Source of the DNA: an uncultured Steroidobacteraceae bacterium
Lineage (GTDB): Bacteria; Pseudomonadota; Gammaproteobacteria; Steroidobacterales; Steroidobacteraceae
Direction: 5' to 3'
Assembly: GCA_964658805.1 (NCBI GenBank)
Contig: CAZZZU010000003.1
Location: forward strand, 5,482-69,481
DNA length: 64,000 nucleotides
Shown here: piece by piece, positions 1-64,000 of the stretch
Layout of the letters: each line of letters opens with the position of its first letter
Position numbering within the stretch: position 1 is the first letter of the stretch
Position numbers and translations under genes: made by a program
The notes under the pieces: model-generated
The model's input: only the letters and a program-made list of their open reading frames with translations
What the model was told of the DNA's origin: nothing
The model's database searches: none

Positions 1-1
1 G

Positions 2-1324
2 CGAATCCTGCACGCCGAGGCCAATCCCGGCAATGCCCGGGCGCTGGTGCAACGCCATGGCAACCTGGAGTTGTGGCTGAACCCACCCCCGGTGCCGTTG
101 AGCACTGCCGACATGGACGCTATCTACGAATTGCCGTATGCGCGCCGCCCGCATCCCCAGTACGGCGGTGCGAAGATTCCGGCGTATCACATGATCAAGT
201 ATTCCGTCTCGATTCAGCGTGGCTGTTTCGGCGGCTGTACGTTTTGTTCCATCACGGAGCACGAAGGGCGAATCATTCAGAGCCGCTCGGAGGACTCAGT
301 CATCCGTGAGATCGAAACCATCCGTGACAGCACGCCGGGATTCACCGGTGTGATTTCGGATCTGGGCGGTCCTACTGCGAACATGTATCGGTTGCGCTGC
401 AAGTCGGTGGCCGTCGAGTCGGCCTGCCGTCGACCCTCGTGCGTGTTTCCATCCGTTTGTCCTAATCTGAATACCGACCATGCGCCGCTCATCAATCTTT
501 ACCGTCGCGCCCGCACGCTCAAGGGCATCAAAAAAGTGCTGATTGCGTCCGGCGTGCGCTACGACCTCGCGATCGAGTCGCCGGAGTACGTCAAGGAATT
601 GGCCACGCATCATACGGGCGGCTATCTGAAGATTGCGCCGGAAGCCATCGGTGATGGGCCGCTGTCGAAGATGATGAAGCCGGGCGTCGGTACCTACTAC
701 CGGTTCAAGGAGTTGTTCGACCGCTACTCCAAGGAAGCGGGCAAGGAACAATATCTGATTCCGTACTTCATCGCGGCGCATCCGGGCACACGCGAAACCG
801 ACATGCTCGAGCTGGCGCTGTGGCTGAAGAAGAACGGCTTCCGCGCCGATCAGGTGCAGGCCTTTCTGCCGTCACCGATGGCGACGGCCACGGCGATGTA
901 CCATTCGGGCAAAAATCCGCTCAAAAAAATAACGCGCAGCAGCGAAGAAGTGGTGATACCGAGAGGCATCAAGGTGCGCCGATTGCACAAGGCCTTCCTG
1001 CGCTATCACGACTCCGAGAACTGGCCGCTGTTGCGCGAGGCTCTACGACGGATGGGTCGCGCGGACCTCATCGGCAATGGCGTGCGGCATTTGATCCCCT
1101 CCTATCAACCGGTTCGGCCGGGCATGCCGCGGCCCGGGGTGGCGCGCCCAAGTGAACGAAAGGCGGGTGGACCTCGGCCCGGCGCAGCCCCTCCCGCTGT
1201 GGCGCGTCCCAGTTCCGGCCAGCCGTTTCGCACCCAGCACACGGGCTTGCCCTATGCGCCAGGCGTGCCGCGGGGCTCGCGCGATGGGCGCCTCAAACGC
1301 GCTGCCAGGAAGCCGCGTCCCTGA
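2..1324 (+). CDS. ygiQ: YgiQ-family radical SAM protein (UPF0313), 5' end outside window
   Basis: Frame is open from nt 2 ([21 protein letters not shown]...), so the listed GTG at 47 is internal. CxxxCxxC radical-SAM motif ([10 protein letters not shown]). Conserved YgiQ core. Ends in a Pro/Arg/Gly-rich basic tail. Confidence 0.85.
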
Positions 1325-1445
1325 TCTGTCTCGCAAACGAGAACGAAACTCTTGCTAGCGTCCCTTTGGACCGATTACAGTTCGGCCAAATTTTAGAATC
1401 GATGTTCTGTGCGAGGGATCGCCCGGGATGCGCGGGCGGTGCAGT

Positions 1446-3914
1446 ATGGACAAATGGTTAGTACATAAATTCGGCGGCTCAAGCGTCGCTGACGCTGCCT
1501 GCTTCCGACGCGTAGCCGACATCGTCGAAGCGTCCCGCAATCCGCGCGAAGCCATCGTACTGTCTGCCTGCCGTGGTGTGACGGACGCGCTCCTGAACCT
1601 TGTGCTGATGGCCGAAGTTCCCGCCGCCGACTTCGACGCTGCCCTCGGCGCTGTGCGCCTCCGGCATGTAGAGCTTGCGCGCGAATTGGTTTCGCCCGGC
1701 GCTGCCAGAGAATACTGTGCGGCACTCGAGCGTGATCTCGAGGAGATCACCGGTATTCTGCACGGCGTGCGCCGGCATGGGTCGGCTTCCAATTTCATTC
1801 GCGAGCGGGTTTCTGGTTTCGGCGAGATCTGGTCGACCCGACTTTTCACGCCCTTTCTGCGGGAGCGCGGCCTGACGGAAGGCGAGGTGCTCTGGCTGGA
1901 CGCGCGGGACGTGATCATCGTGGAATGGGGAAGCCTCGGCCCCGCAGTGCAATGGGCGACCTCCGAGGCGAATATCAAGCGTGTCGTGCCGGCGTCCTTC
2001 GAGGGTCGTCTGGTCGTCACAGGGTTCATCGCCACGACCGTCGAGGGCGTTCAAACCACACTCGGCCGCAACGGCAGTGATTTCTCGGGCTCCATTTTCG
2101 GCGCGCTGCTCGATGCCTGCGAAATCATCATCTGGACGGATGTGGACGGCGTGCTGTCCGCGGACCCGCGGCTGGTCCCGAACGCTCAGGTAATTGATCA
2201 ATTGTCGTACAACGAAGCCATGGAGCTCGCCTACTTTGGCGCCAAGGTGATCCATCCGCAGACCATGGAACCGGCCGTCGCGCGCGGTATTCCGATCTAC
2301 ATTCGCAACACCTTCGCTCCGGAGAAGCGGGGCACGCTGATTTGCGCGAAGCCGGTGTCGGCGCTGCAGGTCAAGGGCATCACCACCATTGACCCGGTCG
2401 CGCTGGTGAATCTGGAGGGTGCCGGGATGATCGGTGTGCCGGGTACCGCACATCGGCTGTTCGGCGCGCTGCGTGATGCGGGCATTTCCGTGATCCTGAT
2501 TTCGCAGGGCAGCTCCGAACATTCGATTTGCTTTGCCATCCCACAGATTCAGGCCGTCCGCGCCGAACGGGCGGTGCGTAGCGCCTTCGATGTGGAGTTA
2601 CGGGACGGCAAGATCCAACATATCGACGTAGGTCTGGGCTTGAGCATACTTGCGGTGGTGGGCGACGGTATGGCGGGCGCGCATGGCACGGCAGCCAAGG
2701 TATTCAATTCACTCGGCGATGCCGGCATCAGTGTCCGCGCGATTGCGCAGGGCGCTTCGGAGCGCAATATCTCAGTCGTCGTTGACGGCAAGGGCGCCGC
2801 CAAAGCGTTGCGAGCTGTGCACGCTGCGTTCTACCTGTCGCCGAACACATTCTCCATTGGCTTGATCGGGCCGGGTACAGTCGGGCGCGAACTGCTCGAC
2901 CAACTTGCGACCCAGATAGAGCGGTTGCGTGCGCTGAATCTCGACCTGCGCGTTCGCGCCATCGCCAGTTCCACGCGAATGCTGCTGGATAACAACAGCA
3001 TCGATCTGGAGCACTGGCGTGAACGTCTGCAGGAAGGTGAGCCGCTCGATCTCGAGAAATTTGCCAACCACGTACAGGCCGACTACATCCCGCACGCCGT
3101 CATCATCGACTGTACTGCGAGTGGCGACGTCGCCTTGCGGTACAAGGACTGGCTGGCGCGTGGCATACACGTGGTCACGCCGAACAAGAAAGCGAACAGC
3201 GGTACGCAGGAGTACTACGCGTTACTGCAAGAAGCGCGGCGTGAGGCCGGGTCGCATTATCTCTATGAAGCCACGGTGGGTGCCGGTCTGCCGGTGATCC
3301 AGACGCTGCGCGACCTGCGTGAGACGGGCGATGAAGTCACCAGCATCGAGGGCATCTTTTCGGGCACGCTGGCGTACCTCTTCAACGTGTTCGACGGCAA
3401 GGAGTCTTTCTCCTCCATCGTGCATGTCGCCAAATCCAAGGGCTACACCGAGCCGGACCCCCGTGACGACCTGTCTGGCATCGATGTGGCGCGCAAGCTC
3501 ATCATTCTGGGTCGTGAGATGGGATTACGGCTGGAGATGGCCGATGTCCGGATCGAGGGTCTGGTACCTGCGGCGCTGAAAGACTGCAGCGTCGAGGAAT
3601 TCATGTCGCGTTTGCATGAGTCAGACGCAGGCATGGCGGCGGTGCTGAGTGACGCCCGCAGCCAGGGTCAGGTATTGCGTTATGTGGGGCGCATCGATGC
3701 TGCCGGCACCGCCACCGTCGGGTTGACGCGACTCGACGCGAAGCATGCGTTCGCGCATATCGCGTTGACCGACAACGTCGTACGTTTCGCGACGCGGCGC
3801 TATTGTGACAATCCGCTGATCGTGCAGGGGCCGGGAGCCGGCCCGGAAGTCACTGCGGCGGGCGTGTTTGCGGATTTGCTGCGACTCTCAGCGTATCTTG
3901 GCGCACACATTTAG
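1446..3914 (+). CDS. thrA: bifunctional aspartokinase / homoserine dehydrogenase
   Basis: About 820 aa. N-terminal aspartokinase (VHKFGGSSV), C-terminal homoserine dehydrogenase. First gene of the thrA-thrB-thrC order. ATG 1446 (MDKWLVHKFGG) preferred over ATG 1428. Confidence 0.95.
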   Translation: MDKWLVHKFGGSSVADAACFRRVADIVEASRNPREAIVLSACRGVTDALLNLVLMAEVPAADFDAALGAVRLRHVELARELVSPGAAREYCAALERDLEEITGILHGVRRHGSASNFIRERVSGFGEIWSTRLFTPFLRERGLTEGEVLWLDARDVIIVEWGSLGPAVQWATSEANIKRVVPASFEGRLVVTGFIATTVEGVQTTLGRNGSDFSGSIFGALLDACEIIIWTDVDGVLSADPRLVPNAQVIDQLSYNEAMELAYFGAKVIHPQTMEPAVARGIPIYIRNTFAPEKRGTLICAKPVSALQVKGITTIDPVALVNLEGAGMIGVPGTAHRLFGALRDAGISVILISQGSSEHSICFAIPQIQAVRAERAVRSAFDVELRDGKIQHIDVGLGLSILAVVGDGMAGAHGTAAKVFNSLGDAGISVRAIAQGASERNISVVVDGKGAAKALRAVHAAFYLSPNTFSIGLIGPGTVGRELLDQLATQIERLRALNLDLRVRAIASSTRMLLDNNSIDLEHWRERLQEGEPLDLEKFANHVQADYIPHAVIIDCTASGDVALRYKDWLARGIHVVTPNKKANSGTQEYYALLQEARREAGSHYLYEATVGAGLPVIQTLRDLRETGDEVTSIEGIFSGTLAYLFNVFDGKESFSSIVHVAKSKGYTEPDPRDDLSGIDVARKLIILGREMGLRLEMADVRIEGLVPAALKDCSVEEFMSRLHESDAGMAAVLSDARSQGQVLRYVGRIDAAGTATVGLTRLDAKHAFAHIALTDNVVRFATRRYCDNPLIVQGPGAGPEVTAAGVFADLLRLSAYLGAHI

Positions 3915-3937
3915 CTCCCCATTTTGCGAGGTATCCC

Positions 3938-4870
3938 GTGTTAACCGACGTCACCGCTTTCGCGCCTGCCACGGTGGCAAACGTGGCAATAGGTTTCGAT
4001 ATCCTGGGTCACACCGTCGATGCCGTCGGCGATCGCGTCCGTGTGCGACGCATCGATGAACCCACGGTGCGCATCAAAGCGATCAGCGGCATTCCTGACG
4101 ATCTACCGATGGAGCCGAAGAGCAACACCGCCGGTCGGGCCGTACAAGCGCTGCTTGAAGCCCTGCATCTGGACTTTGGTTTCGAACTCGAGATCGAGAA
4201 AGGCATCCCCCTCGGCTCCGGGATGGGCGGTTCGGCTGCTTCCGCCGTGGCGGCGGTCGTGGCGGCCAATGCACTGCTCGAGAAACCCGCACCGCGCCTG
4301 CAGTTGTTGAAGTTCGCCATGCAAGGCGAGATCGTTGCCAGCGGTGCCGCGCACATCGACAACATCGCGCCGTGCCTGTATGGCGGTCTGATTTTGACCG
4401 TGGGGATCGACAATCCGCGCGTCAAGCAGATTCCGGTGCCACCGACCTTGCGCTGCGTGCTGGTGCATCCACACATGTACCTGGGGACTCGCGAGGCGCG
4501 CGCGATCTTGAAGACGGATATCACCCGTTCGGACTACGTCTGGCAGAGCGCCAATCTCGCCGGCTTCATTTCCGGATGCTATTCGAACGATCTGGAAATG
4601 CTGCGTGATTCTTTCAACGACGTGATCATCGAGCCACAGCGCCACCTCATGATTCCGGGATTCAAGGACGTGCAGAAGAGCGCCATGTCGGCCGGCGCAT
4701 TAGGGTGTTCGATATCGGGCGCGGGCCCTACTGTGTTCGCATGGGTCGAGGTCCAGGATGCCGAAGCGGCGCGGGGGGCGATGGTGGCGGCGTTTGCCGA
4801 ACACGGGTATGAAACCGACGCCTGGATTTCGGGTATGGAAAATTTTGGCGCGCGTGTGGTCAAGGCTTGA
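3938..4870 (+). CDS. thrB: homoserine kinase
   Basis: GHMP-kinase motif PLGSGMGGSAASAVA; 310 aa; GTG start 23 nt after the thrA stop. Confidence 0.93.
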   Translation: MLTDVTAFAPATVANVAIGFDILGHTVDAVGDRVRVRRIDEPTVRIKAISGIPDDLPMEPKSNTAGRAVQALLEALHLDFGFELEIEKGIPLGSGMGGSAASAVAAVVAANALLEKPAPRLQLLKFAMQGEIVASGAAHIDNIAPCLYGGLILTVGIDNPRVKQIPVPPTLRCVLVHPHMYLGTREARAILKTDITRSDYVWQSANLAGFISGCYSNDLEMLRDSFNDVIIEPQRHLMIPGFKDVQKSAMSAGALGCSISGAGPTVFAWVEVQDAEAARGAMVAAFAEHGYETDAWISGMENFGARVVKA

Positions 4871-4872
4871 AG

Positions 4873-6174
4873 ATGGACCTCGCCTATGTGAGCACCCGCT
4901 CGGGCGCCGCGCCGGCTTCGTTGAGCGAAGCGATGCAGCGCGGCCTGGCACCCGACGGTGGCTTGTACATGCCGCAGCAACTGCCGCAGGTGGATGTGGC
5001 GGGGCTGGTGCGCGATGCTCCGCTGTACGACCTCGCGGCTGCAACGTTGCGTGGTTTCTTTGCAGGTGACGTGCTCGAGTCGGCGCTCCCTGACATCACT
5101 CGTGAGGCGCTTGACTTCTCCGCCCCTGTGACGCGCGTGCTCGGTTGCGACGAGCCCTTATACGCACTCGAGCTGTTTCATGGGGTGACGGCTGCGTTCA
5201 AGGACTTCGGCGCACGTTTCCTGGCAGCGAGCCTGCAGCGTCTGCAGACCCCTGGCTCGCAGCCGCTGACGATCCTGGTGGCGACGTCCGGCGATACGGG
5301 CGGTGCCGTCGCGGCGGCGTTTCATCAGCGGCCGTGGGTACGCGTGATCATTCTCTATCCGAAGGGTATGGTGAGTCCGCGCCAGGAGCGGCAACTGACC
5401 TGCTGGGGCGGCAATGTGAGCGCCCTGCGAATCGATGGCACCTTCGATGACTGTCAGCGTCTGGTCAAAACGGCATTGGGCGACGCGGGCTTGAGTGCCC
5501 GACATCGCTTCAGTTCCGCCAACAGCATCAACATCGGTCGCCTCCTGCCGCAAATGATGTACTACGCGTCATCGAGCCTGGGCCTCGAACGCACCGCCGG
5601 AGCGCCGTCGTACATCATTCCCGCCGGCAATCTGGGTAACGCGCTTGCGGCTGTCTGGGCGCGGGCCATCGGCTTTCCGATCAGGCGCATCGTGCTGGCG
5701 CACAACGCCAACCGCACCGTCCCGGATTACCTGCGCTGCGGTGAGTGGCTCCCGCGGCCGAGTGTGGCAACACTCGCTTCGGCCATGGACGTAGGCAACC
5801 CCAGCAATATGGAGCGCTTGCGCGCGTTATTTCCCAACATCGACGCCGTGCGTGAACAGGTGAGCGCGGAGAGTGTCGATGACGCTACAATCCGGGCACG
5901 CATCAAAGAGGACTTCATGCACTACGGCCGCGAATGGTGCCCGCACACCGCGACTGCGGCGGAAGTCTATGCGCGGCTTGAGCGCGGCGAGCGGCGCAAC
6001 CAGCCTTGGGTGGTGGTTGCCACCGCGCATCCGGCCAAGTTCAACGAGATCGTGGAGCCCATCATTGGTAAAGCGGTGGCGGTACCGGCAAGCCTGGCAC
6101 GATTGTTACAGCTGCCGCAGCAGCTACAGGATCTGCCGCCATCGTTCGAGGCGTTGACTGCGGCGCTCGAATGA
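4873..6174 (+). CDS. thrC: threonine synthase
   Basis: PLP-lysine context (TAAFKDFGARF); about 430 aa; follows thrB. Start is ATG 4873 (MDLAYVSTRSG) or TTG 4867 overlapping the thrB stop. Confidence 0.93.
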   Translation: MDLAYVSTRSGAAPASLSEAMQRGLAPDGGLYMPQQLPQVDVAGLVRDAPLYDLAAATLRGFFAGDVLESALPDITREALDFSAPVTRVLGCDEPLYALELFHGVTAAFKDFGARFLAASLQRLQTPGSQPLTILVATSGDTGGAVAAAFHQRPWVRVIILYPKGMVSPRQERQLTCWGGNVSALRIDGTFDDCQRLVKTALGDAGLSARHRFSSANSINIGRLLPQMMYYASSSLGLERTAGAPSYIIPAGNLGNALAAVWARAIGFPIRRIVLAHNANRTVPDYLRCGEWLPRPSVATLASAMDVGNPSNMERLRALFPNIDAVREQVSAESVDDATIRARIKEDFMHYGREWCPHTATAAEVYARLERGERRNQPWVVVATAHPAKFNEIVEPIIGKAVAVPASLARLLQLPQQLQDLPPSFEALTAALE

Positions 6175-6767
6175 TAGATCCCGCTATCGATCCCGAATGG
6201 TTGCTGTTGATTGTCGGTGTGCTGCTGATCGGCGTCGCCGGCTATTTTGGCGTGCGCGTCTACAAGCGCCGCGCGCGGCGCAAGACGCTGCTCGCGCGCC
6301 TGGAGCGCCTCGGCTATCAGGCGGCCCATGCGGTGATGGTGCCCGATGGCATGGGCGGCAGCATCCATGTGGATCATCTGCTTCTGACCGCGCGTGGCAT
6401 ATTGGTACTCGACACGCGCCGGGTGGCCGGACTGATCTTCGGCGGCGACCAGATGAGCGACTGGACTGTAATGGGGCGTCGGCGTTACACCTTCGACAAC
6501 CCGCAGCCCGCGCTGTATGACCGGCTAGCGGCCGTCAAAGCCATTGTGGGGGACGTGCCCGTCGAAGGCCGCCTGCTGTTCTCCAATGTCGGCAAGTTCA
6601 CCAAAGGAATTCCCAAATGGGTGGTGATGCTGGACGGTATTGAAGTCGAATTTCCACCGGTGGATCGGAGTGCGATGTCCTTGGCGGCGCACGCGCCGAT
6701 GGCGGAGGCGTGGAATCGCCTCACGCAACATCTCAAACCGAGTCCGCATCTCTTTACCGATCTGTAG
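6171..6767 (+). CDS. membrane-anchored NERD (nuclease-related) domain protein
   Basis: N-terminal TM helix (WLLLIVGVLLIGVAGYFGV) followed by a NERD-like core (SIHVDHLLLTARGILVLDTRR). The ATG overlaps the thrC stop (ATGA). Confidence 0.7.
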   Translation: MIDPAIDPEWLLLIVGVLLIGVAGYFGVRVYKRRARRKTLLARLERLGYQAAHAVMVPDGMGGSIHVDHLLLTARGILVLDTRRVAGLIFGGDQMSDWTVMGRRRYTFDNPQPALYDRLAAVKAIVGDVPVEGRLLFSNVGKFTKGIPKWVVMLDGIEVEFPPVDRSAMSLAAHAPMAEAWNRLTQHLKPSPHLFTDL

Positions 6768-7557
6768 CGTTCTTGAGGCGAAAAAAAGATTCCGCGTTGG
6801 CAGTGGTGTAGGCCGCCAATTCTGCCGGGCTTTCCCCGCGCAGCAGCGCCAGTGCCGTTGCGACGTGCGGTAGATAGGCAGGTTCGTTGCGTCGGCCCTG
6901 CACTTGGGCGTTGAGATCGCGCGGCAGCAGGTAGGGAGCATCGGTTTCCACCATCAGCCGGTTGCGCGGGACATGCGGTACGGCGTGGCGCAGGTCCTGG
7001 CCGCGGCGCTCGTCGCAGACCCACCCCGTGATGCCGATGAACAATCCAAGGTCGAGATAGCATTCGAGTTCCGCGCGCGTGCCGGTAAAACAGTGGGCGA
7101 CGCCTGAGATGCGCGGCGCGTAGTCAGTCAGAATGGCGGCGAAATCGCCATGCGCCGCGCGCTGATGAAGGAACACAGGCTTCGCGGTCGTGACTGCCAA
7201 TTCCAGTTGAGCGATGAACGCGGTTCGCTGCGCTTCCGGCGAAGCGAAGCTGCGGAAGTAGTCGAGACCGCATTCGCCAACGGCGACGGTACCCGGCTCC
7301 TCGAGCAGGGCCTCCAGCTCACCGCGTAATGAGGGTGCGAAGTCAGCGGCGTGATGCGGATGAAATCCCGCCGTGCTTCGCAGCCGGGCGGGATATCGCG
7401 CAGCCAGTCCAGCGGCCTGCCGGGAGCTCGCCAGGTCTGCGCCGGTGACGATCATGCGCGACACGCCGGCTCGTATGGCGCGCGCCATGACCGCTTCGAG
7501 ATCAGTGGCGAAACTGTCGTGTGTAAGGTTTGCCCCGATGTCAACAAGGTCGATCAA
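6754..7557 (-). CDS. tatD: TatD-family metal-dependent hydrolase/DNase
   Basis: IDLVDIGANLTHD N-terminus, HCFTG and ETDAPYL motifs; 267 aa. Apparent TTG start. 3' end overlaps the NERD gene 3' end by 14 nt. Confidence 0.88.
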   Translation of the reverse strand: MIDLVDIGANLTHDSFATDLEAVMARAIRAGVSRMIVTGADLASSRQAAGLAARYPARLRSTAGFHPHHAADFAPSLRGELEALLEEPGTVAVGECGLDYFRSFASPEAQRTAFIAQLELAVTTAKPVFLHQRAAHGDFAAILTDYAPRISGVAHCFTGTRAELECYLDLGLFIGITGWVCDERRGQDLRHAVPHVPRNRLMVETDAPYLLPRDLNAQVQGRRNEPAYLPHVATALALLRGESPAELAAYTTANAESFFRLKNATDR

Positions 7558-7588
7558 GCGGCCAAACTCGCTGTGTTATCGTTCATTG

Positions 7589-8332
7589 ATGAAATTTTCC
7601 GCGGGCGCCCTGGCAGCGCTGCTGATGATGCATTCATATGCCAATGCGCAAGAGGGTGGCGACCTGCAGGCGCAAATCCTGTACGCCTTTGAGACGGAGG
7701 ATACCAACACTCTGCGAGCCGTCGCGCAAAACCTGAGCGCGCAAGCGGCACAGGCGCCGGGTGATACGGCAACACGCTATCACGCCGCACATGCGCAGTA
7801 CCGACTGGGACTCTTGCTGGCACAACAGCGCAGCGGCGGTAGTGCCGCCGCCTTCGGCAGCTGCATCGATACGCTCAAGGCCGCGCTCATGAATGATGTC
7901 AAATCAGCCGATTCCTACGCATTGCAATCAGCGTGTTATTTCCAGGCGGCGCAAATCAACGTGGTCGAAGCGCCACTGTTGCGCTCCCGCGCTGCCAGCC
8001 GCATCCAGACCGCGCAGGGACTGGCGCCGAAGAATCCACGCGTCATATTCATTGCAGCCGCGCAGGCGCTGGCGCGTGCGCGTGCCGGTAGCCGGGAGCA
8101 TGCAGCGGCAGTCAAGCAGTTGCAGGATGCCGCGCGCATCTTTGAAGCTTCTTCGGCGACCCGCATAGATGCCCCGGCCTGGGGTGACGCTGAAGCCTAC
8201 CTTATGCTCGGACGCGAGTTTGCGGAGCGTGGCGACCGTGTTGCTGCCCGCAATTGGGTCGAGAAGGCGGTGCTGGCGGCACCTCAATACAAGGCGGCGC
8301 AGCAACAGCTCAAACGCCTGGCCGCGTCTTAA
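7589..8332 (+). CDS. secreted Ala-rich helical-repeat (TPR-like) protein, function unknown
   Basis: ATG 7589 gives a signal peptide (MKFSAGALAALLMMHSYANAQ). The upstream part of the 319-aa ORF is antisense to tatD and is rejected. Confidence 0.55.
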   Translation: MKFSAGALAALLMMHSYANAQEGGDLQAQILYAFETEDTNTLRAVAQNLSAQAAQAPGDTATRYHAAHAQYRLGLLLAQQRSGGSAAAFGSCIDTLKAALMNDVKSADSYALQSACYFQAAQINVVEAPLLRSRAASRIQTAQGLAPKNPRVIFIAAAQALARARAGSREHAAAVKQLQDAARIFEASSATRIDAPAWGDAEAYLMLGREFAERGDRVAARNWVEKAVLAAPQYKAAQQQLKRLAAS

Positions 8333-8378
8333 GTCCGCTTGAGTTTGTGCCAACCGTTAACTGGTATCATTCGAGGCG

Positions 8379-9107
8379 ATGAAGCCACAAGGCACGCAGC
8401 TTTCCTTGTTTGAAACGCGCAGCACGGGCGATCCGTTCGCGGTCCGCGTCAGCCCGCGCGCGCGCCGCCTGACGGCACGCGTGCATGTCGGTGGGCGTGT
8501 GGAAATCGTCGTACCCGTCGGCGTCAATGCGCACGCGGTGCGTGACTTCGTACAGCGATTCACACCGTGGATCGACCGCAAGGTCGAGGCCATGCGGGGC
8601 TTGATGACCGCGGCTGAAAACGTGCCGCGGGTCATCGAATTTGCTTATAGCAACGAGCGTTTTTCCGTCGATTGGCGCCACGGCGCGCCGCGCAAGGTGA
8701 CCGAGAATGGCCGCCACCTCACCGTGCAGGCGCCGGACGAAAAGACAGCGCGCGGTTTGCTGGTGATTTGGCTGAAACGCGCCGCGCACGAGCGCTTGTC
8801 GCCGCAATTGCTGGGGCTCGCCGCCAGTCTCAAATGTGCGGTGACGCGGGTCGCGATTCGCTGTCAGCGTACCCGCTGGGGCAGCTGCTCGACGCGCGGT
8901 ACGATCAGCCTCAACTGCTCGCTGGTTTTTTTGCGTCCGGAGATCGTCCGCTATCTCTTCGTCCATGAATTGGCGCATACCAAGCACATGAATCATTCTG
9001 TGCATTTCTGGTCCTTGGTTGAGAAGATCGAACCGGACTACCGGCGTCTCGATCGCGAATTGCTCGCCGGTTGGCGCACCGTGCCGCACTGGGTTTTCAA
9101 GAACTAA
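8379..9107 (+). CDS. YgjP-like (DUF45 / M48-type) zinc metallohydrolase
   Basis: HExxH-type motif HELAHTKHMNH near the C-terminus; about 240 aa, the typical family architecture. Confidence 0.75.
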   Translation: MKPQGTQLSLFETRSTGDPFAVRVSPRARRLTARVHVGGRVEIVVPVGVNAHAVRDFVQRFTPWIDRKVEAMRGLMTAAENVPRVIEFAYSNERFSVDWRHGAPRKVTENGRHLTVQAPDEKTARGLLVIWLKRAAHERLSPQLLGLAASLKCAVTRVAIRCQRTRWGSCSTRGTISLNCSLVFLRPEIVRYLFVHELAHTKHMNHSVHFWSLVEKIEPDYRRLDRELLAGWRTVPHWVFKN

Positions 9108-9109
9108 AG

Positions 9110-9967
9110 ATGGATCCGGTCAGCACACCCGGCAAACCGTTCGTCGATCTGACGGATGAGGACGTGCATTGGGATCTGACTCAATCGTTGAGCTATTCCC
9201 AATATCTGCATCTCGACAAGCTGCTGGCAGCCCAGCTGCCGCTCTCGTATCACCACGATGAAATGCTGTTCATCATCATCCACCAGGTTTCAGAACTTTG
9301 GATGAAGCTCTGCCTGCATGAGCTGAATTCCACCTTGGACTGCGTCCGTCGCGATGACCTCGGGCCCACCTTCAAGATGCTCGCCCGCGTGTCGACGATT
9401 CAGCAACAGCTGCTGCAGTCCTGGGATGTGCTTGCGACGATCACGCCGCACGACTACTCGGCGTTCCGAAACACGCTGGGGCGCTCGTCCGGTTTTCAAT
9501 CGCCGCAGTATCGCATGCTCGAATTCTTGATCGGCAACAAGCACGCCGATGCCATCGAGGTGTTCCGCAGCGACGCCGCGGCCTACGAGACGCTGGAGCG
9601 GGCTTTGAACGCGCCGAGTCTGTACGACGAGGTGCTGCGGCTGCTCAGCCGGAGAGGTTTCGACTTGCCGCCGGAGACCGTCGATCGGGATTTCGCACAG
9701 CCCTACCAGCCTAGCAAGCAGGTGGCTGCGGCCTGGCTCAGCGTTTATCACAACTCCGAGAAGGAGTGGGATCTGTATCAGCTGGCCGAGCGGCTCGTGG
9801 ACCTCGATTATAAATTTCAATTGTGGCGTTTTTCACATGCGAAAACGGTCGAACGAATCATTGGCTACAAGCGCGGCACGGGCGGCACCGGCGGCGTGTC
9901 GTATCTGACCAAGGCGCTGGAGCTGAAATTCTTTCCGGAGCTGTGGACCATACGCACCTCCATGTAG
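9110..9967 (+). CDS. kynA: tryptophan 2,3-dioxygenase
   Basis: Family hallmarks YSQYLHLDKLL and HDEMLFIIIHQVSELWMKL; C-terminal GTGGTGGVSYL. ATG 9110 lies 2 nt after the upstream stop. Confidence 0.92.
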   Translation: MDPVSTPGKPFVDLTDEDVHWDLTQSLSYSQYLHLDKLLAAQLPLSYHHDEMLFIIIHQVSELWMKLCLHELNSTLDCVRRDDLGPTFKMLARVSTIQQQLLQSWDVLATITPHDYSAFRNTLGRSSGFQSPQYRMLEFLIGNKHADAIEVFRSDAAAYETLERALNAPSLYDEVLRLLSRRGFDLPPETVDRDFAQPYQPSKQVAAAWLSVYHNSEKEWDLYQLAERLVDLDYKFQLWRFSHAKTVERIIGYKRGTGGTGGVSYLTKALELKFFPELWTIRTSM

Positions 9968-9975
9968 GTTGACCC

Positions 9976-11043
9976 GTGTCGATTCCTCAAGATCAATTGC
10001 AGAACGTCAATGTGGCGTCCAGCGAGCTGCTGGCGACCCCGGAGGACGTGAAACGCCGGCTCCCCATGACGCAGCGGGCAACCGATACCGTGCACCGCGC
10101 CCGCGCGGCCCTGCGCGATATTCTGGCGCGTCGCGACCCGCGTCTGTTCGTCGTGGTAGGCCCATGTTCCATTCACGACATCAAGGCTGCGCATGAGTAC
10201 GCCGCGCGCCTGCAGGCGCTGGCGTCGCGCATCGAATCGACGATGCTCATCGTGATGCGCGTGTACTTCGAGAAACCGCGCACGACGACCGGATGGAAGG
10301 GATTGATCAACGATCCCGATCTCGACGATTCGTTTCACATTGAGAAAGGCATCCTGATGGCGCGCGAGCTGCTGCTGCACATTGCGGAGCTCGGCCTGGC
10401 CGCAGGCACCGAAGCGCTCGATCCCATCATGCCGCAATATCTATCCGAGCTGATCACCTGGACAGCCATCGGCGCGCGCACCACCGAGTCGCAAACCCAC
10501 CGCGAGATGGCAAGCGGCTTGTCGACGCCGGTCGGTTTCAAGAATGGCACCGATGGTTCGCTCGCAACGTCGATCAACGCCCTGCAGTCGGTGCGCCGCC
10601 CGCACCATTTTTTAGGGATCACGCAACAGGGTCTGTCGGCGGTGTTCCGCACGCGCGGTAACGAACACGCGCATATCGTGATGCGTGGCGGTGGTGGCCG
10701 CGGCAATTATGACGCCGTCAGCATCGCGCTCGCGGAGCGCGAACTCGCCGCCGCCGGGCTGCCTGCCAATATCGTCGTCGACTGCAGTCACGGCAACTCG
10801 AACAAGGATCCTGAACTGCAACCCCTGGTCGCGGAAAATTGCGTGACCCAGATCGAGGACGGAAATCGGTCGATCGTCGGCGTGATGCTGGAAAGTCATC
10901 TGAAGGCCGGCAGACAGCCCATTCCGAAGGATCTGAGTCAGTTAGAGTACGGCAAGTCGATCACGGATGGATGCATCGATTGGGCGACGACGGAGCGACT
11001 ATTGCTCAAGATGCACGAGTCATTGCGCGCGGTGAAACGCTGA
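9976..11043 (+). CDS. aroG: class I (AroF/G/H-type) 3-deoxy-7-phosphoheptulonate synthase; isozyme type not assignable
   Basis: RLFVVVGPCSIHD and KPRTTTGWKGLINDP motifs; 355 aa; GTG start. Confidence 0.9.
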   Translation: MSIPQDQLQNVNVASSELLATPEDVKRRLPMTQRATDTVHRARAALRDILARRDPRLFVVVGPCSIHDIKAAHEYAARLQALASRIESTMLIVMRVYFEKPRTTTGWKGLINDPDLDDSFHIEKGILMARELLLHIAELGLAAGTEALDPIMPQYLSELITWTAIGARTTESQTHREMASGLSTPVGFKNGTDGSLATSINALQSVRRPHHFLGITQQGLSAVFRTRGNEHAHIVMRGGGGRGNYDAVSIALAERELAAAGLPANIVVDCSHGNSNKDPELQPLVAENCVTQIEDGNRSIVGVMLESHLKAGRQPIPKDLSQLEYGKSITDGCIDWATTERLLLKMHESLRAVKR

Positions 11044-11656
11044 CGCGCGACGTCTTTTTTCGACCCTGCCAGATACGATAAACGAGCAGCAAGGCGACCG
11101 CGCAGGCATACATGAGCGGCGGCCGGATATCTTTTTTGACCAGCCACCAGTAATGCCAGACGCCGAGTCCGGCGATCACGTAGATCAACCGATGCAGCTG
11201 CGTCCAGCGGCTCTTGAGACGGCGCTGCGCTTTGGCCGTCGAGGTTACGGCCAGTGGCACCAGCATGAGTAACGCGGAGAAACCGATCGTGATGTAGGGG
11301 CGTTTTATGATGTCGTCCCAGAGACCGCGCAGATTGCCGCTTTGGTCGAGGAATAGATACACCGAGAAATGCAGCAGCGCATAAAAGAAGGCATACAGGC
11401 CGAGCATGCGGCGAAAGCGCAGCCAGAGAATCGAGCGCGTAAGATTGCGCAGCGGTGTCATGCACAGCGTGATGACGACGAAGCGCAAGGCCCACAACCC
11501 CGTGGTGTGCGTCATCAGTTTGACCGGGTCGGCGCCGAGGTCGATCCCCAACAACGGCGTCGTAGTGGTGGTGTTGTACGCGCCGATCAGAAGGTAGAGC
11601 GCCGGCAACAAGCAGGTGATGAACACCACCGGCTTGAGCCACTTGACGTAGGCCAT
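11006..11656 (-). CDS. msrQ: protein-methionine-sulfoxide reductase heme-binding subunit
   Basis: Start [18 protein letters not shown]; six-TM YedZ-like protein. The ATG shares one nt with the msrP stop. 3' end overlaps aroG by 38 nt (convergent). Confidence 0.88.
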   Translation of the reverse strand: MAYVKWLKPVVFITCLLPALYLLIGAYNTTTTTPLLGIDLGADPVKLMTHTTGLWALRFVVITLCMTPLRNLTRSILWLRFRRMLGLYAFFYALLHFSVYLFLDQSGNLRGLWDDIIKRPYITIGFSALLMLVPLAVTSTAKAQRRLKSRWTQLHRLIYVIAGLGVWHYWWLVKKDIRPPLMYACAVALLLVYRIWQGRKKTSRVSVSPRAMTRAS

Positions 11657-12615
11657 CAGAAAAATTTCCGCAGGTCCATGCCGGTATAGAGACTCGCGAC
11701 CTGCTCGGCGTAGCCATTGAACGGCAGCGTCGGGCGGCGTGAGTCGAACAGGCTGCCGCCGATGTGCCGTTCCGTTGCCTGGCTCCAGCGCGGATGATCC
11801 ACGGCCGGATTCACATTGGCATAGAAGCCGTATTCCGCCGGCGCGGATAAGGCCCACGTCGTGTCCGGCTGACGCTCCGAGAAATGTATGCCAACGATGG
11901 ACTTGATGTTCTTGAAGCCGTATTTCCAGGGCACGACCAGCCGCAACGGTGCGCCGTTCTGGTTGGGCAAAGTCTTGCCGTAGAGCCCCACCGCCAATAA
12001 TGTCAGCGGATGCATGGCTTCATCCATGCGCAGGCCTTCAGAATAGGGCCACTTCAGGATCGAGGTGCGTTCGCCCGGCATCTGCTTCGGGTCGTTGAGC
12101 GTCTTGAACTCGACGTACTTGGCCCGGTTTGTGGGCTTGAAGCGCTTGATCAGGTCGGCCAGAGGAAAGCCCACCCACGGGATCACCATCGACCAGGCTT
12201 CGACGCAGCGAAAACGATACACGCGCTCCTGCAACGGATGCGGCTTGAGGATGTCCTCGAGGGTGTAAGTGCCTTTGACTTCCGCTTCGCCCGAGACGGC
12301 CACATTCCATGGCTGCGTCTTGAATGCTTGCGCGTTCGCGGCGGGGTCGGACTTATCGGTGCCGAACTCGTAAAAATTATTATAGGTGCTGATGTCCTTG
12401 AATGAATTCGGCGCATCCTTGACGCTCAACTCGGCATTGCGAGTGAACTTAAGGTCGCCGCCGGCAGGCGCGTCGGCCGCCTCTGCGGTGCCGATGGAGT
12501 GCAGAGCGGCCAACCCGACGCTGCCCGCCAGCAGCGCACGCCGCGACATGAATTTGTCATACGGAGTGATTTCCGACGGGGCAATCGGCGCCCCTAAGAT
12601 TGAACGCTTGCGCAT
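11656..12615 (-). CDS. msrP: protein-methionine-sulfoxide reductase, molybdopterin catalytic subunit
   Basis: Twin-arginine signal ([15 protein letters not shown]); YedY core ([19 protein letters not shown]); 319 aa. Confidence 0.92.
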
Positions 12616-12670
12616 GGTATCTCTCGCTGTTGCATGTAATGAATGAGACCGGTGCTCCGGCCAGTTTGTT

Positions 12671-13339
12671 TCAAACCCATTCTGCCGACTCGATCCGCAT
12701 CGCTGCTGCCCGGATGCGCGTTTTGCGATCTGCGTTCACTAACAGGGCGCGTTCAGTCTGCTGCATGTGTTCAAGGTCGGACGCCGAATTTCCATAAGCG
12801 ACGAATTCGCACCCGGGGTAGCGGGATCGCAGTTCCGCAAGGCAATGTGTCTTTTCTGTGCCTCGCCGGTTGGGCGTCTTGAGGCTTCCCTCGAGCGTGT
12901 CTCCCTGCCAGGTGATCTCCGTGCAGACAGTATGCTCAAAGCCGAGCAGCAGGCCGATGCGGGGGACATATAGGTCCGGACTGGCAGAGAGCAAGACCAG
13001 CGTGTGGGCGGCTGCGCGGTGCGCGTCGAGGGCTGCCAACGCCTGTGCACGGAATCGACCGCCCGGGCGCAAGCCGGCCACGAATCGGTCAGCCCAGGCA
13101 TCGACAGCCACGCGGGACTCACCGCGCATCGCCATGCGGATCATTTGCGCCTTGAGACGGCCACGGTCGCGGTGGACGAGGTAGCGGAGCAGCTCCACGG
13201 GCGCCCGCCACAACTTCGGCCAGCGCCGCGGATGACGCGCGATAAAGCCGCTCAAAAACGGGAATAATGTGTCACGCCAAGTCAGGGTGCCGTCCAGATC
13301 GAACAGCGCGACGCAATTTCGTTGGGAACAAGTAGTAAT
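12671..13339 (-). CDS. HAD-IB family hydrolase (SerB-like); 5' end uncertain
   Basis: Only the C-terminal ~215 codons of the 479-aa ORF look real: FDLDGTL (motif I), [20 protein letters not shown]. No ATG/GTG/TTG lies between motif I and about 45 codons upstream. 13339 is an in-frame ATT. Confidence 0.7.
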
Positions 13340-14362
13340 GCCGGCAGTATACCGGGAACGGCGCTGCGGCCGGACGGCAAGCCTGCGTCCGTAGCGATCG
13401 TGGGCGCCGGTGCGATCGGCGGGTGGATCGCCGATGCTTTGCAGCACGCCGGATGGCCTGTTTCGCTGCTGGCGCGTGGCACGACGCTGGAGCGACTGCG
13501 GGCCGACGGGCTGCTCATCGAGGTGGACGGCGTCGCACGCTGCAGCCGACCGCGCACGGGCAGCGCGATGGACCTCGGGCCGCATGACGTGGTCGTGCTC
13601 GCCCTCAAGGCGCACTGCCTGCCGGCGCTCGCACCCACCCTCGCGCCGCTGGTGGGCCCGTCTACCACCGTCGTCAGCGCTACCAATGGCATTCCATGGT
13701 GGTTCTTTCATGGGTTCGCAGGTCCGTTGTGCGACACATCGTTGCAGTCGGTAGACCCGGGTCAGATACAAAGCCACGCGTTCCCTAAAGGGGCCGCGCT
13801 CGGCGCAGTCGTGCATGCGTCGGTACAAGTTTTGGCGCCGGCGCACTTGCGCGTGGTGGCCGCCGACCGGCTGGTGATTGGCGAACCGGATGGCAGCGAC
13901 TCCGCGCGGGTGGCGCAGCTCCTGGCGGGACTGCGTGCGGGCGGCATCAATGCCGTTGCCTCGACGTGTATTCGTCAGGAGGTGTGGGCCAAGCTCTGGG
14001 GCAACATGAATATGAATCCGCTCAGTGCGCTGACCCGTGCCAGCACCGGCACGATGCTCGACGATAGAGAGATTCAAACGCTGTGCATTCGAATGATGGA
14101 GGAGATGCAATGCTGCGGCGAGCAGTTAGGACTCGAGGTGGGCATGTCGCCGCTGGAACGAATCGGCATCACGCGCCGCCTCGGGAACTTCAAGACATCG
14201 ATGCTGGTCGATCTTGAGGCGGGACGGCCGCTCGAACTCGAGCCGCAGCTGGGTGCCGTCGTTGAAATCGCCACACGCCTCGATATTGCGGCGCCGTTTT
14301 GCCGTGCTGTGTTGGGCCTTGCGCGGCTCATCGATCGAGCGCGCCTGCCGGGAAACAATTAG
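13322..14362 (+). CDS. panE: 2-dehydropantoate 2-reductase
   Basis: Rossmann strand VAIVGAGAIGG; ApbA/PanE-type C-terminal domain (NMNMNPLSALT). The only classical in-frame start upstream of the Rossmann strand is TTG 13322. Confidence 0.85.
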   Translation: MGTSSNAGSIPGTALRPDGKPASVAIVGAGAIGGWIADALQHAGWPVSLLARGTTLERLRADGLLIEVDGVARCSRPRTGSAMDLGPHDVVVLALKAHCLPALAPTLAPLVGPSTTVVSATNGIPWWFFHGFAGPLCDTSLQSVDPGQIQSHAFPKGAALGAVVHASVQVLAPAHLRVVAADRLVIGEPDGSDSARVAQLLAGLRAGGINAVASTCIRQEVWAKLWGNMNMNPLSALTRASTGTMLDDREIQTLCIRMMEEMQCCGEQLGLEVGMSPLERIGITRRLGNFKTSMLVDLEAGRPLELEPQLGAVVEIATRLDIAAPFCRAVLGLARLIDRARLPGNN

Positions 14363-14396
14363 AATTGCGCGTTTGGCGTCGGCCATCGGAGTTGCG

Positions 14397-15794
14397 ATGC
14401 GGGTAGGACAAGGTTGGGTGGCTTTGACGTTGCTGGCGTCGCTGTGCGCAGCCGACGTCGAGGCGTCGGCCGCTCCGGCGCGTGGACGTGCCGCGGCGCA
14501 GAAAACCGGTGAATTCATGCACGTCCGGACCCTGGGGGGAATCGACGAGTACCGTCTCGAGGATAATGGCTTGACGGTATTACTCGCGCCTGATCACTCT
14601 GCTCCGGTCGTGACCTTCGAGGTGACGTATCAAGTGGGCTCGCGCAACGAGGTGACCGGTACCACCGGCGCGACGCATATTCTCGAGCACATGATGTTCA
14701 AGGGCAGCGACGGTTTCAACGATGCGCGCGGCAACAGCGTCAAACAGATGCTCGAGCGGGTGGGCGGGATCTTCAACGCCTCGACCGGCGCTGATCGCAC
14801 CAATTACTTTGCGACCATCGGCAAGGACAGCCTGGAGGGCTACGTCGCCATCGAAGCGGATCGCATGCGCCATCTTTGGTTGCACGACGAGGATCGACAG
14901 GCCGAGATGACCGTGGTCCGCAACGAATATGAGCGTGGCAAGAGCGACCCGGAAAACGTGCTCGTGGAGGAGGTGAGCGCGGCGGCGTACGTGGCGTTGC
15001 CTTATCACCACCCGACCATCGGTTGGCGCAGCGACATCGAACACGTCCCCACACCCAAGCTGCAGGAATTTTACTCGACCTTTTATTGGCCAAACAACGC
15101 CGTCGTGACGGTCGTCGGCGACTTCGACACGGCTTCTACGCTGGCTTTGATCAAGAAATACTACGGCGTCTATCCGCGCTCTCCCGCGTCCATCCCCATG
15201 ATCTACACCGAGGAGCCGGCACAGACTGGTGAACGGCGTGTGGTCGTCAGGAAGCCGGGCGAATTGGGTTCGGTGATCATCGCGCACAAAGTGCCGAACG
15301 GTCGTGATGCCGATCAGCCGGCCCTGGAGATGCTCGATGCCGTTTTGAGTTCGGGCAAGAACGCGCGCCTCTACAAGGCGCTGGTCGACAAGGGTCTGGC
15401 GTTGAGTGCCGGCGCCGATACCGAGATACGCCATGATTTGTCGCTGCACACTCTGTTTGCGGGGCTTGCGCCGGGCGCAACCCACGAGCAGGTCGAGCAG
15501 GCATTGTGGCTGGAACTCGAAAAAATCAAGAAGCAGGGTGTCACCGAAGCCGAGGTGGCCAGCGTCAAGCAGCAGTCCACTGCACAGGATGCCTATAAGC
15601 GCGACGGCACCGCGGCGATCGCCAGCGAGATCAGCGAATGGGTCGGCATCGGCGACTGGACGCAGTACGTCACCTTTCCGGAAAAGATCCAGCAGATCAC
15701 CCCCGCCGACGTACAGCGCGTGGCGCAGAAATATTTCGACAAGGATCAGGCGACGACCGGCTGGTTTGTGCCGCTCACGGAGAAAGGGTCATGA
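14397..15794 (+). CDS. M16 (pitrilysin-family) zinc peptidase, catalytic subunit, secreted
   Basis: Signal peptide from ATG 14397 (MRVGQGWVALTLLASLCAADVEA); inverted zinc motif HILEHMMFKG. Confidence 0.9.
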   Translation: MRVGQGWVALTLLASLCAADVEASAAPARGRAAAQKTGEFMHVRTLGGIDEYRLEDNGLTVLLAPDHSAPVVTFEVTYQVGSRNEVTGTTGATHILEHMMFKGSDGFNDARGNSVKQMLERVGGIFNASTGADRTNYFATIGKDSLEGYVAIEADRMRHLWLHDEDRQAEMTVVRNEYERGKSDPENVLVEEVSAAAYVALPYHHPTIGWRSDIEHVPTPKLQEFYSTFYWPNNAVVTVVGDFDTASTLALIKKYYGVYPRSPASIPMIYTEEPAQTGERRVVVRKPGELGSVIIAHKVPNGRDADQPALEMLDAVLSSGKNARLYKALVDKGLALSAGADTEIRHDLSLHTLFAGLAPGATHEQVEQALWLELEKIKKQGVTEAEVASVKQQSTAQDAYKRDGTAAIASEISEWVGIGDWTQYVTFPEKIQQITPADVQRVAQKYFDKDQATTGWFVPLTEKGS

Positions 15795-17110
15795 TGCGCC
15801 TCCTCGTTCTGGTCGCCATGCTCTGCTGCGTGGGCATCGCCCAAGCCGACATGGCTGAACAGGCCCACCGGTCCAAACCTGCTGGGATCGATCTCATTAC
15901 TTACCAGACTCGCGTGAAAGACGTCGTCGTCATCCTGGCGACCCTGCCCGCGGGCGACGCCATGGCGAGCGGCAACGTGGCGGTCCCGACCTTGTCCGGC
16001 ATGATGCTCGATCGTGGTACCAAGAAAGAAGACAAGTTTGCCATCGCCGAAAAGCTGAACAACGTGGGCGCCGAGATTGGCTTCGAGACCGGGCCGCAGT
16101 CGCTCGAGATACATGCCAAGTGTCTGCGCAAGGATTTGCCGTTGGTGCTGGGCTTAATTGCCGACGAGCTGCGAATTCCCGCGCTCTCCTCGGCAGAATT
16201 CGGCAAAGCGCAGCAGCAATTTCTCGGTGCGCTGCAGGCGTCCGCACAGAACCTGGGCGCGCGGGCGCGCGAGGCATTCGATCGCACCATCTACCCGGTG
16301 GGCCATCCCAACCGGCCCCACAGCCTCGAAGAATATGAAACGGCAGCCCAGAGTGCCGCGCTCGATGAGGTCAAGACTTTCCAGAAGAAGTACTACGGTC
16401 CCGCGCACATGACCATGGTGGTGGCCGGCGATGTGGGCGACAGCGAGACGCAGGCCATTGTCACCACGGCGTTCTCGGGCTGGAGTGGCGGCTCGGACTA
16501 CATCCGTCCGGCGCAGCGCGCAGTCGCGACGAGTGCGCGCGACGTGTCAGTAGTCCTCAAGGACAAGCCGAGTGTCACCATGATCCTCGGACAGCCGACG
16601 GGCCTCGTATATCGCGATCCCGATGCGCTCGCTTTGCGGGTGGGCACGGCCATTCTCGGCCGCGGCTTCACCGGCCGCTTGATGCACACCGTGCGCGACA
16701 AGGAAGGCTTGACCTACGGCATCAGCGCGGAGGTGGCGGGCGACAGCGTGGCAGATGGCGAATGGGAAATCGCGGCAAGCTTCGCGCCCGCATTGCTCGA
16801 CAAGGGCATCGCCTCCACGCGCCGCGAACTCGCCACCTGGTGGCAGGATGGCGTTACCGAGCAGGAGTTGAATTCACGCAAGCAGGGCATCATCGGTGCC
16901 TATCAAGTCGGCCTCTCGACCACCGGTGGCCTGGCAACCCAGATCTTGATCAACGCGCAGCGGGGCTTCGATGTCACCTGGCTGGACGAGTATCCGAAGG
17001 CGGTGCAGGCGCTCACCCGCGAGCAGGTGAACGCCGCCATCAAGGGGCACTTGAACCCCACTGACATGGTGCTGGTGAAGGCGGGCAGCGTCGCGCCCAG
17101 CCCGCACTAG
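15791..17110 (+). CDS. M16-family peptidase, non-catalytic partner subunit, secreted
   Basis: Signal peptide [20 protein letters not shown]16 fold without HxxEH. ATG overlaps the upstream stop (ATGATG/ATGA). Confidence 0.85.
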
Positions 17111-17114
17111 ACTG

Positions 17115-19808
17115 TCAGGCCGCCTTGCCCGAGGCGGCGAGTTGCCGCAGCACGTATTGCAGTATGCCGCCGTGCTGGTAGTACTCGAGCTCCTTGGGTG
17201 TGTCGATACGCAAACGGACTTCGAAGTCGGTCAAGCCGCCGTCGTCGCGACTCGCAAGGACTCTGACCAGTCTGGCGGCGCCGCGATTCAGGCCAACGAC
17301 TTCGAACCGTTCCTTGCCGGAAAGATTCAGGCTCGCAGCGTTCTCGCCTTCCTTGAACTGCAGCGGCAGAACGCCCATGCCGATCAGATTGGAGCGGTGG
17401 ATGCGTTCGAAGCTCTCGGCAATGACGGCTTTTACGCCGAGCAACATGGTGCCCTTGGCGGCCCAGTCGCGTGAACTGCCGGTGCCGTACTCTTTGCCGG
17501 CCAGGATCACCAGCGGCGTGCCTTCGGTCTTGTACTTCACCGACGCGTCGAAGATCGACATCGGCTCGCCGCTCGGTAGGTGCACCGTCACGCCGCCCTC
17601 TGTGCCAGGGGCCAACAGATTCCGCAGTCGGATATTCGCAAACGTACCGCGCATCATGACTTCATGGTTGCCGCGTCGCGCGCCGTAGGAGTTGAAGTCC
17701 ACGGCCTGCACGCCCTCGGCCATCAGATAGCGGGCAGCCGGGCTCGACTTCGAGATGTTGCCCGCAGGAGATATGTGATCGGTGGTGACTGAATCACCCA
17801 AGACGGCCAGCGCCCGCGCGCCCTTGAGGTCACCCACCGGCGCCGGCGTCATGCTCATGCCGTCAAAGTAGGGCGGGTTCTTCACGTAGGTCGACTTGGC
17901 ATCCCAAGAGTAGATCTTGCCGGCCGGCGTGTTGATCGCGATCCAGTTGGCATCGCCGGTGAAGACGTTGGCGTAGCCCTTGATGAACATCGCGGCGTCT
18001 ACCGACGCTGCGACGGCTGCCGCCACATCCTTGGCGCTTGGCCAAATGTCCTTGAGATAGACCGGCTTGCCGTCCGCGCCGGCGCCCAACGGCGCAGTCG
18101 TGATGTCGACATTCAAGTTGCCTGCGAGCGCGTACGCCACCACCAGCGGCGGCGATGCCAGGAAGTTCATCTTGATTTCAGGGTGCACCCGACCTTCGAA
18201 ATTGCGGTTGCCGGACAACACCGAGCAGGCGACCACGTCACCCGCTCTGACCGCCTCGGTAATCTCGGGCTTCAGCGGGCCCGAGTTTCCAATGCACGTA
18301 GTACATCCGTAACCCACGGTGTAGAAGCCGAGCGCTTCGAGATCGGCGAGCAAGCCGGCCTTCTGCAGGTATTCGGTGACGACGCGTGAACCCGGTGCAA
18401 GCGATGTCTTGACCCAGGGTTTCGATTTCAAGCCGCGCGCTCGGGCATTGCGCGCCAGCAAGCCTGCCGCAACCAACACGGCGGGATTCGACGTATTCGT
18501 GCAACTCGTGATGGCAGCAATCAGAACGGCGCCATCGGCTACGTCGAATTGCTCGCTGCCGACCACGGCGGAGCCCACGCCCTTCGCTTGCGGGTTTTTC
18601 TGGGTGCGCTCCTCGGCCATCTTCTTCAGGCTCGATTCGAATACGCGCTTGGCGTTATGCAGCGGCACACGGTCTTGCGGACGTTTCGGTCCGGCGAGCG
18701 ACGGTTCGACGGTCGACAGATCCAATTCCAGTACGTCCGTATAGTCCGCCGCGGGTGCGCCATTTACGCGCCATAGGCCCTGTGCCTTGGCATACGCCTC
18801 AACCAGCAAGATTTGCTCGACCGGCCGGCCCGTCAGTTCGAGATAGCGAATCGTTTCTTCATCGATCGGAAAAATCGCGCAGGTCGAACCAAACTCAGGC
18901 GACATATTCGCGATGGTGGCGCGATCTGCGAGCGGCAGGCCTTTGAGACCGTCACCGAAGAATTCCACGAACTTGTCCACCACCCCCTTCTTGCGCAGCA
19001 TCTCCGTAACCGTCAGCACGAGATCGGTGGCCGTTGTGCCGGCAGGTAATGCTCCGCTGAGTTTGAAACCAATGACCTGTGGAATCAGCATGGTGACCGG
19101 CTGACCCAGCATCGCAGCCTCGGCTTCGATGCCGCCTACGCCCCATCCCAATACGCCGAGTCCGTTGACCATGGTGGTATGCGAGTCCGTGCCAACCAGC
19201 GTATCGGGATAGGCCAACTTGCCGCCTGCAACGTCGTCTGCGAAAACCACACGCGCCAGACGCTCTATGTTGACCTGATGCACGATGCCGGTGTTCGGCG
19301 GGACGACCTTGAAATTACTGAAAGCGGTCTGACCCCAACGCAGGAATGCATAGCGCTCACCGTTGCGGCTGAATTCAATTTCGTTGTTGTGCTTGAGCGA
19401 ATCGGCAGTGCCATATTCGTCCACCTGCACCGAGTGATCGATGACCAACTCGGCGGGCGCGAGCGGGTTCACTTTTTGCGGGTCGCCGCCGAGTTTGACG
19501 ATGGCCTCGCGCATGGCTGCGAGATCGACCACGCATGGCACACCCGTGAAGTCCTGCATGATGACGCGCGCGGGCGTAAACGCGATTTCGTAACTCGGTG
19601 CCGCCTTGGCATCCCATTGCAACAACGCTTCGATATCTTTCTGCGTGACGTTCACGCCGTCCTCGAAGCGCAGCAGATTTTCGAGCAATATTTTCAGGGA
19701 GAACGGCAGTCGCTCCACATTCCGCGACTGCAGCGCTGCAAGACTGAGGATTTCGTAACTTTGCGCACCGACGTTGAGTGTGGTGCGCGCCTGAAAGCTG
19801 TCAGTCAT
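17115..19808 (-). CDS. acnA: aconitate hydratase A
   Basis: About 897 aa from [14 protein letters not shown]. Fe-S ligand contexts TSCTNTSNP and [12 protein letters not shown]. Confidence 0.95.
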
Positions 19809-20944
19809 GTCCCCTCCAAAGATAATTCCGCATTGTAGTTGATTGCATTCCGGTGATGCGCAATGATCCCGCCGCCCAAGCATTGGTCAGCGCGATAAAA
19901 CACGGCGTACTGGCCTGGCGTGATGGCGCGCGCCGGCCGGTCGAGTGATACACGCCAACCGCGCGGTGCGCGTCGTACGAAGCAGGGCAGATCGGCCTGC
20001 CGGTAGCGCGTCTTGACGGTGCATGCGAATCCCTCGCCTGACGCGCTGTCATCCAGCCACTGCACATCCTCGACGTCGAAGGAACCGGACAACAGCAGCG
20101 GATGATCCTGCGACTGTACGACAACGAGCGCGTTGCGCTCGCGCTGCTTGTCAGCGACGTACCAGGGTGCCGCGGCGCTGCCGATACGTCCGCCCACCTT
20201 GATACCGGAGCGCTGCCCCAGCGTGTAATGAAAGAGGCCGCGGTGCTCGCCAAGCACCCGGCCGTCGTCCGTTTCTATGGGTCCCGGGGCAGCCTGCAGG
20301 TAACGGCTCAGGAATTCCTGGAAAGGCCGTTCACCGACGAAGCAGATCCCGGTGCTGTCAGGTTTGTCAAAAACCGGCAAGCCGGCGCTGTGCGCCAGCG
20401 TACGCACCGCGGCCTTGCGCATCGAACCGATAGGGAAGAGGGTGCGCGCCAGGGCCGCACGCCGGACCCCGTGCAGGAAGTAGCTCTGGTCCTTGGCCGG
20501 GTCGAGGCCTTTCAACAAGCGCGGGCCGTCTGCGGCGTGCTGCACGCGCGCGTAATGGCCGGTCGCGACCCAGGCCGCGCCAAGCCGCTGCATGTAATCA
20601 AGACAGACACCGAACTTGATCTCGCGATTGCACAGCACATCAGGATTCGGCGTGCGACCGGCCGCATACTCCCGCAAGAAATGCGCAAACACCTTGTCGC
20701 GATAATCGTTCGCAAAACTGACACGATGCAGTGGGATGCCTAGCACCTCGCAGGTGCGTCGAGCGTCCTGAAAGTCTTCGGCAGCGGTACAGTACGTGTC
20801 GTCCTCGTCCCAGTTCGACATGAACAGGCCCTGGACCGCGAATCCAGCATCACGCAACAACAAGGCGGCGACGGCAGAATCGACTCCGCCCGACATGCCG
20901 ACGATTACAGTTCCAGCAGTCTGGGGGTTCGGCAGCGCATCCAT
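19805..20944 (-). CDS. mnmA: tRNA 2-thiouridine(34) synthase
   Basis: PP-loop [13 protein letters not shown]; 379 aa. Its stop overlaps the acnA start (ATGA). Confidence 0.93.
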
Positions 20945-20983
20945 GGCGCCGCATTATACGGGCGCAGCGCGGCCAGCCGAAGA

Positions 20984-21550
20984 TCACATCAACATTTGCC
21001 GCATTTGCGGCTCTTGCATGCTTACTTGCCAGACTTCATCGAAAAAATTCAGGTAGCGGCGCACGACGGCGGGGTCGTTCATGTCCGAAATGCCGTCCCA
21101 ACGGTCTGCCTGCAGGCGATAGACCAGGGCGCGGTCGTCGGCGATGATGAAGGCGCCGGCGCTGGCCGGATACTCGGCGCTCATCGCGCGCAGGTCGATA
21201 CAGCTGGTGAGACGACGCGCAAGCGCAAGGAATCGGTTGTTGTCGACCATGGCACGCGCCGGGTCTGCCAGCAGCACGCGAACCTTGGCATAAGACCGGG
21301 CAAGCACCAGCCGCTTGATCGCCTCCAGAAACGCCTCTTCGCCGTACACGGACGGTTCGAGGTCCTGCGTAAAAATAGAGAGCAGGCGCTGCGCCGACTT
21401 GGCGACTTTCAGGCTGGCATCGCGCACTTCGGGCATGGTCGACAGGATGCTGCGCGTACCGGCAAGCGGGGTGTCTGGACCCGGTATCGGGCTCTTCACG
21501 GCACCCGGTTTTGACTTATCTCCCGAATCACCCGTCATAACGAACCCCAT
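20984..21550 (-). CDS. conserved-looking hypothetical protein (188 aa) between purB and mnmA
   Basis: ORF with normal composition filling the purB-mnmA gap. I recognise no motif. Not visibly HflD-like. Confidence 0.55.
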   Translation of the reverse strand: MGFVMTGDSGDKSKPGAVKSPIPGPDTPLAGTRSILSTMPEVRDASLKVAKSAQRLLSIFTQDLEPSVYGEEAFLEAIKRLVLARSYAKVRVLLADPARAMVDNNRFLALARRLTSCIDLRAMSAEYPASAGAFIIADDRALVYRLQADRWDGISDMNDPAVVRRYLNFFDEVWQVSMQEPQMRQMLM

Positions 21551-21634
21551 CTCGACATTGGGAGAATAGTAGCGTCTGACCCTCGCATGCCCGTGCCAAC
21601 TGCGTCACGTTTCGGACGCATCACAACATAACCG

Positions 21635-23011
21635 CTAGCGCTGCGGCATGCCTATCGCCAGCAGTGGCGCAAGCCCCAGATAGCTGCCGGGGGTCAGTGC
21701 GAGCAGCCGCTTTATGTCTTCCTCCGGCAGCGCCAGAGAACCGATGAATGCATGCATGGTCGCCTGATTCATCGGCTGACCGCGTGTGTAGGCTTTCAGC
21801 TTGTCGTAGGCATCGGGTATTCCGTGCGCACGCATGACGGTTTGAATCGCCTCCGCCAAAACCTCCCAGGCACGCTCGAGGTCGCGTGCCACGTGCGCCG
21901 TGTCCAGCTCGACTTTCTGCAAACCGCCGGCCAGAGACCGATAGGCGAGCGCCGAGTGACCGATGGCAACGCCCAGATTGCGCAATACGGTGGAATCAGT
22001 GAGGTCGCGCTGCAACCGGGAAATGGGCAGCTTGTCAGCAAAAAAGCCGAGGAGCGCGTTGGCGAGGCCCAGATTGCCTTCCGCGTTCTCGAAGTCGATG
22101 GGATTGACCTTGTGAGGCATGGTGGACGACCCCACCTCTCCACTCATCATCCGTTGTTTGAAATAACCCAGCGAAATATAGGTCCACATGTCCCGTGCAA
22201 GATCCAGCAGCACCGTATTGGCCCGCATCAGTGCATGACAATACTCGGCGATCCAATCGTGCGGTTCGATTTGCGTCGTGTGCAGATTGGCCACGAGATC
22301 CATCGATTCGATGAAGCGGGTGCTGACGCTGAGCCAGTCGACGTGCGGAAGCGCTGTGACGTGGGCATTGAAGTTGCCCACCGCACCATTCATCTTGCCG
22401 GCAATGGCGACGCGCGCGAGCGTCGCTCGCTGCCCCGCCAGGCGCACCGCGACGTTGGCCATTTCCTTGCCCACCGTCGTCGGCGTGGCAGTCTGGCCGT
22501 GCGTGCGCGACAGCATGCCAATGCAGGCATGACGCGCCGCCATGCCCTCGAGCGTCGTGCCCAATGCCCCGAGCATCGGCAACAACACGGTGGCACGCGC
22601 CCGCTTCAACATGAGCGCATAACTCAGGTTGTTGATGTCTTCGGAAGTGCAGCCAAAATGAACCCATTCCAGGTGCGCCGGCGCGGCGCCGCGCGCCGTC
22701 AGCTGCTCGCGCAGCCAGAGCTCCACCGCCTTCACATCGTGATTGGTGCGGCTTTCAATCGTTTTGATCGCGGCTACGTCAGTCCCGGCGGGGTCGCGCG
22801 CCAGGACTTCAAGAAAATCTCGCGCGCCCGCTGGCAAGCCCGCGAGCCCCTCGCCGGCGGCACCGGCCGCCAATGCCAGCAGCCAGGCGCACTCCACGCG
22901 CACCCGCTCGCGCATCAAGCCGGCTTCGCTGAAGATTTCGCGCACCGGGCCCAGCTTGGCGGCATAGCGGCCGTCGAGCGGCGAAAGCGCGTCGATCACA
23001 TCCGTAGACAT
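21635..23011 (-). CDS. purB: adenylosuccinate lyase
   Basis: Fumarase/lyase signature SSTMPHKVNP; 458 aa; PurB-type N-terminus LSPLDGRY. Confidence 0.95.
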   Translation of the reverse strand: MSTDVIDALSPLDGRYAAKLGPVREIFSEAGLMRERVRVECAWLLALAAGAAGEGLAGLPAGARDFLEVLARDPAGTDVAAIKTIESRTNHDVKAVELWLREQLTARGAAPAHLEWVHFGCTSEDINNLSYALMLKRARATVLLPMLGALGTTLEGMAARHACIGMLSRTHGQTATPTTVGKEMANVAVRLAGQRATLARVAIAGKMNGAVGNFNAHVTALPHVDWLSVSTRFIESMDLVANLHTTQIEPHDWIAEYCHALMRANTVLLDLARDMWTYISLGYFKQRMMSGEVGSSTMPHKVNPIDFENAEGNLGLANALLGFFADKLPISRLQRDLTDSTVLRNLGVAIGHSALAYRSLAGGLQKVELDTAHVARDLERAWEVLAEAIQTVMRAHGIPDAYDKLKAYTRGQPMNQATMHAFIGSLALPEEDIKRLLALTPGSYLGLAPLLAIGMPQR

Positions 23012-23033
23012 CGGGGAGCCTGGCGGTCTCAGG

Positions 23034-23042
23034 TGTTAGAAT
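23034..23042 (+). promoter_or_regulatory. extended -10 element (TGtTAGAAT) upstream of fumC
   Basis: TG-n-TAGAAT lies 47 nt upstream of the fumC ATG in the purB/fumC divergent spacer. GGAG Shine-Dalgarno near 23076. Confidence 0.35.
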
Positions 23043-23088
23043 GCTTTGATTCTATCGTAAACGTTCCTCGAAGCAGCGGAGTAAGGCG

Positions 23089-24483
23089 ATGACGGCCACT
23101 ACTCGCACCGAACGCGACAGCATGGGCGCACTCGAAGTGCCTGCGGACGCATTGTGGGGTGCACAGACGCAGCGCGCCGTGCAAAATTTCCCCGCCTCTG
23201 GTCTGCGTATGCCGCGCGAGCTGATTCGCGCGCTCGGATTGATCAAATTTGCGGCCGCGGGCGCCAATGCCGAATTGGGCGATTTACCGCCTTCTACCTG
23301 CGACGTCATACAGGCGGCGGCGCTCGAGGTAGCGTTTGGTTTACATGACGACCATTTTCCGGTCGATGTATTCCAGACCGGTTCGGGCACCAGCAGCAAC
23401 ATGAACGCCAACGAAGTCATCGCGACGCTGGCGAGTCGCGCCGGCAGCGCGAGCGTGCATCCGAATGATCAGGTGAATATGAGCCAGAGCAGCAATGATG
23501 TGCTGCCGACGGCCATTCACGTTGCGGCCGTGCTGGGCGTCGTCGAAAAGTTGTTGCCGGCGATCGCGCAATTGCACGACGTCTTGCTCGAGCGGGCCGA
23601 GCAGCTGGCCGACGTAGTCAAGACCGGTCGTACCCATCTGATGGATGCCATGCCCATCACGCTCGGTCAGGAACTGGGCGGTTGGGCGGCCCAGATCGAC
23701 GCCGCGGCAGCGCGACTTGATTCGGTTTTGCCGCGGCTGCGGGCGCTCGCGCAGGGCGGTACCGCGGTGGGCACGGGCATCAATGCGCGGCCTGCATTTG
23801 CTGCCGCGTTCGCGCGTCATTTGTCGGTGCAAACCGGCCAGGCCTTTCGACCGAGCGCGAACTTCTTCGCAGCGTTGTCGAGTCAGGATACTGCGGTGGA
23901 ACTATCCGGGCAGCTCAGGGTGCTGGCGGTGAGCTTGACCAAAATCGCAAACGACTTACGCTGGATGAACAGCGGGCCGCTGGCCGGCCTGGGCGAAATT
24001 GCGCTGCCGGCTCTGCAGCCCGGCAGCAGCATCATGCCGGGCAAGGTGAATCCGGTGATTGCAGAGGCGGTGCTGATGATGGCGGCACAGGTCATCGGCA
24101 ACGATACCGCGGTGACGGTCGCAGGCCAGGCGGGGAATTTTCAGCTCAATGTCATGCTGCCCATCATTGCATTCAACGTGCTGCAGAGCATCGAATTGCT
24201 GAGCATCGGGTGTCGGAACCTGGCCGAACATGCCATCGCAGGCTTTGTCGTGAATCGCGCGCATCTGAGCGAGGCGCTGGCGCGAAACCCCATGTTGGTC
24301 ACGGCTCTGAATCCGGTCATCGGTTATGAAAAAGGGGCTGCGATCGCCAAGCAGTCGTATGCGGAAGGACGCTCCGTCATGGACGTGGCCCAAGAGATGA
24401 CCGATCTCGGTGAGGACCGGTTACGACGCTTGCTTGACCCGCTGGGTCTCACGGCCGGCGGGATCAAAGGAGGCGGAGCCTGA
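23089..24483 (+). CDS. fumC: class II fumarate hydratase
   Basis: GSSIMPGKVNP signature; N-terminus TRTERDSMGALEVPADALWGAQTQRA; 464 aa. Confidence 0.92.
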   Translation: MTATTRTERDSMGALEVPADALWGAQTQRAVQNFPASGLRMPRELIRALGLIKFAAAGANAELGDLPPSTCDVIQAAALEVAFGLHDDHFPVDVFQTGSGTSSNMNANEVIATLASRAGSASVHPNDQVNMSQSSNDVLPTAIHVAAVLGVVEKLLPAIAQLHDVLLERAEQLADVVKTGRTHLMDAMPITLGQELGGWAAQIDAAAARLDSVLPRLRALAQGGTAVGTGINARPAFAAAFARHLSVQTGQAFRPSANFFAALSSQDTAVELSGQLRVLAVSLTKIANDLRWMNSGPLAGLGEIALPALQPGSSIMPGKVNPVIAEAVLMMAAQVIGNDTAVTVAGQAGNFQLNVMLPIIAFNVLQSIELLSIGCRNLAEHAIAGFVVNRAHLSEALARNPMLVTALNPVIGYEKGAAIAKQSYAEGRSVMDVAQEMTDLGEDRLRRLLDPLGLTAGGIKGGGA

Positions 24484-24491
24484 CGGCGGAG

Positions 24492-25139
24492 ATGATGTTG
24501 GAGTACACCAAAGCGCAGATCCGTGCTGCGCTCGATCAGAAACCCTCGACTCCCGAGGAAGACATGCATTGGTTGGTGGGCGCCTCGCCCGACATCGTGG
24601 CGCGTGTGCGGGCTACGCTACCGGCACGCCGCATTCCGGCCGCAGTCCTGGTGCCTTTGATCGAACATTCGAGCGGTTACACGGTGCTGCTGACACAGCG
24701 TGCTGCGACTTTGAAAGATCATGCCGGCCAAATCAGCTTTCCGGGTGGGCGGATCGAACCCGATGATGTGGACGCCTGGGCAGCCGCGCTGCGTGAAGCG
24801 CATGAGGAAATCGGCCTCGCGCCGGCATTGGTGGAATTCGGCGGATATCTCCCCGATCATGTGGTCGTCTCGGGCTTCCGGGTGACACCGGTGGTCGGTT
24901 TCATCAAGCCGCAGTATCAGCTGCACATCGCCGCCGACGAAGTACACGATGCGTTCGAAGTGCCGCTCAATTACATACTGGACGCGGCGAATCACAAGTC
25001 GCGCCAGCGCATGGTCGGAGATACGGCCATTGAGATTCGCGACATTCCGTTCGGCGAGCGCAACATCTGGGGCGCCACGGCCGGCATGCTGATGACTTTT
25101 CGCCGGCGTTTGCAGCAGCGCGAGCCGGTGCATCCGTGA
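24492..25139 (+). CDS. nudL: CoA pyrophosphatase (Nudix)
   Basis: LLTQRAATLKDHAGQISFPGG plus Nudix box GGRIEPDDVDAWAAALREAHEEIGL. Confidence 0.85.
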   Translation: MMLEYTKAQIRAALDQKPSTPEEDMHWLVGASPDIVARVRATLPARRIPAAVLVPLIEHSSGYTVLLTQRAATLKDHAGQISFPGGRIEPDDVDAWAAALREAHEEIGLAPALVEFGGYLPDHVVVSGFRVTPVVGFIKPQYQLHIAADEVHDAFEVPLNYILDAANHKSRQRMVGDTAIEIRDIPFGERNIWGATAGMLMTFRRRLQQREPVHP

Positions 25140-25924
25140 CGCCGCGGTTGCTGGAACTGCTGGCAGTGATGCGACGGCTGCGTTCGGCCGACGGTTGTCC
25201 ATGGGATCAGGCGCAAACCTTCGCAAGCATCGCGCCGCACACCATTGAAGAAGCTTATGAGGTTGCGGACGCAATCGAACGCGGCGACATGCACGGTTTG
25301 CGGGAAGAGTTGGGCGATCTGCTCTTTCAGGTGGTTTTCCAGGCGCAGATTGCGAGCGAAGCCGAGCTCTTTGGTTTCGACGATGTGGCAGGCGCCATCT
25401 GCGATAAATTGATACGGCGCCATCCGCACGTCTTCGTGGGCGGTTCCACTGCGCTATCGGTCGAGGACCAGAGCGCGCTTTGGGAAGAGATTAAGGCAGA
25501 CGAGCGTCGTACCGGACGCGCAGCAGTTGACGTCAGTCATCTGGACAACGTGCCACGCGCGCTGCCTGCCATGAGTCGCGCCCACAAGTTGAGCAAGCGG
25601 GCAGCGAGGGTCGGTTTCGACTTCGAACACGCCGGCCAGAGTGCCGACAAGGTTGCTGAAGAGTTGGCAGAGGTGCGCGTCGCCGCGGCTCAAGCGGAGT
25701 ACACGGCGGTATTCGAGGAAGTCGGCGATCTGCTGTTCGCTGCGGTGAATCTGGCGCGTAAGCTGAATGTCGATTCGGAAGCTGCACTGCGCGCCGCTAA
25801 CGTCAAGTTCGAGCGCCGTTTTCGCGGCATGGAGCGTCTGGCTCTGGAACGCGGCGAGCGCTTCAACGGGTTGGATCTGGCAGCGCAGGAAGCGCTCTGG
25901 CAAGCCGTCAAGCGTACCGAGTGA
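25136..25924 (+). CDS. mazG: nucleoside triphosphate pyrophosphohydrolase
   Basis: Tandem MazG domains (EEAYEVADAIE...; EELAEV...EEVGDLLFA). GTG overlaps the nudL stop. Confidence 0.9.
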   Translation: MTPRLLELLAVMRRLRSADGCPWDQAQTFASIAPHTIEEAYEVADAIERGDMHGLREELGDLLFQVVFQAQIASEAELFGFDDVAGAICDKLIRRHPHVFVGGSTALSVEDQSALWEEIKADERRTGRAAVDVSHLDNVPRALPAMSRAHKLSKRAARVGFDFEHAGQSADKVAEELAEVRVAAAQAEYTAVFEEVGDLLFAAVNLARKLNVDSEAALRAANVKFERRFRGMERLALERGERFNGLDLAAQEALWQAVKRTE

Positions 25925-28900
25925 ACGCCTCGGTTCCTGGCCGCAGCGAGGCACGTCGCGCTGCCCGCAGTTCAGTGCAGCTCGAATTCAAGCACAGCCC
26001 GGAGCTCCCGATCACGCAGCAGCGCGAGGCGATCTGCAGTGCGCTCGAGCATCACCAGGTCCTCATAGTCGCGGGCGATACGGGGTCGGGCAAGAGCACT
26101 CAGCTACCCCAGTACTGTCTCGAGATGGGCCGCGGCGTCGATGGGCTGATTGCGCATACCCAACCGCGCCGCCTGGCCGCACGCGCACTCGCGACGCGGA
26201 TTGCCGACGAATTCGGGCAAGTCGTCGGCCGCAGCGTCGGTTATCGTGTGCGCTTTGCCGACCGCGTCTCGGATGCCACGAGACTGGTGCTGTTGACGGA
26301 CGGTTTGCTATTGGCGGAGATCGCCGGCGACCCGCTCCTCAGCCGCTACGACACCGTCATCGTCGATGAGGCGCACGAGCGCAGCTTGAACGTCGATCTG
26401 CTGCTCGGCGTGTTGAAGCAATTGCTGCCGCGTCGTCCCGATCTGAAATTGATCGTGACCTCGGCGACCCTCGATGTCGAGCGTGTAGCAGAGTTTTTCG
26501 ATTCAGCCCCGGTCATCCGGGTCAGCGGCCGCGGCTTTCCGATCGAAGTGCGTTTCACTCCGCTGCAGGAAGCGGACGAAGAACCGGATCTGGCTGTCGC
26601 TGTATTGGCGGCCTACCGGGAAATCAGTTCGGAGCCAGGCGACATTGGTCGCGGCGACGTCTTGGTCTTCCTGCCTGGCGAACGCGAGATTCGCGATGTC
26701 GGCGAATTACTGGAACGGGAATTGCGGCAGGAAGCGGAGGTCCTGACGCTTTATTCACGCCTCTCCTGGGAACAACAGAGCAGGATTTTTGAGCGTGGCA
26801 CACGGCGGCGCATCGTGCTCTCCACCAATGTCGCGGAAACCTCGGTGACCGTGCCTGGCATACGCGCGGTCATCGATTCAGGCCTGGCACGCATCAGCCG
26901 TTACAGCAGCCGCAATCGGTTGCAACGCCTGCCGATCGAGCGCATCGCGCGCGCCGGTGCCGACCAGCGCAAGGGTCGCTGCGGACGCATCGGTGCGGGG
27001 CTTTGCATACGGCTTTACGGTGAAGACGATTTTGCGGCGCGGCCCGCGTTCACCGAGCCCGAAATTCTGCGCACCAATCTCGCAGCCTTGCTGCTGCGGC
27101 TGGCCGCGGATGGGCTGGGCGACGCCGAGGCGTTTCCGTTCATCGATGCGCCGGATACGCGCGCCCTGAACGACGGCTACCGGCTGTTGCAGGAACTTCA
27201 GGCGCTCGATGGCCGACGCATTACGCGCCGCGGCCGCGCAATGGCGCGGCTGCCCCTGGATCCGCGGCTGGCGCGCGCCTTACTCGAAAGTCAGCGCTTT
27301 CATGCAGAGGCGGAATTGCTGGCCATCGTGGCGGGCTTGAGTGTGCCGGAGGTGCGCATTGTCGAGCGTGCGGCACCGCGGGGTGGCACGGCAGCGGAGG
27401 CGGACGCGGGACCTGAATCGGTGTTTCAGGACAACAAATCGGAATTCGTCGCGTTGTCGAAGTTGTTTCGAGCCTATCGACGCATGCGGGAGGGGCCGCG
27501 ACGTGAGCTGCGGCGTTGGTGTAAGGAGCGTCAGTTGTCGTTACTGCGGCTCTCCGAGTGGGATGACGTGTACTCGCAGGTAGCTGACCGTGCACGCGAA
27601 CTCGGCATCGTCGCGCAACCGCAAGCAGCGAGTTATACAGGCGTGCATCGCGCTTTGCTGGCCGGCTTCTGTACGACAGTGGGGGTGCGCGAGGAAGAGG
27701 GCACCTATCTGGGCACGCGCGGTGTGCATTTTCTCATCTTCCCCGGCTCGCCTTTGGCCCGCCGTCGGCCGCGCTGGGTCATGGCCGCCAATATCGTGGA
27801 AACGACGCGGGTGTTCGCGCGCTGCGTGGCGGAGATCGAACCGAAGTGGATCGAGTCAGCGGCAGCCCATCTGCTCAAGCATGAATATCTTGAACCCGAC
27901 TATGACGAGGTTCGTGAGGAAGTGGTGGCGCGCGAGCGCATTGGGTTTCTCGGACTGACCTTGAGCGCCAATCGGCTGGTTAATTACGGCCCGATCGCGC
28001 CGGAACTATCGCGGCGCATCTTTGCACGCGAGGCCCTCGTCTATCAGCGCCTGCCGAACCGTCCCGCATGGCTGCGCCGTAATGATGCAGCCGTGCGCGC
28101 CGCGAAGCAGATGGAGGAGCGTTTGCGCAGCCGGGATCTCGTGCTGAATGCCGAAGCGTTCGTGGATTTTTACGACCACGCGCTGCCGCGTCAGGTCTCG
28201 AGCGCCGCGACGATCGAGTATTTCAGCCGGCATCTCACGCCATCCGAAGAGACTGCTCTGACGATGAACGCCGAGCAAATCTTTGCACGCGAACCCGACG
28301 CGCTGGCTTTATCGCAGTTCCCCGAGCAGACCCGTATTCAAGCGCTCGACGTGCCGGTGCAATATCGCTTCGCACCGGGCGAAACGGGCGACGGGGCGAC
28401 GCTGACGGTACCGTTATTGGCCCTGCCGGGCATGACACGCGCTACCGTTGATGCCGCGGTGCCCGGCCTGGCGTTGCCGCGTGTTGAAGCATTGCTGCGT
28501 TCGCTGCCCAAGGACGCGCGCCGCTTGCTCATCCCGATGCACGAAACGGCGCAGGCCTACGTGCGTGCAGCGGTCGACACGCCCACCGATCTGAGCGCAC
28601 TAGGCAACTGGTTGAAAGAGCATCGCGGTGTGCCCGAGGGGCTATTGCGCTTCGATGCAACGACCTTGCCTGATTTTCTGACGGTGCAGATACGCGTGCT
28701 CGAGCGCGGCCGTGAGCTCGCGCTTGATTCCGATCTGGGACGTCTGCGCCGCACGTGCGCCACTGCCGCACAGCGCGAACTGGAGCGGATGTCACGGATG
28801 CTGTTTGACGCCGCCGCCTGGCGGCGCTTCGAAGCGGCGGAGATTCCGGAGCACGCGAGCATCCCGCTGGAGCAGGGCGAGGTGACGCTTTTCCCAACGC

Positions 28901-29679
28901 TCCAGATGCAAGCGGGGCAGCTGCATCTGCAACTGGCCTGGACTGCTGCCGAGGCACAGCATGCCTGGGCAGACGCAGCGCCACGTCTGGCGCGGCTCAT
29001 GCTTGCGCCTCAGGCGCGCGATCTCGCCAAGGCGATCTCCAGCAATGTTCCGTTGCTATTGAGCGCCACGCCCTTTTTGAGCAGCGACGCGTTGCGCGAT
29101 CTCATCCTGCAAAGGGTGTTTCAACGCGCCTGTTTCGCGGACGGGGTGGCACCGCGTACGCGCGCGGCGTTCGAGGCCGCCGTGGAGCACGCCCGCACGG
29201 CACTCTATCCGACGCTCGATGAGGTGATGCAGCAGCTGAAATCCTGGTTTGTCGAGGCGACCGCAATCCGCAGAGCACAAGATGTGTCCGGCGTTGTGCA
29301 TGCAATGGCAAGCGACGAAAGTCGGGCGCATCTGGCGCAGTTGCTGAGCGCTGACATGATGTTCATGGCATCGCCCGTGTGGCTGGGTCAGTACCCGCGC
29401 TATCTCAAAGCGGAGCTGCGTCGCTGGCAGAAAAATTCGACGCGCGCGACGGATGATGCCGTGGTGTCGCAAATGCGTCAGTGGCAGGAGCGCCTCGAGT
29501 TACTCCGTCAGCGCGTTCTGGCTGAGATGCGTTGGCTGCCGGCACTCGATGATCTTGCTTTCTGGATCGAGGAATTCCGCGTGTCGATTTACGCGCAGGA
29601 ATTAAAAACCTTCGGACCGGTTTCGCAGCAACGGCTGGAGGGCCGGGTGGCCGGCATCGAGGCGTGGCTCAAACGCTGA
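25921..29679 (+). CDS. hrpA: ATP-dependent RNA helicase HrpA
   Basis: Walker [10 protein letters not shown]; DEAH box ([10 protein letters not shown]); 1252 aa with the long HrpA-type C-terminal region. GTG overlaps the mazG stop. Confidence 0.93.
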
Positions 29680-31198
29680 ATTTGATGCCCTGAGCCAGCG
29701 GCAGGTGCGCGCTCCAGTTGATCGTCGTGGTCTGCCGGCGCATATAAGCCTTCCAGGAGTCGGAACCCGCCTCGCGACCGCCGCCCGTGTCTTTTTCGCC
29801 GCCGAAGGCGCCGCCTATCTCAGCGCCCGAAGTACCGAGATTGACGTTTGCAATGCCGCAGTCGCTCCCTTCGGCGGACAGAAAGCGCTCTGCCGCCTGC
29901 ATGCGATCACAGAAAATAGCCGAGGAGAGTCCGTAGGCCACGGCATTTTGCTGCGCGATGGCTTCCTCGAGCGAGTCGAAACTCAACACGTATAAAATCG
30001 GCGCGAACGTCTCGGTCATGACGACGGCCATATCGGCACGGGCTCGAAAAACAGTCGGCTCGACAAAGTTGCCGTCGCGCTGCAGAACGTTGCCGCCGCA
30101 CAATAATTCGCCGCCTTGCGCGCGTGCGGCAGCGACGCTTTCTGCATAGCGGGAGACAGCCGTCTGATCAATCAGCGGTCCCATCAGGGTGTCGGGTTCC
30201 AGCGGATCGCCGATGCGCACCTGGCGGAATGCGGCTATCAGCCGCTGCTCGAGTTCAGCTGCACGCGATCGATGTACCAGCACCCGGCGGGTGGTCGTGC
30301 AGCGCTGGCCGGCCGTGCCAACCGCCCCGAACACGATGGCCGGTACGGCAAGATCGAGATTGGCACTCGCGTCGACGATGATGGCATTGTTGCCGCCCAG
30401 TTCGAGCAGCGATTTTCCGAGGCGCCGTGCGACTCTCACACCGACCTCGCGCCCGACGTGGGTCGAGCCCGTAAAAGAAACCAATGCAACCCGTGGGTCG
30501 TCGACGAAACGCGTGGCAAGCTCCGTGCCCGCATCGATGAAAAGCTGGAAGATGGCGGGAAGGCCGTGCCGCTCCAGCACCTCGTTGCAGATATGCTGTA
30601 CGGCAACCGAGCAGAGCGCAGTTTTTGGCGAAGGCTTCCAGACGGTCGCATTGCCGGCAATCGCGGCGAGGCAGGCGTTCCAGGACCATACGGCCACCGG
30701 AAAATTGAAGGCCGAAATCACACCCACGACACCGAGCGGATGCCACTGCTCATACATGCGGTGCTGCGGGCGCTCGGAGTGCATGGTATTGCCGTAAAGC
30801 ATGCGTGACTGGCCCACGGCGAAATCGCAGATGTCGATCATCTCCTGCACTTCGCCATCGCCTTCGGCCTTGATCTTGCCGTTTTCCATGGCGATGAGGC
30901 TGCCCAGCGCGTCCTTGTGCAGGCGCAATTCTGCACCCAGAAGCCGCACGGCATCGCCGCGCTTCGGTGCCGGCACCTGGCGCCAGGCTGCCGCCGCGGC
31001 TACTGCGGCCTGCATGACCTGCTCGTAGTCCTCGAGACTCGCGCCGCGCACACTCGCGATCAAGCGGCCGGTTGCCGGATTCCGTGATTCGATCAGCGGC
31101 GCCGAGTCCTGCCGGCTCCAGCCTTGTGTGCCGGACCACGTGCCCGAATTCATTTCTGTCAGGCCGAGTTGACGCAGCGGATCGGTGGTTTTGCTCAT
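29669..31198 (-). CDS. aldehyde dehydrogenase, family-7-like (aminoadipate-semialdehyde / piperideine-6-carboxylate dehydrogenase type)
   Basis: Starts at [13 protein letters not shown]. Catalytic contexts ELGGNNA and GTAGQRCTT. Overall antiquitin-like sequence. 3' end overlaps the hrpA 3' end by 11 nt. Confidence 0.75.
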
Positions 31199-31207
31199 GC
31201 AACCATT

Positions 31208-31237
31208 TTGACTTGGGGGCGCGCACAACGCTAGCAT
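31208..31237 (+). promoter_or_regulatory. candidate sigma70 promoter (TTGACT-18 nt-TAGCAT) ending 7 nt before the DAHP synthase ATG
   Basis: Read directly in the 46-nt divergent spacer. The geometry would give a leaderless or near-leaderless mRNA. Confidence 0.3.
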
Positions 31238-31244
31238 TGCAGCG

Positions 31245-32633
31245 ATGTCGATCAGTCCCGTTGTTACGCCCTGGCATCCTGCCAGCTGGCACAGCCGCCC
31301 CGCCACTCAGCAGCCTCGATATGCCGATCCGGCTGCGCTTGCCAGGGCCGTCGATTCTTTGGGTCGACTGCCGCCACTCGTCGTGTCGTGGGAGATCGAA
31401 GCATTGCGTGCCAAGCTGGGTCAGGCGCAGCGCGGCGAGGCGTTTTTATTGCAGGGCGGCGACTGCGCCGAGAGTTTTGCTGACTGCGAGTCCGACAGCA
31501 TCGCTCGACGCCTGAAGATCTTGCTGCAAATGAGTCTGGTACTGCTGCAGGGACTCAAAACACCCATTGTTCGTGTGGGCCGCTTCGCCGGCCAGTATGC
31601 CAAGCCGCGCTCTGCCGACACCGAGACTCGCGACGGCGTGACGCTGCCGTGTTACCGCGGCGACAACGTCAATCGACCGGGCTTTACTGCAGCGGAGCGC
31701 GAGCCGGATCCTGAGTTGCTGTTGCGCGGGTATGAGCGCGCGTCGCTGACGCTGAACTTTGTGCGTGCGTTGATTGACGGTGGGTTTGCCGATCTGCATC
31801 ACCCGGAATATTGGGACCTGGGCTTCATGCGGCACGCGCCCGCGCGCGACGCTTATCAAAAGATCGTCGACTCGATCGCCGAGTCGCTCGAATTTTTTGA
31901 ATCGATGAGCGGACAGCAGGTGCAGACCGCCACGCGGGTCGACTTTTACACGAGTCATGAAGGTCTGCATTTGTTATCCGAACAAGCTCAGACCCGGTAT
32001 ATCGAGCGGCAGAAGCGCTGGTACAACCTCTCGACTCATATGCCCTGGATCGGTATGCGCACGGCTAATCTGGACGGCGCACACGTCGAGTACTTTCGCG
32101 GAATCAGCAATCCCATCGGCGTCAAGGTGGGCGCCGCAATGAGCGCGGAGTGGTTGCAGGAACTCGTGCAGGTGTTGAACCCGCAGAACCTGCCTGGACG
32201 GCTGACGTTCATTCATCGCTTCGGCGCCAAAGAAATTGAACAGCGCCTGCCGGAAATGATTCGTGCCGTGAAGGCGACGGGTACGCAGGTGTTGTGGGTG
32301 TGCGATCCGATGCATGGCAATACGGAAACCACCTCGGGCGGTTTGAAAACGCGACGCTTCGATAACATCCTCGCTGAGGTGGAGGCGGCGTTCCGCATCC
32401 ATGGCGCAGAGGGCTCGCGTCTTGGTGGCGTGCACATCGAACTCACGGGGGATGACGTGACCGAGTGCACTGGTGGAGCGCGTGGACTCACGGAGGGTGA
32501 CCTCGCGCGCGCCTATCGATCGAACGTCGATCCGCGTCTCAATGCAGAGCAGGCGCTCGAGTTGGCGATGCTGATTGGACGACGTGCGGGGCGCCCGTTG
32601 CGAGCCTCCAAGGTGTCCCTCAACCAGCGTTGA
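31245..32633 (+). CDS. class II (plant/AroA-II type) 3-deoxy-7-phosphoheptulonate synthase
   Basis: 462 aa. N-terminus [18 protein letters not shown] and the [12 protein letters not shown] motif are characteristic of class II DAHPS. Confidence 0.9.
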
Positions 32634-32721
32634 GTTGCGTGCTCTTGGGGGACTTAAAGTCATTTGTTAGCACTGCATTTTTAACCACGGTATTCAAGAG
32701 CTTATGATTTTAAATTAGAAT

Positions 32722-32730
32722 TGGTACAAT
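32722..32730 (+). promoter_or_regulatory. extended -10 element (TGgTACAAT) in an AT-rich spacer
   Basis: Sits in a sharply AT-rich stretch (32640-32760) after the DAHPS stop. Weak -35 (TTATGA) 17 nt upstream. Confidence 0.4.
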
Positions 32731-32737
32731 ATTCTTT

Positions 32738-33014
32738 CTGCAGTTTTTGAAACGCCCGCTTGCCTCGCGGCGTCGAGGTGTTATTCTGCCTCGCAACCTC
32801 TTCCCGCCTGCCTTGGCGCGCCAGGTCAACAGGCTCGAACCGGTTCTCACGGCTCTTAAATTTGCACGGTCTGCTTTCGGGAAACTCGACGTTTCTCGCT
32901 CGGTTTGACGCTGGTTTCGTTCAAAATTGGGCCCAGGTTGGGATTGCGCTCGGGTTAGTCCAAGTCCAGCGCGATCGATGGCGGGCTGCGCGGGTTTCCG
33001 CGTAGCCCGTTTTT
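32738..33014 (+). ncRNA. candidate ~275-nt non-coding transcript or 5' leader (promoter-to-terminator unit), family unknown
   Basis: Bounded by the extended -10 at 32722-32730 and a strong intrinsic terminator at 32982-33014. Its only ORF (81 aa) has non-protein-like composition. Several internal hairpins, e.g. CCTCG-n6-CGAGG and the palindrome TGGCGCGCCA. Confidence 0.4.
32982..33014 (+). terminator. Rho-independent terminator
   Basis: 12-bp GC-rich stem (CGGGCTGCGCGG / CCGCGTAGCCCG, one G-U), 4-nt loop GTTT, then TTTTT. Lies 30 nt upstream of the udg ATG. Confidence 0.7.
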
Positions 33015-33044
33015 AATTGTGGGTGTCGGCCCGAAGATGGCGTT

Positions 33045-33689
33045 ATGACAAGTGTGTTCGACCCCGCCTGTCGGCGCTGTACTCGGCTGGCGCGCTTTTT
33101 GGACGCCGTTCGCTTCGAAGAGCCTGATTATTATTGCCGACCGGTACCGCCGTTCGGCGACCGGTATGCCAGTCTGCTGATCGTCGGCCTAGCCCCTGGG
33201 ATGCATGGCGCCAATCGCACCGGGCGCCCGTTTACGGGGGACTACGCCGGAATCATCCTGTACCAAACGTTATTTGACCTGGGGTTCGCCACCAGCCCGG
33301 TCTCGGTTGCGGCAGACGACGGTCTGAAGCTCGCCGGCGTCCGGATTACGAACGCCGTGAAGTGCCTGCCGCCGGGCAACAAGCCGTTGCCCGTGGAGAT
33401 TCGGCAATGTAACAGTTATCTGCAGGCCGAGCTCGAACAGAGCCACGATGTCCGCGTCATCCTGGCGCTTGGTGCGATTGCGCATACGGCCGTACTGCAG
33501 GCGTACGGACTGCGCCTCAAAGATCATCGTTTTTCACATGGCGCGGAACACCGCTCGGTGCATGCACCCGTCCTCATCGATTCATACCACTGCAGCCGCT
33601 ACAACACGAATACCCGACGTTTGACGCCTGATATGTTTCGCACCGTCATGACGCGGGCACGCGATCTCGCGGCCACAACGCCGCCATGA
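33045..33689 (+). CDS. uracil-DNA glycosylase, family 4/5 (UdgB-like)
   Basis: Motif GLAPGMHGANRTGRPFTGD; N-terminal Cys pair (CRRCTRL); 214 aa. Confidence 0.82.
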   Translation: MTSVFDPACRRCTRLARFLDAVRFEEPDYYCRPVPPFGDRYASLLIVGLAPGMHGANRTGRPFTGDYAGIILYQTLFDLGFATSPVSVAADDGLKLAGVRITNAVKCLPPGNKPLPVEIRQCNSYLQAELEQSHDVRVILALGAIAHTAVLQAYGLRLKDHRFSHGAEHRSVHAPVLIDSYHCSRYNTNTRRLTPDMFRTVMTRARDLAATTPP

Positions 33690-35530
33690 CCGAGGTCACG
33701 CTCAGTCCGGCGGCCGCGCCATTCGACGCCAAGGCCTTCGTCGATAGCCTACCCACGCGCCCAGGTGTTTATCGGATGCTGGATGCGCAGGGCGAAATCA
33801 TCTATGTGGGTAAGGCGCGCAGCTTGAAGAGCCGCGTGAGTTCGTATTTCCAACCGAGCAACGTGCAGCCCAAGGTGCAGGCGCTGGTCGCGAAGACGGC
33901 CGCCATGGAAGTCACCATTACCAATTCCGATACGGAAGCGCTGCTGCTCGAATATAACCTCATCAAGAAGCACCGGCCGCGCTTCAACGTGGTGTTGCGC
34001 GATGACAAGAGCTTTCCGTATTTGCACCTGGAGACCGCACACGAATTTCCGCGCCTGAATTTCTACCGGGGGTCGCGCAAAGAGCCAGGGCGCTATTTCG
34101 GCCCTTATCCATCGGCCGGTGCCGTACGCGACACCCTGCAGCAGCTACAGAAATTATTCCGAATCCGTAACTGCAACGATTCCTTTTTCTCCAATCGATC
34201 GCGCCCCTGTCTGCAGTACCAGATCGAACGATGCACGGCGCCTTGCGTAGGTCTCGTCAGCCGGGAGCGCTATCAAGAAGACGTTGGTTCTGCCGTCAAG
34301 GTCCTGGACGGGCGCTCTGACGATGTGACCGAAGATATTGCCCGTCGTATGGAAGTTGCCGCGGAACGCCTGCAGTTTGAGGAAGCGGCGCAGCTGCGCG
34401 ATCAACTGGCCAAACTGCGTACCATTCGTTCGCAGCAGATCATGGCGGCCGGCGCCGATCATGAGGCTGACGTGATCGCGCTCGCCAGTGGGAATGGGGA
34501 ATACTGCGTGGCCTTGATGTTCGTGCGCGCGGGGCGGAGCCTTGGTAGCACCACTTTCTTTCCAAAAGCCGCGTTGGCCGAACCACAGGAAGTGATGGCC
34601 TCATTCGTGAGCCAGTATTATCTGGAACGCGACCCACCCGCCGAGATTCTGGTGGCGCTCGAATTCGAAGAAATGCTGCTTCTAGAAGAGGCGTTGACGG
34701 AACGCGCCGCGCGCAAGGTCCGCATCACGGCGTCAGTACGCGGCATCCGCGCACGTTGGCTCGAGATGGTACACAACAACGCTGAACAGGCGCTAAATAT
34801 GCGCCGTCTGACGCGCTCCAACATCGAGGCGACATTGGAAGACGTGCGCGACGCATTTGACCTCGATGAAACGCCATCCCGGTTGGAGTGCTTTGATATC
34901 AGCCATACCGGCGGCACCGATACGGTCGCATCGTGCGTGGTGTTTGGGCTGGAGGGCCCGTTGAAAAACGACTACCGGCGCTTCAACATCACGGGCATCC
35001 AGCCGGGCGATGACTATGCGGCCATGCACCAGGCGCTTACGCGGCGTTACAAGCGGGTTCGCGATGGCGAGGTGCCCAAACCCGATCTGTTGCTCATCGA
35101 TGGCGGCAAAGGGCAGTTGGCAGAAGCCACGCGGGTGATCGCAGAGCTCGGCATCGAGGGCGTCACCCTGATCGGCGTTGCCAAGGGTGCCGATCGCCGA
35201 CCGGGCCAGGAGCAGCTTTTTTTGCCCGGCCAGGAGACGCCTGTGATCCTCCCACCTGAATCGCGTGCACTGCACCTGATTCAGCGGGTGCGTGATGAGG
35301 CGCATCGCTTTGCAATAGGCGGGCATCGACGCAAGCGCGCAAAGCGGCACAACGAGTCCATACTGGAGACCATTCCGGGACTGGGTCCCGTCAAGCGACG
35401 CGACTTGCTCAAGCAGTTCGGTGGACTACAAGGAATCATGCGTGCCGGCATCGACGATTTCACCAAAGTACGCGGCCTCGGGCGCGAGCTGGCCGAGGTA
35501 ATCTATGAACACCTCCACCCGGGCAGATAG
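33686..35530 (+). CDS. uvrC: excinuclease ABC subunit C
   Basis: GIY-YIG (GVYRMLDAQGEIIYVGKA), UVR domain (FEEAAQLRDQL), C-terminal HhH. ATG overlaps the udg stop. Confidence 0.95.
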   Translation: MTEVTLSPAAAPFDAKAFVDSLPTRPGVYRMLDAQGEIIYVGKARSLKSRVSSYFQPSNVQPKVQALVAKTAAMEVTITNSDTEALLLEYNLIKKHRPRFNVVLRDDKSFPYLHLETAHEFPRLNFYRGSRKEPGRYFGPYPSAGAVRDTLQQLQKLFRIRNCNDSFFSNRSRPCLQYQIERCTAPCVGLVSRERYQEDVGSAVKVLDGRSDDVTEDIARRMEVAAERLQFEEAAQLRDQLAKLRTIRSQQIMAAGADHEADVIALASGNGEYCVALMFVRAGRSLGSTTFFPKAALAEPQEVMASFVSQYYLERDPPAEILVALEFEEMLLLEEALTERAARKVRITASVRGIRARWLEMVHNNAEQALNMRRLTRSNIEATLEDVRDAFDLDETPSRLECFDISHTGGTDTVASCVVFGLEGPLKNDYRRFNITGIQPGDDYAAMHQALTRRYKRVRDGEVPKPDLLLIDGGKGQLAEATRVIAELGIEGVTLIGVAKGADRRPGQEQLFLPGQETPVILPPESRALHLIQRVRDEAHRFAIGGHRRKRAKRHNESILETIPGLGPVKRRDLLKQFGGLQGIMRAGIDDFTKVRGLGRELAEVIYEHLHPGR

Positions 35531-36101
35531 GAGCGCCGTTTGGAACGTGCCGAATACGCTCACCTGGCTGCGTATTCTGATGATTCCTGCGGTCCTGGTG
35601 CTTTTTTACTTGCCGTTCTGGTGGGCTCAACCTGCCGCCGGCTTAGGCTTTGGCCTCGCCGGCATCACTGATTCCCTGGATGGTTATTACGCGCGCAAGC
35701 TCGGACAAACCTCGCGTCTCGGCGCCTTTTTGGACCCCGTCGCGGACAAGCTCATTGTCAGCGCTGCCCTGGTGCTCATCGTCAGCCGCGATCCGCGTTG
35801 GTTCCTGGTCATTACGGCGGTCGTGATCATCGGCCGCGAGATCGCCGTGTCGGCGCTGCGCGAATGGATGGCGGAAATCGGCGCGCGCGGGCGGATCAAG
35901 GTGTCTGTGCTGGGAAAGTACAAAACCATCATGCAAATCGTCGGGCTGTCTTTGCTCCTGTTTCGCGAAGACCTTTTCGGGCTGCCTACCTACAAGATCG
36001 GCTTGGTGCTGACAGAGATCGCGGGCGTGCTGACGCTGTGGTCGATGATCCAATATCTGAATCTCGCCTGGCCGGAGCTGCGCAGCAGCTCACGGTTGTA
36101 G
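35505..36101 (+). CDS. pgsA: CDP-diacylglycerol--glycerol-3-phosphate 3-phosphatidyltransferase
   Basis: DSLDGYYARKLGQTSRLGAFLDPVADK motif; conserved position after uvrC. Start is ATG 35505 (overlaps uvrC by 26 nt) or GTG 35547. Confidence 0.9.
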   Translation: MNTSTRADRSAVWNVPNTLTWLRILMIPAVLVLFYLPFWWAQPAAGLGFGLAGITDSLDGYYARKLGQTSRLGAFLDPVADKLIVSAALVLIVSRDPRWFLVITAVVIIGREIAVSALREWMAEIGARGRIKVSVLGKYKTIMQIVGLSLLLFREDLFGLPTYKIGLVLTEIAGVLTLWSMIQYLNLAWPELRSSSRL

Positions 36102-36114
36102 ACGAGGGTTCCGC

Positions 36115-36142
36115 TTGACTCCGCCCGATGCGGCCCTACAAT
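36115..36142 (+). promoter_or_regulatory. tRNA promoter (TTGACT-16 nt-TACAAT) with GC-rich discriminator
   Basis: Near-consensus hexamers. GCGCC-type discriminator typical of stringently controlled stable-RNA promoters. Ends 17 nt before tRNA-Gly. Confidence 0.55.
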
Positions 36143-36158
36143 TGCGCCTCGGTCGCGG

Positions 36159-36234
<76 letters not shown>

Positions 36235-36474
36235 AAACATCACCCAGCAGTTATCGGCGTGTGTAGCTGTGGATAACTCCTAACATTTGAATCCCGCAGC
36301 TTCTCCGATGTGCTCCGCTCATGGTTTAAGCATCCCGCTTCTGAGCGTCGGGAAAAGATCATTTTTTCCTAATTTTCATAAAGTTAGACAAGAAACATAT
36401 TGGTAATTCTGCAAGTTGTACCGGTTTAGGCCCGGGCGATGGTCGTCTAGCTTTTGCTGGCGCATCAATCGCGG

Positions 36475-36780
36475 TCAAGGCAGCACTCTCAGCGTGTGCA
36501 CTTTGGAGAGGTCCCGATCGTGAGTAACGTGCTCGTCGGCATTGAGGGAGATGGCGCTCGCTGCTTGCACAGCATCCGCAAGCTTGAGACGCAGCGAGGC
36601 GCGCAGTCGGGCCGTAGCGGCAGCGATGTCTGCCTACAATTCGATCAGGTGCCAAGTCTCGAGGACCGCTCGATAACGCTCAGCCAGTGCTTCGTCGCCC
36701 GCTTGCAATGAGCCAGTGAGGACTTCTGCCAAACTGATCGTAGTGACGTCGAACTGAACGCGTTCCGCGTCGTGCTTCAA
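36475..36780 (-). pseudogene. VapC-like PIN-domain toxin remnant (N-terminally truncated, in-frame TAG)
   Basis: Manual translation of the minus strand: LKHDAERVQFDVTTISLAEVLTGSLQAGDEALAERYRAVLETWHLIEL*ADIAAATARLRASLRLKLADAVQAASAISLNADEHVTHDRDLSKVHTLRVLP*. The C-terminal half matches the PIN pattern (..D-a-i-q-l-A-s-A...lvT.D.d). In-frame TAG at 36636-36634. The first acidic PIN motif and any upstream antitoxin are missing. Confidence 0.55.
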
Positions 36781-36909
36781 TCAGGCTTGGCATCGTGTCA
36801 TGGAACCATTCAGGCGCTTTGGCGTGGTGCAGGTGGTGCGGCCAAAGCCATTCCCTTGCCTTGTGCGATAGGGGGCGAACTGCTAGCATTTTGGGCTGAA
36901 TCGCTGAAC

Positions 36910-36942
36910 GCAAACCCCGGACCGCCCGGGGTTTGCTGTTTT
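36910..36942 (+). terminator. intrinsic-terminator-like hairpin 8 nt upstream of tRNA-Cys
   Basis: 11-bp perfect stem GCAAACCCCGG / CCGGGGTTTGC, 5-nt loop, followed by TGTTTT. Confidence 0.5.
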
Positions 36943-36949
36943 AGACGAT

Positions 36950-37023
36950 GGCTAAGTGGCAGAGTGGTCATGCAGCGGCCTGCAAAGCCGTGTACGCCGG
37001 TTCGATTCCGACCTTAGCCTCCA
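36950..37023 (+). tRNA. cysT: tRNA-Cys (anticodon GCA)
   Basis: 74 nt. Acceptor GGCTAAG/CTTAGCC, anticodon loop CTGCAAA, T-loop TTCGATT, encoded CCA. Manual fold shows one C-A mismatch in the T stem. Confidence 0.88.
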
Positions 37024-37024
37024 T

Positions 37025-37058
37025 GTGAATTTACTTATCCGTCGTGAATACTTGTCCG
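37025..37058 (+). repeat. imperfect tandem direct repeat (GTGAAT-TT-ACTTATCCGT / GTGAAT-ACTTGTCCGT)
   Basis: Read directly. Starts 2 nt after the tRNA-Cys 3' end and ends 34 nt before the lpxD-like start. Confidence 0.5.
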
Positions 37059-37092
37059 TTCCTACCGTTGGCGTCCAGCCTGGGGGGTTCAT

Positions 37093-38172
37093 GTGCTTGA
37101 AGCTTCTACGATTCAAAGTCGGCATTCCGATCTCTTCAAATACAGGCGCGGCAATCTGCACGCCACAGCGTCGGTCTGCCGTGTGCCCGAAGAGACCAGT
37201 GCTGACAGCCTCGTCTACCTCAGCGACAGCAAGCATCTCGCAACCCAGGCCTATCAATCCGCCGCAATACTGATCGTGCATGAACGGTTGCTGCCGCAAG
37301 TGCCTGACGAAGATCAATGGAGCGGCTGTCTTTTCACGGTGTCGTCGATCCCGACTGCCATGGCGACCCTATCGAAATATTTTTGTCAGAAGCGCGTGCG
37401 CTTCACGCAATGGGGCGAGCAGCATCCAAGCGCACTCGTGCACCCGAGCGCGACGCTCGGAAAGAATGTGGTTCTGGGACCGTTTTGCGTTATCGGGGCG
37501 AATGCACTGATCGGCGATGACTGCCTGATCGGAAGCCATACGGTAATCGAGAATGACGCGCAGATCGGCGCTCGCACGATGTTGCATCCGCATGTCTTCA
37601 TCGGCTCAGCGTGTGTCGTTGGCACCGATTGTGAGATTCACCCGCACACGAGCGTGGGTAGCGATGGCTTCGGGTATGACATGGATGCAACCGGACGGCC
37701 GATCAAGATCTCTCAGCTGGGCAACGTGGTCATCGGTAATGATGTGGAAATCGGTAGCAACTGTGCCATCGACAGGGCGACGTTGACGTCGACATTCATT
37801 CGCGACGGCGCGAAGCTGGATAACATCTGCCACATCGCTCATAACTGTGACCTGGGTGAAAACGGGTTGTATACGGCCGGCTTCATGATGGCCGGGTCTA
37901 CCAAAATCGGGCGTCAATTCAGAACCGGCGGCAATTCCGTCGTGTCGGCGCATCTGACGCTGGCTGACAACGTTGCCCTGGCGGGTCGTTCAACCGTGAC
38001 GAAAGACATCACCAAACCCGGCGCCTATGCTGGATATCCGCTGCAACCTTTGCAGGAAAGCCTGAAGACCATGGTCAGCCTCGTAAAGCTCCCAAAGATG
38101 CGACGCGAACTGAAGATGATCATGAAGCATATGAACCTTTCTGATCCGAACGGCCCCGAGAACTCAACATGA
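37093..38172 (+). CDS. LpxD paralog (UDP-3-O-acylglucosamine N-acyltransferase family, left-handed beta-helix)
   Basis: Alignable by eye to E. coli LpxD across the hexapeptide-repeat domain ([39 protein letters not shown]), the catalytic His context ([12 protein letters not shown]) and the C-terminal helix. GTG start. Located outside any lpxD-fabZ-lpxA context. Confidence 0.8.
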
Positions 38173-38936
38173 AGACCGTGCTGATGCTGCTGGCCGCTGC
38201 CTGCGCAACAGTGGCCACAGCTCGAGTCGAAGGCGCGCCCACCGATGGTCCGACGAGCATCATTTCGATCTATGGCGGCGGTGCCTTTATTCGCCAGTAC
38301 AGCGGCGCCAGCTACGACGATGGTCATGGTTACGGTTATGACTACGGCTACAGTCCTTACTATCGTGTCTCCAATACTTATTCAGGCAGCGAATTCGGCT
38401 TCGAAGCCCGCATCGTCATGCCATTGGGTTTTTTGCTCGATGTAACAGGCGAGCAGGCCCGCGTCAGTAATCATGGCGACGCCTATAAGGAGCAGCAGCT
38501 GACCGCGGGCCTGGGTTACACCGCGCGGATCGGCAGTCGTTCAAGCTGGTCCGCTGAGGCGTTTTACCAGCATTATCGATTAGGCGAGGATTACGCCGGC
38601 TGCGACTACAGCTGCAACGGCTGGTACAACGCCAATGGCGGCGGCGTCAAAGGTGGTTTCAAGTGGCCGTTTGCTGACCGATGGTTTGGCACACTGAACA
38701 TGAGTGTTTCCTATCTGTCCGGTCAGGGGGCAGATTTCGCTCAGGCGAAAATCGATGGTGCGGTGGGCTATATGTTCACCGACTACACGAGCCTGAGCAT
38801 CGGTGCTTCATCTCAGGCAATGGACCGCACCGACAACCGCTACTACGATGCGTATTACGGTTACGGCTACAACGATGGTTCCAATGACGTTCTGGGGCAC
38901 ACGGCCGTATTCGCGCAGCTCGCCGTGCATTTCTGA
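38169..38936 (+). CDS. small outer-membrane beta-barrel protein (OmpW/porin-like), Tyr/Gly-rich loops
   Basis: Signal peptide [18 protein letters not shown], alternating beta-strand pattern, C-terminal aromatic (LAVHF). ATG overlaps the lpxD-like stop (ATGA). Confidence 0.7.
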
Positions 38937-39001
38937 GCGCGCTGCAGGAATGCTAAACTCGACGCTCGAAGGCCCCTGTCGAGGTGGCCGGGAGCGTCCC
39001 G

Positions 39002-40144
39002 ATGAATGAAGAAATTTCGAATGTCCACGCGTTGCGCGTTGCGAACTCGCCGAATACATTCGACCTTCGCAAGGTCGGCACTCACCCTGATTACTGGTAT
39101 CCGGTAGCTTGGGGAGATGAGCTTCAGCCGGGCAGAACCCTGGCCCGGCGTTTCGCCGGCGAACCGATCGTGCTGTATCGGGGTGCCACCGGCAGGGTCT
39201 ATGCACTCGAGGATCGCTGCGCGCATCGTCAGGTTCCGCTGCATCTCGGCGTCGTGACCGGCGAGGACTTGAAGTGTCATTACCATGGCTGGGTCTACAA
39301 CTGTTCGGGCAAGTGCGTGAATGTTCCGTATATGGGACCGGAGCGGCTTCCCAACGGCGTGAAGGGGTACCCCGCGCGCGAAATCGATGGCCTCATCTTC
39401 ATTTTTCCGGGTGATGCGAGCCTGGCAGAGAGCCGGATCCCGCAAGGACTCGGATCGTCGCAGCGTAAAGACTACAAGACGCGGCGCCTCAACCGCGAAG
39501 TTGCCTGCCATTACACCTTCATGCATGAAAATCTGTTCGATATGAATCATCAGTTCATGCATCGAAAACAGATGGGTTCGATCCGGGCTCGTTGCCTGGG
39601 AAAAGATCATGGCGACAACTGGGCTCAGGTCGAGTATTCCTTCAGTCGCACCGGCGGCAAGTCGTCGGTCGGCGAACAGGTGATCGTCGATTTGATGCGC
39701 AAGCGCGGCGAAGCAAAAAAAGATTTTTGTGATCACATGCGGATTCGCACCGACTATCCGACCCAAAATCTCAAAGTCTGGGTGGGACGCGACATCAAGC
39801 AAAGTGACGATCCGGTGCTCGATGTGTGGCTCGGGTACACGCCGCTCGATGCAGAGCAGCGTACCAATCGCACCTTCGGTTATTTGTCAGTCAAGAAGCC
39901 GGCTATCCCTGGAATCATTCACGTCGTCTGGCCGTTCGTCACCTGGTTCACGGAAAATATCTTTCGCGAAGATAAGGATATCGTCGAGCACGAACAGCGT
40001 GCCTATGATGGACAAGGTGCGGATTTCAATAACGAGGTCTTCCCGCCCATTCGGGACCTGCGCAGCGTATTGGCCCGGTGCGGGTCGACCGCGCAGGCGC
40101 AGCCTCGCGAATCGAACGTCGAGTTTGCCGCGCTCGTAAAATAG
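39002..40144 (+). CDS. Rieske [2Fe-2S] non-heme-iron oxygenase, alpha-subunit type
   Basis: Rieske motif CAHRQVPLHLGVVTGEDLKCHYHGW. Mononuclear-iron region HENLFDMNHQFMH. Start is ATG 39002 or GTG 38984. No reductase or ferredoxin gene adjacent. Confidence 0.82.
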   Translation: MNEEISNVHALRVANSPNTFDLRKVGTHPDYWYPVAWGDELQPGRTLARRFAGEPIVLYRGATGRVYALEDRCAHRQVPLHLGVVTGEDLKCHYHGWVYNCSGKCVNVPYMGPERLPNGVKGYPAREIDGLIFIFPGDASLAESRIPQGLGSSQRKDYKTRRLNREVACHYTFMHENLFDMNHQFMHRKQMGSIRARCLGKDHGDNWAQVEYSFSRTGGKSSVGEQVIVDLMRKRGEAKKDFCDHMRIRTDYPTQNLKVWVGRDIKQSDDPVLDVWLGYTPLDAEQRTNRTFGYLSVKKPAIPGIIHVVWPFVTWFTENIFREDKDIVEHEQRAYDGQGADFNNEVFPPIRDLRSVLARCGSTAQAQPRESNVEFAALVK

Positions 40145-40172
40145 CGGTATTCAGTGGGCGCTGGGGTAAGCC

Positions 40173-42440
40173 TCAATCCGGCGCGTGTCGCGTACGCGGT
40201 GTCGTTATACGCTCGCCGGGATACCAGTTCCAGCGTCCGGCGAGTGCCATCGCCGCCGGTACGACGAAAGCGCGAATCACGGTGCAGTCGACCAGCACCG
40301 AGACGCACAAGCCGACGCCCATCATTTTGAGCACAGGCAGATCGGCTCCCACGAAAGCCCCAAAAACCACACCCATGATCAGACCTGCGCCGGTGATGAC
40401 CGGCGCCACAGCAGCAAGACCATCCACGGTCGCGCGATCGTTATTTCCATCCCGTGCGAACTCACGCTGGATTCGAAACAGCAGAAACAACTCGTAGTCC
40501 ATCGACAGGCCGAAGCTGAGACAGAACACCATCATCGGCACTTCCAATGGGACTGCCGTGAACGGCCGTTCGAGTCCGACCAAACCGTTCAGCCAGCCGA
40601 GCTGAAATACGGCAATCACCGCCCCGATGCCCGCCGCCACGGCCAGCAAATTGGTGATGACGGCCTTGATAGGCAACAAGAATGAGCGAAAGGCGATGAA
40701 CAAAAATACCAGCGTGGCGCAGACCACGAAGGCGAAGATGCGCGGCAGGCTCTTGAACATATAATCATTGAAGTCGTTGTGTTCAGCCGGACTGCCGCCC
40801 AGCATGAGCGTGAAAGGACCTTTCGGCACGATGCTCCCAAGGTCCCGCGTGAGCCGCTCGATCTCCTTGACTGCCAGACCGTTGGCGGGCGTTATCTGAA
40901 ATAGCGCCGAGTGATGATCCTTGCTGATGTACAACTCGCCGATCAACGGATTGCTTTTCATTGCCTGATCGAAATTTTGGTACATCGCCGTGTACTGAGA
41001 CACAGTCACGCCGTCGCGCAGATTGACCGGCGAGGCTACGCTCGTGATGCGGTGATCCGACTGCAATGCGCCGGCATAGTCAATCAGAGACGGCACGTGG
41101 GCGGGATCGAGGATGTTGCTGCCGTCCGTGGTGGTTACGATGGCATAGATGGGAATGGACGCGTTGTCGCTGCGAGCAGCGGTCAGGATCTCGGCCCCTC
41201 GGCGCGCCTCAGTGGTCTTGGGCAGGAACCAGCGCTCGTTGGTGACGCCGCTGTGCGCTTGCAGTAACGGTGCAGCGAGCGCGAGCACGCTGCCTGCCGA
41301 GACCAGCAGCGTCAACAGCGGGTGGCGGACGATCCAGGTGCCCATGCGACGCCACATCGCAGTAGCATCAAATTTGCGCCAACGGCGCGGCAGTACCGGC
41401 CATCTGTCCAGGTAGGGACTCAACAGAACGAGGCTTGCAGGCAACAAGGTGAGCGCGGCGAGGACCGAGACGCAGACCACCAGAGCGCCACCGATGCCCG
41501 CACAGCGTGTTTCGAGAATAGGTGAAAACAGCAGCCCTAAGAATCCGACCATCACTGTCATACCCGACCACGTGATGGTCTGTCCGGCGAGCGCTACCGT
41601 ACCGGCGACCGTCTCGGCGACGGTGGTGCGTGGCGAGTGCTCGCGATAATGCGTGACCATGAGCAAGGAGTAGTCGATCCCGAGTGCGAGTCCGACCATG
41701 GTGACAACGTTGCTTAGGAGATTCGACACTGGCACCAGCACGGCCAGGATATAAGCCAGGCCAAGCGCCACGGTCGTCGTTGCAAGCCCCATCAGAAATG
41801 GCAGGCAGCCCGCCACAAAGGTGCCAAACGCCAGCATCAGGATGATCAGCGTCAGGGGCAGGGCGCGCTTTTCCGCGTGGTCGCCACCTGATGCGCTGAA
41901 CGCATTGACGTCGTAGTCGGCGGCTGGACCACCGGTGACCGCGATTCTGGCGGCAGCGTCCAAATCAACCAGGTCAGCACGTAATGGCGCCATCTGCTCG
42001 CGTATGACGACGACGGCCTTTTGTTGCGATTCGGCATCCGTCGCCGCCAGCCCTACGATGAGCATGGTGGTATGACCGTCTGCGGAGCGCATGTGCGCAT
42101 CTTTCGAGTCCGCATAGCTCGTCACTTTGCGTACTTCATGCAAAGCGCTGAGTTTGGCCTGCGTTTGCGCAATCCAGGCAAGATACGGAGCCGCGTCCAC
42201 CGATTGGGCCGGCGAGACGACGGCGATGACGAGCGGATCGATGTACGGATTGTTGAATTCCGTGCGCAGTATCCTGGCTGCTAGCCAGGAAGGGCTGCCG
42301 TCGATGCCACCGGCGCCGCCCACCGTCACGGTCGGAAATTGATGTTCTCCGACCGCACCGACTGCAATCGCCACGATCCAGAGGGCCACTACGACCCAGG
42401 GATGCGAGGCTACCAATCGGCCTAGCTTATGAAAATTCAA
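40173..42440 (-). CDS. MMPL-family (RND superfamily) lipid transporter
   Basis: 755 aa with two 6-TM bundles and two periplasmic domains. MMPL-type motifs ALGIDYSLLMV and GLSMDYELFLL. Apparent TTG start. Divergent from the phosphonate operon (41-nt spacer). Confidence 0.85.
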   Translation of the reverse strand: MNFHKLGRLVASHPWVVVALWIVAIAVGAVGEHQFPTVTVGGAGGIDGSPSWLAARILRTEFNNPYIDPLVIAVVSPAQSVDAAPYLAWIAQTQAKLSALHEVRKVTSYADSKDAHMRSADGHTTMLIVGLAATDAESQQKAVVVIREQMAPLRADLVDLDAAARIAVTGGPAADYDVNAFSASGGDHAEKRALPLTLIILMLAFGTFVAGCLPFLMGLATTTVALGLAYILAVLVPVSNLLSNVVTMVGLALGIDYSLLMVTHYREHSPRTTVAETVAGTVALAGQTITWSGMTVMVGFLGLLFSPILETRCAGIGGALVVCVSVLAALTLLPASLVLLSPYLDRWPVLPRRWRKFDATAMWRRMGTWIVRHPLLTLLVSAGSVLALAAPLLQAHSGVTNERWFLPKTTEARRGAEILTAARSDNASIPIYAIVTTTDGSNILDPAHVPSLIDYAGALQSDHRITSVASPVNLRDGVTVSQYTAMYQNFDQAMKSNPLIGELYISKDHHSALFQITPANGLAVKEIERLTRDLGSIVPKGPFTLMLGGSPAEHNDFNDYMFKSLPRIFAFVVCATLVFLFIAFRSFLLPIKAVITNLLAVAAGIGAVIAVFQLGWLNGLVGLERPFTAVPLEVPMMVFCLSFGLSMDYELFLLFRIQREFARDGNNDRATVDGLAAVAPVITGAGLIMGVVFGAFVGADLPVLKMMGVGLCVSVLVDCTVIRAFVVPAAMALAGRWNWYPGERITTPRTRHAPD

Positions 42441-42481
42441 TGCATTTCACTTTGATGACGCGCCAAGAACAGGCGTAAAAT

Positions 42482-43165
42482 GTGATGATACGCGATTGGT
42501 CCCGGCACGCCTTCATGCTCAATCTGAAACACCATCGTCCCTGGGATGCGCGTTTGGCGCGCTGGCTGGTTACGCCGCTCAGGGATACCCGTATCACGCC
42601 GAATCATTTGACTACGGCGCGTCTGTTCGTGGGTGTGGCGTCTGCCGCCGCCTTCGTACCCGGCACGTATGGATGGTCAAACCTGGCAGGGTTGCTGCTG
42701 GTGATATCCAATTTTCTCGATCACACCGACGGCGAACTTGCGCGTATCAGCGGCAAAGGCAGCCGGCTCGGTCACTATTATGATTTGGTCAGCGACGCCG
42801 TGGTCACCATCCTTCTGTTTGCCGCCATAGGCATGGGAGTTGGGGTGCGCTCGGACGCGGCATGGATGTTCAACCCGGTGTTATGGGGCGCATTGGCCGG
42901 CGCTTCCATTGCGCTGATTTTTTTCCTGCGCATGCGGATCGAGGCGGTACTCGGCAAGTCCGCTACTCGGCAGGCCTCTTTTAGCGGCTTTGAAACGGAG
43001 GACGTGCTGTATCTGCTGCCATTGGCCACCTTGTTCAACGGCCTGTCTGCATTGTTGATTGCGGCCGCGTTGTGCGCGCCATTGTTCGCGGTGTGGGTCG
43101 CCATAGACTACCGCCGCGTGATGGTGCGGCGCGATGAGTCTGTGCGTCCTGAGGTTTGGGGGTAA
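42482..43165 (+). CDS. CDP-alcohol phosphatidyltransferase-family enzyme
   Basis: Full signature D-x2-DG-x2-AR-x8-G-x3-D-x3-D (DHTDGELARISGKGSRLGHYYDLVSD). Multi-TM, 227 aa. Alternative starts at ATG 42485 and 42515. Confidence 0.85.
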   Translation: MMIRDWSRHAFMLNLKHHRPWDARLARWLVTPLRDTRITPNHLTTARLFVGVASAAAFVPGTYGWSNLAGLLLVISNFLDHTDGELARISGKGSRLGHYYDLVSDAVVTILLFAAIGMGVGVRSDAAWMFNPVLWGALAGASIALIFFLRMRIEAVLGKSATRQASFSGFETEDVLYLLPLATLFNGLSALLIAAALCAPLFAVWVAIDYRRVMVRRDESVRPEVWG

Positions 43166-43933
43166 GTGTCGGCGCGGCTTGCCGGCGGGCAAGTGCCCGT
43201 CGTGGCACCTTCGCGTTCGATGCCATTGACGCAAAGCTTGGCAACGCTCGACCCGCCTTCCTTGCGCCGGGAGTTTCAGCGTCAAGGGGCATTTCTCAGC
43301 CTGAGGCATTTCCTCCCCGTCGAGCTCACCGCCCAACTGGTCGCGGCTGTTGCGGCGGTGGAAGATGCCGTCAACCGGAATTATTTACCCGGCCATAAGC
43401 AGGGCGGCAGTGTCAGCCGTCATAGCATCGATGCACGGGCACCGGCCATCGCGGAGTTGTACCGCGCTCCCGCGCTGCTCGAATTCTTGAGCGCCGTGGC
43501 GGGCGAGCCGCTTTTCGTGTCGCCGCCAGACGATCCGCATGCCTATGCGCTGTATTTTTATACCCGTCCGGGCGATCACATCGGCTGGCACTACGACACC
43601 TCGTATTATCAGGGACGGCGCTACACGCTGCTGCTCGGTCTGATCGACCAATCCTCATGTCGGCTGGAGTACGAACTCCATACCCGCAGTCCCGGTGTTG
43701 CGCCGGTTGCGGGTTCAGTGGCAATCCCTTCCGGCGGGCTGGTGTTTTTTGACGGAGATTCACTACGACATCGTGTCACCCCCTTGGGTGAAAACGAAAA
43801 GCGCGTCTCGCTGACGTTCGAATATGTCACCAACCCGCGCATGCATGCCGGGTGGCGTCTCATTTCCAACATGAAGGACGCGGTGGCCTACTTCGGCTTT
43901 CGTCAAACGTTCAAGCGCTTGTTGAGGCGATGA
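43166..43933 (+). CDS. 2OG-Fe(II) oxygenase (prolyl-hydroxylase-like fold)
   Basis: HxD (GWHYDTS) and distal His plus basic residue (LRHRVTPLGENEKRVSL). GTG directly follows the upstream TAA; alternative ATG 43220. Confidence 0.72.
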   Translation: MSARLAGGQVPVVAPSRSMPLTQSLATLDPPSLRREFQRQGAFLSLRHFLPVELTAQLVAAVAAVEDAVNRNYLPGHKQGGSVSRHSIDARAPAIAELYRAPALLEFLSAVAGEPLFVSPPDDPHAYALYFYTRPGDHIGWHYDTSYYQGRRYTLLLGLIDQSSCRLEYELHTRSPGVAPVAGSVAIPSGGLVFFDGDSLRHRVTPLGENEKRVSLTFEYVTNPRMHAGWRLISNMKDAVAYFGFRQTFKRLLRR

Positions 43934-44916
43934 CCCGCACGGCGACGTGGCTCCTGAGCATCGGGCTGCTGCTCTTCATCGTCGTGATCGCCTCGCAGGG
44001 CCTGCCGGCAGTGCTGTCGACTTTGTCGCGCGCCGGCTGGGGACTGATTCTGGTGGCGCTCTTTCACTTGCTGCCATTGGTCATCGACGCGATCGCTATC
44101 TGGGTGCTGTTTCAGCCGCGGCTGCCAGGTGCTTTGCGAGACGCAGTGCTAACCCGCTGGGTGGGCGAATCTGCCAACAGCCTGATGCCCGGTGGCCAGC
44201 TCGGCGGCCCGGTGTTGATGGCGCGTCGCCTCGCGCAAAACGGCATGGCGTTGGAGAGCGCCGCTGCGGCCATTACGATCAGCACCACCATGCAGACCTT
44301 TGCTCAGATCGTTTTCGCGCTCATCGGTGTCGTTCTCCTGGGTGAACACACCGGGTTTTTGTCCGAGCAGGCATTACGTACAACGGCACTGGTCGCGAGC
44401 GCGTTCCTGGGAGTACAGGTGGTCGGTTTTTATCTGTTCCAGCGCCGCGGCATGTTCGGCAAGGCCACACGTGCCTTGACGCGCTTTTCACGCCGGCGCG
44501 ATTGGACCGACATCGTGAGCCGTGCCGAAGCCATTGATCAGGCCGTGCAGAATACTTACAAGCGGCCCGGCAGCGTTGGCTTGAGCTTTGGCTTGAACCT
44601 GGTCGGGTGGCTCGTCGGCGTGGGCGAGGTTTACCTGATCGCGCAGCTGCTCGGCACCCCGGTGAGCTGGGGCGATGCCGTGTTGCTCGAGAGTCTGGGG
44701 CAGGCAATTCGTGGCGCCGCGTTCCTGATTCCAGGTGCGTTGGGTGTGCAGGAAGGCGGCTACCTGCTGCTCGCACCCCTCGCCGGTCTGCCCCGGGACG
44801 CAGCGCTGGCATTGTCCCTCGCAAAACGTGCGCGCGAACTATTGCTCGGCGTACCGGGACTCATCTACCTGCATCTGGTGTCGCGCGGTAAGATTCGCAC
44901 GCTCTTAAAAACCTGA
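43930..44916 (+). CDS. lysylphosphatidylglycerol-synthase-TM-like (MprF flippase-type / UPF0104) membrane protein
   Basis: Starts at MTRTATWLLSIGLLLFIVV (ATGA overlap). About 8 TM. Conserved IPGALGVQEGGYLLL motif of the family. Confidence 0.75.
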   Translation: MTRTATWLLSIGLLLFIVVIASQGLPAVLSTLSRAGWGLILVALFHLLPLVIDAIAIWVLFQPRLPGALRDAVLTRWVGESANSLMPGGQLGGPVLMARRLAQNGMALESAAAAITISTTMQTFAQIVFALIGVVLLGEHTGFLSEQALRTTALVASAFLGVQVVGFYLFQRRGMFGKATRALTRFSRRRDWTDIVSRAEAIDQAVQNTYKRPGSVGLSFGLNLVGWLVGVGEVYLIAQLLGTPVSWGDAVLLESLGQAIRGAAFLIPGALGVQEGGYLLLAPLAGLPRDAALALSLAKRARELLLGVPGLIYLHLVSRGKIRTLLKT

Positions 44917-44919
44917 GGG

Positions 44920-45681
44920 ATGCGGATGCGGGCGATTATTTTAGCCGCGGGGCGCGGTACGCGCCTCAATCAAGCGGAGCATGAGCATATTCCGAAATGC
45001 CTGCTGCGGTTCGGCGGTATGACCCTGCTGGAGCGGCACCTGCGGTTACTGCGACAGTCGGGAGTTGAGGAGGTCGTATTGGCACTGGGTTTTCGGCATG
45101 ACCTGATTGCCGCGGAACTCGATCGACTGCGGTGGTCACCGCGGCCGCAGATCGTCATCAATGAGCGCTTCGAACTGGGCAGCGTACTCACGGCGCATGT
45201 CGCTGCGGAAGCGATGTGTCGCGGCGGTGACGTTTTGTTGATGGACGCGGATGTGCTCTACGACTCCCGTATCGCGCACGCCTTGACTGCCGGCACGCAC
45301 GCGGTGAATCGCATCCTGATCGACCGCGAGTTCGAGGCCGGCGATGAGCCGGTCAAAGTGTGCGTGCGCGAGGGTGTACCCGTCGAACTGCGCAAGCGCG
45401 TGGAGGCCGACCTACAATTCGACACCATCGGAGAATCCATAGGATTTTTTCGCCTGGATGAAGCGGGCGCCCGACGCCTGGCCACCCTGGTTGCGGCTTA
45501 TGTCCACACTGACAAGGCCGACATGCCGCATGAGGAAGCCGTGCGCGATTTCGTGCGCGAACGGCTTCATGTCGTCGAAGTGACTGACGTGACCGGTGCA
45601 CCCTGGATCGAGATAGATTTTCCGGTCGACGTGGCTCGTGCAGCGAGTCAAGTGCTGCCGCGCCTGCAAACCTTGGAGTAA
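44920..45681 (+). CDS. nucleotidyltransferase (LicC / sugar-phosphate NTase-like)
   Basis: N-terminal [12 protein letters not shown] nucleotide-binding signature; 253 aa. Lies 3 nt after the upstream stop, with a GAGGG Shine-Dalgarno. Confidence 0.8.
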
Positions 45682-45683
45682 AC

Positions 45684-47393
45684 ATGAACGCAACGGTCCA
45701 ATCCGCCTCAGCCTCTGATCCGGCACGCAGCACCGTTGCCCCGCGGCCGAGCCGTACCACTCAGCTGCGCCAAATGCTCGCAAGCCCGCAGCTCGAGTTC
45801 CTGATGGAGGCGCATAACGGCCTGTCGGCGCGCATCGTGCGCGAAGCGGGCTTCAAGGGCGTCTGGGCGTCGGGCCTGTCCATTTCTGCGCAGTTCGGCG
45901 TACGCGACAACAATGAAGCAAGTTGGACCCAGGTCGTGGATAACCTCGAGTTCATGGCGGATGCGAGCGATCTGCCCATCCTGCTCGATGGCGACACCGG
46001 CTACGGCAACTTCAATAATATGCGCCGTCTGGTGCGCAAGCTCGAACAGCGCGGCATTGCCGGGGTCTGCATCGAGGACAAGCAGTTCCCGAAGACCAAT
46101 AGCTTCTTGAACAGTGAGCGGCAGCCGCTTGCCGACATGGAGGAATTCTGCGGCAAGATTGCCGCCGGCAAGGACACGCAGCGTGACCCGGATTTTTGCA
46201 TCGTGGCGCGCGTTGAAGCACTGATTGCCGGATGGGGGATGGAGGAGGCGCTGCGCCGCGCCGAGGCTTACCGACTGGCGGGCGCCGACGGCATTCTGAT
46301 CCACAGCAAACTGTCCAAACCGGACGAGATCGTCGCGTTCGCGCGCGCGTGGGCACGCCGTTCGCCGCTTCTCATCGTGCCCACCAAGTACTACAGCACG
46401 CCGACCGAAGTATTTCGCCAGGCCGGCATCAGTACGGTCATCTGGGCCAATCATCTGGTGCGAGCTGCGGTGTCGGCCATGCAAAGCGTTGCCAAAGAGA
46501 TTCACGCGAGCGAAACCCTGGTGAACGTCGAGGACCGGGTTGCAGCGGTGAACGAGATCTTTCGTCTGCAGGATGCGGACGAATACACGGCTGCCGAAAA
46601 GCAGTACCTGTCGGCTTCGGGAGTGTCGCGTGCGGCAGTGGTGCTGGCGGCGAGCCGCGGCAAAGGGCTCGACGCCATCACGCAGGATAAGCCGAAGGTC
46701 ATGCTGCCGATCGCGGGCAAGCCGCTATTGCGCTGGCTGATCGACAGTTTCAAGAAAGAAAACATCAACGACATCACCGTCGTCGGCGGATATCGGGTTG
46801 ATGCCATCGACCCTGCCGGCATCAAGCTGGTGGTGAACGAGCGCTATGCCGAAAGCGGCGAACTGGAATCGCTCGCATGTGCGATGGACGCGCTCGATGC
46901 CCAAACGGTGATCTCGTACGGTGACATCTTGTTTCGCAGCTATGTATTGCGCGATCTGGCAGAGACCGGCGCGGATTTTGCGGTGGTGGTGGACTCGCAG
47001 CTAGCCGGTGCCGGCCATCACACGGTGCGCGATTTCGCGTACTGCTCGCGTGACGACGACCGCGGCCTGTTCGGCAAAAAGGTTTTGTTGGAGCGCATCA
47101 CGACAGCAGCCACTCGCGATACGGTCGGTACGGTCGCGGCGCAGGGCCGCTGGATCGGGCTGTTGAGCGTCAGCCGAGTGGGCCTCCAGCAACTCAAAAC
47201 CAAGCTCGTACGGATGCGCATGCAAGCCGACTTCGACCAGCTCGACGTGCCGGCACTGCTCAATGCGCTGATTGCGGATGGCGCGGCCATCGAGGTGCAG
47301 TACGTGCACGGGCACTGGCGCGGCGTCAATGATCTCGAAGACTTGCGGCGTGCGGTCGACTTTGCGCACACGCAAACGCCCTTAGGTACCTGA
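45684..47393 (+). CDS. aepX: phosphoenolpyruvate mutase fused to a C-terminal nucleotidyltransferase (PntC-type) domain
   Basis: N-terminal ~300 aa: [47 protein letters not shown]...[22 protein letters not shown]...[11 protein letters not shown] (PEP mutase hallmarks). C-terminal ~250 aa: [11 protein letters not shown]...[14 protein letters not shown] (NTase). Confidence 0.92.
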
Positions 47394-48550
47394 TGATAGC
47401 GGCGCGCGATTTTGTCGATGCGGCACGACTGCGCGGATTCGAATGGTATGCGGGCGTGCCGTGCTCATTCCTGACACCCTTCATCAACTATGTTTTGCAG
47501 GATGACAGCCTGGAGTATGTCTCCATGGCGAACGAGGGCGATGCCGTCGCGCTGATCGCGGGGGTGACGTTGTCAGGCCGTCGCGGCATCGCCATGATGC
47601 AGAATTCGGGTCTCGGCAATGCGGTCAGTCCACTGACTTCTTTGACCTGGACTTTTCGCCTGCCGCAACTCCTGATCGTCACCTGGCGCGGTCAGCCGGG
47701 CATCACCGATGAGCCGCAACACGCATTGATGGGTCCGATCACGCTCAAGATGCTCGACGCCATGGAGATACCGTGGGAGCTGTTCCCAACCGACGCCGCT
47801 GCCATCGGGCCTGCGCTCGATCGCGCTGTCGCATACATGCAGGCGCACGGCCGGCCGTACGCCTTGGTGATGCAAAAGGGGAGTGTGGCGCCGTATGAGT
47901 TGGCGGCGGGAGCCGATGCGATTGCGGCGCCAGCCGCACGCCCGGTGCCGCAACGCCGGCCGCCTCGCACCGCGGAACCGAATGACTCGCGCCATGAAGC
48001 CCTGCGCGAGGTGGTGGCACATACACAGTCGGGCGATGTGGCGGTCCTGGCGACCACCGGCTTCACGGGCCGCGAGCTGTACGCAGTGACGGATCGTGCC
48101 AATCAACTTTACATGGTGGGTTCCATGGGGTGCGTCGCGCCCCTGGCCCTGGGCCTCGCGTTGGCGCGCCCGGATCTGAAAGTAGTGGCGATTGACGGCG
48201 ACGGCGCGGCGTTGATGCGCCTGGGCGCAGTTGCAACGGTGGGTGCCTATGCGCCGCCGAATTTATGGCACTTGCTGCTCGATAACGCCGCGCACGATTC
48301 CACCGGCGGTCAGGCGACAGTATCCCCCTGCGTCGATTTTGCCGCGATCGCTGCGGCCTGCCACTACGCGTCCGCCACGGATAGCGAGGCCGCTTCGGAC
48401 ATCGGCGCATGGCTCGGCACGCGCAAGTCCGGACCGCATTTCCTGCGGGTCAGGATCCGGCCGGGCGCCGCGCCCGATTTACCACGCCCCGCGGTAACGC
48501 CAATGCAGGTCGCGGAGCGGTTCATGCGACAGATCGGCGCACGACACTGA
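47393..48550 (+). CDS. aepY: phosphonopyruvate decarboxylase (TPP-dependent)
   Basis: 385 aa. N-terminus FEWYAGVPCSFLTPF is typical of Ppd. TPP-binding region GSMGCVAPLALGLA...IDGDGAALM. Start shares 1 nt with the aepX stop. Confidence 0.9.
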   Translation: MIAARDFVDAARLRGFEWYAGVPCSFLTPFINYVLQDDSLEYVSMANEGDAVALIAGVTLSGRRGIAMMQNSGLGNAVSPLTSLTWTFRLPQLLIVTWRGQPGITDEPQHALMGPITLKMLDAMEIPWELFPTDAAAIGPALDRAVAYMQAHGRPYALVMQKGSVAPYELAAGADAIAAPAARPVPQRRPPRTAEPNDSRHEALREVVAHTQSGDVAVLATTGFTGRELYAVTDRANQLYMVGSMGCVAPLALGLALARPDLKVVAIDGDGAALMRLGAVATVGAYAPPNLWHLLLDNAAHDSTGGQATVSPCVDFAAIAAACHYASATDSEAASDIGAWLGTRKSGPHFLRVRIRPGAAPDLPRPAVTPMQVAERFMRQIGARH

Positions 48551-49620
48551 TGCTGCTGCTCAACCCGGGACCCGTGACGCTGTCAGAGCGCGTGCGCCGC
48601 AGTCTGCTCAATCCCGATCTGTGTCATCGCGAGAGCGAGTTCTTCGACTTGCAAACGGAAGCGCGGAGCCGCTTGCTCGAGGTTTACGAGCTGGACCCGG
48701 CGCGCTGGAGCGCCGTGCTCATGACGGCCTCGGGCACGGGCGCTGTGGAGAGCATGGTGGCATCGGTCGTGCCGCGCGACGGGCGCCTGCTCATCGTCGA
48801 GAATGGCGTGTATGGCGAGCGCATCGCACAGATGGCGCAGCAGTACGGCATTCGCCATCAACGTATGCAGGGCGAGTGGTTGCGGGCGGTGGACTTTGAC
48901 GCGCTGGCGCAGCAGCTGGCGGCCGCTGTGCAAGATCGCTTTACGCATGTGGCCGTGGTCCATCATGAAACGACGACGGGACGGTTGAACGATCTGCGGG
49001 AAATGCGCCGTGTCTGTTGCTCGCATGGCGCCAAGTTGCTGGTCGACGCGGTCAGCAGTTTCGGTGCGGAGACGATCGAATTCGATGCAACGCTCGCGGC
49101 CGTTGCGGGCACCGCCAACAAGTGCCTGCATGGCGTGCCGGGTGCTGCTTTCGTGGTGGTCAATCGTGATGCTCTCGAAACGACGGCGAGCCGAACCTAC
49201 TATCTGGACCTCTTGCGTCTGGCGCAGGCTCAGGATCAGCGCAACACGCCGTTCACGCCGTCGGTGCATGCTTACTATGCGCTGGTTGAAGCGTTACGCG
49301 AGTACGCGGATGAAGGCGGCCTGAGCGTGCGCCATCGGCACTACGCGGATCTGGCTGAGCAGGCCAGAGCCGGTCTTGCGGGACTCGGGATTGGCGCAGT
49401 GCTGGCGCCGGCGCAGTCCTCGGTGGTTCTGCGGGCGTACGCGTTACCGGCCAACTTGAGCTATTCGCAGTTACACGATGCGTTGAAAGCAGAGGGCTTT
49501 GTTATCTACGCAGGTCAGGGGCCTTTGTCGAAGACGTTGTTCCGGATCTCCACCATGGGTGCGTTGACGCGCGCTGACATCGACCGCTTGTTGAAATGTT
49601 TCGCCCGGTTGATGCGGTGA
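48550..49620 (+). CDS. aepZ: 2-aminoethylphosphonate:pyruvate aminotransferase
   Basis: Starts at MLLLNPGPVTLSERV. Class V aminotransferase with a PLP-Lys context (GTANKCLHGVPG). Start shares 1 nt with the aepY stop. Confidence 0.88.
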   Translation: MLLLNPGPVTLSERVRRSLLNPDLCHRESEFFDLQTEARSRLLEVYELDPARWSAVLMTASGTGAVESMVASVVPRDGRLLIVENGVYGERIAQMAQQYGIRHQRMQGEWLRAVDFDALAQQLAAAVQDRFTHVAVVHHETTTGRLNDLREMRRVCCSHGAKLLVDAVSSFGAETIEFDATLAAVAGTANKCLHGVPGAAFVVVNRDALETTASRTYYLDLLRLAQAQDQRNTPFTPSVHAYYALVEALREYADEGGLSVRHRHYADLAEQARAGLAGLGIGAVLAPAQSSVVLRAYALPANLSYSQLHDALKAEGFVIYAGQGPLSKTLFRISTMGALTRADIDRLLKCFARLMR

Positions 49621-50957
49621 CGTTGCGCAGTGCGCTCACGTGTGTTGCGCTGGCACTGGCGCTCGGGTGCATCGCGCCGCCCGTCTGGGGACAGTCGACA
49701 CCGGGGGATGCCGGCGCTCAGATTCCGGGTGGCCCCTTACCGGTCGAGGCGCCGGCCGCGGTGCCGCCGACGTCCTGGACTGCGTATCTGAACCCAAAAA
49801 CCTGGTTCAATCCGAAGACCGCACCATTCATACCGATTCCGGAAATCGCGGTGGATCCTGACAGCGGCACGACGCTGGGCATCATTCCGACATGGCTGCG
49901 GACCGATGCAAACAGCCAGATTCGGCAGATCATCGCCCCGGATATTCTGCATAACCCGTATTTCGGATGGGGCGTGCACGGCCGCATCTACTCTTATTCT
50001 TCGGGTGACGAGCAATGGTCTTTGGTGGCGGGCATCAAGGAACGGGTCGAACGCAAAGTCGACCTCGAATATCAGCAAGGCCGCTTGCGCGATTCGCGCT
50101 GGTCGATCAATTACAGCCTGCTCTACGATCGCGACGGCACGCCGCGGTTTTACGGTATTGGCAATCAAACACGCGGCGGCGCTGAAACCAGTTACACCAG
50201 CAATCGTGGCTTCGGTCAGGTACAGGTCGGATTCAACTTCACCCATGCGTGGCAACTGCTGTATACCGGACGCTATCAGGCGCTCGATGTGCTCCCCGGT
50301 TCGATCAGCGATCTCCCGAGCATCGAGCAACGCTTTCCGACCGTCACGGGCCTCGGCACCAGCAAGCAGTTCTTGAACCGGCTGAGCGTGATCTACGACA
50401 CGCGCGACGATCTGACCATCCCTACGCGGGGAATGAAGTGGGCGGTGTACGGCGGTGGTGCCAGCAGCCGCGGCCTGCTCAACGACACCATGTACAGCGA
50501 GACCGGCGTCGACGGGCGAATCTACTGGCCGCTTGCGCTCGATACGGTATTAGCGGGTCACTTTGCGTTGCGCTACCTGCCGTCGGTGCACGACGTGCCT
50601 TTCTGGGCGTTGAGCACGGTCGGCGGCGGCGAGAGCGAAATCGGCGGGGTAGAAACGCTGCGCGGTTATGGCGCGGGCCGCTTTTACGATCGCAACGCGT
50701 TCTCGGGCACGGTGGAATTGCGGCGCAAGGTCTATTCCCTCGATATCGTGAGCACCACGCTCGACATCGAGGTGGCGCCTTTCATCGATGTCGGGCATGT
50801 GTTTCACGAAACCAGTTCGTTGCCCTTCGACCATCTGCATCCGGTATTCGGCGTCGGTTTCCGCGGCATCGCACGGCCATTCGTGGTGGGATATGTGGAC
50901 ATTGGTCGCGGCAGCGAGGGCGCTGCAGTATTCACGGGACTCAATTATCCGTTCTGA
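49617..50957 (+). CDS. Omp85/BamA-family outer-membrane beta-barrel (surface-antigen domain), no obvious POTRA array
   Basis: Signal peptide (TLRSALTCVALALALGCIAPPVWGQ). Loop-6-type motif ETLRGYGAGRFYD. C-terminal FTGLNYPF. GTG 49617 overlaps the aepZ stop (GTGA); alternative ATG 49596. Confidence 0.78.
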   Translation: MTLRSALTCVALALALGCIAPPVWGQSTPGDAGAQIPGGPLPVEAPAAVPPTSWTAYLNPKTWFNPKTAPFIPIPEIAVDPDSGTTLGIIPTWLRTDANSQIRQIIAPDILHNPYFGWGVHGRIYSYSSGDEQWSLVAGIKERVERKVDLEYQQGRLRDSRWSINYSLLYDRDGTPRFYGIGNQTRGGAETSYTSNRGFGQVQVGFNFTHAWQLLYTGRYQALDVLPGSISDLPSIEQRFPTVTGLGTSKQFLNRLSVIYDTRDDLTIPTRGMKWAVYGGGASSRGLLNDTMYSETGVDGRIYWPLALDTVLAGHFALRYLPSVHDVPFWALSTVGGGESEIGGVETLRGYGAGRFYDRNAFSGTVELRRKVYSLDIVSTTLDIEVAPFIDVGHVFHETSSLPFDHLHPVFGVGFRGIARPFVVGYVDIGRGSEGAAVFTGLNYPF

Positions 50958-50977
50958 CTGATGCATAATGATTAAGG

Positions 50978-51664
50978 ATGAAAGAATTTAAATCGCGTGG
51001 ACGCACTCGGTTGCGTCCAACAGGCTCCATGTCGGTAACTCAAGTTTCGGCGCCGGTGATCCAGACGTCGCGGGTAACCGTGATGTTTGCGGATCTGCGC
51101 GGCTACACCGGTCTCGCCGAGCGGCTGGCGCCGGCGGCGGTATTACCCTTGCTGGACGAATTTTTTCGCCTGGTGGCCACAGCGATTGCCAACCACGGCG
51201 GTGACGTGTACCACATGGCGGGCGACGGCATCATGGCGGGATTCGGCGTGAACTCCAAACAAAGCGACGGGTCGCATGAGGCGTTGGCCGCCGGGCACGA
51301 GATGCTGCGTGCCTTCGCGCCGATCGCAGAACGATGGCGCGTCGAGCTCGGAATCGATTCCGGAATCGGCGTCGGTCTGCATTTGGGCGAAGTCGCAGTA
51401 GGGTCGCTGGGACCCCCGCGCCGCAAGAGCACCACGCTGGTGGGCGACACGGTGAACGTGGCGGCCAGGCTCTGCAGCCGGGCGCGAGCCGGCGAAGTGC
51501 TGTTCTCGTGCACGGTGGCCGAGGCGCTGTCGAGCAGCACCAATCCCCCTGTGCATGCCTCAGATGGCATCCCGTTTCTGCAGCTGCCGCAGTTTGAATT
51601 GCGCGGCAGGCGTGAGCCCATCGATATCTGGTGTGTGCCCGCCCCCGAGCGCGTCGCCCTCTAG
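50978..51664 (+). CDS. stand-alone class III nucleotidyl cyclase catalytic domain
   Basis: VMFADLRGYTGL (metal Asp), GDGIMAGFG (second metal Asp), GLHLGEVAVG, LVGDTVNVAARL (Asn/Arg). No sensor or TM domain; 228 aa. Confidence 0.8.
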   Translation: MKEFKSRGRTRLRPTGSMSVTQVSAPVIQTSRVTVMFADLRGYTGLAERLAPAAVLPLLDEFFRLVATAIANHGGDVYHMAGDGIMAGFGVNSKQSDGSHEALAAGHEMLRAFAPIAERWRVELGIDSGIGVGLHLGEVAVGSLGPPRRKSTTLVGDTVNVAARLCSRARAGEVLFSCTVAEALSSSTNPPVHASDGIPFLQLPQFELRGRREPIDIWCVPAPERVAL

Positions 51665-51718
51665 ATTCAGCGTGTCTGAAAGGCCTGCATGAAGCTGGTA
51701 AACTTTTGCCGGCTTTAA

Positions 51719-51805
51719 GCCCTCGTGGCGGAATCGGTAGACGCAACGGACTTAAAATCCGTCGGCCGCAAGGCCGTGCCGGTTCGAGTCCGGCCGAGGG
51801 CACCA
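51719..51805 (+). tRNA. leuZ: tRNA-Leu (anticodon UAA)
   Basis: 87 nt with a long variable arm. GCCCTCGTGGCGGAATCGGTAGACGC...; anticodon loop CTTAAAA; T-arm GGTTCGAGTCC; encoded CCA. Confidence 0.95.
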
Positions 51806-51809
51806 GAAA

Positions 51810-53096
51810 ATGACGTCATCAAGCGAGATCAAGCTGCGGTATTTTCTAAAGCGGCATACGGTGACGCGCGACGACACGGCGGCATCTGAAGCGAGGAAGC
51901 TTGCCTGCCCCAACTGTGGCCTGGTGCAGGTGGCGGTCCGCGGTGAACGCAACCAGCTGACTTTTTGCGGCCGCTGCAAAACCCAATTGGAGCATTGTGC
52001 GGGCAAGAGTCTCGATGCCACCCTGGCAGCGGCCGTCGCGATTCTTGCACTTCTGGGACCCGCGCTGTTTGCGCCCTTCATCACCACGTCTGCGTTTGGG
52101 GCGACCCGCACCAGCACGCTGCCCATGAGTTCCTTCGCGATCTGGAACGGCGGTTGGCCGGTACTTGCCATCATCGTGTTCCTCTTCATCGTCGTCTTCC
52201 CGATCCTGCGCTTCGGCGCCCTGGCCGCCGTGCTCATGGCGATTCGATTGCGCCGCCGCCCGCCCTGGCTGGCGCTCGGCTTCCGCATTGCCGACTCCCT
52301 GCAGACGTGGGCAATGCTCGACGTTTTTTTGCTGGGTATGCTGGTTGCCTACGCGCGCCTGCGTGCCTCGCTGTACGTTGAATTGGACGCTGGCGCAATC
52401 TGCCTCATCGCGGCCGCGCTGTTGTCCCTGATCGCGCGTGCAACCCTCGACAAGGCGCTGGTTTGGCGCACCATCGCGCCGGATTGCCCGGTACGCGCAG
52501 GCGAATCGGCGGTCGCCTGCCTGAGCTGCGAATTGTTGGTGGATTTGCGCTGCGAATCCGGTAAATGCCCGCGCTGCGGTGCGTCCGTGCAGGTCCGCAA
52601 GCCGCAGAGTCTGGTGCGCGCGAGCGCACTGCTGATCGCCGCCGCACTGCTCTATTTTCCGGCAAACCTGCTGCCGATCGCGACCATCCCTATCGGCCTC
52701 ACGCCGACTCCGTACACCGTGCTCGGTGGCGTGACCGATCTGCTGGAGTCGCATTTGTTGGGTCTGGCCCTGCTGGTATTTTCAGCGAGTTTTACGATTC
52801 CTTTGCTCAAGATGGTAGGGTTGGCATGGTGTGCTTTGTCGGTCAGAAGTCGTGCGACGCGTAATCTCGTGGCCAGGACCCGGGTCTATCGGGTAATAGA
52901 GGAGATTGGCCGGTGGTCGATGGTTGACCCGTTGACGATTGCGTGTTTCGTGCCGGTGCTGAAATTCAACACGCTGATCGACGGTCGTGCAGAAGCGGCG
53001 GCCACACCGTTCGCATTGGTCGTGGTGCTCACCACTGTTGCGGTCAAATGCTTTGACTCGCGACTGATGTGGGATGCCGCGGGGCGCAACGCGTGA
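51810..53096 (+). CDS. pqiA: paraquat-inducible protein A (two PqiA repeats)
   Basis: Two CxxC...CxxC zinc-ribbon-like units (CPNCG...CGRC; CLSC...CPRCG), each followed by TM segments. ATG begins 5 nt after the tRNA-Leu CCA; alternative GTG 51861. Confidence 0.85.
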   Translation: MTSSSEIKLRYFLKRHTVTRDDTAASEARKLACPNCGLVQVAVRGERNQLTFCGRCKTQLEHCAGKSLDATLAAAVAILALLGPALFAPFITTSAFGATRTSTLPMSSFAIWNGGWPVLAIIVFLFIVVFPILRFGALAAVLMAIRLRRRPPWLALGFRIADSLQTWAMLDVFLLGMLVAYARLRASLYVELDAGAICLIAAALLSLIARATLDKALVWRTIAPDCPVRAGESAVACLSCELLVDLRCESGKCPRCGASVQVRKPQSLVRASALLIAAALLYFPANLLPIATIPIGLTPTPYTVLGGVTDLLESHLLGLALLVFSASFTIPLLKMVGLAWCALSVRSRATRNLVARTRVYRVIEEIGRWSMVDPLTIACFVPVLKFNTLIDGRAEAAATPFALVVVLTTVAVKCFDSRLMWDAAGRNA

Positions 53097-54769
53097 GTGT
53101 ACCGCCGCCCACTGATTTACCGCAGAGCGGCCGGCGCAGCACCATTTGGCCGAATCTCGTCTGGGCGATCCCGACAGCTGCGCTCATCGTGGTTGCCTAC
53201 CTCGGCTTGCAGGCATTCGTGCACCGTGGCGAAACGGTCACCGTCACGTTCCGGCGTGCAGCGGGGGCACGTGCCGGCGAGACCAAGGTGCTTTATCAAG
53301 GGGTGGAAGCGGGCGAACTGGTAAAAATTCTGCCGAACGCCGATGGCCGTAGCCTCGACTTCAAACTGCGCCTCGCGCCGGAGGCGAAGGCGGGACTGAA
53401 CAGCAATGCGCGTTTCTGGTTGATCGGCGCCGACGCCAATTTGACGGATCTGAATTCGATCAAAGCCGTGGTGGCGGGCGTCGCGGTCGGCTACGCACCG
53501 GGCGAGGGCGGCACGCCCGCGACCCATTTCGAAGGCCTGGAGCGTGCGCCCATCGTGCTGCCGGATGACCGCGGCACACGCTACGTACTGCATGCCCGTA
53601 CCTTGAGCTCGGTGCAGGAAGGCACCATCGTATTGTTCCGCGGCCAGGCGATCGGCAAGGTCGCCGACGTCAAGTTCGCCGGCAAAGCCGGCTTCAGGCT
53701 CGAAATATTTCTCTATCAACCCTACGATTCGTTGGTGCATCCCGGCGCTCATTTCTGGAAGATCAGTCCGCTGCGCTTGTCCTTCACCAGCGGCGGTATC
53801 ACGGCAAACATGGCGCCGATCAGCACATTGCTCTCGGGAGGTGTTGAGCTGGAGGTCGACCAGGTCGATGCCGCCTCGCCGGTCAGCAAAGCGGATGCGG
53901 AATTCACGTTGTATTCGTCGCGCAATGCGGCACGGCAGGGCCTGAGCGGGCCCGGCGTGCGTTACGAGTTTGCCTTCTACGGCGCATCGGACCACCTGGA
54001 CGAGAATGCGGCCGTCAACCTGCTGGGATTTCAGATCGGCGAGGTGGAGTCGTCGCATCTGGATTTCGACGCGCGCTCGGGCGAGCCGTTTACCGTCGCG
54101 ACGGCGCTGATTTATCCGCAGCAACTGCATCTCGATGTCGATGCGGGCGCCGATCCGAACGGGCAGGCGGCAACCGATGCCAAACTGCGGTTGCTCGCGC
54201 GTGCCGGCTATCGCGCCAAGCTCGAGCAATCACCCCCGCTGCTCGGCGATGCAAGCATCGCCCTGGCAAAAGTAAAGAACGCGTCTGCGGCGGAATTGAT
54301 CAGGCAGGATGGGCCGCCGCGTTTTCCGAGTGTCGCAGGGTCGGGTCTGGACGATCTGACGGCGCAGGCGGGTCAGATACTGGCCAAGGTCAACAGTCTC
54401 CCGATCGAGCAGATCGGCAAGAACGTCGGCCAGATGACGATGCGCCTGAACAGTCTTCTCGCTTCGCCCGATCTGACCGAGGGGCTGGCGCATTTGAAAA
54501 GCACTTTGAAGGAAGTCGACCAGATGTTGGCGGACGTGCAGCCGAAGGTGGGTCCACTGATCGACAAGCTCAATAGCGCCGCTGCGCAGCTGTCCGATAC
54601 GGCGCGCCTGGCGCACCGCCTGTTGGACGATGAAGGGGGAAGTGAGAGCGATAGCGTGGTGGAAACCATCAGGCAACTCAATGAAGCAGCTCGTTCCGTG
54701 CACACGCTAACGGACTATCTCGGTCGGCATCCTGAGGCGTTGATCAGGGGCAAGAGGTCGGAGCCATGA
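53093..54769 (+). CDS. pqiB: intermembrane transport protein PqiB (multi-MCE domain)
   Basis: N-terminal TM anchor, repeated MCE/MlaD-type domains, C-terminal coiled-coil. GTG overlaps the pqiA stop. Confidence 0.85.
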   Translation: MSVPPPTDLPQSGRRSTIWPNLVWAIPTAALIVVAYLGLQAFVHRGETVTVTFRRAAGARAGETKVLYQGVEAGELVKILPNADGRSLDFKLRLAPEAKAGLNSNARFWLIGADANLTDLNSIKAVVAGVAVGYAPGEGGTPATHFEGLERAPIVLPDDRGTRYVLHARTLSSVQEGTIVLFRGQAIGKVADVKFAGKAGFRLEIFLYQPYDSLVHPGAHFWKISPLRLSFTSGGITANMAPISTLLSGGVELEVDQVDAASPVSKADAEFTLYSSRNAARQGLSGPGVRYEFAFYGASDHLDENAAVNLLGFQIGEVESSHLDFDARSGEPFTVATALIYPQQLHLDVDAGADPNGQAATDAKLRLLARAGYRAKLEQSPPLLGDASIALAKVKNASAAELIRQDGPPRFPSVAGSGLDDLTAQAGQILAKVNSLPIEQIGKNVGQMTMRLNSLLASPDLTEGLAHLKSTLKEVDQMLADVQPKVGPLIDKLNSAAAQLSDTARLAHRLLDDEGGSESDSVVETIRQLNEAARSVHTLTDYLGRHPEALIRGKRSEP

Positions 54770-55347
54770 AGCGATACGTGATGAAGGTCCTGTCTGTGGT
54801 CTTGGTCCTGAGCTGCATGGCGCTGGCGGCGTGTCGGAGCGCCGAAACCCGCATCTTCACACTGACGGATGTTGCGGCGACGACGCGTGTCGACTGGCAG
54901 GGACCGCCTTTGCGAGTGGCTGCGGTGCACGTGCCGCCGGGACTGGACCGTCTTGAAATCGTGTCCGGCGTCGCGCCCGGTGAGCTCGAGATTCACGATC
55001 AGGCGCATTGGGCCGCGCCGCTGTCACAGATTGCACGTCAGGCGTTATCGCTTGACCTCGCCGCCCGACTGCCGCCGGACAAGGTTGTCTCGCCTAACCT
55101 GCCGAAGCCTGATGATGCTCTCGGCGTCAGCGTTGACATACTCGATTTCAGCGTTGATGCGACGAGCGGCCACTTAAGCGCGAGCTGGGATCTAAGCCGG
55201 AACGCGGTACGGACGCAGCAGCAAACGGTGCGCTTGCAGTCCGGCCCGGGTGGTCGCGATGCGGCGGCTGTGGCGCAAACGTGGAGTGCCTTGCTCGCGC
55301 TGCTGGCCGACCGCATCGTTGCCGGATCGCCCAACGTGGCGCCTTGA
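54766..55347 (+). CDS. pqiC: PqiC/YmbA-type transport auxiliary lipoprotein
   Basis: Lipobox (LSCMALAAC). 193 aa. ATGA overlap with pqiB. Confidence 0.8.
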   Translation: MKRYVMKVLSVVLVLSCMALAACRSAETRIFTLTDVAATTRVDWQGPPLRVAAVHVPPGLDRLEIVSGVAPGELEIHDQAHWAAPLSQIARQALSLDLAARLPPDKVVSPNLPKPDDALGVSVDILDFSVDATSGHLSASWDLSRNAVRTQQQTVRLQSGPGGRDAAAVAQTWSALLALLADRIVAGSPNVAP

Positions 55348-55363
55348 GCCTGCCGGCAAATTC

Positions 55364-56464
55364 TCAGTGCCGGCTGTTCACGAATGCTCCAATGTGGTCA
55401 TTCAAAAACTTTGCATCGGCAGGCGTGATGGCTGCGCCGGCCGGATGACCCCATAGGGAAGGTATGGGCGTGAGGGTGCAATGCGGTATGAATTTGGCCT
55501 CGTAGCGTGCATCCGTGATCGGGAAGTACAGGTCCGTCATGGACGGCATATACAGTACCGGCACCCTGATAGATTTGAGCGCCGCCTCGACGTCGCCGTG
55601 AAATGCCGCTGTGTGCCCGACATCGTGCTTCTGCCAAGTGCGCATCTGCAAGATTAGATTGTTGGCATCGGCGCCCGGAATGAAATGATGCCGGAAGTGT
55701 TCGACCACCTCCGCGAAGCTGTTGCCAAAGAGCGGGTTGGTGCGCCACAGTTCCTGGCGCCACCACTCCTGTGAAAAGAGCCATCCGGCCCACACCATCG
55801 AAAAAGCTTCGATGCCGCGCTCAGGTTGATCGGTGTAATCGCCATTTTGAAAAGCGGGATCGGCGGTCAGCGCGGAGATCTCGCCTTCCAGGCGTACGAA
55901 ACCGTGTCCATAGGTTTTGGCCGTGCCGGACGTTGCAACGATGCGATCCATAAAATCTGGATAGCTCACCGCCCATTGAAACGCCTGCTGAGCGCCCATC
56001 GAAAAGCCGATCACCGCGCGCAGGTGTTTGACGTGCAGCGCGTCGGTGAGCAGGGTGTGGACGATTTCCACGTTGTCGCGAATGCTTGTAATCGGAAATC
56101 GGGGACCATGAAACGGCTCTGCCGTGTTGCTCGGCGAGGAGGAACGGCCGTTGCCGAACAATTCACTCGTGATCAGGAAGTATTTCGTAGGGTCGAGTGC
56201 CTTGCCGGGCCCGATCAACCAGCCATAACCGTGCATCTCTGCCATGTAATGCGACGGCAGCAAGATGACGTTGTCGCCCGCGGCATTGAGTGCGCCATAG
56301 GTGCCGTAAAAGACCCGCGCTTCGGGCAGCACGGGGCCGCCTTCGGTCTTAAAATTCTTAACGACGAATTCGTGCTGTGTCGGTTCCGGCGTGGCGGTCG
56401 GCGTCTGCGCATGGGCAGACATCGCGGCCGCGAGTGCCAAAGCCATGAATGCCGGTCCCTTCAT
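55364..56464 (-). CDS. secreted alpha/beta hydrolase, homoserine-O-acetyltransferase (MetX)-like family
   Basis: Starts at [19 protein letters not shown] (signal peptide). Nucleophile elbow GFSMGA. The upstream part of the ORF is rejected. Confidence 0.75.
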   Translation of the reverse strand: MKGPAFMALALAAAMSAHAQTPTATPEPTQHEFVVKNFKTEGGPVLPEARVFYGTYGALNAAGDNVILLPSHYMAEMHGYGWLIGPGKALDPTKYFLITSELFGNGRSSSPSNTAEPFHGPRFPITSIRDNVEIVHTLLTDALHVKHLRAVIGFSMGAQQAFQWAVSYPDFMDRIVATSGTAKTYGHGFVRLEGEISALTADPAFQNGDYTDQPERGIEAFSMVWAGWLFSQEWWRQELWRTNPLFGNSFAEVVEHFRHHFIPGADANNLILQMRTWQKHDVGHTAAFHGDVEAALKSIRVPVLYMPSMTDLYFPITDARYEAKFIPHCTLTPIPSLWGHPAGAAITPADAKFLNDHIGAFVNSRH

Positions 56465-58014
56465 GCAACGGCCAGACGCGGCGCCACGCGGGCGTTCGCG
56501 GCGCGCTCGTAGGCACGTGCCACCTGCAGCAGGAGGCCGTCGTGATTTCGCCGGGTGACGAATGTCACGCCGACCGGTAGTCCGCTGACCAAGCCCGCGG
56601 GTACGGTGATGCTGGGGTAACCCGCGATCGCGGCAGCACCCGCAATCTGCGACCAGCCGCCGCCGCGTTGGTCGCCCCACACGGGGTCTATCAGGTCAGC
56701 CGGACCATTGCTCGGCGACATGAGCACTTCGACACCCTGCTGGCCGAGCAGCGTGGCCAGGCCCGCCGTGTCGACGGCGCGGTCGAGTCCCGCACGCCCT
56801 TTCTGATACTTCTCGTCGCTCAGAGGTCCGCGTTCCTGGGCCATCTCAAAAAGTTCCTGGCCGAAAACAATCAGCTCCTGATCTTTATGTCGCTCGTTGA
56901 AAGCGATGAGGCCGGCAAGGTCCCTGGCTTGGACCTGTGCCGGATCCAGCCCGGTCAGGTAGTCGTTGATCGACGATTTGAATTCATAGAGCAATGCTTC
57001 GAGTTCGAAGTTCTCCATCTCGCTGAATGCGTCCGGGACCTTGAGTTCGACTACCGTCGCGCCTTCTTTTTCCAGCACCGCGTGCGCGTCGCCGAAGAGT
57101 CGTATCGTGCCGGGATGCGCGCCCGACGGTATGGGCAGGACACCGACGCGCAGGCCTTTGAGACGAAACGCCTCGAGCGACGGACCACGATGGTCAAACC
57201 CAAGCGCGTGTTCGGCGATGACGCTGGCGATGATGGCGACGTCGGTAACGGACCGGCCCATGGGGCCCGCAGTGTCCTGACGCGGCGATATGGGAACCAC
57301 TCCTCGTGCGCTGACCAGACCCACCGTCGGCTTGAAACCCACCACACCGTTCAGGGAGGACGGCGAAAGGATGGAGCCGTTGGTTTCGGTGCCGATCGCC
57401 CCGGCGCAGAGACTGGCGGCTGCTGCCACTCCCGAACCGGCGCTCGAGCCCGACGGATTTCGATCACGCGAGTAGGCGTTGCGCGTCTGGCCGCCAATCC
57501 CGCTCCAGCCGCTGCACGAATGGGTCGAGCGAAAATTGGCCCATTCGCTCAAGTTGGCCTTGCCCAGCATCACGGCACCCGCTGCACGCAGTCGCGCGGC
57601 CAGCGGCGAATCCGATCGCATCGAATGTTCGAAGGCATAGGAGCCGGCGGTAGTCGGCAATGGATCGCCGGTTTCAATATTGTCTTTCAACAAAATGGGA
57701 ATGCCGTGCAGAGGCCCGCGTACCTTGCCTGCTTTGCGCTCATGATCGAGTGCCAGCGCGTCCGCCAGCGCATTGGGGTTCACGGCAAGCACCGAGTGAT
57801 GTTCCGGACCATGCTGGTCGTAACGCGCAATCCGGCTGAGATACGCCGCTGTCAGGGACTCGGCGCTGGTGGTACCCGACACCATGGCTTCTTGCAGCGC
57901 TTCGATCGACCGTTCCGTGGGATCAAAATCGCGACCTTTGCCGGACGCTACCTCGCCTGCGGCGCTGGTGAGCGCCAACGCGCCCACGGTGGAAATGAAG
58001 TCTCGGCGATCCAT
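56461..58014 (-). CDS. amidase-signature (AS) family amidase, Tat-exported
   Basis: Starts at [19 protein letters not shown] (twin-arginine). AS motif [12 protein letters not shown]. Stop overlaps the downstream hydrolase start (ATGA). Confidence 0.85.
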
Positions 58015-58231
58015 TGGCTCTCCTCGTTCTTGCAAGCGCCGCGTTGGCGCAAGAGGCGCGAGCGTAGCGCACATGCAGCGTTGGATAGAAGGATTTCGAA
58101 AGCACCAAAGGGGCGCGTCACCCACCCTCAGATGTTCCGATACCGTGCAGATTTCAACCTGAGCGAAACTTGTTCCTAAGTGAGTAAAAAAATTTACTTC
58201 GCGGTTTTTTTTTCTTTACACCGCAAAGACG

Positions 58232-58245
58232 ATTTGATATTTGAT
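58232..58245 (+). repeat. perfect tandem heptamer ATTTGAT x2 in the AT-rich divergent control region
   Basis: Read directly, about 35 nt upstream of the TonB-dependent receptor ATG. Confidence 0.5.
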
Positions 58246-58279
58246 GCGTGACGTCTTGAAATAAAAATTGTGCGGAGGG

Positions 58280-61200
58280 ATGTTTTTGAAAAAGCTCAAC
58301 GGGAAAGCGGCGCGCCTGTGTGCGCCGGCGATTTTTGCCCTGACACTCGCTGCGACCGGGTTCTCTCTCGAGGCTGAGGCGCAGGAAAAGCCCAAGGCAT
58401 CCGCGGAACCCGAAGATTTGCAGGAAGTGGTGGTCACGGGCTCGCGCATCGCGCGTCCCGACCTCGACCGTCTCGAGCCGACCACGACCATCGATTCCAA
58501 GACTTTCGACACTCGTGGCTATTTGGATGTAGGCCAGGCGCTCGCGGAGACGCCTGGCTTCGGTGTCTCGCCATCGAGTGCCCAGAACACGCAGGCGGGC
58601 TTCGGTATCGCGCAAAGCTTCGTCGATTTGTATGGCCTCGGATCTCAGCGCACCTTGACGCTGATCGATGGCCGGCGCTTCGTCTCTTCCAGCACCGCAA
58701 GCTTGAACAACGCGGCGGCTTCCAACAGCCCGGTCGGCAGCCAGGGCAGCCAGGTGGATCTCAACGTCATACCGACCAAGCTGATCGATCACGTTGAGAC
58801 CATCAAGGTGGGCGGCGCGCCTATCTATGGCGCGGACGCGGTCGCCGGCACGGTCAACATCATTCTCAAGAAGGATTTCCAAGGCCTCGACATGGACGCG
58901 CAGGTGGGCGCATCCGGTAAAGGCGACGCCTGGCAGTATCGCGGCCGCATCCTCGCAGGCACAAATTTTCTCGACGACCGTGGCAACGTCACCGTTGTGG
59001 CCGAGTTTACCAAGACGGACGGCTTGGTGGGTACGGCACGCCCCAACTACGCTCAAGATCTGCAATTCCTGACACCGGCGACAAAGGGTCCGTATTCGGC
59101 CGTGCTGACGCCGGCCGGCACCGTCACGGGCATCAATACCTCCGGTATCCCGTACGTCGACGATGGCGTCTTCCTGCCGGCCTATCCAGCCACCGGCGCC
59201 GGTGCGGTCGCCGTCAACAACGCCGCCGGTGAACCGCTCGCGTGGCACCCGGGCAGCAGCTCCTTGGCGCCCTACAATGTTGGCACGCTCACCGGCAATC
59301 CTGTGTTCGGCAGCGGCGGCGACGGCCTGCGTCTTTCGCAGGTCAGCAATCTGTTGTCGCCCACCGAACGCATCAACATCGACTCGCTGCAGAACTTCAA
59401 GATCAACGACAACGTGGCGCTGTTCGGTGAAGGCTGGTTCTCCGAGACGCATGCCACCAATCTGATCTCGCAGCCGGCCTACAACACATCGTTGTTTGGT
59501 ACCGCGGGTACGGCCAACGGCGATTTCATCGTCAACATCAACAACCCCTATCTGCAGCCGGGCGATCGCGCGCTGATTCAAAACGCCCTGACCAATTACG
59601 CCGCCGCCGTGGCGGCCGGCAATGGTTATGGCGCGAATGGCGGGTTCGTCGATCCGAACTGGAATCCGAATCAGTTCTATGTGGGTCGTGCCAACGAGGA
59701 TCTGCAAAGTGGACGCGCCACGGCGACGCAGGTGTTGGCGCGCGGCGTGTTGGGCGTAAAGGGCAATTTCGAGTTGGGCACCTACAAATACAACTGGGAA
59801 GTCGCCGGCAACTACGGCACGTCCAGCAATACGCAGGTCACGCCTTCGTACGTGTTTCAGAACGTGCAAAACGCGTTGAATGCGACGACGAACGCTGCCG
59901 GGCAGATCGTCTGCGCCGGAACGCCGGTGAATGCGCCCACCTCGACACAATCAAGCACCTGCGCGCCGTTGAACATCTTCGGTCAGGGGTCGCCTAGCCG
60001 CGCAGCGGTGGACTACATCACGCATCTTGCGACCGTGCAGTCATACAACACGCAGCGCGACTTCACCGCCAACCTGAACGGCGATGTGTTGCATCTGCCG
60101 AGCGGCGACTGGAAAGCTTCGATCGGCTTCGAGAACCGGCGCGAATCGGCCGAGTTCAGCCCGGACAACTTCTATCTGCAGAATCTGGGTCAGGCACAGG
60201 TGAGCGCGGTATCGGGCGCCTACCACACAAACGAAGTGTCGCTCGAAACCGTCCTGCCGTTGATCGGCAAGGAATGGCAGTGGCCGGGGTTGTATCGCCT
60301 CGAGTATCAAGGGGCGGTGCGCCGGGTCGACAACTCGGTGACCGGCAATGCGACCACCTACACGAACGGCCTGATCTTTTATCCGGTGCAAGACGTTCAG
60401 TTCCGTATCAACAAGACCAAGTCGATTCGCGCGCCGTCGATCACGGAGTTGTTTCTGCCGGCCGCGACCCAATTCTCGTTCGCGAACGATCCCTGCGATC
60501 ACAACTTCGTCGGTCAGGGGACCGCGCCGGCAACGCGTGCCGCGAACTGCCGCGCGGCGGGTATCGATCCGACCACGTTCACATCCAACGTGGTGAATGC
60601 GACCGCCACCGGCGTCACGTCGGGCAACCAGGGATTGGCGAGCGAAACGGCAAATTCGAAGAGTTTCGGCGTGGTGCTGCGGCCGCGTTGGGTGCCGAAA
60701 CTGAGCCTGTCGGTGGACTACATCGACATCAACATCGCGAGTGCAATCGAAACGCTGTCGCTGACCAACGTGCTCGATGCCTGCTACGACTCCGCGAATT
60801 ACCCAACCAATCCCTCGTGCGCTTCGTTCACCCGCAACACCGCGGGGCAGATCACGGATTTTCATGTGGGCTATGTCAATGCCGGCGAGTTGCACTTCAC
60901 CGGCATCGAGTCGGAGTTGCAATACACGCAGGACCTGCCGTGGGCCCTCGGCACTCTGTCGACGCGCCTCAATTGGCTGGACACCCAGCGGCTGCAATCA
61001 CAGATCGGGTCGGCCAGCGCACAGAGTTTTGCGGGCGAACTCGCCGATGTGGGCAACGTCAAGCGCAAGGGCGGAATCGATCTGGCGTATGGCTACCAGG
61101 ATTTCTCTTGGGACTGGTACGCCCAATACATTGGCCGTGCCAACTTCAACAATCAAAACACCGCCACGTCGCAGGATGTCTTCGGCGTCGGCGCGTGGTG

Positions 61201-61396
61201 GTTGTTCAACACGACGGTGTCGTACAACGTCAACCGGCACGTCGCGGCCCGCTTCATCGTCAATAACGTGTTCGACAAACAACCGCCCTATCCGGCGCTC
61301 GCCGGTACCGGCGGTAATTTCGTGAATTCGGCGACCTTGTACTTCTCGGGCATTCTCGGCCGTTCGATGGTCGCGGCCGTCGATGTCAAGTTTTGA
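58280..61396 (+). CDS. TonB-dependent receptor
   Basis: GGAGGG Shine-Dalgarno, signal peptide, plug start LQEVVVTGSRI, about 1000-aa barrel ending in a C-terminal Phe (AAVDVKF). Confidence 0.92.
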   Translation: MFLKKLNGKAARLCAPAIFALTLAATGFSLEAEAQEKPKASAEPEDLQEVVVTGSRIARPDLDRLEPTTTIDSKTFDTRGYLDVGQALAETPGFGVSPSSAQNTQAGFGIAQSFVDLYGLGSQRTLTLIDGRRFVSSSTASLNNAAASNSPVGSQGSQVDLNVIPTKLIDHVETIKVGGAPIYGADAVAGTVNIILKKDFQGLDMDAQVGASGKGDAWQYRGRILAGTNFLDDRGNVTVVAEFTKTDGLVGTARPNYAQDLQFLTPATKGPYSAVLTPAGTVTGINTSGIPYVDDGVFLPAYPATGAGAVAVNNAAGEPLAWHPGSSSLAPYNVGTLTGNPVFGSGGDGLRLSQVSNLLSPTERINIDSLQNFKINDNVALFGEGWFSETHATNLISQPAYNTSLFGTAGTANGDFIVNINNPYLQPGDRALIQNALTNYAAAVAAGNGYGANGGFVDPNWNPNQFYVGRANEDLQSGRATATQVLARGVLGVKGNFELGTYKYNWEVAGNYGTSSNTQVTPSYVFQNVQNALNATTNAAGQIVCAGTPVNAPTSTQSSTCAPLNIFGQGSPSRAAVDYITHLATVQSYNTQRDFTANLNGDVLHLPSGDWKASIGFENRRESAEFSPDNFYLQNLGQAQVSAVSGAYHTNEVSLETVLPLIGKEWQWPGLYRLEYQGAVRRVDNSVTGNATTYTNGLIFYPVQDVQFRINKTKSIRAPSITELFLPAATQFSFANDPCDHNFVGQGTAPATRAANCRAAGIDPTTFTSNVVNATATGVTSGNQGLASETANSKSFGVVLRPRWVPKLSLSVDYIDINIASAIETLSLTNVLDACYDSANYPTNPSCASFTRNTAGQITDFHVGYVNAGELHFTGIESELQYTQDLPWALGTLSTRLNWLDTQRLQSQIGSASAQSFAGELADVGNVKRKGGIDLAYGYQDFSWDWYAQYIGRANFNNQNTATSQDVFGVGAWWLFNTTVSYNVNRHVAARFIVNNVFDKQPPYPALAGTGGNFVNSATLYFSGILGRSMVAAVDVKF

Positions 61397-61669
61397 CACC
61401 TCGGCCAATGACGAGTTGTACCGTGGATGTCCACAGGCGCTGGTCGCTATGTTAGCGGTCGCAATCGCTATGTAGGCTACTTGACCGAAACGGCGCGCGG
61501 GCGAGTACGAAGCGCAACGCGGGACCGCCGATAGCAAGCCCCAATTCGGCTTCGCGTTCTTGCATCGCGGTGGCGTGATCCGCAGGACAAACGTGTGCAG
61601 TCGTTCACGCCGTTCAAGACGTGACGCCGTCCTGCCGGTAGAATGGCAGCGCGCACGCCAGGGGAATTC

Positions 61670-63553
61670 ATGTTCCGTTATTTCGAGAAGATGGTTGCAC
61701 CGTTTCCTGACGGCGACGTGCCGCCGATGCCGCGGACCTTTTGGCCTTTCATGTGGGCCTGCGCCACAGGCGTCAGGCCCTACATTGCTGCGATGACGGT
61801 GTTCACGGCCGGCATCGGTGTGTTCGAGGCCTTGCTGTTCAGCATGCTCGGTCACGTGGTCGATTGGATCGCGAAAGTCGAACCCTCAAAACTGTGGATC
61901 GAGCAGCGTCACAACCTGCTGCTGCTCGTGGCGATCCTGCTCGGCAGCACCTTGCTGATCGCGCTGCAGAGCCTCATCAAGCAGCAGGCGCTCGCCGCGA
62001 ATTTCGCCATGCGGTTACGGTGGAATTTCCACCGCAACATGCTGGCGCAAAGTTTCAGCTTTTATCAGGACGAATTCGCGGGTCGCGTGGCGGCCAAGGT
62101 AATGCAAACTGCGCTGGCCGTGCGCGATACCTGGATGATCCTCGCCGACATGCTGGTGTTCGTCATCATCTATTTTACGACCATCGTGCTCGTGGTCGGC
62201 GGTCTCGACCTGTGGCTGCTGGTGCCGTTTCTGGGATGGTTGGTCGCCTACGCGGCAGCGATCTGTTACTACGTGCCGCGCTTGAGCACGTCAGCCAAGG
62301 CGCAGGCGGATGCCCGATCGCTCATGACGGGACGCATCACCGATGCGTATACCAACATTGCGACCGTCAAACTGTTCTCGCATACGCAGCGCGAATCCGG
62401 CTACGTACGCAGCGCGATGGCGGAATTTTTGGCGGTGGTGGTGCGTCAGATGCGGCTGGTCACCGGCTTTGAAATCGTCAATCACGTGCTCAGCATGCTG
62501 CTGATCGGATCGGCGAGCGGCGTCACGCTGTATCTGTGGACCCGTGGCCAGGTCGGCGTGGGCGCCGTTGCGGCGGCCACTGCCATGGCGCTGCGTCTCA
62601 ATGGGATCTCGCACTGGGTGATGTGGGAGATGGCGTCGTTGTTCGAGCAGATCGGCACCGTCCAAGATGGCTTGAATACGCTCTCGCGCCGGCCGACCGT
62701 GGTCGACATCGCGGATGCCAAGCCGCTGCAGGTGAGCCAGGGGGAGATTCGTTTCGAGAACGTGAACTTTTCGTATGCAGCAGCCGACGAGAATCAGCGC
62801 GTCATCGAACATCTGACTTTGCATGTACGGTCCGGCGAGAAAATCGGTCTGGTGGGGCGCTCCGGTGCGGGCAAGAGTACGGTGGTCAACCTGCTGCTCC
62901 GTTTCTACGACATCGCGCAGGGCCGCGTGCTGATCGACGGCCAGGACATCGCCCGGGTGACGCAGGACAGTCTGCGCGGCGCCATCGGCATGGTGACGCA
63001 AGACACATCGCTCCTGCACCGCTCGGTACGCGACAACATTCTGTATGGCCGGCCGGATGCCACCGAGGCGGACATGATCGCAGCAGCGAAGCGCGCCGAA
63101 GCGCATGACTTCATCGGCATGCTGACAGATCCGAACGGGCGCCGCGGCTACGATGCACACGTCGGTGAGCGTGGCGTCAAACTCAGCGGCGGTCAGCGAC
63201 AGCGCGTCGCCATTGCCCGTGTCATGTTGAAAGATGCGCCGATACTGCTTCTCGATGAAGCAACCAGCGCGCTCGACAGCGAGGTGGAATCAGTCATCCA
63301 GGAGAGCTTGTACCGGCTGATGGAAGGCAAGACGGTGATAGCCATTGCGCATCGGCTCTCGACGATCGCGGCGATGGATCGACTCATCGTGCTCGATCAG
63401 GGCAGCATCGTCGAGCAGGGCGATCATTATTCGCTGCTGGCGCAAAAAGGCTTGTATGCGCGATTGTGGGCGCATCAAAGCGGCGGTTTTCTGGGCGAAG
63501 AAGCTGACGCATTCGAGCCGCGCACGGCGCGTGTGACTGCGGCGTCACTCTGA
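61670..63553 (+). CDS. ABC transporter, fused permease/ATP-binding (exporter type)
   Basis: Six N-terminal TM segments. Walker A GRSGAGKST, signature LSGGQRQR, Walker B ILLLDEA. ATG 61670 (MFRYFEKM). Confidence 0.9.
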   Translation: MFRYFEKMVAPFPDGDVPPMPRTFWPFMWACATGVRPYIAAMTVFTAGIGVFEALLFSMLGHVVDWIAKVEPSKLWIEQRHNLLLLVAILLGSTLLIALQSLIKQQALAANFAMRLRWNFHRNMLAQSFSFYQDEFAGRVAAKVMQTALAVRDTWMILADMLVFVIIYFTTIVLVVGGLDLWLLVPFLGWLVAYAAAICYYVPRLSTSAKAQADARSLMTGRITDAYTNIATVKLFSHTQRESGYVRSAMAEFLAVVVRQMRLVTGFEIVNHVLSMLLIGSASGVTLYLWTRGQVGVGAVAAATAMALRLNGISHWVMWEMASLFEQIGTVQDGLNTLSRRPTVVDIADAKPLQVSQGEIRFENVNFSYAAADENQRVIEHLTLHVRSGEKIGLVGRSGAGKSTVVNLLLRFYDIAQGRVLIDGQDIARVTQDSLRGAIGMVTQDTSLLHRSVRDNILYGRPDATEADMIAAAKRAEAHDFIGMLTDPNGRRGYDAHVGERGVKLSGGQRQRVAIARVMLKDAPILLLDEATSALDSEVESVIQESLYRLMEGKTVIAIAHRLSTIAAMDRLIVLDQGSIVEQGDHYSLLAQKGLYARLWAHQSGGFLGEEADAFEPRTARVTAASL

Positions 63554-64000
63554 TACCGGCGGCGGCACCGGCTTGCGGCCGTAACGGTAGGTAATCGATG
63601 CCCTTCCCAGCGCATTCGCATCAATGGTCGAGATGATCGTTCCTGCAGTCGCCTCGGCGGGCACGACGATCCTCGGGACTTTCAGGGCATAGACCGTCAT
63701 CACATAAGCATGTGGCTCGTCCGACGGCGGCGGGCAGGAGCCGCTGTAGCCTGATGCCCGAAAACCATTCTTGATCTGTTCGGCGCCGGGCGGTAGCTTC
63801 GAGCCGTCTTCGCTGCCGGCATCGCGCTGCAGGGAGGTCGTGGTGGCCGGAATGTTGAGTACCAGCCAGTGCCAGAAACCGCGCCCGCGCATGGCGTCGG
63901 GATCGAAAAAGGCGACCACGAAGCTCTGTGTCCCGCCCGGCGCATCCGACCATGACAGGGCGGGAGAAACGTTGCCGCCCGCGCAGCCAAATGCATTGAA
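63545..64000 (-). CDS. YbhB/YbcL-family (PEBP / Raf-kinase-inhibitor-like) protein, 5' end outside window
   Basis: Frame is open to nt 64000 (FNAFGCAGGNVSPALSWSDAPGGTQSFVVAFFDPDA...). The listed start is an internal GTG. Motifs DPDAMRGRGFWHW and GYSGSCPP. 3' end overlaps the ABC gene by 9 nt. Confidence 0.82.
   Translation of the reverse strand, partial: FNAFGCAGGNVSPALSWSDAPGGTQSFVVAFFDPDAMRGRGFWHWLVLNIPATTTSLQRDAGSEDGSKLPPGAEQIKNGFRASGYSGSCPPPSDEPHAYVMTVYALKVPRIVVPAEATAGTIISTIDANALGRASITYRYGRKPVPPPVSE

Follow-up and report, generated by a model that had tools for sequence, protein, structure and literature searches.

Behind a tRNA-Cys(GCA) gene in the window, a 64,000-nucleotide stretch of contig CAZZZU010000003.1 from an uncultured Steroidobacteraceae bacterium, lie genes for a paralog of LpxD (here LpxD2), a small outer-membrane barrel, and a Rieske oxygenase, followed by an MMPL transporter gene and an operon predicted to act on CDP-alcohol/phosphonate lipids (Table 1). 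The LpxD2 ORF begins with GTG, encodes 359 amino acids, and is separated from the tRNA by a 69-nt spacer, in which no promoter-like site was predicted. Its TGA stop overlaps the ATG of the barrel gene in a 4-nt ATGA (ACATGAAG). These positions agree with the preliminary description, which had placed an LpxD homolog just behind the tRNA-Cys gene, overlapping by ATGA a 255-residue signal-peptide barrel. The arrangement is real, as an independent contig (L172), ~99% identical to the window, repeats it from LpxD2 through the ATGA overlap and the barrel to the Rieske start; the similarity begins at the last 23 nt of the tRNA-Cys gene.

Table 1. Features of the tRNA-Cys locus and the adjoining operon, in coordinates of the window
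Feature	Position	Strand	Evidence
tRNA-Cys(GCA), left border of the variable cargo slot	36950..37023	+	ARAGORN
LpxD2, putative accessory UDP-3-O-acylglucosamine N-acyltransferase paralog	37093..38172	+	TIGR01853, catalytic residues
Predicted 10-stranded outer-membrane β-barrel, orphan family, 255 aa	38169..38936	+	AF2 model, no family match
Rieske/mononuclear-iron oxygenase, lead gene of the CDP-alcohol/phosphonate lipid operon	38984..40144, probable start ATG 39002	+	Rieske, VanA_C, synteny
MMPL-family RND transporter, optional locus member between the Rieske and CDP-alcohol transferase genes	40173..42440	-	MMPL, 261 bits
CDP-alcohol transferase / 2OG oxygenase / HpnL-like / NTP-transferase / Ppm / Ppd / aminotransferase / Omp85 operon	42482..50957	+	Pfam, NCBIfam

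The LpxD2 gene and its clade

LpxD2 scores 277.4 bits against TIGR01853 (lipid_A_lpxD; equivalog cut-off, 242.5), matching model positions 24 to 323, and 299.1 bits against NF002060 (cut-off, 207). It contains the HIAHNCDLG motif and a left-handed β-helix of hexapeptide repeats (Hexapep match, 92 bits), and it can be aligned with Escherichia coli LpxD (3eh0) through residue 340, C-terminal helix included, as well as with the LpxD structures of Chlamydia and Acinetobacter. The uridine-binding N-domain (PF04613) is matched only weakly, at 17 bits (E = 0.005; cut-off, 30.8), versus 67 bits in the canonical copy of the same genome. The ORF encodes a full-length LpxD homologue; the hexapeptide helix, C-terminal helix, and catalytic motif noticed in the preliminary description are borne out by TIGR01853 and the 3eh0 alignment.

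The canonical lpxD (361 bits) is located on contig C22 in the gene order skp-lpxD-fabZ-lpxA, the typical, although not obligatory, location, outside of which LpxD2 lies. The two proteins share 32% identity, and LpxD2 has one extra hexapeptide coil. Because the canonical cluster is present on C22, where the preliminary description had called for a canonical copy elsewhere in the genome, LpxD2 is a second copy and not a relocated housekeeping gene. The genome additionally encodes a second LpxA. This protein is found in just 3 of the 25 genus genomes searched (this one and 24 relatives) and was rejected on that count as a travelling companion of LpxD2.

The alignment to 3eh0 equates D243, H250, G268, and H287 of LpxD2 with Asp232, H239, Gly257, and His276 of E. 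coli LpxD, for which the roles of the catalytic residues have been described (PMC6286764). These four residues and H247, the His at the position of E. coli Q236, are invariant in 93 clade members. The position of the uracil-stacking F41 is occupied by Tyr42, with Tyr or Phe in all clade members. The N-terminal motif around it, aromatic-x-x-D-S-basic-H, is of the same type as in the genome's canonical LpxD. Arg299 is invariant in the LpxD2 clade, whereas the canonical enzyme has Tyr there. At the acyl ruler position (M290 in E. coli), LpxD2 has T301 and its clade Ser, Thr, or Asn, in contrast to Leu in the canonical LpxD of this genome. The LpxD of Chlamydia trachomatis, which transfers a C20 chain, has Gly at this position. 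The small polar residue of LpxD2 where the housekeeping enzyme carries Leu points to a different N-linked chain, so that LpxD2 probably installs a chain other than that of the housekeeping enzyme, likely a longer one, as judged from this single ruler residue by analogy with other enzymes.

The LpxD2 clade is deep-branching, restricted to Steroidobacteraceae-type genomes, and separated from 41 canonical Pseudomonadota LpxDs by a stem of 1.04 substitutions per site. It is retained in ~21 of the 24 genus genomes sampled, always outside lpx clusters; in the relative G020, the homologue is interrupted by TGA stops. Among the genomes sampled, the clade could not be traced to a source outside Pseudomonadota. 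In 47 of 80 loci, LpxD2 is followed by the gene for an EamA transporter (assigned by eye from its translation) and usually stands alone there. The common neighbours, an EamA transporter, a ZIP transporter, a Cys/Met PLP enzyme, and an enoyl-CoA hydratase, suggest no link to lipid A. A metallophosphatase encoded beside one LpxD2 homologue was considered as a candidate LpxH and rejected, as it gives just weak YfcE-type matches.

The genome studied here retains the EamA locus on contig C118, without LpxD2, and its LpxD2 falls into a separate 19-member clade (99% SH-aLRT). Approximately unbiased (AU) tests reject congruence of the LpxD2 and UvrC trees (p = 2e-5 and 1.5e-4; reverse test, 3.5e-3), which suggests either transfer or hidden paralogy. 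LpxD2 in the window is not the positional orthologue of the EamA-linked copy of the nearest relatives and probably derives from another LpxD2 subclade. Such a derivation may reflect either transfer between members of the family or the loss of different old paralogs in different lineages.

The tRNA-Cys slot and the neighbouring operon

The Rieske ORF matches PF00355 (81.5 bits) and the VanA_C domain PF19112 (45.6 bits), and its translation contains the motifs CAH...CHYH and NLFDMNHQFMH. Its start is probably the internal ATG (Table 1), since relatives align only from residues 4 to 7. The genes scanned from 33 to 55 kb yielded neither a reductase nor a ferredoxin domain, in agreement with the preliminary description, which had noted a Rieske oxygenase lacking such a partner nearby. 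The closest curated family is SdmA (NF052579, 4β-methylsterol monooxygenase), a bacterial sterol C4-methyl oxidase; at 145.8 bits, the match is far under the equivalog cut-off of 600, and assignment to SdmA was rejected. The protein resembles the mono-oxygenases of the VanA/KshA/SdmA type in its Rieske CxH...CxxH motif, its VanA_C-type mononuclear iron domain, and its single ~380-residue alpha subunit. It differs from these enzymes in having no adjacent reductase among the genes scanned and a fixed place at the head of a lipid operon. Rieske orthologues, 78 to 89% identical, adjoin the CDP-alcohol/phosphonate operon in 70 of 74 related loci, usually as its first gene and in 9 loci as its last. 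Because of this conserved position, the Rieske gene belongs to the neighbouring operon rather than to LpxD2; it would be the conserved lead gene of that operon and have its role there. The MMPL gene is found in two genus genomes (G013 and G003), in locus L050, and in 7 of 80 metagenome loci and is missing from most.

In 43 of 53 loci of relatives, the Rieske gene starts 21 to 187 nt after tRNA-Cys. Where this slot is filled in other lineages, it carries unrelated cargo, and in one close metagenome relative, tRNA-Cys is followed by barrel, SnoaL, and Rieske genes in that order, without LpxD2. The arrangement of the window recurs in none of 80 Rieske loci and in none of 80 LpxD-paralog loci. Judging from this gene order, LpxD2 and the barrel are strain-specific cargo behind tRNA-Cys, and in this lineage they occupy the hypervariable slot that separates tRNA-Cys from the Rieske gene. 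Hallmarks of a tRNA-integrated genomic island were not found: the genes from 36 to 52 kb include no integrase, and the tRNA-Cys 3' end is not repeated elsewhere in the window (att-like repeat); variable content at this site is observed nonetheless. No direct repeats flanking the LpxD2/barrel insertion were found.

The preliminary description had also suspected in LpxD2, the barrel, and the Rieske gene a separately acquired submodule of lower GC content. Synteny and phylogeny uphold separate acquisition for LpxD2 and the barrel but not for the Rieske gene, a conserved operon gene. The drop in GC is real though mild: GC3 of the three genes is 0.66 to 0.675 versus a genome median of 0.724, in the 21st to 25th percentile of long ORFs. 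It fails as a marker of a submodule, since a comparison of GC3 and codon positions shows that the conserved Rieske gene shares the GC3 of the two inserted genes.

The barrel protein begins with a signal-peptide-like helix and ends in Phe. It matches no Pfam or NCBIfam profile, an exact-sequence lookup returned no record, and the homologues found number only 54, each annotated as hypothetical. A single-sequence AF2 prediction was unusable (pLDDT 28), and the model used instead, built from an alignment of 45 homologues, shows 10 strands and the signal helix (pLDDT 81, pTM 0.73). The best Foldseek match is OpcA (TM 0.57 to 0.68), with porins and autotransporter barrels also at the top; the Atlas search returned generic OMP_b-brl clusters. 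The model is like OpcA in its 10 strands, its length of ~250 residues, and its predicted long extracellular loops with conserved cysteines. However, identity to this neisserial adhesin is just 7 to 8%, and nothing points to an adhesin role for the barrel. PagP, PagL, and LpxR are absent among the 50 best Foldseek matches listed. PagP and PagL have 8 strands and LpxR has 12. With no match in family or, among those 50, in fold, and with 10 strands, the barrel was rejected as a lipid A-modifying enzyme of the PagP, PagL, or LpxR kind. Its homologues are found in at least 7 unrelated gene contexts, and those without LpxD2 include TonB-dependent receptors, ECF/FecR, OmpA, a PIN-Phd pair, another Rieske gene, and the tRNA-Cys slot of locus L050.

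Possible roles of LpxD2

LpxD2 is probably a functional accessory lipid A N-acyltransferase with a chain preference of its own, carried together with the barrel as cargo of the slot next to a Rieske gene that is part of the operon. Homology, the conserved residues, the canonical copy, synteny, and the tree discordance are observed, whereas the acceptor substrate, the difference in chain length, expression, and the arrival of the genes are inferred. LpxD2 would be a trimeric left-handed β-helix acyltransferase that transfers an (R)-3-hydroxyacyl chain from acyl-ACP to the 2-amine of UDP-3-O-acyl-glucosamine. Working in parallel to the housekeeping LpxD of the skp-lpxD-fabZ-lpxA cluster, it would produce a second lipid A acylation state. 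Remodelling of N-acyl chains by a second LpxD, as in Francisella, had already been proposed in the preliminary description and is the best reading available.

The same description had joined LpxD2, the barrel, and the Rieske oxygenase into a three-gene module, making either an alternative lipid A or an N-acylated aminoethylphosphonate (AEP) head group, with the Rieske enzyme tailoring an acyl chain. The three genes are adjacent on one strand, with a 4-nt overlap, a gap of 47 to 65 nt from barrel to Rieske, and no terminator-like site predicted between them on the + strand; the second strain has an identical arrangement, and GC3 is slightly low in all three. Joint action is nevertheless most improbable. 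None of the operon-linked Rieske genes, 70 of 74, has LpxD2 or the barrel nearby, and neither gene is found at any of the 80 Rieske loci. No barrel, Rieske, MMPL, or CDP-alcohol transferase gene lies within 4 kb of the LpxD2 homologues in 80 other genomes, and none of these 80 loci is near phosphonate genes. With the barrel also scattered over its many contexts and the Rieske gene lying within 187 nt of tRNA-Cys in 43 of 53 loci, neither the module nor a coupling of LpxD2 to its neighbours in the window is supported. Among the genomes compared, LpxD2 and the Rieske gene are distributed independently (LpxD2 alone in G010 and G024, the Rieske gene alone in G008 and G012), which leaves the idea of an N-acyl-AEP lipid without comparative support. 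The unrelated cargo of the same slot in other lineages and the UDP-sugar-type residues of a normal LpxD kept by LpxD2 speak against the module as well. It is quite unlikely, too, that LpxD2 and the barrel belong together as a unit of two genes, in which the barrel would work on, or require, the LPS species made with LpxD2, for instance as a lipid A-modifying enzyme or as a porin or adhesin specific for that LPS. In favour of such a unit are the ATGA overlap, which implies coupled translation and, being kept in the second strain, would agree with a functional pair that is co-expressed, and the predicted outer-membrane location of the barrel. Against it, LpxD2 is missing from all other barrel contexts examined, and the barrel from all 80 LpxD2 loci. 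At its C terminus, LpxD2 extends ~3 residues further than its relatives and reaches into the barrel ATG, consistent with a chance junction. The fold search, headed by OpcA and generic barrels with no lipid A enzyme among the 50 best matches listed, and the strand counts also disagree with such a unit.

Independently of its neighbours in the window, the LpxD2 clade might have changed its acceptor to another nucleotide-amino-sugar or an amine outside lipid A. Such a change is unlikely, even though the N-domain stays under the Pfam threshold, the long stem lies outside all sampled canonical LpxDs, the genes are always found outside lpx clusters, and Arg299 replaces the canonical Tyr. LpxD2 passes the curated equivalog cut-off for LpxD over its full length, keeps the uracil-stacking aromatic residue and the equivalents of D232, H239, G257, and H276, and shares the N-terminal motif type with the canonical copy. 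The stronger version, in which LpxD2 no longer serves lipid A and N-acylates another UDP-amino-sugar or an aminolipid head group, is very unlikely; its position ahead of the phosphonolipid operon in this strain would then permit an N-acylated aminoethylphosphonate lipid. Finally, LpxD2 could be a recently moved, decaying, non-functional passenger. The LpxD2 genes of the two strains are separated by 11 nucleotide differences (5 synonymous and 5 non-synonymous codons), versus 1 nt in the barrel gene (p = 0.019, with L172 at only ~2x coverage). This higher divergence, with about half of the codon differences non-synonymous, could reflect relaxed constraint, although some differences may be sequencing errors in the ~2x contig. 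The lack of a predicted promoter-like site in the 69-nt spacer and the TGA stops of the G020 homologue point in the same direction. However, the ORF is intact and of normal length, with all catalytic residues in place, and the clade persists in most genus genomes sampled, which makes decay extremely unlikely. A functional accessory N-acyltransferase remains the likely role of LpxD2.

Other two-LpxD genomes and significance

Francisella has a temperature-dependent pair, LpxD1 and LpxD2, whose members are 34% identical, close to the value found here. In both cases, one copy resides in the lpxD-fabZ-lpxA cluster and the other elsewhere, and the second copy is of separate origin rather than a recent duplicate; a different N-linked chain length is expected here as well. 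The two differ in that Francisella is a host-associated pathogen, whereas the LpxD2 of Steroidobacteraceae is a separate lineage in an uncultured soil bacterium and moves between loci and is missing from some relatives. Two annotated lpxD genes are also found across most of the genus Leptospira, similar to the combination of LpxD2 and canonical LpxD in Steroidobacteraceae. It has been proposed that the Leptospira enzymes act in competition on one UDP-acyl-GlcN intermediate, so that mixed lipid A species arise; the lipid A chemistry is known there, whereas it is predicted from genes here. LpxD2 shares the left-handed β-helix, the C-terminal helix, and probably the uridine-binding N-domain with the LpxDs of E. 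coli (3EH0, 4IHG) and C. trachomatis (2IU8). It differs from the E. coli enzyme in having Thr for the ruler Met290, an N-domain that scores under the Pfam threshold, and a gene outside the lpx cluster.

The tRNA-Cys slot is a clean case of a hypervariable islet that can create misleading “operons.” For annotation, the Rieske oxygenase should be placed among the core genes of the phosphonate/CDP-alcohol lipid operon. LpxD2 would represent a lineage of accessory lipid A acyltransferases with a wide distribution in Steroidobacteraceae, an abundant uncultured family of soil and peat. From the LpxD2 clade, along with the sporadic second LpxA of this genome, lipid A with mixed acylation is predicted for these bacteria. 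If true, this would extend the two-LpxD idea from pathogens, such as Francisella and Leptospira, to free-living soil bacteria.

The LpxD homologue next to tRNA-Cys

The draft assembly of the genome under study (G000; 4.29 Mb, 215 contigs, 99% complete) encodes an LpxD homologue, LpxD2, in the stretch between tRNA-Cys and a CDP-alcohol/phosphonate lipid operon. The window corresponds to G000:C3:5482-69481, and the labels of homologous sequences assign the organism to Steroidobacteraceae. Its close relatives are all MAGs, obtained from soil, peat or freshwater. Every sequence feature listed in a preliminary description of this locus is present in the window. The stop codon of LpxD2 and the start codon of the gene after it overlap (ACATGAAG); that gene encodes a putative outer membrane barrel and is followed by a Rieske oxygenase gene.

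Features of the locus in window coordinates
Feature	Coordinates	Strand or remark
uvrC	33686-35530	
pgsA	35505-36101	
tRNA-Gly	36159-36234	
tRNA-Gly/tRNA-Cys spacer	36235-36949	715 nt
tRNA-Cys	36950-37023	
LpxD2	37093-38172	
Barrel	38169-38936	255 aa
Rieske oxygenase	38984-40144	
MMPL transporter	40173-42440	minus strand
Operon	42482-50957	CDP-alcohol transferase, 2OG oxygenase, HpnL-like protein, NTP-transferase, Ppm, Ppd, aminotransferase, Omp85
Class III cyclase		between operon and tRNA-Leu
tRNA-Leu	51719-51805	

LpxD2 scores above the cut-off of the curated equivalog model TIGR01853 (277.4 bits versus 242.5). It is a second copy, as had been proposed, since the canonical lpxD (361 bits; Pfam LpxD N-domain, 67 bits) is found on contig C22 in the order skp-lpxD-fabZ-lpxA. 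The two proteins share 32% identity, and LpxD2 has one extra hexapeptide coil. Its residues were mapped through an alignment to E. coli LpxD (3eh0), with roles taken from a review (PMC6286764), and conservation was scored across 93 members of the LpxD2 clade. The counterparts of the catalytic base His239 (His250 in LpxD2), the oxyanion residue Gly257 (Gly268), the hydroxyl-recognizing Asp232 (Asp243), and the pyrophosphate-contacting His276 (His287) are invariant; in E. coli, H276A lowers kcat 32-fold (PMC6286764). Phe41, which stacks on uracil, corresponds to Tyr42 and is Tyr or Phe in 93/93 members. The hydrocarbon ruler Met290 corresponds to Thr301 and is Ser, Thr, or Asn in all 93, whereas the canonical LpxD of the same genome has Leu and the Chlamydia enzyme, which transfers C20, has Gly at this position (PMC6286764). 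Because of these differences at the ruler, the most economical prediction is that LpxD2 would transfer a chain of a different length than the canonical enzyme, probably a longer one. LpxD2 and the canonical LpxD of this genome share one type of local N-terminal motif. Taken alone, the N-terminal domain appears divergent, scoring 17 bits against the PF04613 cut-off of 30.8, and a change of acceptor substrate is conceivable on these grounds. The suggestion that this acceptor is a phosphonolipid, which LpxD2 would N-acylate, has a low probability.

A second LpxA (261 aa; L003:1198-1983, minus strand, equal to G000:C56:25460-26242) is also encoded outside the lpx cluster. It passes both equivalog cut-offs (TIGR01852, 237.4 versus 231.05; NF003657, 245.8 versus 226). 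Its homologues (65% identity) are found in only 2 of 24 genus relatives (G020 and G024), so the two paralogs do not travel together.

Phyletic distribution of LpxD2

LpxD2 homologues with 59 to 72% identity are found in about 21 of the 24 same-genus genomes, and 177 stretches are matched in the species-representative collection. The 80 of these loci kept for analysis all come from MAGs labelled Steroidobacteraceae, Steroidobacterales, Gammaproteobacteria, or Proteobacteria, and a sample of 120 genomes from across Pseudomonadota yielded no match with more than 43% identity. A tree that also includes 41 canonical LpxDs recovers a monophyletic LpxD2 clade (100% SH-aLRT; stem, 1.04) outside every canonical sequence (99%), while the canonical LpxDs of the order form a clade of their own. 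This placement argues that the paralog is old or foreign rather than a recent duplicate, as has likewise been concluded for Francisella LpxD2. In a different family of this order, one genome (G035) encodes its own second LpxD (L026:10181-11212, minus strand; TIGR01853, 284 bits), with 36 to 38% identity to LpxD2. It clusters with the LpxD2 clade on a long branch, and this grouping may reflect long-branch attraction.

An EamA-type transporter gene directly follows LpxD2 in 47 of the 80 loci, and a ZIP transporter and a Cys/Met PLP enzyme come next. The genome under study keeps the EamA neighbourhood on contig C118, with LpxD2 absent there. In relatives, the EamA locus holds LpxD2 and an unknown gene of variable length (541 aa in G010, 370 aa in G002). 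At about 8150-8690 of C118, a different short ORF lies between the EamA and enoyl-CoA hydratase genes; judged by eye, its motifs resemble those of 3-methyladenine DNA glycosylase.

Synteny of the Rieske and barrel genes

LpxD2, the barrel, and the Rieske oxygenase had been viewed as a three-gene module, a view that the synteny of each gene elsewhere does not support. Homologues of the barrel, Rieske, MMPL, and CDP-alcohol transferase genes are absent within 4 kb of LpxD2 in all 80 loci from other genomes, and neither LpxD2 nor the barrel is found in any of 80 metagenome Rieske loci. Two relatives (G010 and G024) have LpxD2 and no Rieske orthologue; two others (G008 and G012) have the Rieske orthologue and no LpxD2.

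The third gene encodes Rieske and VanA_C domains, with no reductase or ferredoxin encoded nearby, just as described. Its likelier start is the ATG at 39002, since relatives align only from residue 4 to 7 on. The orthologues (78 to 89% identity) are far better conserved than LpxD2 and, in relatives, directly follow uvrC-pgsA-tRNA-Gly-tRNA-Cys, ahead of the CDP-alcohol operon. Among the 80 metagenome loci, 74 have enough flank, and operon genes adjoin the Rieske gene in 70 of these (61 downstream, 9 upstream). In nine loci (L256, L258, L260, L262, L263, L267, L278, L280, and L290), it is found at the operon 3' end, past Omp85, still attached to the operon. This conserved position, first in the operon or, in the nine loci just listed, last, argues that the enzyme tailors the operon's product. 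The curated family closest to the enzyme is SdmA, a bacterial sterol C4-methyl oxidase, with a score one quarter of the cut-off; among solved structures, DdmC, carbazole dioxygenase, SxtT, and KshA come closest. The genome encodes a squalene-hopene cyclase (848 bits), which makes a hopanoid-type substrate possible. The MMPL gene, apparently an optional extra in the operon, is found in a minority of related loci (G013, G003, L050, and 7 of the 80 metagenome loci). One relative (G022; locus L037, G022:C4:299500-319400) lacks the genes from CDP-alcohol transferase to NTP-transferase, its Rieske gene being followed directly by an Omp85 homologue, the cyclase, and tRNA-Leu; its uvrC matches in several pieces and may be frameshifted.

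The barrel protein belongs to no Pfam or NCBIfam family, and only 54 members of its own family were found. A model built from an alignment of 45 homologues (pLDDT 81) has a signal helix, a 10-stranded β-barrel, and a C-terminal Phe. The top Foldseek match is the 10-stranded OpcA (TM, 0.57 to 0.68), ahead of porin and autotransporter barrels of a generic kind; the 50 best matches listed include none of the lipid A enzymes PagP, PagL, or LpxR. Barrel homologues are found next to TonB-dependent receptors, ECF/FecR systems, OmpA, a PIN-Phd pair, and another Rieske gene. On a metagenome contig of a closer relative, the same slot reads tRNA-Cys, barrel, SnoaL, Rieske, MMPL, and CDP-alcohol transferase, without LpxD2. 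On a contig of another organism (L173:2124-4710), from the same sample as contig L172, a different Rieske/KshA_C oxygenase gene is followed downstream, after about 800 nt and one opposite-strand gene, by a barrel homologue; that a barrel again lies close to a Rieske gene is probably a coincidence.

Of the three genes, only the Rieske gene thus belongs, by gene order, to the downstream operon. The preliminary description was correct in its observation and half right in its interpretation. The lower GC that it reported is real but mild (GC3 of 0.66 to 0.675 versus 0.68 to 0.77 in the operon; 21st to 25th percentile of a genome with a median of 0.724). However, it does not mark an acquired piece, because the positionally conserved Rieske gene is equally low.

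Arrival of LpxD2 in the tRNA-Cys slot

tRNA-Cys lies upstream of the Rieske gene in 53 of the 80 metagenome loci, with a gap of 21 to 187 nt in 43 and of 0.6 to 5.6 kb in 10. The ten filled gaps hold unrelated cargo: a Phenol_MetA_deg barrel, an AbiEii-type ATPase, a GT2 glycosyltransferase with an FkbM methyltransferase, GGDEF-EAL proteins, an MFS transporter with a hydrolase, a T2SSE ATPase, and HicB. The tRNA-Gly/tRNA-Cys spacer of the window has a sole ORF (98 aa, minus strand, no family match) and, immediately before tRNA-Cys, a hairpin followed by a T-run. In two relatives, 4.7 to 5.4 kb of differing cargo occupies the same spacer: PIN, AAA ATPase, and hybrid histidine kinase in G003 and Asp-protease/TPR, HDOD-GGDEF, and PAP2 proteins in G022.

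In the UvrC tree, the genome under study groups with G010, G002, G011, G016, and G017, whose LpxD2 is of the EamA-linked type. Its own LpxD2 falls into a different subclade (19 rows, 99%), which includes genomes nested elsewhere by UvrC and metagenome members in further contexts (HxlR/flagellar genes and GH127/metallophosphatase genes). In AU tests, LpxD2 data are incompatible with the UvrC split (p = 2e-5 and 1.5e-4), and UvrC data with the LpxD2 split (p = 3.5e-3). Either LpxD2 would have been exchanged within the family, with loss of the resident copy, or two old LpxD2 subtypes would have been sorted differently; under both routes, the copy in the window is not a positional orthologue. No integrase or att repeat was found at the insertion. 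The LpxD2 tail is about 3 residues longer than in relatives and reaches into the barrel ATG, so the overlap may have arisen incidentally when the junction formed.

The same arrangement recurs on an independent 2.3-kb contig (L172) and is therefore no product of misassembly. The match, about 99% identical, begins 23 nt before the end of tRNA-Cys, covers LpxD2 and the barrel, and extends into the Rieske gene. The DNA preceding those 23 nt on L172 is unrelated and AT-richer (L172:1-195 versus window 36813-37000), a pattern consistent with integration of an element into tRNA-Cys in that strain or else with a chimera, the contig having about 2x coverage. Window 37093-38936 and L172:281-2124 differ by 11 nt in LpxD2 (5 codons synonymous, 5 non-synonymous) and by 1 nt in the barrel (Fisher p = 0.019).

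The best reading of LpxD2 is that of an accessory N-acyltransferase for lipid A, from a lineage-specific clade, parked together with an orphan barrel in a hypervariable tRNA-Cys slot ahead of the operon. With precedents in Francisella and Leptospira, it represents a further case of a known kind of enzyme.

Follow-up and report, generated by a model that had tools for sequence, protein, structure and literature searches.

A candidate phosphonolipid operon of the "Burkholderiales_CDP-OH" family with an Omp85 gene in an uncultured Steroidobacteraceae-like bacterium

Phosphonolipid synthesis in ciliates depends on CMP-2-aminoethylphosphonate (CMP-AEP). In bacteria, the most abundant catalogued ppm neighbourhood, with 318 of 882 RefSeq neighbourhoods, is the "Group 1 phosphonolipid" or "Burkholderiales_CDP-OH" family (PMC8942020; Yu et al. 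2013, as cited in Li & Horsman 2022, that is, PMC8942020), with B. pseudomallei, B. cenocepacia, Cupriavidus, Pandoraea and Mycetohabitans pBRH01 as examples. Its seven-gene core encodes a CDP-alcohol (CDP-OH) phosphotransferase, a 2-oxoglutarate (2OG) oxygenase, an LPG-synthase-TM protein, a free NTP transferase, Ppm::NTP, Ppd and AEPT. A Kennedy-like route of this kind has been drawn for Nostoc and Burkholderia with DAG/AAG as the acceptor (PMC5987646), and no product of any family member was found in the literature searched, PMC8942020 included.

The window analysed here, a 64-kb stretch of DNA, comes from an uncultured Steroidobacteraceae-like gammaproteobacterium, a host unlike the examples above. 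Eight ORFs (g1–g8), all on the + strand, occupy 42482-50957, and the junctions, read from the sequence, bear out the tight operon described in an earlier sequence-only reading, with overlaps of 1 or 4 nt or gaps of at most 3 nt. The g1 stop codon TAA (43163-43165) is directly followed by GTG 43166 of g2, for which ATG 43220 is an alternative start, used in the database protein P0241. g2 and g3 overlap by 4 nt in ATGA (43930-43933), gaps of 3 and 2 nt separate g3 from g4 and g4 from g5, and the g5/g6 and g6/g7 pairs each overlap by 1 nt in TGATG. The g7/g8 junction, GTGA, is an overlap of 4 nt with the g8 start GTG 49617 and of 25 nt with the start ATG 49596. Since the identical database protein P0001 has 226 residues, g1 probably starts at ATG 42485.

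Profile-HMM searches, which the sequence-only reading had called for, upheld all eight of its family assignments. Its proposed check of gene-neighbourhood co-occurrence covered 65 related species-level loci with enough flanking sequence and gave the same eight genes in the same order in 39 of them, so the arrangement is not due to chance. g1–g7 reproduce the seven-gene core in order, with 58-73% identity, an order shared by Mycetohabitans, B. cenocepacia and Cupriavidus. The operon belongs to this catalogued, biochemically uncharacterised family. The gene combination, which had been thought to match no genetically characterised system, is not new: it is catalogued (PMC8942020) and its pathway has been proposed (PMC5987646). 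Unlike the Burkholderiaceae loci examined, the lineage of the window carries a POTRA-less Omp85 (g8), a Rieske oxygenase and an MMPL transporter. New here are the Omp85 and Rieske association, the loss of the Ppm cassette in relatives, the placement of g3 in the HpnL family, and the fusions to hopanoid operons. We consider it likely, with a probability of roughly 0.7, that the operon makes 2-aminoethylphosphonate (AEP) and attaches a phosphonyl head group to a membrane lipid, as a family member extended by Omp85 with Rieske and MMPL genes alongside. The Kennedy-like logic put forward earlier, from PEP through AEP and CMP-AEP to a CDP-alcohol phosphotransferase and a flippase-like protein, is consistent with all computed results.

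g5 (45684..47393, +) is a PEP mutase (Ppm; 400 bits on TIGR02320, motif at nt 46074-46103) with a fused C-terminal NTP_transf_3 domain. g6 (47393..48550, +) is a phosphonopyruvate decarboxylase (Ppd; TIGR03297, 439 bits, cutoff 312), and g7 (48550..49620, +) is an AEP aminotransferase of the AepZ/PhnW type (TIGR03301, 379 bits, cutoff 361). Family membership above the curated cut-offs points to a first step in which the Ppm domain of g5, g6 and g7 would convert PEP through phosphonopyruvate and phosphonoacetaldehyde to AEP. As homology to characterised PntC and LicC suggests, the CMP-phosphonate would then be formed by a LicC/PntC-type cytidylyltransferase, the C-terminal domain of g5 and/or g4. 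The latter (44920..45681, +) is a stand-alone enzyme of this type, identified by its NTP_transf_3 match and the motif GRGTR...PK, and its closest solved relative, along the full length, is the AEP cytidylyltransferase Tde-PntC (6PD1). The g5 domain carries an atypical but conserved motif, LAASRGKGL...KPK, and has LicC as its closest solved relative. g2 (43166..43933, +) matches the HalD/2OG-FeII family and is an Fe(II)/2OG hydroxylase of the BesD/HalD fold, with a conserved HxD motif (H142-Y-D), a distal His at R-H-R, and a predicted structure (pLDDT 88) with a TM score of ~0.70 against the HalD/HalA/BesD/lysine hydroxylase group. It would hydroxylate a small amine substrate; the literature proposal for the 2OG oxygenase step is AEP to 1-hydroxy-AEP.

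The Ppm::NTP-Ppd-AEPT genes are missing in about 15 orthologous loci, where g1–g4 and Omp85 are intact and show no residue shifts. They form a gain/loss cassette with its own cytidylyltransferase domain, and the stable core is g1–g4 and Omp85 (plus Rieske); g4 stays in loci that lack Ppm. Since g1–g4 are unchanged there, g2 and g4 may act on something besides AEP, unless AEP is supplied from elsewhere. The wiring of the operon to phosphonate is looser than the sequence-only reading had supposed.

The Pnt/Lic pathways (PntC, LicC, LicD; PMC6697681) likewise have Ppm fused to a PF12804 domain and a second nucleotidyltransferase nearby, but in this operon a CDP-alcohol phosphotransferase takes the downstream place of LicD, and glycan genes do not accompany it. 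Such pathways supply glycans elsewhere (PMC6697681), and CMP-AEP could in principle meet a soluble or glycan alcohol here as well, giving a DIP-like solute or a phosphonate on LPS, glycan or protein. IPCT-DIPPS and AF2299, the sole solved relatives of g1 in a single-sequence search, are membrane-bound and have soluble substrates, and an LpxD paralogue in the window would also fit; however, that paralogue is confined to this window, no glycosyltransferase, LicD or polysaccharide-export genes occur in or beside the conserved module, and the membrane proteins conserved alongside it (HpnL-like, MMPL, Omp85) are of lipid type. We regard a non-lipid product as very improbable.

g1 (42482..43165, +), the candidate head-group transferase, is an integral-membrane CDP-alcohol phosphotransferase of ~226 residues with roughly 6 TM helices, assigned by Pfam/NCBIfam profiles, homologue alignment, profile search and motif. 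It matches CDP-OH_P_transf at 49.9 bits in a profile search, and its catalytic signature DHTDGELARISGKGSRLGHYYDLVSD (D-x2-DG-x2-AR-x8-G-x3-D-x3-D; 42719..42796, +, beginning at D80) is invariant across 21 homologues. That g1 might be an ordinary PgsA, a concern of the sequence-only reading, was rejected on its 22 bits against the pgsA model (cutoff 109) and a separate housekeeping pgsA at 35505-36101. In the preferred lipid route, g1 would take the phosphonyl head group from a CMP-linked donor and attach it to a membrane-lipid hydroxyl group. Eukaryotic CEPT1 and CHPT1 share the superfamily signature and the proposed chemistry, a CMP-linked head group and a lipid alcohol, although g1 is bacterial and very distant in sequence. 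The g1 profile finds AF2299 (2e-8), DIPPS (2e-5), CEPT1 (1e-4), CHPT1 (5e-4) and PIPS (0.6); on this sequence comparison, it is nearer to users of soluble CDP-alcohols than to CDP-DAG users. In IPCT/DIPPS of Archaeoglobus fulgidus and AF2299, as proposed here, a cytidylyltransferase supplies a soluble CDP-alcohol to a membrane transferase, and g1 and g4 both match the bifunctional IPCT/DIPPS NCBIfam model. However, the similarity to g1 is weak (38 bits, far under family cut-offs), the two activities are encoded by separate genes in this operon, and the substrates of those enzymes are inositol phosphates, the DIPPS product being a soluble osmolyte. Since the nearest solved relatives, DIPPS and AF2299, use soluble acceptors and the best HMM, archaetidylinositol-phosphate synthase, describes an enzyme with a CDP-lipid donor, the donor and acceptor of g1 cannot be read from its sequence.

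The opposite polarity would make g1 a phosphatidyltransferase: it would take the phosphatidyl group from CDP-diacylglycerol and pass it to the C1 hydroxyl of the 1-hydroxy-AEP made by g2. The resulting lipid, phosphatidyl-(hydroxy-AEP), would keep its phosphonate free, in analogy to the synthesis of PGP or PIP. Among NCBIfam models, g1 matches AIPS and PIPS best, enzymes that accept inositol phosphates; their acceptor, an alcohol with a neighbouring phosphate, resembles hydroxy-AEP, and the small-amine type of g2 agrees with this. However, g4 and the C-terminal domain of g5, two conserved cytidylyltransferases, would be left without a role. g4 is present in every locus variant but L030, and in the profile search PIPS matches far more weakly than the users of soluble CDP-alcohols. 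This polarity seems unlikely, and transfer from a CMP donor to a lipid remains our preferred reading.

The identity of that lipid can be approached through g3 (43930..44916, +), an HpnL-family, MprF-TM-like polytopic membrane protein that is flippase-like. It has at least seven hydrophobic peaks, scores 307 bits on TIGR03476 HpnL (cutoff 195.65), and matches TIGR00374 and PF03706 (LPG_synthase_TM, 106 bits). The canonical HpnL of Methylobacterium reaches 337 bits on the HpnL model, is 35% identical to g3, and adjoins hpnI and hpnJ, genes for the BHT head group. As in the hpnL-hpnM-hpnI-hpnJ locus (BHT glucosamine/cyclitol ether pathway), the HpnL protein here shares its operon with a head-group transferase associated with the membrane, but this is a CDP-alcohol phosphotransferase with a cytidylyltransferase supply, not the glycosyltransferase HpnI. 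In 13 of 80 loci, the g1–g4 genes lie in fusions with hopanoid operons (hpnH-shc-hpnG-hpnA), and the Mycetohabitans module is joined to the hopanoid locus. Judging from these related genomes, the head group may sit on a hopanoid instead of an ordinary glycerolipid; bacteriohopanepolyol is slightly favoured over diacylglycerol as the acceptor, a tentative choice at a little under even odds. Hopanoid genes are absent from this 64-kb window, and no phosphorus-containing hopanoid was found in the literature searched.

With sn-1,2-diacylglycerol as the acceptor, a bacterial Kennedy-type route would give a glycerophosphonolipid, the AEP or 1-hydroxy-AEP analogue of phosphatidylethanolamine. Eukaryotic ethanolamine phosphotransferases accept CMP-AEP with diacylglycerol, which counts for this acceptor, as do the choline/ethanolamine phosphotransferases CEPT1 and CHPT1 among the g1 profile matches and the presence of the core in B. 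cenocepacia and Cupriavidus P-10 without hopanoid genes inside 13-20 kb. Such a product was predicted in PMC8942020 and drawn with DAG/AAG in PMC5987646; however, it is not reported from Burkholderia or other cluster hosts (PMC8942020), and it leaves unexplained both the HpnL membership of g3 and the repeated hopanoid fusions. We consider diacylglycerol possible, though the odds are against it. The acceptor in the route envisaged earlier need not be diacylglycerol: by synteny, the module is connected to hopanoid biosynthesis.

g8 (49596..50957, +) is an Omp85-superfamily outer-membrane barrel with a signal peptide and the C-terminus ...NYPF (PF01103, 67 bits); no POTRA domain was detectable in g8, and its structure prediction is poor (pLDDT 54). 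It scores only 35 bits on the BamA model. Of 65 complete related loci, 59 contain a POTRA-less Omp85. All g8 homologues at 60-63% identity are located in this same cluster type; the subfamily appears to be dedicated to it. HpnL-like g3 would translocate or present the product, and g8 would act on it at the outer membrane; these putative roles rest only on synteny and family names. The proposed link to Omp85 has syntenic support, and "delivery to the outer membrane" is what we infer from it.

Divergent from g1 lies an MMPL/RND-type membrane transporter (40173..42440, −; PF03176, 261 bits), a possible lipid exporter that is found in the same inverted position upstream of g1 in 7 loci. It was rejected as an HpnN orthologue at just 51 bits on that model. 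This gene stands between g1 and a Rieske [2Fe-2S]/VanA_C oxygenase (38984..40144, +; Pfam), a recurrent neighbour that directly precedes g1 in 31 of 76 loci. The oxygenase is the most conserved protein of the module (77-88% identity), and its best NCBIfam match is the 4beta-methylsterol monooxygenase SdmA (146 bits; cutoff 600). The cluster-bearing variable region is bounded on the left by tRNA-Cys(GCA) (36950..37023, +), downstream of uvrC-pgsA-tRNA-Gly, a flank that is the same in L004, L013, L022, L041, L050, L052 and L058, and on the right by tRNA-Leu(TAA) (51719..51805, +). A gene with a class III nucleotidyl cyclase catalytic domain (50978..51664, +; profile match), conserved in the right flank and always right before tRNA-Leu, is probably outside the pathway. 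The LpxD paralogue, specific to this window, lies upstream of the operon.

The eight plus-strand genes at 42482‒50957 are all present as the sequence-only reading described them, and Pfam and NCBIfam profile searches of each protein agree with every family call. They encode a CDP-alcohol phosphotransferase (g1), a 2OG-Fe(II) oxygenase (g2), an HpnL-like membrane protein (g3), a free cytidylyltransferase-type protein (g4), a fusion of PEP mutase (Ppm) with a nucleotidyltransferase (NTP) domain (g5), phosphonopyruvate decarboxylase (Ppd, g6), the aminotransferase of 2-aminoethylphosphonate (AEP; hereafter AEPT, g7), and an Omp85 protein (g8). The tight coupling claimed for them is also what we read at the junctions. 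The TAA of g1 is followed by GTG with zero gap (an alternative g2 start is ATG 43220), g2 and g3 overlap by 4 nt (ATGA), and gaps of 3 nt and 2 nt lie at g3/g4 and g4/g5. The g5/g6 and g6/g7 junctions overlap by 1 nt each (TGATG), and g7/g8 by 4 nt (GTGA; 25 nt with ATG 49596 as the g8 start). The sole promoter-like site near g1 (42452‒42515, TTGATG-18-TAAAAT) extends right up to the g1 start codon, which implies either that the transcript is leaderless or that translation begins further on, for example at ATG 42515; the distance between g1 and the annotated MMPL ORF start is just 41 nt. Promoter and terminator scans stayed at background level, and the Rfam scan returned three tRNAs and nothing else.

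The operon is a further member, in an uncultured gammaproteobacterium that best hits and shared synteny place near Steroidobacteraceae, of a catalogued family, and the window brings no new kind of system. The 'Burkholderiales_CDP-OH' group accounts for 318 of 882 RefSeq ppm neighbourhoods, with a seven-gene core of Ppm, Ppd, AEPT, a 2OG oxygenase, two PntC-like cytidylyltransferases (one Ppm-fused), and two phospholipid-type genes (Li & Horsman 2022, PMC8942020). PMC8942020 identifies this group with the 'Group 1 phosphonolipids' of Yu et al. 2013 and states that none of its members has yielded a characterised phosphonolipid. The same cluster has been drawn for Nostoc and Burkholderia, with the membrane protein labelled hpnL and a CMP-(hydroxy)AEP pathway proposed (Gagunashvili & Andresson 2018, PMC5987646). 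In the window, g5 carries the PEP mutase motif EDKxxxxxNS at residue 131 (TIGR02320, 400 bits) fused to a PF12804 domain (residues 318‒439), and Ppd and AEPT, both above cutoff, adjoin Ppm (g6, TIGR03297, 439 bits; g7, TIGR03301, 379 bits). The 2OG oxygenase, the free PntC-like nucleotidyltransferase, and the CDP-OH_P_transf and LPG_synthase_TM genes are present with their order kept, and our synteny comparison finds g1‒g7 collinear with the clusters of Mycetohabitans rhizoxinica pBRH01, B. cenocepacia, and Cupriavidus. Since both the cluster family and its pathway are published, the phosphonolipid inference of the sequence-only reading repeats an existing prediction. Its statement that the gene combination could not be matched holds for experimental characterisation, as our literature searches for a product of the cluster family found none, but not for the gene set itself, which was already catalogued (PMC8942020, PMC5987646). 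Roughly one in three RefSeq ppm neighbourhoods belongs to the family, which was defined in 2013, and no product has been identified since.

The CDP-alcohol signature reported for g1, D-x2-DG-x2-AR-x8-G-x3-D-x3-D, is complete and lies in a polytopic membrane protein, which places g1 in the CDP-alcohol phosphotransferase superfamily (PF01066). g1 is not the housekeeping PgsA: it scores 21.8 bits against the PgsA model TIGR00560, far below the cutoff of 109, and a separate pgsA lies downstream of uvrC at 35505‒36101. A single-sequence search for solved relatives of g1 retrieves only AF2299 and IPCT-DIPPS; with the family profile, CEPT1 and CHPT1 come next and the CDP-DAG-dependent PIPS reaches only E = 0.6. 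This ranking tips slightly towards a soluble donor linked to CMP or CDP, yet the top-scoring NCBIfam model, archaetidylinositol-phosphate synthase, stands for an enzyme with a CDP-lipid donor, so that the sequence fits either polarity. The confident structure prediction for g2 (pLDDT 88) finds its closest match, with a TM of about 0.70, in the HalD/HalA/BesD group of free-amino-acid hydroxylases and halogenases. Its fold would fit a BesD/HalD-type halogenase, but the HxG/A motif, which has no carboxylate ligand, is absent. Since the iron-site motif H-Y-D (HxD) is conserved in all loci, g2 is a hydroxylase-type member of this group.

For the two cytidylyltransferases, we used GxG(T/S)R-x(4-8)-PK plus the LicC/PntC fold as the PntC signature. 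g4, a MobA/LicC-type nucleotidyltransferase by Pfam and NCBIfam, has GRGTR followed after 9 residues by PK and can be aligned over its full length with Tde-PntC, an AEP cytidylyltransferase; its amine-contact positions are mixed, with Asp at Tde-E104 and Glu at E196. The C-domain of g5 is nearest to LicC. At 46635‒46700 (residues about 318‒340), LAASRGKGL...KPK replaces GxG(T/S)R...PK, and the conserved Arg position is occupied by Gly. Since this deviation is kept in about 60 loci, as LAA[SG]RG[KR]GL, the domain is probably functional but atypical, judging from its sequence. Comparison with the PntC/LicC contact residues gave no clear substrate assignment for g4 or for the g5 domain.

Related loci were surveyed in one genome per GTDB species with g1 as the seed, and the best 80 of at least 565 relatives were taken; all locus counts refer to these 80. 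g1‒g4 are contiguous in every locus with room except one (L030), which has no g4. Sixty-five loci have enough sequence to hold the complete operon: 39 of them carry all eight genes, 12 pass from g1‒g4 directly to Omp85 without Ppm, Ppd, and AEPT, and 6 are missing AEPT alone. Ppm::NTP, Ppd, and AEPT are absent, with g4 followed by Omp85, in L009, L011, L015, L025, L041, L047, L048, L050, L057, L058, L061, L064, and L067; in L066 and L070, Omp85 is absent as well. Most often found directly upstream of g1 are a Rieske gene (about 31 of 76 loci), HpnA (about 10), an inverted MMPL gene (7), and Omp85 (6). The cluster of the window shares its surroundings with those of L022, L041, L052, and L058: uvrC-pgsA-tRNA-Gly and then tRNA-Cys(GCA) precede it, and tRNA-Leu(TAA) follows. 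Given these common flanks, the loci are orthologous, some with and others without the Ppm cassette (g5‒g7). The Ppm-less loci are scattered on the g1‒g4 tree, from which at least seven independent gain or loss events can be read. In these loci g1‒g4 are intact and equally conserved, and a comparison of residue shifts in g1‒g4 between loci with and without Ppm found no column-specific substitutions. The phosphonate cassette is facultative. Since g1‒g4 are unchanged in its absence and the cassette brings its own cytidylyltransferase domain, the comparison hints at a substrate for g4, and perhaps for g2, whose supply is independent of the local Ppm. The removable cassette is one testable lead from the locus comparison.

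Several loci show further variants. Ppm and Ppd occur without an AEP aminotransferase, Ppd being followed directly by Omp85, in L004/L008, L023, L031, L038, L052, and L083, so either a transaminase from another place in the genome would take over this step, or the product would be another phosphonate, for example hydroxyethylphosphonate. One MAG (MFD05841.bin.2.159; L034 and L037) holds two copies of the whole cluster, one typical and one strongly diverged; in the latter, g2‒g6 are only 36‒51% identical to the window and the Rieske protein shows 86% identity. In the isolate Paraburkholderia solisilvae (L070, 13380‒14822), which locally has neither Ppm nor Omp85, an MFS transporter gene comes next after g4 and a HIT-family gene lies upstream, a context that could reflect import of a head-group precursor.

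A second testable lead from the locus comparison is the dedicated Omp85 partner. Omp85 is present in 59 of the 65 loci with room (among the best 80 of at least 565 g1 relatives), and independently picked homologues with 60‒63% identity all lie within this cluster. g8 has a signal peptide and the C-terminus ...NYPF. Its only domain match is PF01103 (residues 151‒410), without a POTRA match; it scores 35 bits against the BamA model (cutoff 297), and the arrangement of BamA/TamA, POTRA domains ahead of a 16-strand barrel, was not found in it. The AF2 model, of low confidence (pLDDT 54), places β-strands from about residue 70, Foldseek matches are confined to Sam50, BamA, and TamA barrels (TM 0.33‒0.45), and a profile search of the PDB gave no match. 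For g8, the family assignment alone holds up.

We consider the likeliest mechanism (probability about 0.7) to be that a CMP-activated (hydroxy)AEP head group would be transferred to a membrane lipid in a Kennedy-type reaction by g1, and that the HpnL-like g3 and the dedicated Omp85 would act downstream. The analysis itself shows the gene families and motifs, the coupling, the synteny counts, where the cassette is present or absent, and the link to hopanoid genes, whereas we infer all substrates, the direction of transfer, the flipping, and the role at the outer membrane.

The family of g3 bears on the identity of the lipid acceptor. g3, an LPG_synthase_TM protein, matches the HpnL model TIGR03476 with 307 bits (cutoff 195.65); the canonical Methylobacterium HpnL, 35% identical to g3, scores 337 bits. 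The Methylobacterium locus reads hpnL-hpnM-hpnI-hpnJ and adjoins hpnN, hpnH, and shc, and the position beside hpnI/hpnJ places HpnL with enzymes that add head groups to bacteriohopanetetrol (BHT). In Mycetohabitans, 115 nt after AEPT come dxs, two hypothetical genes, and an MMPL transporter matching that of the Methylobacterium hopanoid locus, followed by an HpnM-like binding protein, ispH, hpnH, hpnA, a glycosyltransferase, shc, and hpnD. Among the best 80 of at least 565 relatives, 13 have hopanoid genes at most 10 kb away. In L032, a co-directional array of idi, HpnH, FPP synthase, squalene synthase, SHC, HpnG, and HpnA is followed after 80 nt by g1 through Omp85. L011 and L025, both without Ppm, hold a six-gene core (g1‒g4, Omp85, and Rieske) between shc/hpnA/hpnH and dxs. 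The Rieske gene is the first of the hopanoid array in L028 and L080, an HpnN homologue adjoins the cluster in L051, and an HpnM-like gene does so in L072. The best family for the Rieske protein is the sterol C4-methyl oxidase SdmA, well under cutoff, and HpnA resembles the SdmA partner SdmB. A shc-ppm linkage in Roseomonas has been remarked on in passing as 'undiscovered terpene-phosphonate' (PMC8776678), and 'Phosphonate-terpene' antiSMASH regions have been reported for Pandoraea and Nitrosococcus.

This repeated operon fusion with hopanoid biosynthesis is a testable lead that points to hopanoid fractions rather than glycerolipids, and we give a bacteriohopanepolyol acceptor nearly even odds. 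On the other hand, the 64-kb window contains no hopanoid gene, a search for homologues of shc, hpnH, hpnA, and hpnN having found none, and g3 here does not lie beside hopanoid genes. The clusters of B. cenocepacia and Cupriavidus P-10 are not adjacent to hopanoid genes, a stand-alone HpnL-family gene has no hopanoid genes within 12 kb on either side, and literature searches found no phosphorus-bearing hopanoid. Diacylglycerol is the other acceptor of note, somewhat less likely than the hopanoid, and further options share the remainder.

Returning to the hopanoid acceptor, it is possible, and we propose it tentatively, that the core (g1, the BesD-like hydroxylase, HpnL, the cytidylyltransferase, the POTRA-less Omp85, and often Rieske) forms a hopanoid head-group module that would join CMP-activated aminoethyl-phosph(on)ate through an ester bond to one hydroxyl of the BHT side chain. 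The Ppm cassette would then be an optional plug-in that replaces a phosphate-ester head group with a C-P phosphonate one, and the product would be a phosphorus-containing hopanoid, a kind that our literature searches did not find described. By calculation, BHT-AEP would have an [M+H]+ of 654.486 and BHT-hydroxyAEP one of 670.481, the latter being isobaric with BHT-phosphoethanolamine. If this proposal is true, the product of the commonest bacterial ppm neighbourhood would be identified and HpnL would gain a function, with consequences for inventories of hopanoid biomarkers and for envelope biology in Burkholderia, fungal endosymbionts, and lichen cyanobionts.

Three neighbours in the window, PqiABC (51810‒55347), the LpxD paralogue (37093‒38172), and a 255-aa ORF (38169‒38936), were rejected as parts of the system, recurring in 0 of the 80 related loci. 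The PqiA-PqiB-PqiC operon (MCE-type envelope lipid transport) comes directly after tRNA-Leu and is not conserved beside the cluster elsewhere. The LpxD-like N-acyltransferase scores 299 bits against PRK00892, and the 255-aa ORF, which overlaps it by 4 nt, has no Pfam or NCBIfam match. The segment holding these two genes and the Rieske gene (37093‒40144) has a GC content of 0.56‒0.57 versus 0.60‒0.65 in the operon. An adenylate cyclase gene was also considered as a ninth operon gene and rejected as a flank marker, because in other loci 2‒4 kb of variable genes separate it from Omp85 and its place is always immediately ahead of tRNA-Leu.

The order uvrC-pgsA-tRNA-Gly-tRNA-Cys (35505‒37023) ... 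tRNA-Leu(TAA) (51719‒51805) resembles the pgsA-glyW-cysT-leuZ arrangement of E. coli, here split by cargo. The interval between tRNA-Cys and tRNA-Leu holds about 14.7 kb, comprising the LpxD paralogue, the unknown ORF, Rieske, MMPL, the operon, and the cyclase. Several related MAGs show the same split, with cargo that varies at both ends. The spacer between tRNA-Gly and tRNA-Cys measures 715 bp in the window (36235‒36949); in L004 it is 50 bp long and in L013 and L041 over 1.1 kb, and this variation in length marks it as a variable insertion spot.
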